Positions 1 through 64,000 of a stretch of 64,000 nt of DNA are shown piece after piece; positions within the stretch are counted from its first letter, which is position 1, and each line of letters opens with the position of its first letter. Under the pieces are notes generated by a model. It was not told where the DNA came from, did not search any database, and was given only the letters and a program-made list of their open reading frames with translations. The stretch spans positions 1,984,001 to 2,048,000 of the forward strand of contig JBHGNT010000016.1 of the NCBI GenBank assembly GCA_043228905.1, in the 5' to 3' direction. This stretch comes from Azolla caroliniana (lineage: Eukaryota; Plantae; Polypodiophyta). The translations under genes were made by a program, and so were the position numbers.

Positions 1-66
1 ACACTTAAAAGTCCATTGTAGATCTCCTTTAAACATCACCTTCATGACGAGGAATATTTATAAAAT

Positions 67-2151
67 TTAACCACAATGCTTTTCCTCTTCTACCATTTTA
101 AGCACAAAGTTTTTAAGTATGTCTTCACTATAAGAACCTTCTTTGTGTGCAATAGAAAATGTAGAAAATGAATCAACATGGATAGTCTTCTTTAAAGCAA
201 AATTTCTCGCTCTTAAGGACTCGATTATATCAGCATCCTCCTCCATACCAGCAGCAGCATAAATACTACCCATAAGAACATATGCAGCCGCAAGATTATT
301 ATCCAAATGTATAGCTTGATCAAAGGCCAGCCTTCCAAGTTTCACCTTTCCCCATTTTCTACAAGCACTCAATAGTGCAACCCAAACGGAAGAGTGATCA
401 GAAGATGACATTGTCTTAATAACAGACATCGCCTTCTCAAAACGCCCTGCACAACCGAAAATAACTACCATGCAAGTGTGATGCTCTAGCTTTGGTGTAA
501 TGTGATACTTCGTATACATACTCTCATAATGTATTTGGGCCTCATCCAATTTCCCCGAGTGGCTACATGCAGTCAACACGCATAAGAACGTTATCTCATT
601 CGGTGAGAGACCATCTCTTTGAATCCTTGTAAAACAATTCAACGCCTCTTCACCTGTGCCTTTGTTGGCATACCCTGCGATGAGTGCATTCCATGAGATT
701 ATATTCCGGAATGGAAGCTCTTCAACTAATTTCTCAGCTTTTGAAAGATACCCACATTTGGCATACATGTCTACTAATGCATTTCCTAGTGCAATGTTTT
801 CCTCTAGCAAGCCTCTACTCACAATCTCATTGTGAAGTTGTTTCCCCTTGTCAATAGCTCCCACGCTACCACATGCATTCAAAATGCATGTGAATGTGAC
901 ATTGTTCGGAGAGACGCCTTCTCTTTGCATTTGTGCATAACAATTCAATGCTTCATGTGCTTGTCCATTTTTGGTATACCCAGAGATTAGTGTGGACCAG
1001 GAGACAACATTCTTAAAACGGAGACCTCTAAGTACTCGTTGAGATTTTTCAAGACAACCACATTTGACATACATATCTACCAAAGCATTTCCAAGCTCAA
1101 TGTTTTTCTCTAACAGACCATTGTTGGCAATCTCGTTGTGAATTTTTTCACCCTCATCAATGGCTCCTATGCTCCCACATGCCTTCAAGATGGAAGTGAA
1201 TGTGATCTCATTTGGTGAGAGGCCCTCTCTCTGCATTTGGGCAAAGCAATCCAATGCTTGGCGACCATGTCCATGTTGGACATACCCAGAAATTAGTGCT
1301 GACCAAGTGACCACATTTCGAATAGGAAGCTCTTCTAGTACTTTTCTTGCCTTTGCAAGCAGGCCACATTTGGCATACATATCAACCAATGCATTGCCGA
1401 GAAAAGCGTTACCATGCAAAAGAAGTCCTCTATCAACAATCTCTTCATGAATTTGTTTTCCTTTATCAATAGCTCCAATGCTAGCAGACGCCCTGAGGAT
1501 ACAAAGGAAAGTGACTTCATTTGCAGAGATGTTCTCCCGACGCATTGATTGGTAACAGTCGAGGGCAGCCTCACAGTGCTCGTGTCTGGCATACCCTGCA
1601 ATGAGGGCATTCCAAGAGACCGTGTTTCGAATCGGAATATCTTCTAGAATGTCACGCGCTTTCTTGAGTAAACCACATTTAGCATACATATCCACCAAAG
1701 CATTACTGACCATGACATTTTTATGCAAAATTCCTCTTTCGACAACATTGTCATGGATTTCTTGACCTTTTTTTATCGCGCCAATGCTTCCACAGGCCTT
1801 GAGAATTGAAGTGAAAGTGACATCATCAGGAACAAGACCATCTTCTCTTTGCATTCTTTCAAAGCAAATGAGAGCTTGATGGCCATGGCCATGTTGAGCA
1901 TATCCAGAAATGAGCGCAGACCAAATGACGACATCTCGGTTTGGAATTTCTTCTAGTATTTGATGCGCTTTTGCAAGCATGCCACATTTAGCATACATAT
2001 CGATCAATTTGCCAGCTATGTAAGGACTCTTTTCAAGCAATCCTTTCCTCATTACATGATCGTGAAGTATGGTGCCCCTATCTAGGTCTTTCTTCTTTGC
2101 ACAAGATTTGAGTAATTCAATTACCATGTAATCTTGGTTGGAATTTCTCAT
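67..2151 (-). CDS. PLS-class pentatricopeptide repeat protein with E domain and no DYW (organellar RNA-editing factor type)
   Basis: Uninterrupted ORF with repeating P-L-S triplets (NALVDMYAKCG / VVTWSALISGY / TFTSILKAC). It ends in an E domain (VWVALLSACRKWG...AYVLMGSIYA). The first in-frame ATG is at 2151; the ORF track starts at a TTG at 2178. A short upstream exon is possible. Confidence 0.93.
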   Translation of the reverse strand: MRNSNQDYMVIELLKSCAKKKDLDRGTILHDHVMRKGLLEKSPYIAGKLIDMYAKCGMLAKAHQILEEIPNRDVVIWSALISGYAQHGHGHQALICFERMQREDGLVPDDVTFTSILKACGSIGAIKKGQEIHDNVVERGILHKNVMVSNALVDMYAKCGLLKKARDILEDIPIRNTVSWNALIAGYARHEHCEAALDCYQSMRRENISANEVTFLCILRASASIGAIDKGKQIHEEIVDRGLLLHGNAFLGNALVDMYAKCGLLAKARKVLEELPIRNVVTWSALISGYVQHGHGRQALDCFAQMQREGLSPNEITFTSILKACGSIGAIDEGEKIHNEIANNGLLEKNIELGNALVDMYVKCGCLEKSQRVLRGLRFKNVVSWSTLISGYTKNGQAHEALNCYAQMQREGVSPNNVTFTCILNACGSVGAIDKGKQLHNEIVSRGLLEENIALGNALVDMYAKCGYLSKAEKLVEELPFRNIISWNALIAGYANKGTGEEALNCFTRIQRDGLSPNEITFLCVLTACSHSGKLDEAQIHYESMYTKYHITPKLEHHTCMVVIFGCAGRFEKAMSVIKTMSSSDHSSVWVALLSACRKWGKVKLGRLAFDQAIHLDNNLAAAYVLMGSIYAAAGMEEDADIIESLRARNFALKKTIHVDSFSTFSIAHKEGSYSEDILKNFVLKMVEEEKHCG

Positions 2152-2454
2152 ACTTTTTCCTTTGCCATTCACGGTCAAATTGTTTTGAGATCTCTGAATT
2201 TATATTGCTTTAGAATTTATTTTTTTCTTTTCTCCTAATATATTGCAATCATTTTCCTGTTCGTAGGGATTTATCTCCAGATTTTGCAGGTACCCGTGAA
2301 TGGTTTGCATCCATACTTCAAACAGAGAAAAGGTGGAAACATTTAAGGTGGGTTTTTCTCGTTTTGGATGATCTGAACCTTAACCAAAGAAAGAAATCTA
2401 AGAATCCTCGGTTTAGCCATCAGATCAGAAACAGAGTTGTTTACATGTGAAGAG

Positions 2455-2515
2455 AATATGTTCGTTGGTAAGATTGTCTAATGGAGACCAAAAGGTCATG
2501 GGTTCAATCCCTACA
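2455..2515 (+). mobile_element. tRNA-like SINE head (degenerate)
   Basis: An A-box-like TTGGTAAG is followed by AAGGTCATGGGTTCAATCCC (B-box/T-arm-like). No complete cloverleaf is present. Confidence 0.4.
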
Positions 2516-3149
2516 TTCGTTCATTGGCATCTAGTACATTTAAGAGGATATGTATGGAGTGATAGAGAGGTGTGTAAGTTGGCTTTTAAACCCCAAAGTC
2601 CTAGGATTAGTAATCTACCACTAGGATATGCTAATGTCAATAATAATAAAACTAAGAGAGAAGGTGTGGATAAGCGGATGAGAGAAGAACTTATGGGCAG
2701 ACCAAATCATATGGATTCTATTTGGGGATGATTTGGATATGAATAAATAGAGCAGAGCGAAAAGATGTGAGGGGCCTAACTATAACCTATCCCTGCTTCT
2801 TAGGCAAGACGTTGTGTCGTTGGTAATGTGTTGTCAAGGTCTTGGGGAGTATGGCATAATTGGTGCATGCGGAATGCCTTTGTGTTTCATGCTCGTATGA
2901 GGTTGAAAGACATATTTGATTATTAAAAGGCATATTGGTATGGAAATTTCAAGGACACTAGAGGAGGAATTAGGGATTTATAGGTTGGCAAGGCATCATG
3001 TGTATCATTTGCATTGGCCTTTATCACGTGGGACTATATATGTCCGCCATTTATTTAGAAATTAACGAGGGATGTCATCAAAACCCTTGATTGATTGATT
3101 TTGTGGTAAGTTGATACGATATCATATTCCATATATTATAATTCGACAT

Positions 3150-5150
3150 TGTAAGGATATAACTCGATATCTTGAAGGCATATGATCATGTAAGTTGGTC
3201 TTTTATTACTCAACTTATGTCTCATTTGGGTTTTGGTGAAAGGATGTCTCGGCTCTCTTTGATGTTGGAGATAGGTACACTGTTACATGTTATGTTAAAT
3301 GTTGGAGTTACTAATATGATACCATTGACAATGTCGCTCAGACAAGGATGCCCATTGAGTGCATTATTATTTGCAATTACTACACACCTCATTTTGGTGA
3401 AGATGTAGGAGTTGGGAACATTTAGGAAAATAATTGATTGGACTAGCTCTACCATCCGGGAAACAATTTATAGCTCAAGCATTGGCAAATGATACGTTTT
3501 TATTTCTCAAAGTGATACCTAATAATATGGCTAAAGCCATGGAGGTGTGGAATGTGTTTGCATTGGTGTCAAGATTACATGTTAATATGTGGAAGTCAAT
3601 GCCCATTAGATGCACGAAGAGTGATTTGGTTTATCTTAGATGGTGTGGCCAAATATTGGATCAAGGGAATGCATGTTGGCACTTAGGTGCCCTATTGGTG
3701 TTGATATCTCACCGTCTCAAACTTTGAATTGGATATCAAGGACTATTTTAGACAAGTTCATTAAGGAAGTCTCAAGCTTGGCCATTTAGTACTCGTCTCA
3801 AAGTGGTACAAGGTATAATGATTCCAATAATTTCTTATTTTTTGTCATTATTACCTTGGATAAAGAAATCACTTGATCAATTAGCTCGTTCATTTAAATA
3901 TACATTGTGGAAGAAAGAGCCGAAAATTGGTATGAGTTGGGTATCATGGAACAGTATATGTACCCCAAAACAATTAGGGGGAGCTCCATTATTAAATTTA
4001 GAAGATCATTATGGTGGCTCAAAGATTCAATCTTTTAAAAGGTATGTGCATAGGTACCTAACCTTGGGTAGAAATACTTGGGTTTTTTGTGGAAAAAGTT
4101 GACATATTCCATGAGAAAACGAGAATTACAACCTCGTGGTGGCATGTTGTTAATAGTACTCGTTCATTTAAATGTTAAGAATCTATTATGGTTCAACAAT
4201 TAGTGATTTCCGAGCAACTATGTTTGAAATTGTTTAATTCGAGATCCCCTGAATGCAGAAAAGATAGTAATTATTTGGCACTTGAGGTGTTGACAGCATC
4301 AAGGGTATTACATTTGGATGGAAATGAAAGTCTAAACTCACAGTTCAAGCGAATGGCAAGGTTGGGCTTGGTAACTGTGGAAGATGCTATCTTAGAGTCA
4401 CGTAGGACAATGATGGCCTTTTGAATAGTCTAAAATTAGTGATTTCCGGGCAACTATGTTTGAAATTGTTTAATTCGAGATCCCCTGAATGCAGAAAAGA
4501 TAGTAATTATTTGGCACTTGAGGTGTTGACAGCATCAAGGGTATTACATTTGGATGGAAATGAAAGTCTAAACTCACAGTTCAAGTGAATGGCAAGGTTG
4601 GGCTTGGTAACTGTGGAAGATGCTATCTTAGAGTCACGTAGGACAATGATGGCCTTTTGAATAGTCTAAAATAAGTTTTGTATACTACGTGGATATGGGT
4701 ATATTTCACAATCAATATTGGCATTGCCTAGTTTAGTTTTCCCAATTCTAGAGTTTGTGATCGAGGAACCATGGAAAGATTGGTCATTTTGTATTGGAAA
4801 ATCGATATTTGTGGTGCACACTAATGATGTATACCATAAGTTGGTTGAAGATAGAGCTTACTTAGCAAATAAGGTTTTGGATACATGGTACATTACTCGA
4901 CATGTAAAGTGGTGGCATCAAGTTTTAGATGCAAGATGGCAGTCTCACCTTCCATTTCATGCACAGGTGTTTCTTTGGGATGCAATGGTTGGGTGCCTTT
5001 GCCTTTGGTGATGACTTTAAAACAAAGACATTTCGAATGGGACATGTTTTTCCTATAGAGTGGGTGATAAAGATGCCAAACATAGGTACATTACATGTCT
5101 AGTTGCTAAAGCCATTTGGGTGGTTATATCACAATTTTGGGAGAGGGCTT
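3150..5150 (+). mobile_element. Degenerate, 5'-truncated non-LTR (LINE/L1-like) retrotransposon, RT to zf-RVT region
   Basis: Frameshifted fragments read KAYDHVSWSF, SLRQGCPLSALLF, LANDT (decayed F/YADD), VSWNSICTPKQLGG and VFLW...C. There are many stop codons. Confidence 0.88.
4198..4671 (+). repeat. 236-bp tandem duplication inside the LINE remnant
   Basis: AATTAGTGATTTCC...GAATAGTCTAAAA occurs at 4198 and again at 4434, nearly identical. Confidence 0.92.
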
Positions 5151-5558
5151 TAAATATATTCAACCCATGAATGTATGTGTTGGGGAATTTTGAAAAGAGG
5201 AGGTATTTAGCCTCTCGAAATCACTACTATGTTTTTTAACTGCTCTATTTAACTTCCCTGGGTCATCACTCTGTTTTTTATATGACGGCCAAAGAGAGGA
5301 TTCATCTACAATCTAACTATTAAGTGTACACTTCTCATGCAATGAAATCGATGCATAGCATGATTGTGATATTTGAGGAAAAGCTCATGTATGATTCATA
5401 AAGTCATCGATGTGTTCATAGATGGGTGGCAAATGATGCACCTGATCTGATTTCAAAGCTCAACATCATTGACAATACAATCCAGACATTCCACAATCCA
5501 ACACTAGGCCAAACTCAAAACACAAACTTCACAAGCAATATATTTGTTGAATTCAACA

Positions 5559-5774
5559 TGAATACAACTGCAAAAACATCAATGGTATACTTTTTCAAAT
5601 GGATATTGAGCAATAAGCTATCGCCTAATTAGCCCTAAGCAATGTATCTCACATCTGGTGGTTGTTGAATACAACTGCAAAAACATAGATGGTACATTTT
5701 TTCATATGGATATTGAGCAGTAAGCTAACGACTCGTGAGCCCTAAGCAATGTATCTCACATCTGGTGGTTGTTG
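5559..5774 (+). repeat. Tandem duplication of about 107 bp
   Basis: TGAATACAACTGCAAAAACAT...CACATCTGGTGGTTGTTG occurs twice with a few substitutions. Confidence 0.85.
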
Positions 5775-6509
5775 CCCATGATTCTAAAACATCATTAACG
5801 TGGAAAATGATAAAACCAAGAATGTTTCGTTCACTATAAGGGAATGGGGAATAATAAAAGAAAAGCAAAGATACTGACAGTCAATCTTAGCTGTGTTAGT
5901 GGCCTTCCAATAAGCATTTTAGCTACAAGGTTAGTTCTTGCACTGTCTCATTGATCGGTCCAGTTTACTCTGTAGGCAAGTCACTTCCACCCCGAATATG
6001 TGAAAAGTTATCTCTCTACAGCCTCCTGATTGCTAATAGATGGTTTGGGTTGTTGACTGGTTTGTCAATAGGTCAGAAGGCATTCATTCTCCCGATAAAA
6101 ATCAATGCAGCCCTCTTTATTTTTAATATTTCTGTGGCTCTCTTTTCTGTGACCTCTTCTCAAAACTCGCCCATACTTTTTATTGATAGCTTGAATCAGT
6201 TTTATTACATCTGCATCTGAATCAGTTTTACAACTATCTGCAAGATCTATTACTCTTTTTGGAGTAAAGAATGTATTAGAAACTTGAGTACTTTACATGC
6301 AACTTACAAGGTTAATATACAATAGGTAAAACTAAAGCTATATAGAGATGCTTCATGGCTCAGCTTATTTTCTAAGCAATCAAGCCTTCAATTGATTCTG
6401 CGAGGATAGCCATGTAGCATTATTATACAAGTTCTTCCACGTGTATTTACAAGAAACAGTATTTTAAGTTGATGACAAATCGCTCCACACCACAAAATAT
6501 ACAGCACAA

Positions 6510-9500
6510 TCATGCCCCAAGAAAGCTTGGGGTATCTCGTTGATGATAAGACTTCCTTGCTTGCTTTGTATAAGACGATGACTTTTTATCCATATATACA
6601 TTCAATTTCTCTTTGTGAATGCTCTTGCTCGGCCTTGAAGCTTTGCGAGACATAAATATTTTATGGTTTACTCTACTCTTTCTCTTGTCAGCCATTCCTG
6701 CTAAAACAAATAACTTTTGGGAAAGTTCGTTGTTCCCCAACCTCTCTTCCACCAATGCAGCCTCCTAAAAATAAGTGAACATCAATGAGTTAAATGATTC
6801 AGTTCAATCACTTTAATTAGAAAAATGAATGTAGCCTTCTGAAAATATTTCAAGGTCAATTTCTAAATTAGTACAAAATTTAATGGAAACTTGATTAACT
6901 GTAGGTGAAAATTTTACCATTAGGGCTGCAGCATTTTCAGGGTCAATACGAAGGGCCTTTCGTAAAAGCCTCTGTGAAGCAACCAAGTTTCCCAATTTCC
7001 TCTCCATTTTTGCATAAGCCTGACAAGACGAATCAGAGATTTTCAACAACAAACAAAATTATAGTTCTTGAATGGACATTATACATTAGCCACAAAAGTA
7101 TGTATTATCTACACAAATATAGTTAAATCTACAAACATTCTGTGACTTACTTGAATGGGAATTAGCCACAGAAATAGGCATTATCTACACCAAAATAGTA
7201 AAAATATAAAAACGTTTTGTGACTTACTTGAATGGACACTATACACGAGTCATCCAACTCAATACATTTTTCGAAAAGTTCCCGTGCTTTGTCATAATTT
7301 CCCGACGCATCCTCCATGACCGCCCAGGCCTACAAAGAGCATTCCATTTTTTATGAGATAATTCCTTATTTTCACTTTCCTTACAGATAAACCATTGTCG
7401 TAGCAGATATTTGGTTTGGCCTCTACATTTAATTGCATGCCTATGTCATCACATTCTCATCAGACTGTGTAGCCAGCTTCTTAGTGATGGCAGATGGTCA
7501 GTTAGAGATGGTGGTTCCACCCATAGTTATTAAAAAACGCGTATTGTACGTTTAGAATACTCTGAAGTATTCTACACGTATTCTATGTTATAGAACTGCC
7601 GTTTTTAAAATTTGACGTATTCTACATATTCTACGAATTTAACAAGTATTTATCATTTCAAAAAAGTTTTAAAATTTTTTAATTTTAATTATTATTTTTT
7701 TGAAAAAAATACTTTAAATTTTAAGAAGCATTTATCGTATTTTACAAGTATTCTACACGTAATCTAAGTATTCTACACGCATTCTAAGTATTTAATGTAT
7801 TTTACATATTTTATCTATAAAACATGAATTCTAAGTATTTAAAAAAAAAAGGTCGAATACTTGTACAATACTTAGCATACGTATTCTACACGTATGTATG
7901 CTAAGTATTCTACAACAATGGTTCCACATATAGACATCCTCAAACGAATATCCCTTATAAACGAAAAAAAGAGATGAGAGTAAACGTTCAGGAATTCTTA
8001 GCTATCAGCTCACGAAGGGTTAACACAAGGATTACCATTGTAAACAAGATGAGATTGAATTCAAGTAAGATCCTAATAGTGTGTGCAGCTGAGGAATGTC
8101 CCCAAAGCTCCCTGTGTGGTTGATTAACATAGGCCATATGGCCTACCAGACCAAGTGATCAGGTGCACTGGACTACAATCAATGTTCTGGAAATTCCAAA
8201 TTGTGTTAACTTTACAAGTAGGATCACGATGATTATGCTAAGCACATGTATCAGCCAGGTGCCTCCAATGTGCATCATTGACAGCCAAAAGAAGAATTTT
8301 TAAAATATTTGTAGAACCTGAGATATGCTCAGAATTTATTAAGGAAGGCTGAATAAAGAACAGAATGCAGGTATGATTTCATGTAAAATATATGGAAGGT
8401 AAGTGCAAAGTCAGCTGATAAGAGTGAACATATCTCCTATATATTTTATTGGATACAAAGAAATATGATAAGCATTGGGATCAGCATATTAAGATGTGAT
8501 GAGCTTTGATCAAGGTAACCTAACTTTACAAGAAAAGCATATCACCTTGCACTATAGCGACAGTATATGCTACCATTTTAGTTTTTTTGTTATGAAACAT
8601 ATGTGTAATAACTAAGGTATAGCCACATAGCACATCTGGCAATACAAGCCCTATGTTTTAACGAACAATCAAAAGCATATTTAATTGCTAGATTTGCTGT
8701 TTTTAAAGATAATGAGAGATCATGAGTGAATCAACTTAAAATACAATGGAAAGCAAAAAATATATGTTTTCCCTTGAGAGCAGGATAAAGTATTTTATTC
8801 TAAAGACAAAATTTGCTTGAGTTTTATGTGCATAGGTAATTTTATTTACAAATGGTTATTTTTCTGGTTACTCTAACTGTTATTTAATAATATTGAATAA
8901 TTTACCTGCCAAGAATGTAGATTTTGAGCATCTGCTTGAATGCAGCGCTGAAACAAAGACCTCGCGATTTCTTTGGATTCAGCTGTACCAATAAGTGCTT
9001 CTTTACATGCCCAAGCCTAAAAAACAACTTAACATTGTAAATTATTATACATCGGATTGACACAAAAGAGCATTAGAAGATGAAGAAAGAATGTTCCCGA
9101 ATAGTAAAAGAAATACAAGGCAGTATACCTGCAAAGAATAAACATTTTTTGGATCAATCTCAAGTGCCTGCCGAAAAAGCTGACGCATTTTCTGTTGTTT
9201 CCCTTGCCTATTCTCAAATAACGCCCATGCCTTCAATACATAAGCTACTGGTTATCAGGTGATAAAATCATCAAATGTGTACAGAAACTATTATATACAT
9301 ATTTTTCTGTGTATACACACACGTGTGTGTTTAATGGGAACTTATATGGTAAGGATATGACATCATTAAAAAGAATCCTTACATGCCAGCATTTTACATC
9401 TTTTGGATTTGCTTTGACAGCAAGCCTAAAATGATGGCGAGCTACACCCCAATTATGTGCCTTGGCTTCAAGAAGAGCACGTGATTGATGTATAACAGCA

Positions 9501-12500
9501 TTTCCAGGCTGAATTTCTGCTGCCCTGGAAAGCAAGTCTCGTGCTTCTTTCCAATTCCCAAGCTGCTCCTCAAGTCGAGCCCAAGCATGCAATCCATATA
9601 CAGCAGCTCCTTGAACCATGTCAGGAGAGGCTTCTTCTGCCTGTATGACTCCCAAATGAAGAATTACAACATATACGATAATTGTGAATCAAACACAATA
9701 GCAATGTCGTATCACTTTGCCAAACCCACAAGGCAGTTTTTTTGTTGTATTCATCACTCACTCACCTTCTTAGCAGCATCAATTGATTCCATAAATAAAA
9801 CACGTGCCCGTTTTGCATTTCTTCCATGTGCCTCGATGGATCCCAAGGCCTGCAAGGCTCGGATATAGTCATAACCCAAGTTTTGCTGCTTTTCAAAGAC
9901 AGCAATTGCTTGCGCATACAGACCTCCAGCTGTCACAAAGTCCCCTGCACAAGAAATAAAGCCACGGATGCATTTATACCATTTGTCATTTGACGGTCAT
10001 ACTCTTTCTAACTGATAGACTGATTATCTCCTACGGAAGAAAAAGGATATGAATTTGCTGCAAAAGTAATACTTTGCAGGTTTTATAATCAACCATCGAC
10101 ACAGAAGGCCCAAGAGACGTTAAACGCAAAGAATCTAAAGTCCCATGGCTACTCTTGACAGCTTTATTTTCCAGTATATGGACAGTATAACCCCATGGCA
10201 TATTTCCACAATCTTGAAAGAGTATAAAGACAAGTCATAGCTTTACTACCATATCTTTTTCAAGACATGTTACCTAACCAGACTGTGATAGGTGGTACAC
10301 GATGGTCAGACAGCCAAGGCATATTTTCACAATTTGGACAGAGATATAAAGACAACATTCCAACCAGATCTTCCTCAAGACATGTTACCTAGCCAGACTA
10401 CTGTAGATAGAGGTGGTACATGATGGCCTGACAGTGATCTCTAGACACCAATGATTAAATGTTATAAGAATTTGGGCGTAGATAGCTGGTAAAGAAGCTG
10501 TTTACTAAACCTTCTATATTTGGTTAAAACATAATAGTAAAGTAAAACAGCATATAATTATCAATAAGGAAGGCAAGTCTAGATTAAAAATATTTGGTAA
10601 AGGGTAGAAGCTTTGAAGAGTTCAAAATAAAGCAATATGGTAGACAATTATCCTTGCTAATTCTGGAACGGAAACAGAAACCAAATAAACTAGCCCTAGC
10701 CTTAGTTGCAATGAAATAAAAGAATGACAGCTATAGAAATAAGCTTTACCACGTTGTCTTTCAACATAGGCATACTCAACAAGGACATCAGAATCATGTG
10801 GATACTGATCATAAAGCTGCAAGAAAGAGCATAAGAGGTTATTTCAATTATATTCGTGGTATCGAAACCATCTTAAATTTCTCGGAATGTACCTGTTTGG
10901 CAAGCACTTTTGCAGCGACGATGTCTTTTTTGGAAATCATACGACGTAACATTTTCAAGCCCATCTTTAATTCATTCATGGTTCTAACACATGGCTCGTC
11001 AGATATGCTTTTACCATCATTATTTGGCCTTGACAAACTTATGGGCTTCTTAATAATTAGGGTGGATGAGGTGCTTCTAGCTTTATTAGCAACATCTGCT
11101 GCATCTTCATTCCACAAGTATTCTGACTTGGGAGACGGCAGGGGGATCATTTGTGCTTCATTCATAGATGGTTTTCTGTTTAACAAGGAAGGTTCATCAG
11201 ATGTCTGTGATTGCTCTTTATATGATATATTTTGCGGAAGTATCACGTCTGCACTCTGTACGTTCTTATTGAAAGTTGAGGATATGCCCATAGGTTTTTC
11301 AGCATCAAGTAAAAAATTAGTGGAACTGATGATTTCATTGACACTACATTGAATTGCCACTTCTTCCGAATTATCTTTACTCTTAGGATTTGCATCTCCT
11401 AGTGTCCAGCCCAACTTATTTCTGAATTCCTTATCAAAACCTTGTAAGACCCTTACCTGAAAAATGCAAAGTACATACATCATGTTAGAAACAAGCAAAC
11501 ACAACCATTTCCAAGATTTCTACGTCATTTGAATATGACTTCCAAAGTATCGTCCAGATGGCAACAGATACTACTACTAAACCATTTCTAATATATATGT
11601 TAGATCTTTAAGCTAAAATGTGTCTAATTTATATTTGTACGTCATAATGCTGGAATATATCAAACTCATGTGTTAGATCTCAATAAGTAACAACTAACCT
11701 GCTTTTTGAACTCTGCAAATTCTTCAGCACTAACTGATCCGTCCCTATTTGTGTCAACAAGTTGCATGAGTTCATGAGCTTCACGCTTATCAGCTCCTAG
11801 TTCACCCAGGACTTGCTGGAATTCGGTCATGCTTATTTCTCCGTCATTATTCTTATCAAACATCATGAATACTTGATCTTCTGCAGCCTGAGACTTCACC
11901 AGTGAAACCTCGCCAGTGAGTTCCTTGAGAGATAATGCTGCACGATCCGCAGCAGCCATCATCAATTTTTTCAGTTGTTGAACCTGAAATTTGTGACATA
12001 TGTTGATTTTGATTCACAACTCTTGTAAGGATTAAGCATATAAATATATAAAAAGTTAGAGAATGTTTAGACCTGTTCAGGATCTGTGAGGCCTCCTTTA
12101 TATAGAGAATGTGATGCATCACCATCATTAGCAATAAAATCCATGGTTGAAGTGCGAATTTGCAGTTCCATCGTGGGTTGTTTAAGGTCTGAAGTGCCAA
12201 GGTGGACAGCCACATGAAGACTCTTATACCCATTTGGTTTTGGCTTAGAAATGTAGTCCTTCAGCCTCCCAGGGATCTCTTTCCAAATGGACATCACAAT
12301 CTCAAGCACCCTGTAGCATGCCTCCTCCCCTCTCTTCATAGCTTCATACTCATCCAAATTTGTTTGAGGTTTAACTACAATCCTCAACCCCATGATATCA
12401 TATATCTCTTCTGGCTTCCGACCATCCTTCAATAATTTTTTCATTGTGCTAAACCTACTTTTTAGTCGAGCAGATAGTGTAAAATCCTCAATCAAAGTTT

Positions 12501-14548
12501 TCAGTTTCACGTCATTCTTGAGGGCAGTAGATAGTTTTTTCTTGCACTCTTCCAGAGCAGTGCTTCCATGAGGCCAATAACTTGAAAGCCAATTATCTAA
12601 TGACTCGTATGACTCTGGAAATATCACATTAAAAGCCAGATCTTCAAGCTCTGTAGAAACCTCTTTATTACCAGTTGCATGAGCAAGTGGAGCATGCACC
12701 TGCAACGCTTCCAGAGCCAATATTTGTTGGCGATACCTTGGAAGCTCATGTACATGTCTCATAAGATGTAGACGAGCTGAAAATTCTGTGATGATTGACC
12801 GGATATCATGGTATGAAAGACAAAATTGCCTAACTGCCCTTGCACTTTCTTCATCAAATAAATCCATTTGATCAAGTGTGCGTTGAAACCTCATGCAATC
12901 ATAAAGAACCCTACTGATGTCAGCACCAAGATCTTGACTGATGTCAGAAATGCTCACTAACCCTGCTTCAACTACAAAGCGGAGGAGACCCGCTGCAATT
13001 ACTGTACCATCCATCTGTATTTTCAAGGATTGTGTGAGAGATAGCGCACATATGGTAACAATTCCTCAAAAAACAAATATTTAACCATGTTTATACGTTG
13101 TTATAGGTTCACCGTTTAGCACATAAGATACTATTCATATCCTCTGTATCAAATGTTTAGGGACATGAAAGAACCTTTGCATTCAAAGAGTATATATCCT
13201 AAGTGTAATCAAATCAAAGAGTTCAAAATCATAACCCTAACCAAATCAAACCATTTGCAAGTTGCAATACAGAAGAAGGCATTTAGGGGCTCCCACAACA
13301 AAGCAATACATGAAAGAACCTTTGAATCTAAAGATAAAACCATGAGCCTATCTAAATTAAAACTTTTGACACATAGCAATAAATAAGACACCATTTAGGG
13401 ACTTCGTTGGCATAGTTACTCACACCAAGTTATGAAAGAATCTTGGACATTAAAGAGTCAATCGTAAGCCTAACCAAATCAAATGTATTTACAAGCTGCA
13501 ATGCATAAGAAGGCCATAGGGGTTATTTTAACATAATGAGGGTTTATATTTTAATTACCTGTAGCTCAGCGAGTGTGTATGCTATTGATAAGGAGCACAC
13601 AAGAATTGATCGGCCATTGTTGGGAGATCTTCGTATCGCTGATAATGTTAGCTTTAATGCTGACATTAATTGTTGCATAGCCTTCCCAGATTTTATAGAA
13701 GGAGATAACCTTCCTGATAAACCATCCCAAGCTGTTGTAAGGTCAGCAACTAACTGACCGCCCTCTGGAAGTGTAGATATTCTCACCGGCCACGGCTCCT
13801 GATACGGAACTAGCTTTTCAGTTCCAACAGAGGTTGCCTCTTGACTGCCAACAAGATCGATTACTTCAGAAATACTTCCATCCATTTGATTCTCCCTTCT
13901 AATAAATTCTTCACATGCTCTGCCATTTGATTCAGCTAGGTTAGAAGCATCACCTTCAGATCTATACTGAACTTCTTTGCTTGTCATGGCCTCTACATTC
14001 AAACTGTTATTTTCAGTCCAAGATTGTAAATCATCCAGCCTCATTATAGCATCTTTGTGCTTCTTTCTCTTCTTTGATCCAAATTTACCTTTTTTTCTCA
14101 AAAGACCGATCTCTTCTTCTAAATCGAGATCTTTCCCTACCACTTCAATTCTGCGAGGGCCACTTGAACCACCGTCGTCAATGGTAAAAACAGGTTCATC
14201 AGAATGCCTATCAAGAACCAATGCACTCGGATCTTCTACACTCTGAGCTTCTACAACACGCCCATTATTTAAGAGTACATTTCCATTACTAGAGCTCAAA
14301 ATTCGTTCTAGCTTTTCGAATTGTTTAGATCTCCTTCTTCTTCTCAAAGAAGAAACATGTCTTGAAGGATTACATTGGGCTGTGGATCCTAACATCGGGG
14401 AGCGTTTTCCCATCACTTTTTCTAAATATAAAGGAAGACGAGCGAAGCCTGAAAGACTTTTCTCATGTCTTTCAGAGCAACGACCAATGCTCATCAAGAA
14501 TGCAGAAAACTGAGGTGTACAGATACCATTTGCAAGAGATAAAGGCAT
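6510..14548 (-). CDS. CRSH: Ca2+-activated RelA/SpoT homologue (CRSH/RSH4 type): degenerate HD domain, ppGpp synthetase and 2 EF-hands, with a C-terminal HAT/TPR repeat array; 12 exons, about 1318 aa
   Basis: Exons are 14548-13559, 13014-12073, 11983-11699, 11456-10893, 10816-10750, 9944-9766, 9640-9383, 9230-9129, 9016-8906, 7329-7228, 7019-6918 and 6764-6510. All introns are GT-AG and phase-compatible. Synthetase motifs: RLKSRFSTMKKL, YDIMGLRIVV, RLKDYISKPKPNGYKSLH, ELQIRT. EF loops: DKNNDGEISMTE and DTNRDGSVSAEE. HAT-type repeats: AWARLEEQLGNWKEARDLL, AWALFENRQG, AWAVMEDASGNYDKARELF. Confidence 0.9.
7522..7920. mobile_element. Non-autonomous hAT-type MITE (family A) in a CRSH intron
   Basis: Ends are CATAGTT...ACAACAATG. 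The 8-bp flanks are GTTCCACC / GTTCCACA (7/8 match). There are many internal GTATTCTAC motifs, and a second copy lies at 49474-49861. Confidence 0.82.
10259..10435. repeat. Diverged direct repeat of about 55-60 bp in a CRSH intron
   Basis: TCAAGACATGTTACCTA.CCAGACT...GGTGGTACA.GATGG...GACAG occurs at about 10260 and about 10376. Confidence 0.7.
13157..13522. repeat. Three degenerate tandem units of about 120-150 bp in CRSH intron 1
   Basis: ATGAAAGAA(C/T)C...CCTA.C.AAAT.AAA...TAGGG recurs at about 13166, 13310 and 13432. Confidence 0.65.
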
Positions 14549-15237
14549 GATCAAATAAGAAAACAAAAGCAAAGAAGCGAGAGGAGTTTAGTTTCTTTGA
14601 CACTGATTTACGTCCAGGAACTGACCTGAATTCTCTTCCGTGATGAGCTGATTTCTCTTCTATAACGTGTATGGAAGGATTTCTCTCCTGTCACACGAAG
14701 TGTATGGAATAATGGATGGATTTTCTCTCTAGTATGAATGTGAAACTTTCTTCGTTGAGCACCTGGTTTCTCTATTTTCAGGTGAGCTGTGTATAACAGA
14801 AGGATTAGTCCTCCGTGAGATTGTGAATGTCTAGACTTCTATCCAGTTCTGCTGCAAAGAAGCTTCGTTGGCACAATCGTATTCTCTGATGACCTGGTTT
14901 CTCTTGTCACATTCTGTGGATGGATGGATTTCTCTCCCGTGCGAATGCAAATCTTCTCAAGGACGCTCCTTTGGATATGATCAAGTGAACACTAACCCTA
15001 TTCCTCCCTTCAAACACTGTACATGGACGGACGTCTATCCTTACGCACTGATGCAAAGATTCTTAGGAAAGCTTCTTGGACATAGACTCTCGCTGAGGGG
15101 GGGATTTCTTCTTCTGTCACACGGGGCGGCGGTGTTTAATGAAGGAATTTCTTTCACAGGAGCGTTCTTGGATCACAATGCCACAAATGAAAGGGATTAT
15201 TTCTACAAAGGTTCTCGAACAATCCTTCTACTTCCTT

Positions 15238-15332
15238 CTCCTCTTCCTCTTCCTCTTCTTCTTCTTCTTCTTCTTCTTCTTCTTCTTCTTCTTCTTCTTC
15301 TTCTTCTTCTTCTTCTTCGTCTTCTTCTTCTT
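15238..15332. repeat. (CTT)n microsatellite in the putative CRSH 5' leader
   Basis: Long, nearly pure CTT run. It produces the spurious poly-L/F/R ORFs in the track. Confidence 0.95.
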
Positions 15333-15664
15333 CGGTAACTTTGGTTAGGAATCAGGTGCTCTGCTTGTGCACCTCTCAGGGAAGGGGATGGATTCACCAA
15401 TACTGCTGTGTTGAGAATCTTCTTGAGAATGTTCTAGAAGAAGCTTCCCGCTTCGATTCTAGAAAATTCTAGAAGAAGCAGGCGATGGCGATGGCGATGG
15501 CGATGGCGATGGATAAGTGGGTCGAGAATGGTGCAGAGAAATTTCTCAGAGAGACATTCTGAGGAAGAGGAAGAGGAAGAAAGAGAAAGTGAGTGAGTGA
15601 GTTGTGTTTAATTACATTAGTAGCCACACAAAATCCGAAAACTCGTGGCTCCAGAAAATGCCCG

Positions 15665-15687
15665 TGACGTGGCTACGGCTGACGTGG
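15665..15687. promoter_or_regulatory. Tandem TGACGTGG (ACGT-core, bZIP-type) elements upstream of CRSH
   Basis: There are two exact TGACGTGG copies at 15665 and 15680. They lie just upstream of the CT-rich start of the putative leader on the minus strand. Confidence 0.5.
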
Positions 15688-16798
15688 AGGCTGCGCTGCT
15701 CTCCACAATTTTTGAAATGAGTTTTTTCTTTTTCTGTTTCTGTGTTTTTTTTCTGAATAATTATGTGTGTTATGTATGTACATTATATGACCAAAAAACA
15801 CTACAAATTACAATACAATTACATATGGTATGTAATAAATATCTCGTTCTACGGCCCATATAAACTTATAAGTTATAATGCCCCACACCCCTCGCCCTAA
15901 AAACTATGTATTACATACTTCTTCTACACACACACACACATATTTTCGGTAGATAATCCACGTATAAATCTTGTGTACCAATACCCTTCTGTTGGTCGTG
16001 AATATATATATGCATATGATTGCTCCACCACACACACACACACACACACTATACACACATGTCTGACATATGCATCACGTCCAAACCTTTCTCTATGAAG
16101 CAGTTTCATTGGAAGTGTGGGCAATCTCTAATAAGAACCATCGATTCTTTGTTGTGCGTGTGGCCGTGTTTGACCTTTGAAGACAATAATAAAATACCCC
16201 TCTCTCAATTTGGTGGTTTATACTCTAGACACTAAGTCATAATTTTGAGAAACCCCAAGCTCAACCTTGGCCATGGTCTATGCCCCATCTCATAGATCAA
16301 ATTTTGTTTCTCATGGATGTTAAAAACTTAAAAATAGATCTCCCCTTCTATATATCATAGCAAGTTGTTATCAAACTAGTTGACATAAGGCAGACTCCTC
16401 TTGAGATAATTTGCCTTTGAAGCTTCGTCGCTACAACTACCAAATTAATTTTACCTCAAAGCCTACATACTTGGTGTGGCACTCCACGGACACCATTGAA
16501 CAGGAACTCATTTCTCATATTCCGATAATAGCACAAAACCCAAAACCTAAGGCAGTAGACACAAAGAGTATGCAATTTGGAAGACAAAACTTTGGCTACC
16601 AAAGTGAAAGCCCATTAATAAATGGCAATAAGAATATCCTAGTTAACAATGCCCAATGCCACAACATGACACTCTTAATGAGATGAAAGAAATAGGTTAT
16701 GTTTAGTTCCATTTACATGGGTTTTAATTTGTGGTAGTTGGTTTCAATGTGTTGCCAATTGAAGAGCATGAAAAAATATGTTGTAGCAAAGACAAAAT

Positions 16799-16802
<4 letters not shown>

Positions 16803-16848
<46 letters not shown>
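16803..16848. repeat. (AG)n microsatellite
   Basis: Read directly from the sequence. Confidence 0.9.
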
Positions 16849-16849
<1 letters not shown>

Positions 16850-17113
16850 AGGGGGGTGGGGGAAGTTTCAATTGGTGATAATGTTACGTACACATGTTTG
16901 TACTAAACTTTCAATAAAATATTGTTATGGCAATGGAGCATGATCTCCAAAGTTGGAATGGTTGAGGAATAAGATGAATCTTCCTTACCCATATGTTGAT
17001 TCGTTAAAAAAATAAAATCGCATGCTATAATAACAAATTGATATCATCAATTTGATGGCAATCCATTACATTACAATTTGGATTTGTCAAATTGCCACGA
17101 GAATCCTTTATGA

Positions 17114-19129
17114 TTACAGGTTGATAGGAATTTGTGAGGGAGTTCTCAATGGGGCCGAGTAAATCATTACATTGCCATCATCACCCGTGCAAACAATATA
17201 CTCCTTATCTTTAATCACTGCCATATTTATGCATCGAATTGCTCCTCCATTTTCAGATGCTCCTAACCCATACAAACACTTACCACTTGTAATATCATGG
17301 ACAAGAAGAGATCCATCACCACTACCACTCCACGCAAAGGGCCCTACAATTTGAAAACACTATCAATAAAATCTCTCTTCATTATCTAGGCAATTAAAGA
17401 ACCTTGAGGTAGGTAATCTTATGAACAACATGACTAATGCTAAAGATACTATTCACTTTTTCCCATATTAAATGTAGAATATGAAAAAAACTATGTAAGA
17501 ATGAGATACCTGAGGCAAAGAGGCTATATATAAAATCTCGATGTCCGGTTAGAGTATGAACAACTTGAAAAGAAGACCTAGGATCGAGGACTTTCATCAA
17601 TTTGTCTGCACCACCTGTGACAATCAATGGGTAGCTAGAGGAAGAGTTTTGAGATACACTGATGCAAGACAAGGCGCCTTGGGCTTTGGTTGAGCTGGAA
17701 ATAGAAAAAAGGAACGAGTTTGAATAAAGATTAAACCAAAGCCTTGAGAAACATCAAATTGTTGTTTATTGTCTTAATTATGCCAATATGTAAATACGGC
17801 AAATGTAAGGTCCAAGTAGTTTTTTCAACTGCAAATTGATTCTAATTACAAGATTTACATCCATTTCATAAGCATCGCCGAGAAGTTCTAATCAAATATT
17901 AACCAATGGAGTCAAATTGAGTTATTGAGAGAAGAACATGATAATGGTCACACCCATATAAAGTCTCCAAATGCCCAACTTCTCCGATAACTTCACAATA
18001 GTTTCATAACAATCACTCATCATTTACTTAAGCAAACTTTGGGCCTATGTATGCTAAAGAAAAACTTGCAACAATGATATAATTACCTATGTAGGAGTCG
18101 AGAATGTACTGGCGAGTTGGTTCTACAATCCCACACCTTCAAGACACCGTCTTGTCCACCACTAAGGTAGAGCTCTTGGGCACCACCAACACCACTCTTC
18201 AACACTTCGAGCGAAGTTACGTGACCACGATGGGCAGACTTATGATGCACAAGAAGCGACGCCGAGGAATGGCCAATGTCCCACACAATGACTCCACCGT
18301 CTCGCCCACCACTAACCACACACGTTTTGCCACTATCGGCCCCGCCCACAGCGAGCATCATAACTGCCCCTACATGGCCCCGCATCGTCGCCACGTGCTT
18401 CCCGTCATCCCGTCCCACGTCCCACAACATCAACGACTTGTCGTAGCTCGAACTCACGGCCATCGATTTCATAGCACTACCATTCATGCCATTATCCGTA
18501 AATGCTTTCACACCCGAGATGGATGCGGTGTGGCTACCGCCCTTGAGCTCACGGCACCGAGGAGGGGGCGTGGAGGTGGAGGAGTCCCAGAGGAAGAGCT
18601 TGGAGTCCATGCCCCCGCTGAGGAGGCGGCCGTCCGGAAGGTGTGAAACCGAGGTTACCCACTCGGAGTGGCCGCCTCCGCCGCTTCTAATAATGCTGTT
18701 GCTGTTGTTTCTTCTAGTGTAGTAGAGTAGGTGGCGGAGAGTGGCGGAGGGGATGTGGACGGTGTAGATGGCGTGGTCGGAGGATCCAACGGCAGCCATG
18801 TCGCCCATGACGCTCATGCACAGGCTCGGCCTGTCGGAGAGGCTGACCACCGCTCCGGCCTGCGCCGGGGGGCCCTCCCTCCACACGTGGGAGGCCTGTG
18901 ATGGCACGTGAGAGCTCGGAATCCGCGGCTCTGGAACCATCTTACATCTGGATTTAAGCCCATCACACAGACTTAATGCTTCTTCTTCTTCTTCTTCTTC
19001 TTCTTCTTCTTGAGGTTTTCCTGGAGCAGAGAACGTGCAGGGCATTTTCGCCCTCGCCATCACCGTGGTGCGTCCACGTGCAGTGTTCTGCCTGCTTCCG
19101 CTTCCGCTTCCGCCTCCCCTTCTCATCAT
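17114..19129 (-). CDS. WD40-repeat beta-propeller protein, 3 exons
   Basis: Exons 19129-18087, 17694-17510 and 17343-17114 are GT-AG and frame-preserving. Repeats include GHSEWVTSV...SGGMDSKLFLWD, SSSYDKSLMLWD, SGGRDGGVIVWD, SGGQDGVLKVWD, TGGADKLMKVLD, SGSGDGSLLVHD and TGDDGNVMIY. The start codon choice is uncertain. Confidence 0.88.
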
Positions 19130-19404
19130 GCCTTTGCTTCCTCCTTTTTCTTTTCTTGGCCACAATCTCTCTTTGTCTTGTCTGCCCACTTTACTGCGCC
19201 GGTAGAAAGGCTGGTGGTTTCCTCCGGTTTAATGTTTCGTGTTCACACCTTTGTGCGTTCTTCATTACTCCGACCGGCTCTTCGTTTCTGGATCCCAATG
19301 CTCCCAACGGAAGAAGAGCGTGATCGGGCTAGTTGGTTCTACACCGAAGCAATAGTAGTCAGCAACAACTGTTTTTTCTAATTCTGAAACTTCAAAATTC
19401 AAAG

Positions 19405-19643
19405 CATAGTATGAACCATACGTGCATTCGCATTAGAGAATGTTTCAAGCATTCGAGGTTTGGTAAACACCTTCCAAGTACGGTAAATACCATACTTTTG
19501 TATTAGTTATTTATTATAATGTAAGAAAGTTAAGATAATGTGTAAAAAAATACATACAAATGTTTTGATAACATACACATTCGTTTGCATTCATATGAAA
19601 AAAAGAATGTTTGCCAATGTATTCAAGTATATTACGTACTATG
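19405..19643. mobile_element. hAT-type MITE (family B) upstream of the WD40 gene
   Basis: TIRs are CATAGTA...TACTATG. The 8-bp flanks are ATTCAAAG / CTTCAAAG (7/8 match). A related copy lies at 52416-52545. Confidence 0.7.
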
Positions 19644-19789
19644 CTTCAAAGTGTACCATGAAACCAAACCATTGCCAATTACGATATGAGAATATAGTTC
19701 TCTAGTCATGATGCCTAATTGGTGCCAAAACAAAACAAAACGCCCAATACCTAAGGCTTGGGTCTAGACTTTGAAAGAAAGGGTTTAGA

Positions 19790-20590
19790 GATGCTAACAG
19801 TCAAATGGTTTCTTTTTGTAAAATTAGATAGGGAATTCCAACAAAGGAATAATCCAATTATGCCGGTCGCAGCTAAGGTATGGTTAAGTAATAGTATTCC
19901 TATGCATTTAGTATTGGCGTTTTGGAAATGGTTGTTGTGGCCTCAGTTGATTCCTCACAAAATCATAACATTTAGATGGTTATGTGTCCACTATGCACTT
20001 CCAATCTTGGAATGGGTGCATAGGGAAGAGGGAATCAAAACTTGCTCTTTTTGTGGGTCTCATTTGGAATCAATGCAACTTATGGAATTGTATGGCTACA
20101 TGTTTTGTTTGGAAAACGTATGTTGCGCCTCATTGATGTTGCATATGGACCTAATGTGATTACATTGGGAAATGTCGTTTGGATGGATGTAAATGTGGAT
20201 AAGCATAATTATGAAATGGAAAATATATTAATTACCCTTCAAACTAGGGAAGGCAAGTTAAGGACATACCATATTCAAGCTCAAATTGGTTGAATGTGGA
20301 TGCTACATTATCAATTGGTGGTTTTGTGGAATATTTGGATAGATCGATGCAAAATTGTGTTCCAGCAAATAACACAAAATACAATTCATTGTGTGAAGGA
20401 AATTCGGTTGATGCTTATTTCATTTTTAAAAGGTCAATATGACTCCTTCATTGGTAATGAAACTACCATTTTTCTGAAACAACAATCCTTCAAAGGCAAG
20501 TGGAAGGATTTGTTTGTCTTTGTGGAGAGAAATGACAAAATGGTCTAGCAATATGTACCCACTTCATGGTTGTTTTCGCCATAGGTGGAG
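19790..20590 (+). mobile_element. LINE 3'-end remnant (zf-RVT region)
   Basis: Frameshifted fragments read KIITFRWLCVHYALP...CSFCGSHLES and VVLWNIWIDRCKIVF, typical of plant L1 C-termini. Confidence 0.75.
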
Positions 20591-21553
20591 TTTGGTTTCA
20601 ATTATGACATAGTGGGGGATATACCTTTTTCTATGTTATCTTACCCTCCACTAAATTGTAGCATTATATGCTTAGTATACTCTTATTGGGTTGGTAATGG
20701 AAACTATGGTGTAGTTTTGTTATATGTTCACATTGCAACACAAATTTTTCGCGTGCCACTTATGCACACGATTCCCTCATCAAATATTTTTGGCTTTTGG
20801 GTTGGTGGTTTACGATACATCATCAAAAGTTATAATTTTGAGAGAACCCAAGTTGGATCCTTGCGATCGGCTAGGCCTTGTCTCATAGATCATAATCAGT
20901 TTCTCTTAAAAATATATGTATATATCTGTCTTTCTATGTTGATTGATCGATGTATTTGGTGTTTTAAATTTGATTTGGTCAACTTTTATTCCCCATGAAA
21001 TTGGTGATCATATTTATAAATTTGTCTTGTTTTGTAGGACATGTGAAAAACCAAAATGTGTGGTATAAAAACATGAATGCATGCCTATTTTTCATACAAA
21101 AGGAGGGTAGTATAATACATTCAAATTTTGTTGTTTGCTTGAAAGGTCTTGGGCTAAAACTCATATAATCGTATCCTATTTCACATCACTTTTGATCATC
21201 ATTTCACACATGAATTCAGAAACTCAACTGAATATCCATTGAAATAGAAACATAGAGAAAGGGCATTAGGACGCAAAGCTAGGGACAGAATCCCCAAATT
21301 TAGAGGGTGTAGAACATGTATTAGTATCTATTCTATTTCCAGATGAGCCAAGCTACTACCTACAAGTTGCCGGCTCATTCTTCAGCTAGAGTTCTAGTCA
21401 ATCAAATATTGAGGAGTCCATTGGGCGTAAACGTTGGAAGGGCATGGACGATTCAAATCCATGCGATGCGATCCGATAAACATTTCTGATGCCAATCGCC
21501 AAACAAATTTGACAAGATGACCATTGTGTTAGACTGAAAGCCTAAAGCTATGT

Positions 21554-22333
21554 AATCAATCAATCATAGGGAACTATGGAAGGAATAGGCAGAGAATTAG
21601 GATATATGCCACTTCCCATCAATTTCGGAAGACTTCATTCTTTTAAAGAACTTTTTGATATTTGGTCGTATTCTTGGAGCCACCTCATGCTACGTATGGT
21701 TATTCAATGCGCTATGATTATGGGGATTGTGAACTATATAGGGATATCACAACATAATGTGTTCTTCGACCAACCCGCTTTGAACGAATTCTTTGTCGTC
21801 AAGTATTCTCTCGTGTAGTGAATGTACTATCATATGTTTGCTCAATGATATTATAAAGAATTCTCTTGGCAAATTGACAAATCCAAATGTTAATGTAATG
21901 GATTGCCATCAAATTGAGGATGTCAACATTGTTATTATAGGATGAGATTTAATTATTTAAAGAATCAACATATGGATAAGGAAGATCTATCTTACTCCTT
22001 GACCATTCAAACTTTGGAGTTCATGCTCCATTTGTTTCATGCTCTTCAATTGACAACACATTGAAACCAACTACCACAAGTTAAAACCCACGTAAATGGA
22101 ACTAAAAATAACCTATTTCTTTCATCTCATTAAGATTGTCATGTTGTGACATTGGGCGTCGTTAACTAGGATATTCTTATTGCCTTTTATTAATGGGCTT
22201 TCACTTTGGCAGCCAAAGTTTTCTCCTCCAAATTGTATACTCTTTGTGTCTACTACCTCCAAATCAATCAATCATAGGGCGCTATGGAAGGAATAGGCAG
22301 AGAATCAGGATATATGCCACTTCCCATCAATTT
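21554..22333. other. Composite insertion: 72-bp direct repeats flanking a LINE fragment and an inverted copy of the WD40 3' flank
   Basis: 21554-21625 matches 22262-22333. 21621-21852 matches 40792-41021. 21853-22258 matches the reverse complement of 16550-17111, less about 160 bp. Confidence 0.85.
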
Positions 22334-22580
22334 TGCTCACAACAGTTAATATCGGATGGAAGGCTGGGATAGGAACTCTTCTTCTGCACTCTGATTTGTG
22401 TGTGCCGGGGAAGCCAGGATGCAAATGGAAGGCCCTTCTTCTTCTTCTTCTTCTTCTCAGGTATCTAAATCGAAGATCCTCCCTACCTTTCCCTGATGGA
22501 GCATCGGAAAGCCTCAGATTTCTACCCATTCTGCCGCAGCTTTTTGTGGGCATGGCTCTTTTCCCCCGCACATCTACTTA

Positions 22581-24761
22581 ATGCAGACACTAAGAAACAG
22601 AGCACATCTCTGCTCTGCATGTATGAACCGCCTTGAGCGTAATGGATTTTCGACACAGGTAGTACCGCCTTCTGCTTCTCTAACGGAAGCGTCCATCAAA
22701 GATCTGTGCGAAATGGGGCAGGTTGACAGAGCTCTAGATGCCCTATTGCCACTCTCTGAACCATCAGACCACATTTATATGGCATTGCTCAAGGCTTGCA
22801 ACAAAATAAAATCTCTTCTCCGTGTTCAATATGTGCACTACCACATCACAAAGCACATGATATCAAGTCCCAATGGATCTCTGGGTAACTATTTGGTCAT
22901 AACACTAGCAAAATGTGGCGCTTTTGACGACGCGTATGATGTGTTCAAGGGTTTGTCTAAGCACAATGCTGTCACATGGACGCGTATTCTATCTTCTTAT
23001 ATAGATATTGGTCGTGTCTGTGATGCCATTGGTATATATGAATGTATGAGAGAAGAAGGTATAATGCCAGATGCTGCTACTTTTGTTCGCTTGCTTAAAG
23101 CTTGTGGCAGTCTCTCTAATTTAGAAGCAGGAAAAAAGCTTCATTTAGATGCTGAACATATGAACTTTATCTCTAATGTCTATGTAAATACCACATTGAT
23201 AAGCATGTATGGTAAATGCAAATCAATGACATTGGCGGAAAATGTGTTTAGTGGCCTAATTGAGCGTAATATTGTGACATGGAATGCCATGCTCACAGTA
23301 TATGTTGAACAAGAGCAAGCTGAGAGAGCTTTACAACTATATCGACAATTGCATGAAGAAGGTATCATTCCTAATGAAAGGACTATAATGACTTCCATTC
23401 AAGCATGTGGAATCCTTGGAGAGAAATTAGAGAAAGGTGTTAACCATGGGTACATATCGACTAAATCTATATCTTTACACATCGGTCGAGCATTGCATTC
23501 TGAAGCCTGGAAGAAAGGTTTTGTTTCACATGTGTTTGTTTCTAATACACTGCTGAGTATGTATGGTAAATGTGGATCGGTTAATGAAGCAGAATTTGTA
23601 TTTAACTCATTGTCAGATTGTGATGTTGTGTCATGGAACGCTATGCTGTCCACGTTCATCGACAATGGGGAAGCAAGAAAGGCCTTACAGATTTATAAGA
23701 AGTTGTGGGAAGAGAATGTGTCACCAAACACATTAACTCTCACAATGGCATTGCAAGCATGTGGTATTCTAGCAGAGAAGAAAGAAAACTTTGGTTTGGA
23801 TGGAATATCAAGCAAGATGGTATCGTGGAAAATTGGCAAGGGGTTACATCATGATATCCGAGAGAATGGACAGGATGTAGACGTATTTGTAGGAAGCGCA
23901 CTAGTGAATATGTATGGGAAGTGTGGGACTATTGCTGAAGCTGAGAATGTATTCATTGGATTGAACCATATAGACATTGTATCATTAAATGCCATGCTGT
24001 CAGCCTATGTCGACCAAGGTGAAGGAGAAAGGGCTTTAGCGCTTTTCACAGATATGCAAAAAGAACAGTTAGGTATGGATATGACCACTATTCTCTGCCT
24101 TCTGCAAGTGTGTAGACAAACTGGCATCATGGATACTTGTTGGGAACTTTATTTTACGTTCATCTCCAGTGGGCACACTATGAGTGCGTTACTAGCAACC
24201 ACACTTATTCATGTATTTGGTAGCTTTGCGAGCATCGAAGATGCACAAGCAATTTTCGACCTGGTATGCTATCCAAATGTGGCTATATGGACAGCAAATA
24301 TTACAGGATATGCTAGAGAAGGTAGTTTTATTTCATGCCTGCAGTTGTTTGAAGAGATGCAATTTTGTGGGATTATGCCTAATGATGTAACATATCTCTT
24401 ACTACTCTATGTTTGTAACCATGCTGGAATAGTAGATAAAGCATCTGCCTACTTTAAATGCATCAATATAGATGTTGGTACTCTACCAAACTTGAGGCAT
24501 TATGCTTGTATGATGGATATTCTTGGACGAGCCGGAGATTTTTGTAAAGTGATGAACATGTTGAAGAGTATGCCACTTGAGGGTGACTTGTCTTTCTGGA
24601 TGGGTTTGCTTGGTGCATGTCGTATACATGGAAATGCTGACCTCGGAAAACATGCATTTGATCTTGCAGTGCAACTTCATCCCAAAGAAGCCAGTGCATA
24701 TATCATGATGTCAAATATCTATGGTGATGCTTATAATCAACACCACGATGATTTGGTTTGA
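22581..24761 (+). CDS. PLS-class PPR protein with E domain and no DYW
   Basis: 726-aa ORF with PLS motifs (TTLISMYGKC, VSWNAMLS, TFVRLLKAC) and an E domain (FWMGLLGACRIHG...AYIMMSNIY). The Arg/Ser-rich N-terminus is compatible with an organellar transit peptide. Confidence 0.93.
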   Translation: MQTLRNRAHLCSACMNRLERNGFSTQVVPPSASLTEASIKDLCEMGQVDRALDALLPLSEPSDHIYMALLKACNKIKSLLRVQYVHYHITKHMISSPNGSLGNYLVITLAKCGAFDDAYDVFKGLSKHNAVTWTRILSSYIDIGRVCDAIGIYECMREEGIMPDAATFVRLLKACGSLSNLEAGKKLHLDAEHMNFISNVYVNTTLISMYGKCKSMTLAENVFSGLIERNIVTWNAMLTVYVEQEQAERALQLYRQLHEEGIIPNERTIMTSIQACGILGEKLEKGVNHGYISTKSISLHIGRALHSEAWKKGFVSHVFVSNTLLSMYGKCGSVNEAEFVFNSLSDCDVVSWNAMLSTFIDNGEARKALQIYKKLWEENVSPNTLTLTMALQACGILAEKKENFGLDGISSKMVSWKIGKGLHHDIRENGQDVDVFVGSALVNMYGKCGTIAEAENVFIGLNHIDIVSLNAMLSAYVDQGEGERALALFTDMQKEQLGMDMTTILCLLQVCRQTGIMDTCWELYFTFISSGHTMSALLATTLIHVFGSFASIEDAQAIFDLVCYPNVAIWTANITGYAREGSFISCLQLFEEMQFCGIMPNDVTYLLLLYVCNHAGIVDKASAYFKCINIDVGTLPNLRHYACMMDILGRAGDFCKVMNMLKSMPLEGDLSFWMGLLGACRIHGNADLGKHAFDLAVQLHPKEASAYIMMSNIYGDAYNQHHDDLV

Positions 24762-25499
24762 AATATTATGTGCACTCTATGTTGTCCACTATTACAAGAG
24801 TGAGTGTGCATGCATGTATCTATGCATGTATTACATATGTATATGTCTCACATCTTAAAAGAAGGCAATATCTGATCCCTGTGTGATGTAAACCTCGTCA
24901 TTTATGGGGCTCATGGTGTTATTATTCTTGGGGAGTCTATGCGTGCATTTGTTTTAGTAACCATATTAACTCATATGGCAACTTCCAGCCACAGCTTCAT
25001 GTAGCCTTAGTAGACCAAATTTAGCATTGCCTAGTCATACACATTCTTTGTATTGCAGGAAGTGAATCATTTCCAAACTTGTAAAGCCAATTGTCAATTA
25101 GCAAACTTGTAAAGAGTACATGGTTTCAAACTGAAGTGTGAAGGTTTATTTTCTAATGGGTCTTTGCACAAGTGGGTTCAAGAGTATTATCACCTCATTT
25201 TCAATTTGTCTTTGATGATTTTGTGGTTTTGGGGGTGATGGCATAATTGGTATACGAGGAATGAGTTTTTGTTTGGTGGACAATTTGGAATCTATAAGCA
25301 CATCTAAAGTTTGACTAAATGATCGTCGCATTGATAGTTTCATTTGTTGTAAAAGTTAAGTATGCTAGATGGAGAGGAATTTTGATTGTGTAACTTGGTT
25401 GGCCACCATATCCACCATTCGCCTTTGGACCACATATCTCTCTAGATTTTATGAGCTTGGGGGAGTCATACTTTTCAGTGTTCTATTTGTATGGTAGTC

Positions 25500-25501
<2 letters not shown>

Positions 25502-25536
<35 letters not shown>

Positions 25537-25654
25537 AAATGGATGTAGCTAAGATGAGAAAATTGGGTTTCGAATATGTAGTGTGAGTAGTCTAACAACT
25601 TCCCACTAGGGTAAGTTAATTATGATAAAAGAGAGAGAGAGAGAGAGAGAGAGA
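25502..25654. repeat. Two (AG)n microsatellites
   Basis: Runs at about 25502-25534 and about 25630-25654. Confidence 0.9.
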
Positions 25655-27955
25655 TACTTGTGATCTTGTTCGTCTTTTGTCAAACTCATAACAATGATAT
25701 GTGGGCTATTAAGCTATTTCTCGAAGATGACAACTAATTTATTTGATAAGAAAATTATAAACATGCTGGTGTGAAGGAGAAAGTAAAGGCTTAATGATAT
25801 ACTAATTAGAAAATAATAAACATGATGGTGTCAAAGTTAAGGGTTCAATGATGTATGAATTGACTTAATTATAATCGATTAATTCATTCCTAGTGGTAAA
25901 ACGAGAGGCTTGCATGATAGGATGTCAAGTTTTTTTATATACGGATGACATTGTTTAAAATCAGATCAATAAAGGCATTCGCAACCAATAGAAAAAATAT
26001 ATGCATAATCATAAACTTGAACATATTTCATTTCTATATTCAGCAATGCCACAAAAGTGCTAGTGAGCTAGTTTTTTATAAGTTTTCCTCTTGTGTAAGG
26101 AAGGATTGACTTTCGATCGTAAATCTTTGTCTTTCATACTTTCTATTATTAGAGCATTGACTTATACTTGTTGTTGGTCAAATATTGTCATGCAGTGTGG
26201 ACTACTCGCACTTATAAACATCAATATAAATAAAATAGAGCATTATTTTAGAAAATGTTCACAACTTCTTATCATTGAAATATGTATATGGATGCGTGGA
26301 TGCATTTGCTTCCTCAAAAACTTGTTTATACATATAGTTAGTATGTGCTTGTCCCTACTCGTTCATTGAATTTTGTAGACGTTTTGGAGCAAAATGCCAT
26401 GGATTCAGTGAGCCCCCACCCACTCATATCTATGAAGAGCATGTTAATTGCAAACACCTTTTAGCCAATGAGAGAGGATGTGGTAGCAATGTTCATCCCT
26501 CCAATGTCCTTTGGAGCATATACACCTTTTAACTATTAATCATGGGAAATCATCTTAATCCTACATGATTCCAAAATCGCTTTAGCGCATGCATATTCAT
26601 CACTATCACACCCCCATGATAAATGTATCTCTATGGAGTGTTGTTTCATGTGACTACTAAGTTTATTCGTGGCTAGAAACTATGGTAATATGTGTTTGAT
26701 GCTCAACAATGGGGCTTGTAACCTGTCAATTATAGAATTTATTAATAATGGAAGTTGTATCCTTTATTAAATATTAAATAATCCATCTTTTGTATGCTAC
26801 ATGACAAAAATGCAATAGAAAACTTTGGACTTGAAAAGGGCCCTTTAGATATTAAATTGGGGCCAATAGAACGAGGGTAGTTATGAGAGTCCTACATGTT
26901 GAAAAGAAAGATACAGAACCTTTTCATTATATGAGCGCTAAATAGGATGGAATGGAAACTCTATAATTGCCAAATTAACACTTGTCAAATAAATGGGCAT
27001 GTTAGAAGGTTTGGAGGAAAGCAACATATGGATCTAGAAAATTACCTTTCGAGTTAATGGTGTGCTTCTTGGAGGCCCTTTTGAGGATTAGATTATTTTT
27101 TTGAATGACCAACATGTTATCATGATCAGATTTAGTTAGGAAAAGCTCATATCAAATTGATAATAATAGCATTGATGTATGTATCAAACACTAGAATTGT
27201 GTGCCATGACTTATAAAATGAAAGCATCCATTTTCAAATGAATCATGTGATTGAACAACCAACCCATTAAAAACGATCGATAGTTATTTCCAAGGTAAGC
27301 TAGAACTCACACTTTCTCATGTAACATGGAGTATAATTAAACTATGGAGACATGTAACATATAAATTGTCCATGTTAACAATATCAACTAGGAGGAAAGA
27401 CGTTGAATTGCATATGCATATATTATATTACATGCCTTCACTACGATGCAACTCTACATGGATCCAAATATGATAATTATAGGGTGTTAGGACTTGCATC
27501 TTGGTGTTTCAAGTTTCAAGTTATATATACAAAATAATAGTATGAATGTGCGACATTGGCCACCCTTTCCACATGAACATTAAGGCGGGTTGGACGTTGA
27601 CCTAAAAAATTAGGATTGAATGAATGAGGATAAGAGGGGTTTATATAATAGAATCTTACCTATTTATATATATATATATATATTACAGTTCTTGTTTTTA
27701 ATAACAAGGAAGACTCGAAGTGCAAGTTGTTGCTTGTGGAATTATAATTCACATTTGTTATTGTAATTGTCTTGAGAAATCCTCTCGTTGAAGATTTGAA
27801 AACGCATGTATGTATTGTATCATGTATGCATGCATTTCTGTACATTGAGTTGTATGTATGTATCTATGATATGTATGCATTTATATATGAAGTGTATGTA
27901 TGTATATGTATTTATATAATGAATTGTATGTCAGTATGTATACATATATAATTTA

Positions 27956-28283
27956 GGGAAAAGTACTAGGATACCCCTGGAAATTCGTCTATTTACCATA
28001 ATGCCCTTGGAAGTTCCAAATTTACCAAACTACCCCTATGTCCAAAAAATTACACTTTATAAAGTAATTATACACTCAAATCTTTGGCAAATAGGGCTAG
28101 TTCAGGTCCATACCAAAGATGGAAGAAATGGACCTGAACTAGCCCTATTTGCCAAAGATTTGAGTGTATAATTACTTTATAAAGTGTAATTTTTTGGACA
28201 TAGGGGTAGTTTGGTAAATTTAGAACTTTTAGGGGCATTCTGGTAAATAGATAAACTTCCAGGGGTATCCTCGTACTTTTCCC
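27956..28283. mobile_element. Mutator-type foldback MITE
   Basis: Inverted arms of about 156 bp (GGGAAAAGTAC...GTACTTTTCCC) surround a 16-nt loop. The 9-bp flanks are TATAATTTA / TATAACTTA (8/9 match). Confidence 0.88.
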
Positions 28284-28355
28284 TATAACTTATAACCAAA
28301 TTTATAATGATCAACCAGTTAAAATGCCATTAAATGCCTTGGCAATTAAATTGTT

Positions 28356-28484
28356 GGAGATGTGATGGAAGATTTTGCAAGAATTCCAATATACATATGG
28401 AGATGTGATAGGAAGATTTTGCAGGAATTCCAATATACATATGGAGATGTGATGGAAGATTTTGCAGGAATTCCAATATACATA
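28356..28484. repeat. Minisatellite, 3 x 43-44 bp
   Basis: GGAGATGTGATGGAAGATTTTGCAGGAATTCCAATATACATAT occurs at 28356, 28399 and 28443. Confidence 0.92.
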
Positions 28485-29138
28485 CTGCAAGGATTGTACA
28501 TACAAGCTTACACAAACAGAGCTTATAAATTCGAAGCAGCTCTAATGAGCAGGTCGGACAAATATTAAACCACGACGGAAATTCATATACTGCTAGGTTT
28601 GTTTCGCAATCCTCCGCTCAGACATTATACTTTTTGTGGAAACTTTGGAATTATGACACCCTCAGATGAGAGATAATGTGGTGGTTTTAGCAAGACTATT
28701 TATTACAGAAATTACATGATTTTATTCGAAAGTGACTCATAGCTGGGGGGACATTATGGATGGATTGGATGGATTGTCATAATAAAAAATCAGTCGAAGC
28801 TCTTTCGATTTTGAACACGAGACTCATCTAAGGCTCGTAGAGTTAATCAATCAATAATCACTTCCTTTCGCTTGACACTACATCTATAGCACTTCATCAA
28901 ATTTCCGCCTTTTTCAGTTTCATTGTATCTGAAGAACATTGCATGTAAATTGTACTAAATATGCAGGATCCATGGCGCTATCAGGTGTAACTAATATGTG
29001 GATGCTTTAACAGTAACTAGTAATTATACATCAAGGAACTTGTAGTTTTTTGCATCGAAGGAATGTTGGATGAATTGGTAAGGATCATACAGGAGTGTTG
29101 TAAATTGTAATCAAATGAATCAGAATGACAGTAACTGA

Positions 29139-32100
29139 TTAATGTGGTAGTTGCGGCTGGGGGATTAAGAAGGATGCAATGGCTGCGGCAAGAGCTTCAG
29201 TGGCGGTATTAGTGTCGAGATTAGCAATCATGCTTATTGCATCATGGTAATTAGCAACACTATGATTAGGATTACTTTCATCATTAGCAGCATTACTTTG
29301 ATTACTGCGGCTGCTGTTGCTGTCTTGAATATAATTGTATGCATGATTACTGCTATTTAGTGGCTGGGTGGAATTATTAATCACATCAGCGGCAGCACTT
29401 AATTTGGATGTGGCCCTGATTGCAGCGGCTACCGCATCATCAACAAACTGCAGGCGTTCATATTGACGATCAACAGTATCGTTATCGTAATAATCCACAT
29501 CGATTAACTGTTGGGAGCTGTTGATCTCTATAACATGGTTGGGCAGAGGCGCAGTGGGTACATGGGGATGGAGGATCGGGTCGTCGGTTCGATCCATGGC
29601 TATGGTGTTCTGGTTTGGATGAAGACTTATGGAAGGTGAGGAATTAGGGTTTTGGCCTTTGGTGAGGTCAAGGGTGATCTCAGTTTGCATCACAGGCAGA
29701 AAAGAAGCAGATGAAGATGAAGAAGACGAAGCAGACGCAGAAGAAGAAGTGGTATAATGATAGTGAACCCTAGAAGCAGAAGAAGAAGAAGCAGCAGCAG
29801 AAGAAGAAGTAGTAGATGGCGAGAAGGCCATGTCTGCTGCCGCCGAGGTCATGAACGCCATGACCGACGCTGCAGGAGACAGCGCGTGGTTGTGCGTCCC
29901 TTCATATGTGGTTATCAGAACGCTCCGATCCTCTACACACCTCTGTACCTATATATATATATACCACATTTCGCCATCGCCATCGCCGCCATCATTATGC
30001 AGACAAAAAAAAGACATTAAAATCCACAGAAATACTCCAAATACAACCCCCCATTCTTCCATCATTTCAGTGAAGTACCAGCTTATTTCATGATCCAAGT
30101 ACGACATCTAGTACGATATCGTACGTCCACACTAGCCTTATGATCTGTAGAGTGCTGTATTTGTACTATAATCTGTACTCTGATTTTGTACTGAAATTAG
30201 AAGTCAGAGAGTTTCTGTAGTATGTTTAGATCTGACATCGCCATCGCCATTGTCGTGAATCGTGATCATCTCAGCTGCAACTTCATGTGGATTGCATGAT
30301 CCAAATTTACAAGATCGCCTAATCTCTCAGCCACGAAACTATAATCAATGAATCTAATGATAATTAACGCACTACATATGGGCAAGATTCAAGCACCCGA
30401 TTCCCGTATTACCATTAATCAAGTAGTGATTGACGATAGATTAGTTTTAATTGCGAATGTAATTGATTACCTGTTTGCGCACTGGGCATGAAGGCACCAT
30501 GGTGCATTTGTAGTAACTTCGCGGGCACGGGTTTGATTTCGCTGTTTTCTGTCCGTATTTCCTCCATTGACAGCCATCGCTCATCTGTAATGTATTATGT
30601 GATCAAGTTAACAATCATCAAACGATACGAAGGAGTGGTTTTGTTCTTACAGAATAAGGACGAAGGAAATAAGGGATGAACTGGCTATGGTAATTAGTAT
30701 TAATCATACTAATTAACCTATGGTACCATGGGGGCTGAGGTTCTGGCTCGAACCGATACACGCGCTTTCCTAAACACTGGTGGTTGGACGGCTAATGATG
30801 CTTCCTTAATCGTCCACTGCTCACTAATTACATTCTTCTTCTGACTAATCTCATCCTCCTGAATCGCCGTACTGTCTGTTGCCGAATCAAAGGTATTGTC
30901 GGTGGCATGATTAATGATGGGATGGGTACAACTATTGTTAATTGTCACGTTACTCGCATTCATCTCTCGTGTTAATCCCGTTTGTTGATCTATCTTTAGC
31001 TTCTTCGTTACATGCTTATTATAATCACTGTTATTATGATCCCTACTTTTCTGATGATCGACATCACTGTTAGGAATAGATCCTGTCCTAATTACATTTC
31101 CCTGAGTTGGCCCACGATCATGATCTGGTGGTTCTATAGTCTTCGTTATCAGCGTGGGATTCCTTGTCTGAAATTGATTCTGATCATCATGCGGATGATT
31201 AATCATCCTCGAACTAATTTCCTGCTTAACCATGAAATTATCAATTCCAAAAACATGGCCCCAATTGCAACCATGAATAATTAATTATCGAAACAAATTA
31301 TGGGTAGAGTGGAATCGGGGTACTTGATTCGATCCATGAGGAGGTTTAATGATAAGCTGATGCTTGATTAGGGTATCAAAATGTCTGTGCATTAGGTCTG
31401 AATAATTCGAAGTTATTTCCGAGACCTTCCTCCTTAATTCCTCGTTTTCATCCCTCATCTCAGCAATATCTCTCTGAAGCTTCGACAGCTGCTGCAATAA
31501 CTCATTGTTAGTCTATATATATCTTTCACTAACAATTGCATTGGAGCTAATATCCTGTGATTTGTAATTAATGACAATTCTAACGAGCATTAAAGTAACT
31601 AGAAGGCACCTGTCAATTATAGCATAAGATTAAGGTTAATTATCTGAGGATTAACCATTTAAACCTAAATCTGTCCTAAATTTTGTAATAATGAGCAGCA
31701 AAGAGTGAGAACCGTAGAGGTGACGAAATGTCTGAATACTGTGATTACTGCTAATAATGAGTAATTAAGGTTATGATCACTCATAGCTTACACTTGATCT
31801 CGCCATTAACTGACGCTGCTGCTCGAGAGGAGAATTCTTATAATCAGCGGCACTACTCCACAGAGAGAGATCGGTGGACGTATAATCAATACCGAGGTTA
31901 TTTTCCGTACCATTATCCAGCATAACAAATTGATCTGCAGTGTGGTTAAGCAAGAGGCCGTCGCTATTGACAGCTCTGACAGCATCATTAGAGGCCGCTA
32001 ATCGTGATGAATCGTCGTTGTTAGAGAGATAATCGCGGGTGAGTTGGGAGGCGATGGAGATACTGGCAGCATCATCCGTTCTAATCACGCCATTAATCTC

Positions 32101-32244
32101 CTCCTTAATGCTGGAATAATCTTTGATCTGATCATGATGTGTTGTGATGAATGGAGGAGCAATACTAGCATCACTGGCATCATCGTGGCATGGATTACTG
32201 TAATGGGTTTCGATATTGCTCTGATCAGTATGACTAACTCCCAT
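29139..32244 (-). CDS. WRKY transcription factor, group IIb-like (N-terminal coiled coil, single WRKY domain, C-X5-C zinc finger), 5 exons
   Basis: Exons are about 32244-31792, 31491-31324, 31221-30727, 30584-30471 and 29948-29139. The protein reads [47 protein letters not shown]|[27 protein letters not shown] and ALAAAIAS. The intron at KQ|VQ is typical of groups IIa/IIb. The N-terminal exon limits are less certain. Confidence 0.9.
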
Positions 32245-32404
32245 GAGGGATTATTATATAGAATGAAAGTTTGGCCTGGTAAAGCTGATGTGATTAGCAG
32301 CAGATGCAGTCAGGGAGCAGATGAAGAAGGTATTGATTAGGGTCTATATGTAGGATGGGAAGGGCGATTAATGGGTAATTAAAATTGAATTAGAGATTAA
32401 GGCA

Positions 32405-32470
32405 GTTGCTGACAGTCAGGATTCGAACCTACGACCTTAGATTATGAAATGCTTATTCTCAAAACGTATT
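32405..32470 (-). pseudogene. Degenerate tRNA-like fragment (CAT anticodon context) or SINE head
   Basis: The minus strand reads ...TTTCATAATCTAAGGTCGTAGGTTCGAATCCTG, an anticodon loop plus T-arm. The 5' half does not fold convincingly. Confidence 0.45.
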
Positions 32471-35400
32471 AAGTCGGTTATGAAAGTCTTCGGAATATTT
32501 TAATTTTTTATTTCAATCAAATAATTTTCTACTTTTTGTAAATTAGTATTTTATGTAAATTCCTCGGTTTCTGCTTTTGGGATAGGGCCCATTTCTTTTT
32601 CTTTCCTAATTAAGTAAGTCTTGGGAAGGAACTTTACCACGAACGAATGGATAATGGCGATAGGATGGTAGAACCTACCTCAACAAAATAATAATGTTGT
32701 GGGCAATTTGAGTAAGTGGCCAATGACAAAGTGATTCTATTTGTACTTTCTTTCACGATTCAAGCCGGCTTCTACTTACTTGTTTTGGGTCTGACATTGC
32801 ACCCAGGGTAAAATATATATGGTCATGGAAGCCTAGGTGTTGTCATGTGCAGCCAAATATATTGTATTTGTCTTGGATCGTTGCCTAGGTTTTGTCGCTT
32901 GTGTTCGAATGTCATATTGATTGTTCATTCTTCCGTCATGAATCTCTTAGACTTCATCCGAAGAGAGTTTTCGATTCTTTTACATGACATGGTTCGCTAA
33001 GTTTGGCATTTGTCCTTGTCATGCTAAATTAGGAGACTTTAGGAGAGCTATCTAGATTATTAGTGCCAATGGCATCGTTGAATATAATGTACAACGTGGC
33101 TTACGGTATTTCAAACGATGCTTCATCCTTCAATTGATGCAGTGACGATAAATTTAACCCTGAATATAAAAGCCCATAGATGATAATTTTCCACACTTCA
33201 TTAATGACGGACTTGGGCATTGTCCATGTACACCTTCCTAGCCATTTACACTATTTTCATGAGTTGTACATGGAGAATCATTTAAAGATTAGGCTTTGAC
33301 TACGTTTTCCATTTGTTTAAAGAATCTAGTAGCGTGGCAAGCTCAAATTCAGATCAAAATGAATGAAATAATGTGTTAATCCTATCAATAATGGGTTTTA
33401 ACAACTCATAAACATGAACATACCATTAAAATATATATCAATAAGCATGTCATGGATGCATTTACTGACGAGACTAACATGGATTTCTATATCAATGGTG
33501 GTTGTATATAAGGGAACCGGAATATGCAACCTATGAACATGAATATATCATGGATGTTGATGAACATGCAATGAAATTTCTGCCCATAATGCATAGAACT
33601 AGGGGAACTTGAGTTCACAAATCAAGGGTCATGAACCCAAGCTCTAGGCTTGGAGAAAGCAAGGAATATTGAACATCAATGTACAAAAAACTATGCGTGG
33701 TTATTGAATATACACATCAAATAGGCCATGATGAGAGTACAAGGGAATCGGTTGGTATATCCAGCACAACCTTTTCATTTCTTATGATTTTATAATACCA
33801 CGACGTATCTTTTTATCAATAAATAAATAAATAACAATGTGTTAATACTAGGTTTAACTTTCCAAAACAATGACATGATAAGCTTCAAAATTATTATGCA
33901 CAACTTCCATTGCCACCATTCAATCTTTGTTCTAACGATCTCTCACAGAAATATTAGGCTTTAAGATGTACTAAACGTGGATTATCTCTACTTAGTTTTG
34001 TATGACAATGCCTGATCATGGTAATGTTGGTGCATGGGTGCCAATTAGATTGAACATTAAATATAGGTAAAGGGGTCAATCTCACTATATATGTACCTAT
34101 TGGTAGAGAATTTTGATGCATGTTTCCGTTTTAAACTTATTGGGGCTCCCTCGTGGGCAAAGCTCCTATCTCCAATATCACAGCTATAGAAACCTTTTCG
34201 GTATCATGTAAATCCTTCATATTAGCTTGCAAATTGATTATGTTTGGCTTTTAAGGGGAAAAGGTTTGCATCGAGTTCGAACATGAATTGTTTTCCACAA
34301 TATGTACATGTACTTGAGAATTGGATTGTGTGAAATATGATACACAATTTAGGTTCTTATTTGGTGAGTTGTGTAGAATGAATGGTTTTAACTTTTTTTA
34401 CATTAGAGGAGACGCGGTTGACCTTATTTTCCTTGCCCAATTACGAAAATTTGGACAAGTGTGAAACCAGTGCTTTTAGGCTCTAAATTTGCACAGAAAT
34501 TTAGGGTTTCCGAGTATTTGCAGTTCTTTGTTCTGCTCCACCCCCTGCCCTGTTTCTCTGCTTTAGAGAGGGTTTTGACGCGATGATGAAAAGAATAGAT
34601 ATGGTCTGAAGATGTTCAACTCCATCGCTGACGATTTCATATTCTCTTCACAGTTTGTATTTTCTGAGCGTCTCCTTGTCAAATTGGTTTGGCTACCTTC
34701 CATTCATCCTATCACAGCACACTCAGAATGATTCCTTGGAACTGTGGCTAATTCAAAGCTCAATATCTGTCTTAGTTCGATCTTTTCGTGTATCTAACTT
34801 AGATCAATGGTGGTAGTTTTTGTTGTCTTTGCTTGCGACAAATCCAGTCGTAGGAAGAATAAGCATAGGTCAAATGAAGGTTTGATTTTATTGTCTGCCT
34901 GTAACTAACTATCTATCCACTGGGATTGAAAATTCCACGAATCGTTCCGATTCTTTCCAGGCACACAAACAGTGATTCATTGCTACGTTAGGCGTATAGT
35001 CTCTTCAATCGTTTGCATGCGCAAGTCGAGTCGATGTTGATATGTCATTAACTGGTTGTGATTATATACACCAGGACTCAGGAATCCTTCAGTGAACGGT
35101 ATATAATGTAAATGGTCTTTAGGAAATCGCTTAGTGAATACATATGCATCACATTATGGGCATGTTAAAGATTATCCCTACGTAATGAAACAGAGAATCG
35201 TAGCTCACATTTTGCATAGCGCTATGAACGCTGAATTTTATAAATGTACTCAATCAATGATTACTGCAAAAGGCAAATAGAAGAATAGCTGAAGATAAAG
35301 GACGCATTGCCAAAGTAATTATTAGTTTTCTTACAAAAAAAAGCTTTGGATTTTGGCGAATTAGAACGGCTAAGAAAAACAGTACATATTCCCTTTGACC

Positions 35401-35848
35401 TCCTAAAACTTATTGCTATACTTGTATCTATTATTCTGCTAGTTTTACTCAATTTTCTTGAAGGTGGATGACACAATTTGTTCCTAAAAACTAAGACCAA
35501 GAAGTGGAATTCAGTTGAAAATCGTTGAAACAATTTGGTACTGAAGACAAGCAGGATATGTGGAGTTGGTATGATGAAGATATAGATGAAACAACATGGT
35601 GTTTAAAATGAAGGACTAGATTTGGAGGATAAATAGACGAACCATGTGGGTGCATGAATTGCACTGCTTTGTATTTTAGGGTTTTACTTTTGAAAATGCC
35701 CTATAAATTGGAGGAGCAGAAGCACCAGACTTGTTGAGAGAGCCTCGAAGCAGCGATATGAGGAAACGATACAAGCGCTTTTCTGAGTACTCTCGTACGC
35801 ATGAGCGACCTAAACTGTACAAATGGTTTTCAATCTGATCGATTGCTC

Positions 35849-35850
<2 letters not shown>

Positions 35851-35900
<50 letters not shown>
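35851..35900. repeat. (CT)n microsatellite
   Basis: Read directly from the sequence. Confidence 0.95.
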
Positions 35901-35904
<4 letters not shown>

Positions 35905-36431
35905 CTGTGTCTCTACACAGCAATTTTCTTGTTTTTTGTGGTGGTTTTGATTCTTGAATTCATTTGCTGTGATTGGCTTTTGGTCAGCGATTTCCACTAG
36001 GCTTGTGAATTTGAATCCTGAGTCGTTGTTAATTGTTTCTTCCTTTCCTCAACCAAACATCTTTGGCTCGGGTAAAAAACCTGCAATCGTGCTTAAGCTT
36101 GGTGCGATCTGTTAGCTTGAAACTGGATTGAAAGGTTTCTTTTGCACATGGAAATCTGTTGTACGTAGGAATCTATGCGATGTAGATCCTGGAATCCCTA
36201 GTCATTTATAGGGGTTCTCTGTTCAAATCGTTGTAATGGGAAATTGTGAACATATGACTGATAGAATATGTATATGAAGGAATCGGCCTATCGAGAAGAA
36301 TTCATGATGCCACTCATAGTATACACTTACCAGACCAATCGATGGTGAAGAGTCAAGACACAGGCACAGGCACATGCGCATGCAGGCATATTCCATTGCA
36401 TTCGATTGCCAAGAAAGGTAGCCCTGTTTGG

Positions 36432-36673
36432 AGATTTGCACAAGTTCATATATTAGTTTTAGTATCCAAGGTAAGAGCAAATCAACTAAAAAATCACAAA
36501 GATAGGTATGGTAGTAATAATTGTCCCCATAATCACCATTTTTCTTGGTAGCCATGGTTGAAGATTTGCACAAGTTCATATATTAGTTTTAGTATCCAAG
36601 TAAGAGCAAATCAACTAAAAAATCACAAAGGTAGGTATGGTAGTAATAATTGTCACCATAATCACCATTTTTC
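36432..36673. repeat. Direct duplication of about 112 bp (period about 130 bp)
   Basis: AGATTTGCACAAGTTCATATATTAG...AATCACCATTTTTC occurs twice, nearly identical. Confidence 0.9.
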
Positions 36674-37749
36674 AGTGGGTCATTGCTAGGAATTTGCAAT
36701 GATTCGGTTCTGAGCTTGAACTTGAAACGAACCAAACCAAACCATGAAACTGTTTAATGGCTTGGTTTGTGCTTGAACATGGTTGTTGCTGGCTCTTAAT
36801 TGTCACTGGTAAGTCTGAATGTTCGACTAGTCCATATCACCATTGTGATGGGTTGAGGAACAGCTAGGCTTTTTGTTGGAAATTGCTGCAATGCCATGAT
36901 ATTTTGAAGGTTGTTGCAATCTAAGGACATGCCAAAAATCAAAAGAGGGTATGAGAATTTGTTGAGCAAGACATATTAGTCGATACAATTTCATTTGCCC
37001 AATTGTATATATCACGCTTGTCATCAAGATTGTATGGTTTGTTTAAGTTTTTTCCACTATTATTAATAAATCCAATGAATGACATCTTGTCATAATGCCA
37101 TAATATTTTAATCATCACTTGTAGAATTGATGAGACTATAATTAGGGCGAGTGTTGGGTAAAATAGGACTATTGTTGCCATTAGTTCTAAAATTGGCATA
37201 ATATTTATGATGGCTTTGGTTGCCTATAAGTGTGTTTGGTGTTCTCTAATTCTCCCACATCAAAGCCATTTTGCCTTTTCTCGTTATTACTAATTTCAAT
37301 AGTCTCTTCATAGGGGGCAGGGATGCATGAAACTTTAATAACTATCATCATCATTTTATCAATTGATTATACACACAATCATCGTGGTTGGTAGGATGAT
37401 GGTATGACGAATGATCCATAATGATCGTTGCATTAACAACATTCCATATTGATATTATTGTTGTGATTCATATGATCCTCTAGAGAAGTACAATTAAGGT
37501 TATTAGAAAGGGTTGGATTAGGGATAATTAGTGTTATGTTAGGGCTAGGTACTTGTTGGGAAGTCGTCATATATATGCAACTTGCACACTCCAACTGTAT
37601 ATATCTAACCACTAAAGTGAAATAATTGATGATGTGGGAAAGTTGGGGAAATAAATGATGTATTTGTTCCTCCCATGATTTCCATACATCTGTTTTTTTT
37701 AGTAGATGGTTTGGAGAAAACAATGTTATCTCAATGTACACTATTATAG

Positions 37750-40230
37750 TGCAAGTTGAAGGCACTTATGATTAGCTTTCCAATTTGTATTCATGACATC
37801 TTATAAGTCATGCTTTCGAGAAGACTTTGGTTGAGAACATTGAAGGTTAAGCTAAGATGCAAATGACTCTAGATTTGCTTGTAAGTATGCAAAGGGACTA
37901 CCTTTAGTTAATAAATTCAACCTCTTAAGCATTATGATTGTTTGGGGCACGTGGTCAAGAACATTGACATAAGTTGTCAAAGATGGAGAGTGTGCTTTTT
38001 AATATTTATTGTAAAAACTTGAAATAGAATAGAACTCTTAGAGGTTGGTTTGTAATCTACTATCTTCTAGTCTCATTTGAAACAAAAGAGGTGTACTATA
38101 TTACATGAATGGTGTGTTAAACATGAGCATAATAGTACACTATATGCTAAAGTGCCTATAAAAAACCCATAGCTTTTGCGTATTATAGAAGAAACGTTAG
38201 ATGTATGGGTCCCATGTTCTATAAAAATTCTTAGAAAAACATTGACATCATTGGGTTCTCCATGATAATAATAAAAAGTGGACATAGATATATGTTGATC
38301 ATGGTGTATGTACAATGTTTTTTAAACAAAGTATTGCATCCAATTTGGGAGCTTTCTTCTCTTTGTCAAAAACTATAAGAGAAGTTGGATTCATGAATTT
38401 GTCAAAACAATTGAGTTTTTATTTATCAAACACAAGTAGCCTTTCATTTCTTTAGCACGTCAACTACTCTAATGTGAGTCATGTAGCCACCCAAGTTGAC
38501 TCTAATGTGAGTCATGTAGCCACCCATTTGCTTGCATCTTCCAAGTAACTCTAGTGCCCAAATTGCTTATGCCATTGCATCGCAGTCAATGTGCTCATGC
38601 ACTCGTTTGCAATTAATGTTGTGGGGTGGAACAATTTGTTTCTTCTTCTCACCTACTAGCGCTATGTGTTTGCATAGTAATTCTGTTGCATTGTGGATGC
38701 TCACACCAGACATATAATAAAAACTACTTCATAGCCAACATCTATGAGTAGATTCCAATATTGACAATAGATCCTCGGCATACACGGTAATTACATTGGA
38801 AGTGGGAGCTAGATGTACATCTCTGAAGCACTTCCTCCAACCCCTTCCCATTGGATGGGCGTCTATAGTTCTTCACTCACTACGAGGAACACAACTTTGA
38901 CATCCGTCGAGTTTTGAAATAAATTCCTTTGACTTATCGTGTGTTGCCTCACTCCACTATCTTGAATGTGTGTCTCTTGGTGCAACTGTACTTGATATAC
39001 ATATCAACGAGACGTACATATGTGACGCCATCTATTTCTACTAGTAGCCACGTATGTGCTCTTGCATGTTTAACTAGAATGTAGATCCATAGTCTCAAAC
39101 TCTTCGCTTTGGATTTTTGAGTCTCGAGCCATATGTCTCTTTTTATAAAAGCTCGTGGCATTTTGTTGAATATTTTTATTGACTATATTTTCTTCATTCC
39201 TTGAGCCCTCTATTACATCTAGTGGGGACCTTTGAAACTATTCACAATCCATGATGGGTCAAATTTCATCTCATTAAATTGTACAAGCAAACTCCTTGAA
39301 GAATTGTAAGGGATTCCTTACTTGAATGGTCAACCTTGCGATAGAGCCACCAAACCTATTGTGTAGTTCCGATTACACTTTAATTGGTGATAAACACCTC
39401 TCTTGTTTCTTAGAATATGCTCAAGGGCTATGTAAAATTCCATGTTTTGGATATTGGTCCATTCCCACATCTCATATTGACGTCGTCTAAAATTCCATAT
39501 ATATGCCACCTTATCATATATTCCCACATCTCATATTGTTAATGCCTTCGTCACAATTACACTTAAGAGTATCAACATTAGCTATTGTTCATTCTAAGAG
39601 TTCTTTTGAGGTCCAAACAATCATTTTATCAAGTTACTTGGATATAATATTGTTCCCATTGGTTCAACATCTCGAACAAGCATGATGGTGAACAATTTGA
39701 AATTCTATAATGCATATGTCATTCCATCGAACTTCCCTTCTAACATTACCAACAATAGTGGCATTGCTTGGCTAGGAGTCCCAATTTGCAACACTACTCA
39801 ATGAAGCATTTGGGTTGCTAACCAACAATTCATAAATCATGTTTATTCATCATTTTATTTGCAAATATCTTGTACTGTACAACTCCGCTTTGATACCATG
39901 TTAAATACTAAGTGGCATAGGGGTGGCACCTCCATCAAATGAATGTAAAGAATCCCCTTCCCCAATAGGTCTAGATGCAATGATCACATAATTTTAAGTA
40001 GGAGTCTTGGGTGGATGCAATGTGTTAGCTCAAGAAGAAGATGTGAAGAGGATACATGCTTAGGCGTCTAATGTTTGATATATAGTGTATACAATGGAGA
40101 AATATAGAGATTTATCATATACTTAATAGAGCATTGAAGCATGGTTGCAATAGAGATTTGGATGCAAATACATTGAATGCAACGTCATTGAACGGGACAG
40201 AGTATTCATTGGAGTCATCTAAGACCATTC
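37750..40230 (-). mobile_element. Heavily decayed Ty1/Copia-like LTR retrotransposon (5' LTR, PBS, gag and integrase remnants)
   Basis: The minus strand has CA followed by TGGTATCAAAGC at 39900-39887 (LTR end plus tRNAiMet primer-binding site). An integrase-like fragment KEKKAPKLDA lies near 38370. Boundaries are approximate. Confidence 0.6.
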
Positions 40231-40399
40231 ATTTTCTATAAAATTGGATGAAGAAGCCATGAAGTTAATTTTCTTTTCCATAAAGGGGTGTTTTGCAAAG
40301 TATGTAATTGGATCTCATTCAATATATGAGAAAATAGAGACAAATTTTCTCACCCGCAAAAGAGGGCTTGGGTGTAAAATAAAGGATTTGGGTTCATGT

Positions 40400-41350
40400 T
40401 TGGGTACCTTCTACACCATTGGAGGCACAAACCCGTTCACATGGTTGGGACCTCGTTATCGGCTACAATATACATACCTCTACCAATGGATCAAATTATG
40501 ACCAACAAAGTATATCAATCGTTTCTTCTCGCCCATGGGTATCACAACTCGTGCTCAATTGTGGAGTAATGTAGGTTTATTGGTGGATAAAGTGTCTGGC
40601 AAAATTAGCACGTTACTTTGCCATTTAAAGAAATCTATTATGCACAACATTGCTTGCATGGGGATTTACCAATTGGGGTAACCTTGCCAAAGTAAGATGC
40701 AATTTTGGTTTAGAATTTGGTTAACCATTTGCTTTGGAATTGCCACAACATTAAGCATTTGTTTAGTAAGGCAACGCAACAACTCGTTAATAATTTCAGA
40801 ATACCTTATTTTTTTAAAGAACTTTTTGATATTTGGTTGTATTCTTGGAGCCACCTCATGCTACATATGATTATTCAATTCAGTAAGATTATGGGGATTG
40901 TGAACTATAGGGATATCACGACACCATGTGTTCTTCAACCAACCCGTTTTGAACGAATTCTTTGTCGTCAAGTATTCTCTCGCGTAGTGAATGCACGATC
41001 ATATGTTTGCTCTATGATATTGTCATATAGCAAATTTCGAATTTTCTTGCAACGCCTCAGAAGTTTCCCACCAATAGCACAAACAAATCGCTATGAGAAA
41101 AGATACAAATACAATGAAGTCGATGGAGTGTGGACCAACCTTAGAATAATCAAGAAGATAAGTTCGGTTCGATACAGGGCTGAACGAGTAGCCCACGTAA
41201 TGTGTTCGATGCACGACATCTTCCATTGGTGGCATGAGAAGGGAGGCGTGTTTGAGCACATAAGCAGGCTGAACAACGGGAGTGGACGAAGCGACACGTA
41301 ATTGTGTCCATGTGCCTGCGCCCAATACCAGATATGTTGTCAAGCAAGTG
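40400..41350 (+). mobile_element. LINE 3'-end remnant (zf-RVT-like)
   Basis: A VNHLLWNC motif follows a degenerate Cys pair. Part of the sequence is repeated at 21621-21852. Boundaries are approximate. Confidence 0.55.
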
Positions 41351-41677
41351 CCAAAACCAAGTCCCAGCAGAAAATATGTATTGCTTGGGTGTCTGTCTAG
41401 ATAATCAATAAGAACGAAAGGGGTAACAAAACGAATATATATATATAATTATATAAATATTTGTCTATAATAATAAAATTCCCCCCATAGTTTCCTTTTT
41501 TCCTCATTCTTTTCCAAATCCTGCGTGTGAAGCAAGCGGAAACACAAAACCCTATCTCTCTCTCTCTCTCCTTCTCATTTGTTGAAGAGAGGAGGAAGAA
41601 GGCCATAGCTTCTCCTTTCTTACTGAGAACTTCGATTTCTGTACTTCCGTTCTTCTGCTAACTGACGCGCCAGAGCT

Positions 41678-44600
41678 ATGGGGACTTCACTCCCTCCCAA
41701 GGAAGCAAATCTCTTCAAGCTCATCGCTGTAAGTTCTCTCTCTCTCTCTCCCCCTCCAGTTCTTCTTTTCCTATTCTCGTCTGAAATGGATGCTTATTTT
41801 TGAAGAATCTAGCCTGTATTTTAGTTCTGTAATTGTTGTGTGTAAATGTTGTGAAGGATATTCTAAGATAGACATTCTGTCCAACAAATCTAGCTTCTTT
41901 TGTGGAGCGTTTTCAGTTCTAGAAGAGCTCCTCCAAATGTTCAGAGAGTAGGTCCAAGAAAGTGACTAATATATATTCTCACAGAGTTGTTCCTCAAAAT
42001 TCTCAGAAGGAGGTCCTAGTAAGAATATTCTTTGCAATAAATTTAGGGATTGTTGGTAAGTTCTTTCAGTTTTAGAAGTGGTATCCATTAACATCGTCAG
42101 GAGGAAGTTTTAGAAAGAAAGTAATCTTCAAGATATTTAGATTTTGTAGGCAAGCATTTTTTAAGGCTAGAAATTTTTACATGTTAGCTCACGAGCAGAT
42201 CATATCAAGAGATCTCTCTTCAAAGAATGTAGTCTTTTCGTGTATTCTTTTCTACTTTCTGAGGTCTTCTCCTTGAAACGCTGAGAAAGAGTTCAAAGAA
42301 AGAAAGTTATGGTCAAATAACATTTCTTTAGTTCTATATATGCCCCTCTTAAAAATGCGCTGAAGGATGCTTGAACTTTAAGAACGAAACTATTGTCAAT
42401 GGGTCTAGGTTTTGACTTCATGATTTTTTGTTTCTCGTAGCACTGTTCCTCCAATGTTCAGAAGAAGGTCTAACAAAGAAAGTAAGATAGATTTACATGA
42501 GACAAAATTTTGATTCGCTAGGCTTTCCTCTGTGACAATTTTTCACGAATATAGGTGACAATTTATTAGGTCTAGAAGTTCTTCTCTCCCAATGTTTAGG
42601 AGGAGGTCTAAGAAAAACAGTGTTGTAGGTATTTTTATGATACTCCTTAAGTTCTTGATGTCTTTCTATAAGTATTTTATGAGGAGACATCAGAAGAAAA
42701 GCCTTTTGAAGGAATAAAGGTTTCATTCTAAACAAATTGTTTCGAGTTCTTTCTCTTCTTTGAAAGTCTCACAAGGGGTCCCAAAAGAAAGTACTTTTCA
42801 AGAAGTCTAGTTTTTGTTGTGAAGGTGTTTTAGTTGAAGAGGTGCTCATCTCCAAAATTTATTGAGGAATGAGAATCCTTTTTAAGGAGTTTAGTTAAGG
42901 TCCTACTTTTGTTGTAATAGCTCGAGAGGTGTTCCACTAAACAGTATGGAGTACATGGAGTCGACTTTGATGAGTTTAAGTTTGTTTGAGAGGATGTGTA
43001 CTTTAAGGTTGCACATTCTTCCCAAATTCTAGCTTTAAGAAGGGTATTTCATATGGTATGCTTCTTTGGACTGCAAGAAGTGTGAGATATCCTTTTGATG
43101 ATGTCTACCTGGAGGCTTCTAGTTGATTGTATGCATGTTTTCATTGTTCTGCATCTTTTTGAAGTTATCTTGAGTCTTCAAGGAACGTAGGTTTTGGTTT
43201 GATGAGTTTCTAGTTCAAGAGGTATGTCTCTAAAGGGGTATGGATAAGTTTGTAAGAAACAAAATTTATGATGTCTCTTTGATTTCTTATGCTTCTCTTT
43301 ATTTGACTCCTAAAATTGTTACTTGGATCTCAAATATGACTACATTTTTTGAGTATTTGCAATTGCATTGATGCATGCTTTTAGTCATCTCATTTTTTGT
43401 AATTAGGACACAGTTAGTTGAGGCATAAATCATATTTTTACTCTGAATTCTGCTAGAAATGCTACGAGACAAAGCAATATAAGAAGGGGCTGAAGGCAGC
43501 AGATCAAATCCTGAAGAAATTCCCTGAACATGGAGGTATTTGATATTGTACCGATTTGTATTTATAAACTATTTGATTATGACGAAGTTAATTATGGTAT
43601 TGAATTATTTTGGTTTACAGAGACTTTGGCAATGAAGGGACTGACGCTAAATTGCATGGACAGCAAAAATGAGGCTTATGAGCTTGTTCGTAAAGGCTTG
43701 AAGGTTGTAAATCATCCTCATATTCATTTTACTTCAGTACAGTCTTAACAGATCTATCAGCTTACTTTTTTTCAACGGTTTTTTCTTGACAGAATGACTT
43801 AAAGAGTCATGTCTGTTGGCATGTTTATGGCCTTTTATATCGTTCAGATCGAGAGTACCGTGAAGCCATCAAGTGCTATAGGAATGCTTTACGAATAGAC
43901 CCAGAAAATATTCAGATACTCAAAGATCTATCTCTTCTTCAGGTTCAAAATTTAGTTTAATGTATTTTTATTTCTTAAACTAGGATGATCTAACAAAGTT
44001 TGTGGAGTTTATTCTCAAGCAAATTGTGGGAAGTGAACTGCAGGCTCAGATGAGGGATTTGGGTGGTTATGTTGAAACATGTAGAACTCTGCTAACACTG
44101 AAGCCAAGTCATCGCAATTATTGGATAGGCTTTGCTATCTCACACCACTTAAATGGAGAGTATGAAATCTTACTTATTCAAAGATGTTTACTTCCATGCT
44201 TTTGTCTGTTACGGAAATTTATATTCAAAATTTTGTCATATGTATATGCATACAGAAAACGTAATGATATCTTGTTATTATGTTCACAGTCCAGGCAAAG
44301 CTGTTGATATACTTATTGCATATGAGGGTACGCTGGAAGAAGATTATCCTCCTGATAATGAAAGATATGAACATAGTGAAATGCTTCTATACAAGGTTTC
44401 TCTTATTTCTTGGACTGAGTTCTTTTTAGTATATTCTCCAAACAATACAATATATAAACCTGTTTTTTCAGGTGTCCTTGTTGGAGGAGTCAGGAGCTCC
44501 TGAAAAAGCTTTAGAAGAGTTAAACAACAAGGAAGCCAAAATTGTATGTTTCCTATTGCTTTGTGAAAAAAAGTAATTTTTATTATGCATCTGACTGATT

Positions 44601-47600
44601 TGTAAAATAATATCACAGGTTGATAAACTTGGATTGAAGGAAGTCAAAGCTTCTTTGCTAATGAAATTAAATCGGCTTAGTGAAGCTGAGCAGGCTTATT
44701 ACACATTGCTGGACATAAACCCCGAAAATTACAAGTATATTCTCTCATTCCTGTTTTTTCTTTCGGATAGACCAATGTCATATTTTTGGATGGAGATAAA
44801 TTATGAGGTTACTGTTGTAGTAGCTTGTGAAATTCAGTTTAATTAGTCAAGAAGAATAAGTTGGCAGTGGGGTTTTTAGTCAGACAAGAAGTTTCTGGTC
44901 TGTTATAGTGTTTAGAGGATGGATGTAATGTATCCCTCATACATTTAGATTTCAATAAATGTTGTCTATTTCTGTTAAAATATGATGTGTCTTATGCTAT
45001 TAATGAATGTTCCATGTAGAAATATGATTATTTTCGCTTGCACACATACACACACATATATTTGATGACATCCATAGTAGGCTACAATGTTGTCACTTAA
45101 TTTTTAAAAGAATGTTTTTATTGTTTTATTCTGTGAGTGGTTCAACCAATATGATATGATAATAATCGATGGTAAGGGAAATATTTAGGCATCTAAAACA
45201 TAAAGATGGTCATTGAAAATGCGAACGCTTGTAGGTTGTATATGTCGGCCAATCTTTCTCTAATGATTGTAACCCTAGAAATTTTGCTTCATTCTTTGGG
45301 TAATTTTCTCATTCTTTTAGTCAGTTATGTAAGTTACAGAAAGGTGTTTTTTGATTTGAAAACTAAGCATATGATTCTAAAGTATCTGGTTTTCTTCGTT
45401 CATATTAAGTTTGGAGAATTGATTGTAATTGACACTAATAACTCTACTGACATATATTTGTTAATTGTCTAGATATCATGAAGGTCTCCAAAGGTCACTG
45501 GAACTATCTGGAAATTCTAATAAGATTGATGACCAAGAAAAAATTACGAACTTGTACTCAAGTCTTCAAGCAAAATATCCAAGTTCTGTTGCTGTAAAGG
45601 TAACTTCAATCCTCATATTTTGACTTCCACTGTTTTTCTGGTGCTCTATTTCTTTTAGTTTGTTGCATTTCTTTTTCTGTTTCTGTTATTCATATACTAA
45701 AAAATTGGGGAAGTAACAAGGATTATAGAAACTGTACTGATTCAGCATATATGTTCTGTGATTGAAATATTTGCTGTCTGAATGCGTAATTAAAGGATGT
45801 GACCACATGCACATTTCTGTTTGCAATAAGGTCCCTAATTTAACCAACAGAGACCTTTATCATTGCGCATTGCGTAATGGGCAGATTGAGATAGCTTAAC
45901 TATTCTAAGAGCTATTGTCTCTTTGTGCATTCATTGTTTCTAAACATGTGTTATTGCTAGGCTGGCTCTATATATAGAATAGAGTCTTGTCCTGCATGCA
46001 ATAGGGGGAGAAATATAACCAACAGAGAACCCTTCGCGTTTCCACAAAGACTAGATTAGATTAGCGTAGCTTAATACGGGAGTTTAACAAACAAATGACA
46101 CTTACGGCATTCAATTATATGCTTTCTTTTCTGCCGTGGTCCTTGCATACATAGGGTCTTCTTGCTCATGTAGTAGGGCTGTTAGTGCCCCTTTGCATTT
46201 TGGTAATTTTAGTTTTTTAATTCTAAAGTACAACCGTAATGACAGGTTGCTTTCTTGTTCTGGGAATCATTTCTCTTGTATCCAGCGTATTCCTCTTGAT
46301 TTCTTGGAGATTGGCTCTTTTCGACAAGCTGCAGACAATTACGTGAGGCCGCTTTTGAGGAAGGTACATGCTTTCTTATTTATTGTGATGCTGCTGTACA
46401 TATTTGCAACCACCATGTTTGATTCTTGTTCTTTTTATGTACAGGGTGTTCCTTCACTATTTTCAGACCTCAAGCCTTTGTACAATCAACCAGGGAAGGT
46501 AAAAATTAAAGTTCACTAATTTAAAGTTTATACAGAACCTGTATCTGTTTCATATAAAGCTGAAGTACCTCACTTTTCTGAAGGCTGATGTGCTAGAGGA
46601 GATCTTGGTAAATATTTTAACGTCTCTTCAACAAAATGGAACTTTTCCTGGAAGGTGATGATATTTTATTTATGGTAACGGATTGCAAGAATGGTTTCGT
46701 TTTGGAAGTATCTGTTTTTCTCATATGTGCATTGTGATGCAGTTCTGAGAATGAAGCACCTTCAACTCTTTTGTGGACGTTGTTCTTATTGGCTCAGGTT
46801 TGTTTCACATCCATTATTCAATTTTGCATCGTTATTTTGTTTGAATCTTTTCCATTATTCAATTTTGTTTGTATGTTTGAATCTTTTTAACAGCATTATG
46901 ATCAAAGAGGGCTGTTTGAGAAGGCAATTGAATCAATTGACAATGCAATTTTACATACTCCTACTGTAATCGACCTATATCTGGTCAAGGTATTTGAAAA
47001 GGCTTGGGTGGTGCTATAGTATCCTACTTATGGATATAATGATTAACTCAAATTATCTTGATGTCCTGGTTAGGGACGAATCTTTAAGCACTGTGGTGAC
47101 ATGCTAGCTGCAGCAGCACTAGCAGATGAAGCTCGGACAATGGATTTGGCAGATAGATTTTTGAACAGTGAGTGTGTAAAACGCATGCTACAAGCTGATA
47201 AGGTATGTATATTGATGATGCAGCCAACTAACTGCTGTGTAATGTGTATTTCTGTTGTAACTTTTTTCTATGACTCTTTTTTTCTCGATTGTCTCAAATT
47301 TATTGTGCAGCATGTATACTTTTCTATGTAGAAGTCTCTAGAGAAAAGTTTAGGTCACGTAGAACGTTCCCACAAAATGTAGCATTTATTAATCTCAAAT
47401 TTATAGTGCTTCTGTACTTATTTTAAGCAACATTATCTAGAATAAGTGGATGACCTTAATTGTCTACTTTGGTCATATAAAATCAAAGTATTTACTTGTG
47501 GCTTTTGTCTGATTCACACTTCTATTTCAACCTACGGCAGAAGCTACTAACTTTCTGATGTTGTATAAAATATTATTAGCTTTTTGAATGAACTATCATG

Positions 47601-50600
47601 GACAAGTTCTCACATACTTTCTATATAAATGATAAAATTAGTTCAGCAATCCACCTTTTGGAACAGTATGGGAATATTATCACAATAGTTTTGTCTTTAT
47701 TGAAATGGCCTTGCCTACAACTAGTGCCACTTGACATCAAATATATTTTATGGAACAATTTTGAAATATCTAGGGAATGAGCTGTCCGAGTACATCTGCA
47801 TGGAACTAAAAGCTAAGATTGATAGCATATTAGTGGGATATTGTAATATGCTAATGTCTTGTGTTTTCTCACATTCTCTAAATTCTTTGTAAAGCCAAGA
47901 ATAATTCAGTGTTGTTGAGGTTTATAGATGTGATGGAAACAATTTTAGTCTATGAATACTTTTCTGAGTTAAAATTTTCAGAAATTAATTATGTTAAGAA
48001 TGAAGGATATCCTGTATGATGGCAACATCTATCTTCGTGGTCTGTAGGTTGATCAGGCGGAGAAAATTGCATTGCTATTTACAAAGGAGGGAGACCAGCA
48101 TAACAATCTTTATGATATGCAGTGCATGTGGTCGGTCATTGGTTTTAATTTTCTGTTTGCTAAGTAGTGGCTTCTTCACAAATTTAAATGTATATTGGTT
48201 TTTGTGAATCAGGTATGAATTGGCTGCAGGAGATAGCCATTTTCGACAGGGATCCCTTGGACGTGCTCTAAAGAAGTATCTTGCTGTTGAGAAGCATTAT
48301 GCTGATATGGTTGAGGATCAGTTTGATTTCCACACATATTGTATCAGGAAGATGACACTTCGAGCTTACATCCGTATGTTGAAGTTTCAAGATAATTTAC
48401 ATTCATACCGTTTCTTCCATCGGGCTGCTGCATCGTCAATTAGGTGAAATGTTGGAATATTTTCTTTTCTTAAAACAGCCTTTGTCATTGTTCACAAACT
48501 CACAAGCAGTACATGACTTCACGCATTCAGATGCTATTTACGGCTATTTGATAACCCACCAAAAGCTGCTGCTGAGGAAGCTGATGCTGCTGCTGCCGGA
48601 TTACCTCCAGCTGAGAGGAAGAAGCTTCGTCAGAAACAGCGGAAAGAGGCGGCTAGGGCTAAAAAGGTTTGCAATGCTTAAAGGTGTTGTATTTTAATTT
48701 CCGTTTTTGCTGATTTATTGAGATGCTTATGTGTTCTTTTTCCAGGAAGCTGAAGAAAAAGCCAAGGAAGAGGAGGTCTCTATATCTTCTTCCAAAGGAG
48801 GAAAAAAAGCTTCTCAGCAATCCAGACCTCTTGACTCTGATCCTGATGGCGAGAAACTGTCACAGGTTCTTCATGTTTTACAGTTGAGCTGACAAATGAA
48901 TAGAAGCCATTGCAAGGCTAATTTACTTCTGTTTTTTTGATAGGTTGATGATCCTTTAGGGGAAGCAACCAAATACCTAACACTTTTACAGGATCATTCT
49001 CCCATGGTATTGGAGACACATGTACTTGCTTTTGAGATATACATCCGGAAAAAGAAGTTGCTGCTTGCTTTGCAGGTATGCGGCTGTTGGTTGTAGTAAA
49101 TCTTGATTATATAATATATTTCAAACCTGCATGGCATTTGAATAGGTAGACCATTGTTGGACTCTTGTCCTTCATTCTTTTATGATCTTTTTTGCTACTT
49201 GGAGGTTATCTTTTTACGAAGTATTCAAGTACTCTGGTTATTAACATGCTCGAAACCTATTGGCTTTCTTCATAATCCAGGCACAAAAATGCTAATATGA
49301 GAAATTTTTCTAATATATTTATCTTTCCATGCTTTCTGTAGCATGAATTACACAGAAAAGTGTACTTTTTTATGAACTTGCTAGTTGAATCCTTGACCAT
49401 ATAGCAATTACGTAAGGCTTGGTTAAGAGAGATTGCCAGCCAAACATTTATTTATTTGGTGTTATATATCTTTCATAGTTGTTAAAAAACGCGTATTCTA
49501 CGTTTAGTATACGTTTTAGAATACTCGGAAGTAATCTGCGTTATAGAACTGCCGTTTTTTAAATTTTCACGTATTCTACGTATTCTAAAAATTTGACATA
49601 TTCTACATATTTTCCGAATTTAACAAGTATTTATCATTTCAAAAAGTTTTAAATAATTTTAATTTTATTTTATTTTTGAAAAAAATACTTAAAATTTTGA
49701 GAAGCATTTAACGTAATCTAAGTATCCTACACACATTCTAAGTATTTAATGTATTTAATGTATTTTATCTGTAAAACACGTATTCTAAGTATTTTAAAAG
49801 AAGGTAGAATACTTAGCATATGTATTCTACACGTCTGTATGCCAAGTATTCTACAACAATGATATCTCTCGACTGCTTAATAGAGTATTGCTGTAGTTTT
49901 TATGACTTGACAACATAAGAAAAATCATGTATTGGTTTTCTTCTATTATATAATTGACTTTCTAATGGTTATGTCTGTCTTCAGGCATTGAAGAGACAAG
50001 TGAAATTGGATGCTGATAGTTGGGAAGCTCACTGCTGCATGGTATGCAAATGATTATATTGGCTGGTCATACTTGTATTATATTTGCAACATTTTCTTAA
50101 TCATAATATATGGATGCTATTAATCTGTTGCATTTGCAATGGCATATTGAGTTTGTCTATACCAAATACAATGTTTTAAATTGCTGTCATGAAATGTTGC
50201 AGACACGGTTCTTTAATGTTGTAGACAACCTACCTCAAGCAGTGAATGATACAGAGAAATTGATTCATAGTGTGATTCAAACCGAAAGAGCATTTTTCAA
50301 GTATTACCATCATACCATGTTCTTACTTTAACATCATATCTGCTAAGCATCTGTATTCATGTACATTAAACTCATTAATATAGGTGCTCACATTCTACTT
50401 TGCTGGAGGAAAATGAATCATTTCTGCATCGACATAAAGGTTTAGCACTTTCCTGACAAAGATGTTTGTGTTAATTTGAAATTTGTATGTTAATGTAATG
50501 TTTTCCATGTTGTGAATGATATTTGCAGATTCCCTTAGACACAGAGCTGCTGCTGCAGAAATGCTTTATCTTCTTGCACCTGAGCAGAAGGATGCTGCGG

Positions 50601-51232
50601 TAGAGATAATAGAGTCTTCTGTTTGTGGGTATGTCATGGTGTAATTTCGTATATAAAATCTAGTGTATTTGCTATTTATCTGTGTTTCATCTGTAAACAT
50701 TGGTATTTCATATGTATGAATTTTCGCTATCTTTTTATTTTGCAGTGGTGGCCTAACTGTAGGTGTGGGTGGGGTGCTCAAATGGGAATTAAAAGACTGT
50801 TTGTTTGTCCATGAAATTTTGTCTTCATCACTCAATGATCCTGATGCTGCCTCAAGTAAGAACTGATAACGAAATCTGTTTTGTTTCTACAAATTCATTT
50901 TTCATTGAAGTGTGATATGTTTTTCTGCTTTCTATTACTTCAACCCTCTATGAATGTTTACTCTCTTAGACCTAATTTCTGTGCTATCAGTTTATATTCT
51001 TTGTTTATGGTAGTTACAGACATCACTAATTCTATAAGATTATGTTGTGGCAGGATGGGAAATAAGATGTGCTGAGATTTTTCCTTACTCTACTCATTTC
51101 AAAGGTTCGAAAAGCTCTGTAACAACAGGAAGTCAAAACTATTTGTTTTGCCAAAAATCAGAGACGGATAATCATACAAGTGGAATCATCGCAAATGGTG
51201 ATTTGGCTCGCTTACAGGAACTGAAAATATGA
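41678..51232 (+). CDS. NAA15: N-terminal acetyltransferase A auxiliary subunit NAA15, about 26 exons
   Basis: Spliced translation includes [17 protein letters not shown]|[94 protein letters not shown] and [18 protein letters not shown]. The stop follows QELKI. Confidence 0.97.
41880..43250. repeat. Degenerate minisatellite array in NAA15 intron 1
   Basis: A unit resembling TTCTAGAAG..CTCCTCCAAATGTTCAGAAGGAGGTCTAAGAAAGAAAGTA recurs at about 41915, 41980, 42070, 42255, 42435, 42570 and 42745. Confidence 0.6.
49474..49861. mobile_element. hAT-type MITE (family A) in an NAA15 intron
   Basis: Collinear with 7522-7920. The 8-bp flanks are ATATCTTT / ATATCTCT (7/8 match). Confidence 0.82.
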
Positions 51233-52415
51233 TATTCGATGGGCACTATGCTCTCAACAATAAACGTCTGAATGGATAAGTTTTGTTAGTGGCAGATAGA
51301 TGTGGGAGGTTCCCGGAATGAAGGAATGAACTATATATGGCATGTATTTTTGTCTGATGAGATTTTTTTTGGTGGAAATAAAAAACGAGGAGATTTTATG
51401 CATTTGATGTAACTGTACACTCTGACATAACAAAATTCCGTGGGCCATTTTTTAACAAAACAATACATGTGTAATTCTTTTGTGTTCCTTTTTTATAGTA
51501 ACCAAGGTGCAAAATCCAGTAGGTTTTTTTCTATGTATCCTTATGTCAGATTACGTGGGTTAGATTTTTATGCTTTTAGATGAAAGTGTAATAAGAATAT
51601 TGTGGTTAATTTAAATTGGTAGCTTGTTTTTTCTAGTTCTGTAATTTTTGTTTTAGCAAGTCTCGCTAGTGTAATATTGCTCCCATATCTACTCTATTAG
51701 ATAGTTATGGATCTTTGGATGAACACAGTAAATCATTGCTTGCCTTTGAATTTATATTTGTTCGCAATAATTAGATGTGCATAACCACTAAAACTATATA
51801 TAGCGTTTGTACAAATGTCCAAGAGCCTAGTGCCCATGTACTATAGGCACTTTCATGGCCGTTGTGTCCACCAGATGACGTGCATATGGAAATTCCAGCA
51901 TCTCAACATTTTTACCCATGTTATGTTGTGATTAATGTAGTGGCATGCTTGTATTATTATCAAATGACTTGCTGTTAGTTTAGCATAGAGGTAGATCAAA
52001 TGTTGCGTGTTTTCCTCGGGAAGGCCACTAGATGTAGTGATGAGTTGGGAGGTTGAGATTTAGATCGGCCTTTTGCTCGCTGTGTTGCATTAGTGATGAG
52101 AGCTGTAGCTCAAACGGGGGGTAGCACTCAAATATTTGGACCTAAGAAATGCTCTATTAGCATATATAAATAGAATACAAGATATACATTAGCGAGGCGA
52201 AGGGGAGGTATGGAACGTAGATTGCACTCATATTTTGTGTTGCCACAAGAACAAGCATACATAAAAAAGATGAAGAAGGAACTACAATGAAAAAGCTTCC
52301 CCACGTGTGAAACGGCCATGGACTGGCTGATTGACTGACTCACTTCCTCCCCTCCCTCTCTCGCTCCGTCAATTGCACTACACACCCCATTCCTATGCCT
52401 TACCATTCTCAAAAG

Positions 52416-52545
52416 CATAGTACGTAAAATTCGTGCTCGTCTAGCATAACATTCGGTTTCCTATATGTTTTCCAAACGTATACGAATGTTATTCAAACGT
52501 TCTTGTGTTTTTTTCATTTTGTGCGTATGGTGCATGCATACTATG
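52416..52545. mobile_element. Short hAT-type MITE (family B) upstream of GrpE
   Basis: The ends CATAGTACGTAA...CATACTATG match those of 19405-19643 in reverse orientation. No TSD is recognisable. Confidence 0.5.
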
Positions 52546-52755
52546 GGAGTCCAAAGTATTGATTCTATTCATTTCCTAGTTACCTTACCTTATTGGTAAG
52601 AAGTTGTTACACTGCAAGCCACTATTACGTCTTGGGTTCGAAACCCAAATTTACTCACATCTCTCTCTTATATATGTACTCCATAGTCCATGCCTATCTC
52701 TTAATTCATTCTCAGACAAACCAAGGCTTTTCTTTTCTCTCTGTATTCCTTTGCC

Positions 52756-54974
52756 ATGGCCAGCGCCATCGCCATGGCCTCCACCTCCTCTCCCTCTCTC
52801 CATGCTGCTCGCTCTTCTTTCTCCACCCACAATCTTCCCAGAGTCCTCTCTTCCCCTTCTCCTTCTCGCTTATGTTTCCCTTCCTCTAATTTCTCCAGGA
52901 TACGTTTCCTCTCAACCATCACAGCGCTGCCCAGATGGAACAGACAACACCGGAGAGCCGCGCAAGCTGAAGCTAAGGTTCTTTTTGCTCTTCCTTTTTT
53001 CATCACCGTCTATTTTTCTGTTTCGACGGTTTCTGCTCTTAACCTTAGCGAAACGGTATGACAATCCTGTTAAACCGCCCCCAATCATGTAGATTCATCT
53101 CCCTTCGTTCGCTGATTCACTTAGGACATTCAAAACATCACATAAGCTTGTAAAATTCGTCGTCTTTCTTAACTTGAGAATCTGGTGATTACTATAACTC
53201 GAGAAAGGTCAAATCGTTGAATTGTCCTTCCTTATCTTGAGAATGGTTGTGAAAATCCATTGATGCCGGAAAATTTGCGTGTTCTCTTGACCTGGATGTT
53301 AGATACATTGAGATCAGAGATGTAGAGAATCAATTCGAGATTCCATTGGAGATGTAGCAATTTATTGAAAATTAGGAGGAATCTTCCGTTTTCCTTCCCC
53401 AAGAATAGGAAAAGTAGTAAAGTTATCAGTTTTCTTATCCGAGAATATGTCTGAAAATCCAGTATAGATTTAAAATTGAAGCTCGTAAATTTATCTCTTC
53501 CAATAACTAGAGAGTGGTGATACCTATATCACATATGCTCATAGAATTGATCACTTTTAATAAATTGAGAATCCATTGAAGACATTATGTAATTCCTGCG
53601 TTTGTAAATTTTGATGCTAATTCGAAATTTCACAGAAATATTCGTTAATTCATAATAAAATAAATAAATACATTAACAGGTTCTTTAAACGTTTATCTAC
53701 TGCTTTAATATTATGTTTGTAGAAATTGATGTAATATTTGATATCGTACTTCGTCAACCTGTGGTGCGGTGTAAGACGGTAATGTGTGTCGGGAAAATAT
53801 GTTAACTTTTCAACAATCATCTATTTTGTAGGAGGTTGACGAGCAACAAGATACTGATGTAAGTGATGCTGATTATGAAAGCCCAGATGAGGAAAGTGAT
53901 GAAACTACTTCTGAGGAAGTATCGAGCCCTAGCGTAGGAGCACTTCTAAAAGATTACAAAGAAGCAGTTTCCAACAATGATGAAGCTGCTTTGGCAGACT
54001 TAGACTCCATCTTTCTTCAACTTGAGAAAGAGAAAGATACATATGCCGCCAAAGTAACAAGTCTGACTGAAGAAATAGCATTGGTCAAGGAACGTTTTCT
54101 TCGTTTAAATGCAGATTTTGACAACTTCAGGAAAAGATCTGAAAGAGAGAGGCTGGCAGTGGGTAGTAATGTCAAAGGAGATGTTGTCAATAGTTTGCTG
54201 CCCATGGTGGATAATTTTGAAAGAGCTAAAACACAAATAAAAATAGAGAATGAGGGGGAGAAGAGGATTGATAGTAGCTATCAGGGTATTTACAAACAGT
54301 TTGTGGAGATCATGAAAGGACTAGGTGTTTCTGCAGTGGAAACTGTAGGAAAGGAGTTTGATCCTAATGTAAGGTTTTATTTTCTTTGGGTTTTTTTCAC
54401 AGTCTTTGGGCTTTTTATCCAAGCATTATATTCTGGGAAAGTCTCCAACGTACCCCTGAGTCTTTCTTTATCTACCCAACTGCCGCTAGATTTTTATTAT
54501 TTCCCCAAATGTTCAGCAACCCTGAAAATGGAATAGATTGACAAGTGTAATTGTTCAAAAGGAGGTTCATCTAGACCATTCAGGAAAATAATAAACCTAG
54601 TGGTATTGTGGGAAATAAGAAAAAGTTAGGGGTATTCTGGAGTTGTTCCTCTTTATTAAATTATGGCAAGGTATAGGAGGTCTTATAAGTGTTGTTTATT
54701 GTGAAGCAAGCTTTTTCAAATCTTGTATTCTGTTTTATGAAATGAATTTCTCGCAGTTAACGACTACAAATTTCATTTGTAGATTCATGAGGCAATAATG
54801 AGGGAGGAAAGTGCCCAGTATTCTGAGGGGGTTGTAATTGAAGAATTCAGAAGAGGATTTTTGTTAGGGGATAAACTTTTGCGCCCTGCGATGGTGAAGG
54901 TATCTTCTGGTCCTCCTCCTCTAGAAGGTGATGGTGAACAAGTGCCTGAAACTGATGAGAAAGTTGAGGAGTAG
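52756..54974 (+). CDS. grpE: Chloroplast GrpE nucleotide-exchange factor (CGE-type), 3 exons
   Basis: Exons are 52756-52977 (Ser-rich transit peptide), 53832-54368 (RLNADFDNFRKR, LLPMVDNFERA, VGKEFDPN) and 54783-54974 (HEAI...RGFLLGDKLLRPAMVKVS). Confidence 0.95.
54435..54650. mobile_element. Degenerate Mutator-like MITE in GrpE intron 2
   Basis: Imperfect long TIRs GGGAAAGTCTCCAACGTACCCCTG... / ...TAGGGGTATTCTGGAGTTGTTCCT resemble the termini of 27956-28283. Confidence 0.55.
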
Positions 54975-55429
54975 GCCTCTATTTTGAGCCTCATTTTTGC
55001 TCGTCAACATGCACTGATGATGTATTCTTTTTATATTATCCATATTATATGAGCTGCTTGGGTTCCTCTGATGAGAATCAATGTTGGGTCCTATTCAGGC
55101 ATCACCTAGAGTTTGGTTAGTCATCTCTACTTTATTAGATTTATCATTTTTTTACCGTTTTATGTCATTAGTTCCTCGTTGGAAAGAAGTAACTGCCACA
55201 GTGAAGTGATATATTGATTTAATGATTGTTAAATGATATATCAGAGATGCCTGTCTGCTTCGGACATGTGACTGAAACAGAAAGTAAAGTCTAGAGGATG
55301 ATTGCTAGCGTCTTTGTGCAAATGAGTGTTTAGAATTTGAGGCTAATGGTTAGCATGTATAGGGTTTGATTTTGATTGAATTGTAGTATATGTGCCATAT
55401 ATCAACAAACAAACAAGTTTTGGTTACTG

Positions 55430-55680
55430 GATTACAGGGCTTAGGTATTGACGGTTAGGTTTTAGGGTTGACTGTTTTAGTTTCTTCAGTGTTGGGTTTA
55501 GCCTTTAGGCGTTAAAGCTTAGTTTTCTTGGGCTGAAGATTTATCTTTCAGTTTAGGGTTTTAAGAGTTGGGTATTTAGGGCGGCACATTGCACTTTTTA
55601 CGGTTAGGTTTAGGTATTGGGTTTTAGGTCGGTGCTGAGGTATATGGTCTAGGGTTTTAGGGTGTCTAAGGTTTGAGGCT
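55430..55680 (+). repeat. Degenerate interstitial telomere-like (TTTAGGG) tract
   Basis: Several exact TTTAGGG copies and many TTAGG variants lie on one strand within about 250 bp. Confidence 0.6.
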
Positions 55681-58600
55681 GTCATATTTTCTATTTATTG
55701 TTTCACGTTTCTTCTATGGCAAAGCAACCGTGCTGATGATGCAGGTCTAATCTAACCTTTCGGTGGCTATTTCTTGTGAGTGGATATGAACAGAAGATGT
55801 TTGGGAAATCTCACAGCCTAATAGTAAATGTGGCGATAATGACAATTATCAATTATTGCAGATTATTAATGGGTGCATCGAATGAACTCTAGAAGACTAT
55901 CCCATAGCACGAGAAAGATAATAGTGACAGAAATGTCTGGAGAGTGGAATATGAAGCCCTGACTCCAACGATAATGATATATTTCAGGCTCTGGCTTTAC
56001 CAATTATGGCACGGTAGAACATTTTTATCCAATCACGTGGACATATGAAACAAACTTTCACTATTAGAGATTCTCTATTCATTGCTTCGAGGTCAGTTCA
56101 GAATGATATCAATAACTATAGCAGTCTCTCTAGTTTGATGGTCCCAACCACCACTTCCCATTGATCATCACATATAAGGACTAGGCTATCCCTGTTTACA
56201 TAGTTCCGTGGACAGATTTTCATGCAGTAATTCTAGAAACTTCAATTTCTACATGCCTACATTCGCCTATGTTCAATGCTACAGTTAAGTTTTTGCTGAG
56301 GTGAAATAATCATAGTTTTGCTCTTCGAACTGTGTGAAATAGTCGCCCATTGCACAGCTCTCTAACATTTTTTTTTCTGGACTTGTTCAACCCTAGAGAC
56401 CAAGGTCCTTTCTAGTTCCCTCCTTTCTTCTTTGATGAACCATGGGAAGCACACTTTTTGCTTTTACTGGAGTTTATGGAGAGGAAAATGGCTTCAGGCA
56501 TATCAAAGTTGCTTTCCTTTTCTCTATCCTGTTCAGAATTCTGGACAGGATATATGCATTGGCTCCTTCCCGTTTTGTACTTGGTTTCACGAAGTTCCGA
56601 TTCTGCTTACTTGTGGATGGTTGGGACCATAGTAAGATAATAGTTGAAAGGTTCCATGTTGTTTTTGGCTTGTTTGCTGGGATGTTGTCCCGTCGTCCAT
56701 CCTGAATAGATTATTGGTAATCTGTGCTCATGCTTGCTGTAAACTTTCATTTATTTGAGAAGTGGCAATTCAATTTGGCCTGACCATAATTTGCGTATAG
56801 CAGGAAGGGAGTATATCGGCATCTACCTGGCAACATGTTGAATGAATGAATAGGGCATTATCACCCGAAAAACACTCCAATTTACTGCTTTTGGCCTCAT
56901 CTTTCACCCAACTACTGAGCTATGTGATGATTTTCAGTCCGGTTTGCTGTCCGTCATGGTTTCTTTTGTGACATGCTATGGTCTGGGCCTCCCTTTCCTG
57001 GTTGTGGTTAGTCCCATGGCTGTATGCCACCTTTTCGGCTGGATGAATACAGAAGCCAGCATTAGCTTTCCCACGAGACTGTCCAAAATTGTTCCAGTTG
57101 CTTGACCACATCTCAGTATCACTACTGGATATAAGAATTCTGGCATTCTCATTCTCAGAATTCCGTTCAGACCATTAGCATATACTACTATTTCTCCTGC
57201 TTCTTGTTTGATCCATAAAATATGCAATTTCATCCCCTATTGACATCAATCGGTTGGCAATTTGCTGTGATAGTTGGTATTTCTTTCATCCCCTATTGTC
57301 CCGTTACTCTACCTGTAAGCAATCTTGTTACCGTTATCTTCCATCAGATCCCTTTCTTTGGCACTTTATACCCAGAGCAGTCTCTGTCACTCATGGCAGT
57401 TCCTAATGAGTAAGATGGAAAGAGAAGTAACCTCATGACAGAATGAACCATTTCATTGATATAGAGGGAAAGGATTGGACCTTCCTCCGTTGTTATTATA
57501 TACTGTTGAAAGTGGAGCTATTATAAAGAGGAAGGGCATCCACACATATCTCTAAATCATAGGATCAAATTCTAGAGAGAGCCCCTCTGGGAAACTACCT
57601 TTCACAGAGCGTTATGGGAGCTAACGATTAGCAAAAAAAAGGATATTTGCTGTATATATAAATTGGACGAATGAATAGACAACCAAGGTCTTAATGAAAC
57701 TGCAATTATTCTAATTTGAGTCATCGTTTTCGGTTCCATTTTCCTGCTTTGCTGGTCAATTCTGGTCATCTGACCATCTTATTGACAACACAAGCAATAG
57801 ACTATAAAAACAAGAGAAGAAGGGAATAAGGTTAGACGAAGATGGACTTTATCAACAAAGTTACTGAACAAACTGGAAAGAGCACAGAAAAAGTAGGAAA
57901 GGTCAGTCCAACGCAACTAAGACATTATTGTAAACTTAGTTCGTTTGCAGAATGGATTGCTAGAAGATTGATCATGATGATTCTTTGACTGTTCTTCTTC
58001 ATAAATAATTTTCTGTTGTGATTTCAATCCTATAATATTTCTGGGCAGGGTTTGTCCATGTATGCTTAGAATGAGCAATAAGTGGTGCTCCAGAAATATA
58101 GACGAGAAAGCATGTTCTGAAAGCAGTAGGCAGCACTGATAGCTCAATCAGATGTGTAGTATTTAAGGATTATGGCTTGAGATTAAACTATTCGCATGAT
58201 GTTAGGATGTTCCTTACATTGGCAATACGTTGAATATTGCCTGAAAAATATCCTTACATTGTCATAGTAATCAATGTAGCCAAAAAACACCCACATGGGA
58301 CCTTGATGTTGCTAATATGCTTTGTATTTAATAGGGGAAATTCACTCAGGAGATATTATATATTTGAAGATATGTATAAGGTTTTTCAAATGCAGATGTG
58401 GAACTGGAAATGGTATAAATATTATTGTAATGCCAATTTAAATTGTGTTTTATGGATGTTAAAACTCTTTATGGTCTATGGGGGGTGTTTGGAAATAAAT
58501 TATTCTTCTAAAGCGCAGAGGTAAGAGAACATATGATCAACAAACCAAATTGCTAGTGGAAATATATGTATATATATATATATATTTTTTTTTCAATAGT

Positions 58601-59511
58601 TTACTTGATGAAAGCATGACGATAGCTTTCCTTCACAAAAAGACATCCCTAGATGTCTGCGTTTAAAGTGAGTTGATGCAGAATAATAGTTTAATAGAGG
58701 GCAATAAGTGGAATGATTAGCCAATCTTACTCTTTCATTTTCTTACGATGCGATGTCGGAACATGAAAGACATGAATGGAAATATCGTGATCAACTATTC
58801 TGTTGATGCCTTTGATGTCAAGTGGATACTAAATAATAATTCCTTTGGGCTCTGGTGATGTGATGTTGTATAGAACCCAATCGAAATTGAGCCTTTCATA
58901 TATCGAAGATTTCACTCTATCATTTCTATCTGTGTTAACAGTTAGCAGTTATGAGCATGTGATCTGTTCTAAAACTGCATTAATGCATGAAGGAACATGT
59001 GTATGAAAGGGAGTACACAATAAGCAAAGGCAACAGGGGTAGGTATGTGAATGTTGTCTCCGTGCTCTCACTATTTCCATAAGTGTGCCTTTTGCACGAT
59101 GAGAATGTGAACAAATGCAGAGTTCATCTTTGTTTTTGAAAGCCATGCAGAGTCCACATTTATTAAATTTTGCGTTGATATGGGATTCAATGCCTTCAGA
59201 AGAAAAAAAAAGGGAAGACCGTGATCCATTGCAATAAAAATATTTAATTCATAAAAAAGCTCTCTTATTTAAAGATACATGCAAATATATATTCCATGGC
59301 TTTCTTGAAGTCAAGGAAGAGGACTTGGATGCTTGGAGGATATGGCGGTACAGACTTATTATAGGTGGGAAGGGGGTTGTGTTCCATTGAACTTATATAA
59401 TAGGTAAGTGATTTTGAAGGTCTATTACGAATTAGTATGGGATCCTATAGAAGACAAAGTGAATGGCTTTCCTCACTATCTGTCTCATTACTATGGGATT
59501 TTGTTTTTGGC

Positions 59512-61069
59512 TTAGTATCCACCACCTTTGTTACCTCCCTCAGAACCCCCATGCCCATAACCACCACTATGGCCAGACCCACCACCACCATAACCGCTTC
59601 CGCCACTACCATACCCGGAGCCACCCTCGCCATACCCACTCCCGCCACTCCCGTAGCCCGAGCCACCCTCGCCATACCCACTTCCACCACTTCCGTATCC
59701 ACTTCCCCCGCTACCGAACCCACTTCCTCCGCTTCCATACCCACTTCCACCGCTCCCGTACCCCGATCCCCCCTCACCGAACCCACTTCCACCGTTACCG
59801 TAGCCACCGCTAGCACCACCATATCCAGAGCCTCCCTCACCATGTCCGCTACCTCCGTTTCCATACCCGCTTCCCTTGTTACCACCACCACCATAGCCAG
59901 CACCACCCTCACCGTGCCCGCTGCCACCATTACCGTAACCACCAGAACCTGTGCCGCCACCGTAGCCAGCACCACCCTCTCCATGTCCGCTGCCACCATT
60001 ACCGTACCCACCAGAACCTGTGCTGCCACCGTAGCCAGCGCCACCCTCTCCATACCCCTTACCACCACCACCATATCCTCCGGCACCTGAGCCGCCACCA
60101 TAGCCAGCACCACCTTCCCCGTTGCCATTTCCACCACCACTGTAACCACCACTGCTACCATGGCCACTGCCCCCACCACCATACCCACCGGCACTCCCAC
60201 CGTAACCTGACCCATACCCATACCCATACCCACTACCTCCTCCTCCACCACCACCACCACCACCACCACCACCTCCACCACCATAGCTTACACCCTTGTT
60301 GTCATTCTCGCCATAACCATAGCCACCTCCGTAGGCATTGCCACCTTCGCCGTAGCCACCACCACTTGGATATCCGCCATATCCAGAACCTCCATTACCA
60401 CTGCCATAGCCAGAACCACCTCCATGGCCACTTCCACCATGGCCAGAGCCACCTTGGCCATAACCACTACCCCCCTCACCATGACCAGAGCCACCTTGGC
60501 CATAACCACTTCCACCCTCACCATGGCCAGAGCCACCTTGGCCATAACCACTTCCACCCTCACCATGGCCAGAGCCACCTTGGCCATAGCCACTTCCTCC
60601 TTCACCATGGCCAGAGCCACCTTGACCATAGCCAGAGCCACCTTGGCCATAGCCACTTCCTCCTTCACCATGGCCAGAGCCACCTTGACCATAGCCAGAG
60701 CCACCTTGGCCATAGCCAGAGCCACCTTGGCCATAGCCAGAGCCACCTTGGCCATAGCCAGAGCCACCTTGGCCATAGCCAGAGCCGCCTTCACCATAGC
60801 CAGAGCCACCTTCACCATAGCCTGAGTAGGATTGGGTGTGAGCAACAAGGTTGGCGCTGGTAGGGGTAGCATCATGGGGGTTGGGGACATTGGCAGTGTG
60901 AGGGGTCAGTTGTTGGGTCTTGGAGACATGTTGGTCAGCGTGTTCGTCGGATGGAGAGGATTCATCGGTGGATGAGGATGAGGTATCGGGAGGGGGACGA
61001 GCTGCATGGACATTGTTGTGAGTAAAGAGAGGGAGTAGGAGGAGGAAGACAAGGAGGAGAAGGTGGCCA

Positions 61070-61100
<31 letters not shown>

Positions 61101-61110
61101 AAGAAGCCAT
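59512..61110 (-). CDS. Secreted glycine-rich repeat protein (cell-wall GRP type)
   Basis: The ATG is at 61110. A hydrophobic signal peptide (LLLLVFLLLLPLF...VHA|ARP) and an acidic/His spacer are followed by dozens of GG(S/A)G(Y/H)G(Q/E/N/S/G) heptads encoded by 21-bp repeats. The protein ends GGGY-stop. Confidence 0.92.
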
Positions 61111-61148
61111 GTTGGTTATGTGGTTATTGGGTGAAGCCAAGGTGCTTG

Positions 61149-61156
61149 TTTATATA
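61149..61156 (-). promoter_or_regulatory. TATA box of the glycine-rich protein gene
   Basis: TATATAAA on the minus strand, about 40 bp upstream of the ATG at 61110. Confidence 0.55.
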
Positions 61157-61499
61157 ATGTCTATGGGTGGGGTGGGGTGGGGTGGGGATAATGTCCATGG
61201 GCCCCTTCAAGCACTTCTATACGTGCTTTTTCTCTCTCGGGGAGTTTTTGCATCTCCTTCTGGCATCCAACAAACCAACACCCTTATACAAATTGTTAGA
61301 GTCATATCATGTTGTTCCCAGAGGGATGTGATGTGAGAGGACGATCGTGATGATGCACTATGATCTTTAGAAAGCTAGAAACCCATAAAATGAGTCTCCA
61401 TTGCACTGTGTAGGTGCATGGCATAGAGACATATATCAATGTCTATTAGAATCAGCTTCTGGGACAAAGCATGATTACAAACATGGGTAAATTCATGTT

Positions 61500-62540
61500 A
61501 TCTACATTGAAACAAAATTGGAAGCTCTACTTCGAAAGCTTCACGATCATTGCATACATTGTGTCACTAAGACAAATATATGATATGGTCATTACGAATT
61601 GTAATTGGGAGAAAAATGTGGTTTGATTTGATGAAGTGAAAAGCTAACTCGAATTGAATGACATCAACGGTGAACATTACCTTAAATTGTGCATTTGTGC
61701 CAATGCAATGTGACATATGAGAGATTTGGTCTATTTGTGTTTTAAGCACTCGGCTCACTACATAAAGAAGTTAGCCTAATTGTCTTCACCTAGGATGTCC
61801 AAATCCGTGATACAATTGCAATATTGTATGGTTGACTCATGAACTTGTGTGTAAATATTTTCATAGTTGATGAACCACCTTGCTTGTGCCTTGATGCTTT
61901 GTCACATATCAAATTGAAGGTTATGAATAGAAGCAATTGTATGACATCAAGATGGAGGTATGGCTTGAAGCAATAGAGAAGGTGGTGGATAATAATCTTG
62001 CATGTATGGGTGAGTGTAGTTTTTTCGCTCAACGAAGATGGTTTGGTACTTGTGCATCTTCACATCTCTCCTAAGCTTTGATTGCAAAGAACCTCATTCA
62101 CCAAAGTACATCATGGTTACTCTATTGAAATGGGTATAATAAGATCTTGAATTGGATTCCCACCGAGGGTAAATGACAACATTCAACAAGACACTCCGCC
62201 ACCTTGACGTAAATGGTTTGATACATAACAAAATCAATCATGTGCCTTTGAATGATCAAGGTTGAGATCACATTGAAGAGCAACAAATTCATGAGCTACT
62301 TTGAGCCACAAGATTTTTATTCACCTCAAATAGGCAAATTGGTGGAAATAGGCAATCCACTCTTCCATATATGTCATGTGTAAAGAAATAAGGTTTCGGT
62401 GTCTTCCTTTTCATTATCGTTCTCTAAGGTCAAATATAACCAATGAGACCAAAAGTGAAATGTTTTCACATAGCATGTGTGGAATTGATCAACAACTCTA
62501 GATAATCAAGAATTTTACCAATGGGTATTACGATTGAGAG
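61500..62540 (-). mobile_element. Decayed Copia-like RT/RNase H remnant
   Basis: The minus-strand fragment CIGTNAQFK...VIQFELAFHFIK resembles the Copia RNase H segment AIALAKNPQFH..TKHIEIRYHFIR. There are many stops. Confidence 0.45.
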
Positions 62541-64000
62541 TGCGCACTGTTAGTATGAGAGGAGTGGGGGGGGGGGGGGGGGGGAGAGAAAGGAAGGGAG
62601 AGGGATCCAAATCAATCTAATTATGGTTGTGTGGAAATTGATTCACATGATCATGAACATATTAGAGTATCAATCTAACTAGGTCATAGTCGTTGGGAGT
62701 CCTATCTTTGAAAATCTCATCACGTTTTAGCTTATTTTTGGCAAATGTCGTTGGGTTTGGATATTGACGTGTCAATTCCACTAGAATGAAAACTATAAGA
62801 AAAATGCATAACCAACTCATAATGTACGTGATTACATGCTAGGGTATTAGTATATATAATTGTATAGATTTAAATAAGCAACTCATTAATCGTAGAATGC
62901 AACCATTTCTCGTGTTCTACAAATTAAAATATTGTAGTGTCACATGAGTTTATCAACCTTCAGAGTGTTTGGTTTAGATTTCACTTATTAACAAAGGGCA
63001 ACAACTAGTAGAACCTTATGAAGTGGGGTTGGACAACAGTAATCAATAAAGGAACCCTGTTAATAACGGGCACGGAAATGTACAATGGACGAGTGATGTA
63101 ATCATGATATCAAACGTGTTGAGGTTGATATTGAGTTCAATGGGAATGAGTGAGAACTCTCTTGTACGACCATTGTTTTACACTTTCTCCTAATGAAACA
63201 GGATAGTTCTTATTTTTATTGAACAATAATACATTACCTAAACAAGGAATAAAGTATTAATTTGTGCCTCCAAGCAACTAATCCCATTTTCTCTCCACCT
63301 TTAGCATATTCATAGTGGTACCTCTCTTTTTACAGCTTGAAATAATCATTCGTGTGCCAAAAGTGGTCTTCTATCATGTCCCACTAGATATTCTTATCTT
63401 ACATTTCATGTTTTGCTAACTCCTTACCAAAGAGTCTTCGCCATAACTCTTTATCACCCTCACTTTCCATTGTCGTATGTTCACATTATTCACATGCTTT
63501 CTACTTTTCTCAAGTATTCCATCTACATATTGCATTTGTTCCTTGGTTAAAGTTAATTCTTTTAAGTATATTATTTAAACAAAGCAAAAATGTTCAAATT
63601 GACCATTTTTTACTCATCATCAATGTACATTTAAGATATGTTCAAAACTTACATCATTGTAAAAATATCAATAAACTGTGCTATGAGCTTATCTCATAGA
63701 CGAAAGTTATAGTCTACATTTTGGAAGTTGTTGAGAAAAGGTTTCAATATTGCACTCCTCATTAATACACATGTGCCCTCGCATACATACATGAATGTGG
63801 ATAGTACCTATCTATATGCAAACATACATGCACAATTGTTCTAGTTCATCCTTGCTAATAACTTTAGGGTGTGATGAAGTGCCATCACTATTAAGAGTTA
63901 TCGGATAGTCGAACATCGTGCATGGTCGTCTAACTCCATAAAGTAATGATTAATAGCTTCTTGTGAACTTCTATATGTCAATGGCTAAGAATTGAAGAAA

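What the first reader, a model, noticed from the sequence alone, without database searches (positions are those of the whole stretch)
6510..14548. ppGpp synthetase with Ca2+-sensing EF-hands fused to a C-terminal HAT/TPR repeat array
Seen in the sequence: there is no stop after the second EF-hand. The exon ends KKQ|GT at 11699 and splices in phase 0 to VRVLQGFDKEFRNKL (11456). The frame continues through a roughly 170-aa low-complexity linker and eight further phase-compatible exons encoding about 8-9 repeats of the form AW(A)xxE...G...ARxLF. Established: Arabidopsis-type CRSH ends shortly after the EF-hands, and plastid HAT proteins of the HCF107/Mbb1 class bind and stabilise specific RNAs. 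Inference: one polypeptide could tie Ca2+-triggered ppGpp synthesis to an RNA or protein partner in the plastid gene-expression machinery. The HAT array might act as a second regulatory input in place of the TGS/ACT domains of long RSHs. TPR-bearing RSHs may already be annotated in some seed-free plants or algae; I cannot check this here.
Basis: partly seen in the sequence, partly recalled or inferred. Interest (0 to 1): 0.85.

Follow-up and report, generated by a model that had tools for sequence, protein, structure and literature searches.

The report
Ancestral alarmone synthetase with HAT tail
This fern gene is spliced into one message for a likely calcium-activated chloroplast alarm-signal (ppGpp) enzyme joined to a helical-repeat tail that likely binds RNA; the same layout occurs in green algae, mosses and liverworts, was likely lost in seed plants, and has been noted in print for a few species but apparently never tested.

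Summary
Twelve GT-AG exons on the minus strand (14548-6510) give one open 1318-aa frame: dead hydrolase, RelA/SpoT synthetase, two EF-hands, a variable linker and about ten HAT hairpins. RNA contigs show all 11 splice joints; the EF-hand/linker joint is in 6 of 8 runs laid (5 studies).

It is not unique to this genome. The same architecture occurs in bracken, liverworts, mosses, Closterium, Chlorokybus, Mesostigma and several chlorophytes, so it is likely the ancestral green-plant RSH4/CRSH, and the seed-plant CRSH a shortened form. The repeat array is colinear with HCF107 (29% identity), forms its own clade, and survives as a separate gene in lycophytes, Pteridaceae, Sphagnum and Closterium.

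TPR-bearing RSH4 is already in print: Ito 2017 as cited by Avilan 2019, and four rows of Avilan's Table S2, including Marchantia. I found no functional study and no mention of the fern member, the HCF107 kinship, the ancestral status or the repeated splits.

Best mechanism, inferred: the HAT array binds a plastid RNA and tethers a Ca2+-activated ppGpp synthetase to it. Whether it regulates catalysis is untested.

The parts
13559..14548 (-). Exon 1 (aa 1-330): start codon, basic Ser/Thr-rich N-terminus (predicted plastid transit peptide), long poorly conserved extension, first helices of the degenerate hydrolase region
   Evidence: first 90 aa hold 16 K/R, 5 D/E, 17 S/T; targeting is inferred, no predictor was run
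14087..14158 (-). Short conserved motif (aa 131-154) inside the N-terminal extension, shared by fern, liverwort and moss fused proteins and by the Sphagnum HAT-only gene
12073..13014 (-). Exon 2 (aa 331-644): HD-like domain without the HD pair, then RelA/SpoT synthetase domain with intact motifs
   Evidence: Pfam HD_4 E 5e-14, RelA_SpoT E 1e-30; motif columns
11699..11983 (-). Exon 3 (aa 645-739): two EF-hands with canonical 12-residue loops (about 11857-11822 and 11755-11720)
   Evidence: Pfam EF-hand families
11457..11698 (-). Intron 3 (242 nt, GT-AG, phase 0) with the in-frame stop at 11666; spliced out
   Evidence: joint seen in 6 of 8 runs laid
10893..11456 (-). Exon 4 (aa 740-927): helix after EF-hand 2, about 150-aa variable linker, start of the first repeat
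   Evidence: (linker matches 0 of 120 homologues)
10750..10816 (-). Exon 5 (HAT array)
9766..9944 (-). Exon 6 (HAT array)
9383..9640 (-). Exon 7 (HAT array)
9129..9230 (-). Exon 8: 102 nt, one 34-aa repeat
8906..9016 (-). Exon 9: 111 nt, one 37-aa repeat
7228..7329 (-). Exon 10: 102 nt, one 34-aa repeat
6918..7019 (-). Exon 11: 102 nt, one 34-aa repeat
6510..6764 (-). Exon 12 (aa 1235-1318): last repeat, basic capping helix conserved in land-plant homologues (about 6689-6642), variable tail, stop
   Evidence: aa 1255-1318 hold 17 K/R and 4 D/E
14549..15222 (-). Transcribed 5' leader of at least 670 nt
   Evidence: X3 contig 14178-15222; first in-frame ATG at 14548 after an in-frame stop near 14588

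Best explanation
The gene is spliced into one open frame for an RSH4/CRSH protein (degenerate hydrolase, synthetase, two EF-hands) joined by a variable linker to about ten HCF107-like HAT repeats; the protein is predicted to enter the chloroplast and make ppGpp when Ca2+ binds, and its HAT array likely binds a plastid RNA and so would tether the enzyme to the gene-expression machinery. Shown here: the splicing, the domain order, intact synthetase and EF-hand motifs, loss of the HD pair, purifying selection on the array, its colinearity with HCF107, and its spread across green plants. Taken from the characterised seed-plant CRSH proteins: plastid location, Ca2+-dependent synthesis, no hydrolysis. 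Inferred: RNA binding, tethering, ancestral status of the fusion, and loss of the array in seed plants.
For: Splicing. Catalytic and EF-hand motifs match seed-plant CRSH column by column and no aligned RSH4 has the HD pair. Array under selection: among the differences that read laying printed, 13 synonymous to 1 non-synonymous in the array against 6 to 17 in the linker, Fisher p 1e-4 (the tool printed 40 of 404 and 40 of 66 rows, so this is a subset). The array is 49-53% identical to liverwort and moss homologues (one Physcomitrium model lacking a repeat 46%). Nearest named non-RSH relatives are HCF107/Mbb1 proteins at 27-31%; profile alignment to Mercurialis HCF107 is end to end, 339 columns, E 4e-42, one repeat shorter. 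Best natural sequence matches in the PDB are the HAT proteins Clf1/Cwf4/Crooked neck and Prp6. Net charge of the array is zero or positive in 38 of 39 aligned proteins, and +12 in the window, like HCF107. HCF107 binds 11 nt of the psbH leader with 11 repeats (PMC5897788, passages), and the three characterised Chlamydomonas HAT proteins bind chloroplast 5' UTRs (PMC8635915, passages). The fusion has lasted from chlorophytes to ferns: 30 of the top 150 representatives at 50% identity carry RSH plus HAT, 29 of them with EF-hands.
Against: No RNA binding, enzyme activity or location was measured. The fold search cannot tell HAT from protein-binding TPR: the top hits are SPY/OGT, consensus TPR, Tom71 and APC/C subunits. 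The array survives without the enzyme in lycophytes, Pteridaceae, Sphagnum and Closterium, and the enzyme persists without it in seed plants, so neither half needs the tether. The net charge is modest and near zero in some fern HAT-only proteins. The basic capping motif is not conserved in chlorophytes and is missing from the Sphagnum fused model. The tree of the enzyme half could not be built, so loss in seed plants rests on distribution only. The closest RNA run (X1, 99%+ alike) does not bridge the EF/linker joint; most bridging runs are relatives 90-99% alike.
Confidence: 0.5

Rival explanations
1. Passenger fusion: the HAT array is an Mbb1/HCF107-type mRNA stabiliser with its own target that only shares a promoter and transit peptide with the enzyme; the two halves do not influence each other.
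For: HAT-only genes arose repeatedly from the fused gene and stay conserved: Adiantum GOP47_0012591, Ceratopteris KP509_30G071200, Sphagnum fallax BDL97_08G117600, Diphasiastrum O6H91_09G090900, Selaginella XP_024522416, Closterium. The linker is long and unconserved. Seed-plant CRSH is Ca2+-activated without the array (PMC6881373, PMC10107265, passages).
Against: A neutral fusion would not be expected to persist in chlorophytes, streptophyte algae, bryophytes and ferns in the same order; this is an inference. Keeping both halves after a split also fits an interaction in trans.
Confidence: 0.25
2. The array is a protein-binding TPR-like groove that docks the enzyme on a protein partner (ribosome, RNA polymerase, chaperone) or folds back on the enzyme's own EF-hand region or N-terminal motif as an autoregulatory clamp.
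For: The fold is a generic TPR superhelix. The short N-terminal motif occurs only in proteins that also carry the array or in fragments of their clusters, and in no HAT-less RSH4, among 401 proteins held. HAT proteins such as Clf1 and Prp6 also act as protein scaffolds (own knowledge).
Against: The closest named relatives are RNA-binding HCF107/Mbb1 proteins, colinear repeat by repeat. The N-terminal motif is absent from algal fused proteins and from the lycophyte and Pteridaceae HAT-only proteins.
Confidence: 0.22
3. Two neighbouring genes, a short CRSH ending at the intronic stop at 11666 and a separate HAT gene, joined only on paper or by rare read-through.
For: Intron 3 does hold an in-frame stop. 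Split forms exist in other ferns and in lycophytes. Short isoforms are annotated in Sphagnum and Mesostigma. Contigs drop rare variants, so a minor short isoform is not excluded.
Against: The joint is in 6 of 8 runs from 5 studies and single contigs span enzyme and array. Full-length fused proteins are recorded from transcript assemblies and genomes of many species.
Confidence: 0.03

Closest known systems
RSH4/CRSH (Arabidopsis At3g17470 CRSH, rice OsCRSH1)
   Same: Degenerate HD domain, synthetase motifs, two C-terminal EF-hands, no TGS/ACT; exon 2 is 46-50% identical to seed-plant CRSH.
   Different: Adds about 150 aa of linker and a ten-repeat HAT array after the EF-hands, and has about 250 aa before the catalytic region with a conserved motif, whereas the 2022 review says RSH4 lacks an N-terminal extension beyond the transit peptide (PMC10107265).
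TPR-bearing RSH4 of Chlorella variabilis, Ostreococcus tauri, Klebsormidium nitens and Marchantia polymorpha (Avilan 2019 Table S2; Ito 2017 as cited there)
   Same: Same family and same C-terminal repeat domain; the Marchantia polymorpha protein P0005 is 52% identical over the enzyme and 53% over the array.
   Different: Described there as domain acquisitions in some species, labelled only TPR, with no function. The two Physcomitrella RSH4 rows carry no TPR label although the moss proteins have the array. No fern appears among the 60 of 65 RSH4 rows I saw.
HCF107 / Mbb1 (plastid HAT RNA-stabilising proteins; also Nac2, Mac1)
   Same: Colinear 34-aa Trp/Tyr-rich repeats, 27-31% identity, similar positive charge.
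   Different: HCF107 has 11 repeats and no other domain (PMC5897788). This array is one repeat shorter, is fused to an enzyme and falls in a separate clade, so it is a paralogue, not HCF107 itself; its target is unknown.
Bacterial RelA/Rel long RSH
   Same: Same synthetase fold, with a C-terminal region that may sense RNA (RelA reads uncharged tRNA on the ribosome; PMC10107265 figure legend).
   Different: No TGS, AH, RIS or ACT domains; the C-terminal region is unrelated in sequence and fold, and Ca2+ is the known trigger of the family.

Membership tests
RSH4/CRSH | RelA/SpoT synthetase domain with catalytic motifs | tested here: met
   Pfam RelA_SpoT E 1e-30; motifs intact and matching seed-plant CRSH
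RSH4/CRSH | Degenerate hydrolase domain without the HD pair | tested here: met
   HD_4 match but no HD pair in the window model or in any aligned RSH4
RSH4/CRSH | Two EF-hands after the synthetase, no TGS/ACT | tested here: met
   no TGS or ACT family in the Pfam scans of the exons or of full-length homologues
RSH4/CRSH | Placement in the RSH4 clade | tested here: inconclusive
   All 120 listed best hits carry EF-hands and many are named CRSH; the tree of the enzyme half was not obtained
RSH4/CRSH | Ca2+-dependent ppGpp synthesis | not testable with these tools
   needs an assay
RSH4/CRSH | Plastid location | tested here: inconclusive
   N-terminal composition fits a transit peptide; no predictor or experiment
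HAT repeat proteins | Tandem 33-34 aa helical hairpins with conserved aromatic residues | tested here: met
   10 hairpins at pLDDT above 90 in the Selaginella homologue; conserved Trp, Glu, Arg and Phe pattern; HAT_PRP39_N and _C pass their cut-offs in P0002 and P0005
HCF107/Mbb1 orthologues | Grouping with HCF107/Mbb1 and a stand-alone 11-repeat architecture | tested here: not met
   separate clade of 25 rows, SH-aLRT 100, in a quick tree of 38 rows; one repeat fewer; fused to an enzyme
HCF107/Mbb1 orthologues | Sequence-specific binding of a plastid 5' UTR | not testable with these tools
   needs RIP/CLIP or binding assays

The most novel reading that the evidence does not exclude
The ancestral green-plant CRSH is an RNA-gated, Ca2+-gated ppGpp synthetase: an HCF107-derived HAT array reads a specific chloroplast RNA and licenses or localises alarmone synthesis, a plastid reinvention of RelA's ribosome sensing. 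Lycophytes and Pteridaceae ferns turned it into a two-gene system, and seed plants, including the Arabidopsis and rice models on which CRSH biochemistry rests, kept only the enzyme half.
Probability: 0.25. Interest if true: 0.82.

Novelty: new member of a known kind. Interest (0 to 1): 0.52.

Why it matters
How chloroplast RSH enzymes are switched on is an open question, and the characterised CRSH proteins come from seed plants. If the fused form is ancestral, those models lack a conserved domain related to sequence-specific plastid RNA-binding proteins. Marchantia and Physcomitrium carry the full form and are easy to edit, so a link between plastid RNA metabolism and ppGpp synthesis can be tested directly. 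The natural split genes in Selaginella, Diphasiastrum, Adiantum and Ceratopteris give ready-made controls.

Tried and rejected
Complex prediction of the Pteridium enzyme half (aa 236-748) with its HAT array (aa 914-1290): no answer, score 0.00 in two runs, alignment not used by the tool; this is no evidence either way. AlphaFold of the 1146-aa Sphagnum isoform: each domain confident, pTM 0.47, and the output gives nothing on domain packing. Foldseek against the PDB returned generic TPR solenoids. The careful HAT tree did not finish, so only the quick tree is used, with long-branch warnings among the outgroup rows. The tree of the enzyme half was lost with the script machine. No whole genome is held for this window, so paralogues in this species were not checked. 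No contig covered the middle of intron 3 in the 4 runs, but contigs drop rare forms, so this does not exclude a minor short isoform. Ito et al. 2017 is not held; it may say more on this architecture than the citing sentence does. Earlier-findings searches by words and by sequence returned nothing. Rejected: the array being HCF107 itself (separate clade), a two-gene artefact (spliced joints), a fern-specific fusion (found across green plants), a low-complexity linker (entropy normal).
Full report
Observation. The minus strand between 14548 and 6510 holds twelve exons with GT-AG introns that join into one 1318-aa frame with a single terminal stop. Exon 2 matches HD_4 and RelA_SpoT, exon 3 the EF-hand families, and exons 6, 7, 8, 10 and 11 TPR-type families. 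Exons 8, 10 and 11 are each 102 nt, one 34-aa repeat, with phase-0 introns.

Is it one transcript? Fifteen runs were listed and eight were laid. One search shows 11 of 11 predicted joints. The joint from the EF-hand exon to the linker exon, which removes the intronic stop at 11666, is in X2 and X3 and in X4, X8, X10 and X13: 6 of 8 runs, 5 studies. X1 has no contig across it and X5 is probably DNA. One 3112-nt contig (X3) runs from 14137 to 8905. One 3909-nt contig (X4) runs from exon 1 through exon 5 and has about 1500 more bases beyond, starting with exon 6 sequence. Limits: these are assembled contigs, not single molecules; only X13 is on record as RNA, though spliced joints identify the others as cDNA; most runs are relatives 90-99% alike; a minor short isoform is not excluded.

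What the enzyme half is. All 120 listed hits to exon 2 (of 242) carry RelA_SpoT, HD_4 and EF-hand families, and many are named CRSH. The nearest are fern proteins (bracken 73%, Adiantum 68%; P0002 is Pteridium aquilinum), so the window is most likely from a fern. The synthetase motifs match seed-plant CRSH, the HD pair is absent, and both EF-hand loops are canonical. In print, CRSH is plastid-located, Ca2+-activated and has no hydrolase activity (PMC6881373, PMC5633626, PMC10107265; passages), and drives the ppGpp rise at the onset of night in Arabidopsis (PMC10107265). I carry these properties over by homology.

What the tail is. The array is 66-71% identical to other fern fused proteins and 49-53% to most liverwort and moss ones, while the linker matches 0 of 120. 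Among the differences printed by read laying, the array has 13 synonymous to 1 non-synonymous and the linker 6 to 17 (Fisher p 1e-4); these are a subset, 40 of 404 and 40 of 66 rows. The Selaginella homologue folds into ten helical hairpins ending in a long basic helix, with 370 residues at pLDDT 90 or more. The nearest named relatives outside RSH4 are HCF107 and Mbb1 at 27-31%, and the profile aligns with HCF107 end to end, one repeat shorter (E 4e-42). In the PDB the best natural sequence hits are HAT proteins of the spliceosome, but by fold it is a generic TPR superhelix. A quick tree of 38 arrays puts the 25 RSH4-linked arrays in one clade apart from the 13 HCF107/Mbb1-like rows (SH-aLRT 100; the careful search did not finish). 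So it is an HCF107-family paralogue, not HCF107.

Distribution. 13 of the 120 proteins match the array (ferns, Marchantia, Riccia, Calypogeia, Sphagnum, Physcomitrium, Ceratodon, one unnamed); none is from a seed plant. In the exhaustive search at 50% clustering, 30 of the top 150 carry enzyme plus array, 29 also EF-hands. Of 17 such clusters looked up, 8 had species names: Chlorokybus, Mesostigma, Closterium, Cymbomonas, Myrmecia, Bathycoccus, Ostreococcus, Picocystis. Two searches with the array alone returned no seed-plant member other than HCF107-like proteins (27 and 30 hits; only the best 8000 candidates were scored each time). The simplest reading is a fusion in the ancestor of green plants and loss in seed plants. 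This is inferred from distribution; the enzyme tree was lost.

Repeated splitting. Diphasiastrum has enzyme plus EF-hands under a chromosome 5 locus tag and the array alone under a chromosome 9 tag; Selaginella has them on different contigs. In Pteridaceae, Adiantum has an enzyme-only gene with an added N-terminal Rieske domain and an array-only gene on a different contig. The array-only proteins share that added leader in decayed form (E 2e-31 for P0148 and 2e-11 for P0149 against P0003), which points to duplication followed by complementary deletion. Sphagnum and Closterium keep a fused copy plus array-only copies, nested with their own fused forms in the tree. The array therefore has a selected function that does not need the covalent link.

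Mechanism. Best supported (0.5): a plastid enzyme that makes ppGpp on Ca2+ binding and is tethered by its HAT array to a plastid RNA. HCF107 binds 11 nt with 11 repeats (PMC5897788), and Mbb1, Nac2 and Mac1 protect 5' UTRs (PMC8635915). The array is net positive in most members and ends in a basic helix conserved in land plants. Rivals: an independent RNA stabiliser riding on the same gene (0.25), a protein-binding or self-clamping groove (0.22), and a two-gene artefact (0.03).

What is in print. Avilan et al. 2019 (PMC6881373; passages and Table S2 rows, 60 of 65 RSH4 rows and all 4 TPR rows) state that Ito et al. 2017 reported TPR domains at the C-terminus of RSH4 in some green algae, and list TPR for Chlorella variabilis, Ostreococcus tauri, Klebsormidium nitens and Marchantia polymorpha. 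Ito 2017 itself is not held. The 2022 review mentions only frequent domain acquisition among algal RSH4; Atkinson 2011, Boniecka 2017 and the moss preprint have no TPR mention (passages). Nine library searches found no functional study and no statement on ferns, HCF107 kinship, ancestral status or splitting. Most subscription papers and bioRxiv supplements are outside the library, so these could be in print elsewhere.

Verdict. Real, expressed and conserved. The architecture is a known but uncharacterised kind, so it is filed as a new member. The added value is the HCF107 link, the likely ancestral status, and the natural split pairs that make the function testable. Interest 0.52.

Noticed in passing
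P0003, P0196 (Adiantum capillus-veneris GOP47_0025025, GOP47_0024328); P0148, P0149, P0150: Pteridaceae RSH4 has gained an N-terminal Rieske [2Fe-2S] domain (Pfam E 2e-15 for P0003), a possible redox input on a ppGpp synthetase; the array-only paralogues keep a decayed copy. I saw no mention of it in the papers read.
   Followed up: partly
window 14087-14158 (-): A 24-residue motif in the otherwise unconserved N-terminal extension is kept in fern, liverwort and moss fused proteins and in the Sphagnum array-only gene, and in no array-less RSH4 among 401 proteins held; AlphaFold gives it a weak hairpin and helix.
   Followed up: partly
window 14549-15640 (-): Long 5' leader with five very short upstream ORFs of 1-6 codons, a (GAA)n run at about 15225-15339, and an 88-nt skip at 14674-14763 with non-canonical ends in one run.
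   Followed up: no
window 7520-7930: AT-rich repeated element inside intron 9; depth up to 285 in the probable DNA run X5 with many loose ends, likely a small transposable element.
   Followed up: no
P0243 cluster: The Picocystis fused protein clusters at 90% with an entry labelled Diacronema lutheri, a haptophyte; contamination or transfer, not checked. P0243 has degenerate EF-hands.
   Followed up: no
window 67-2199 (-), 22497-24761 (+), 17394-19228 (-), 46088-46519 (+), 53832-54536 (+): Neighbouring genes: two PPR proteins, a WD40 protein, a NatA auxiliary subunit exon and a GrpE exon; nothing links them to the finding.
   Followed up: partly
window 29139-32250 (-) and 59512-61149 (-): Exons that look like a WRKY transcription factor (recalled motif; no Pfam hit on the two pieces scanned) and a 545-aa glycine-rich repeat ORF.
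   Followed up: no
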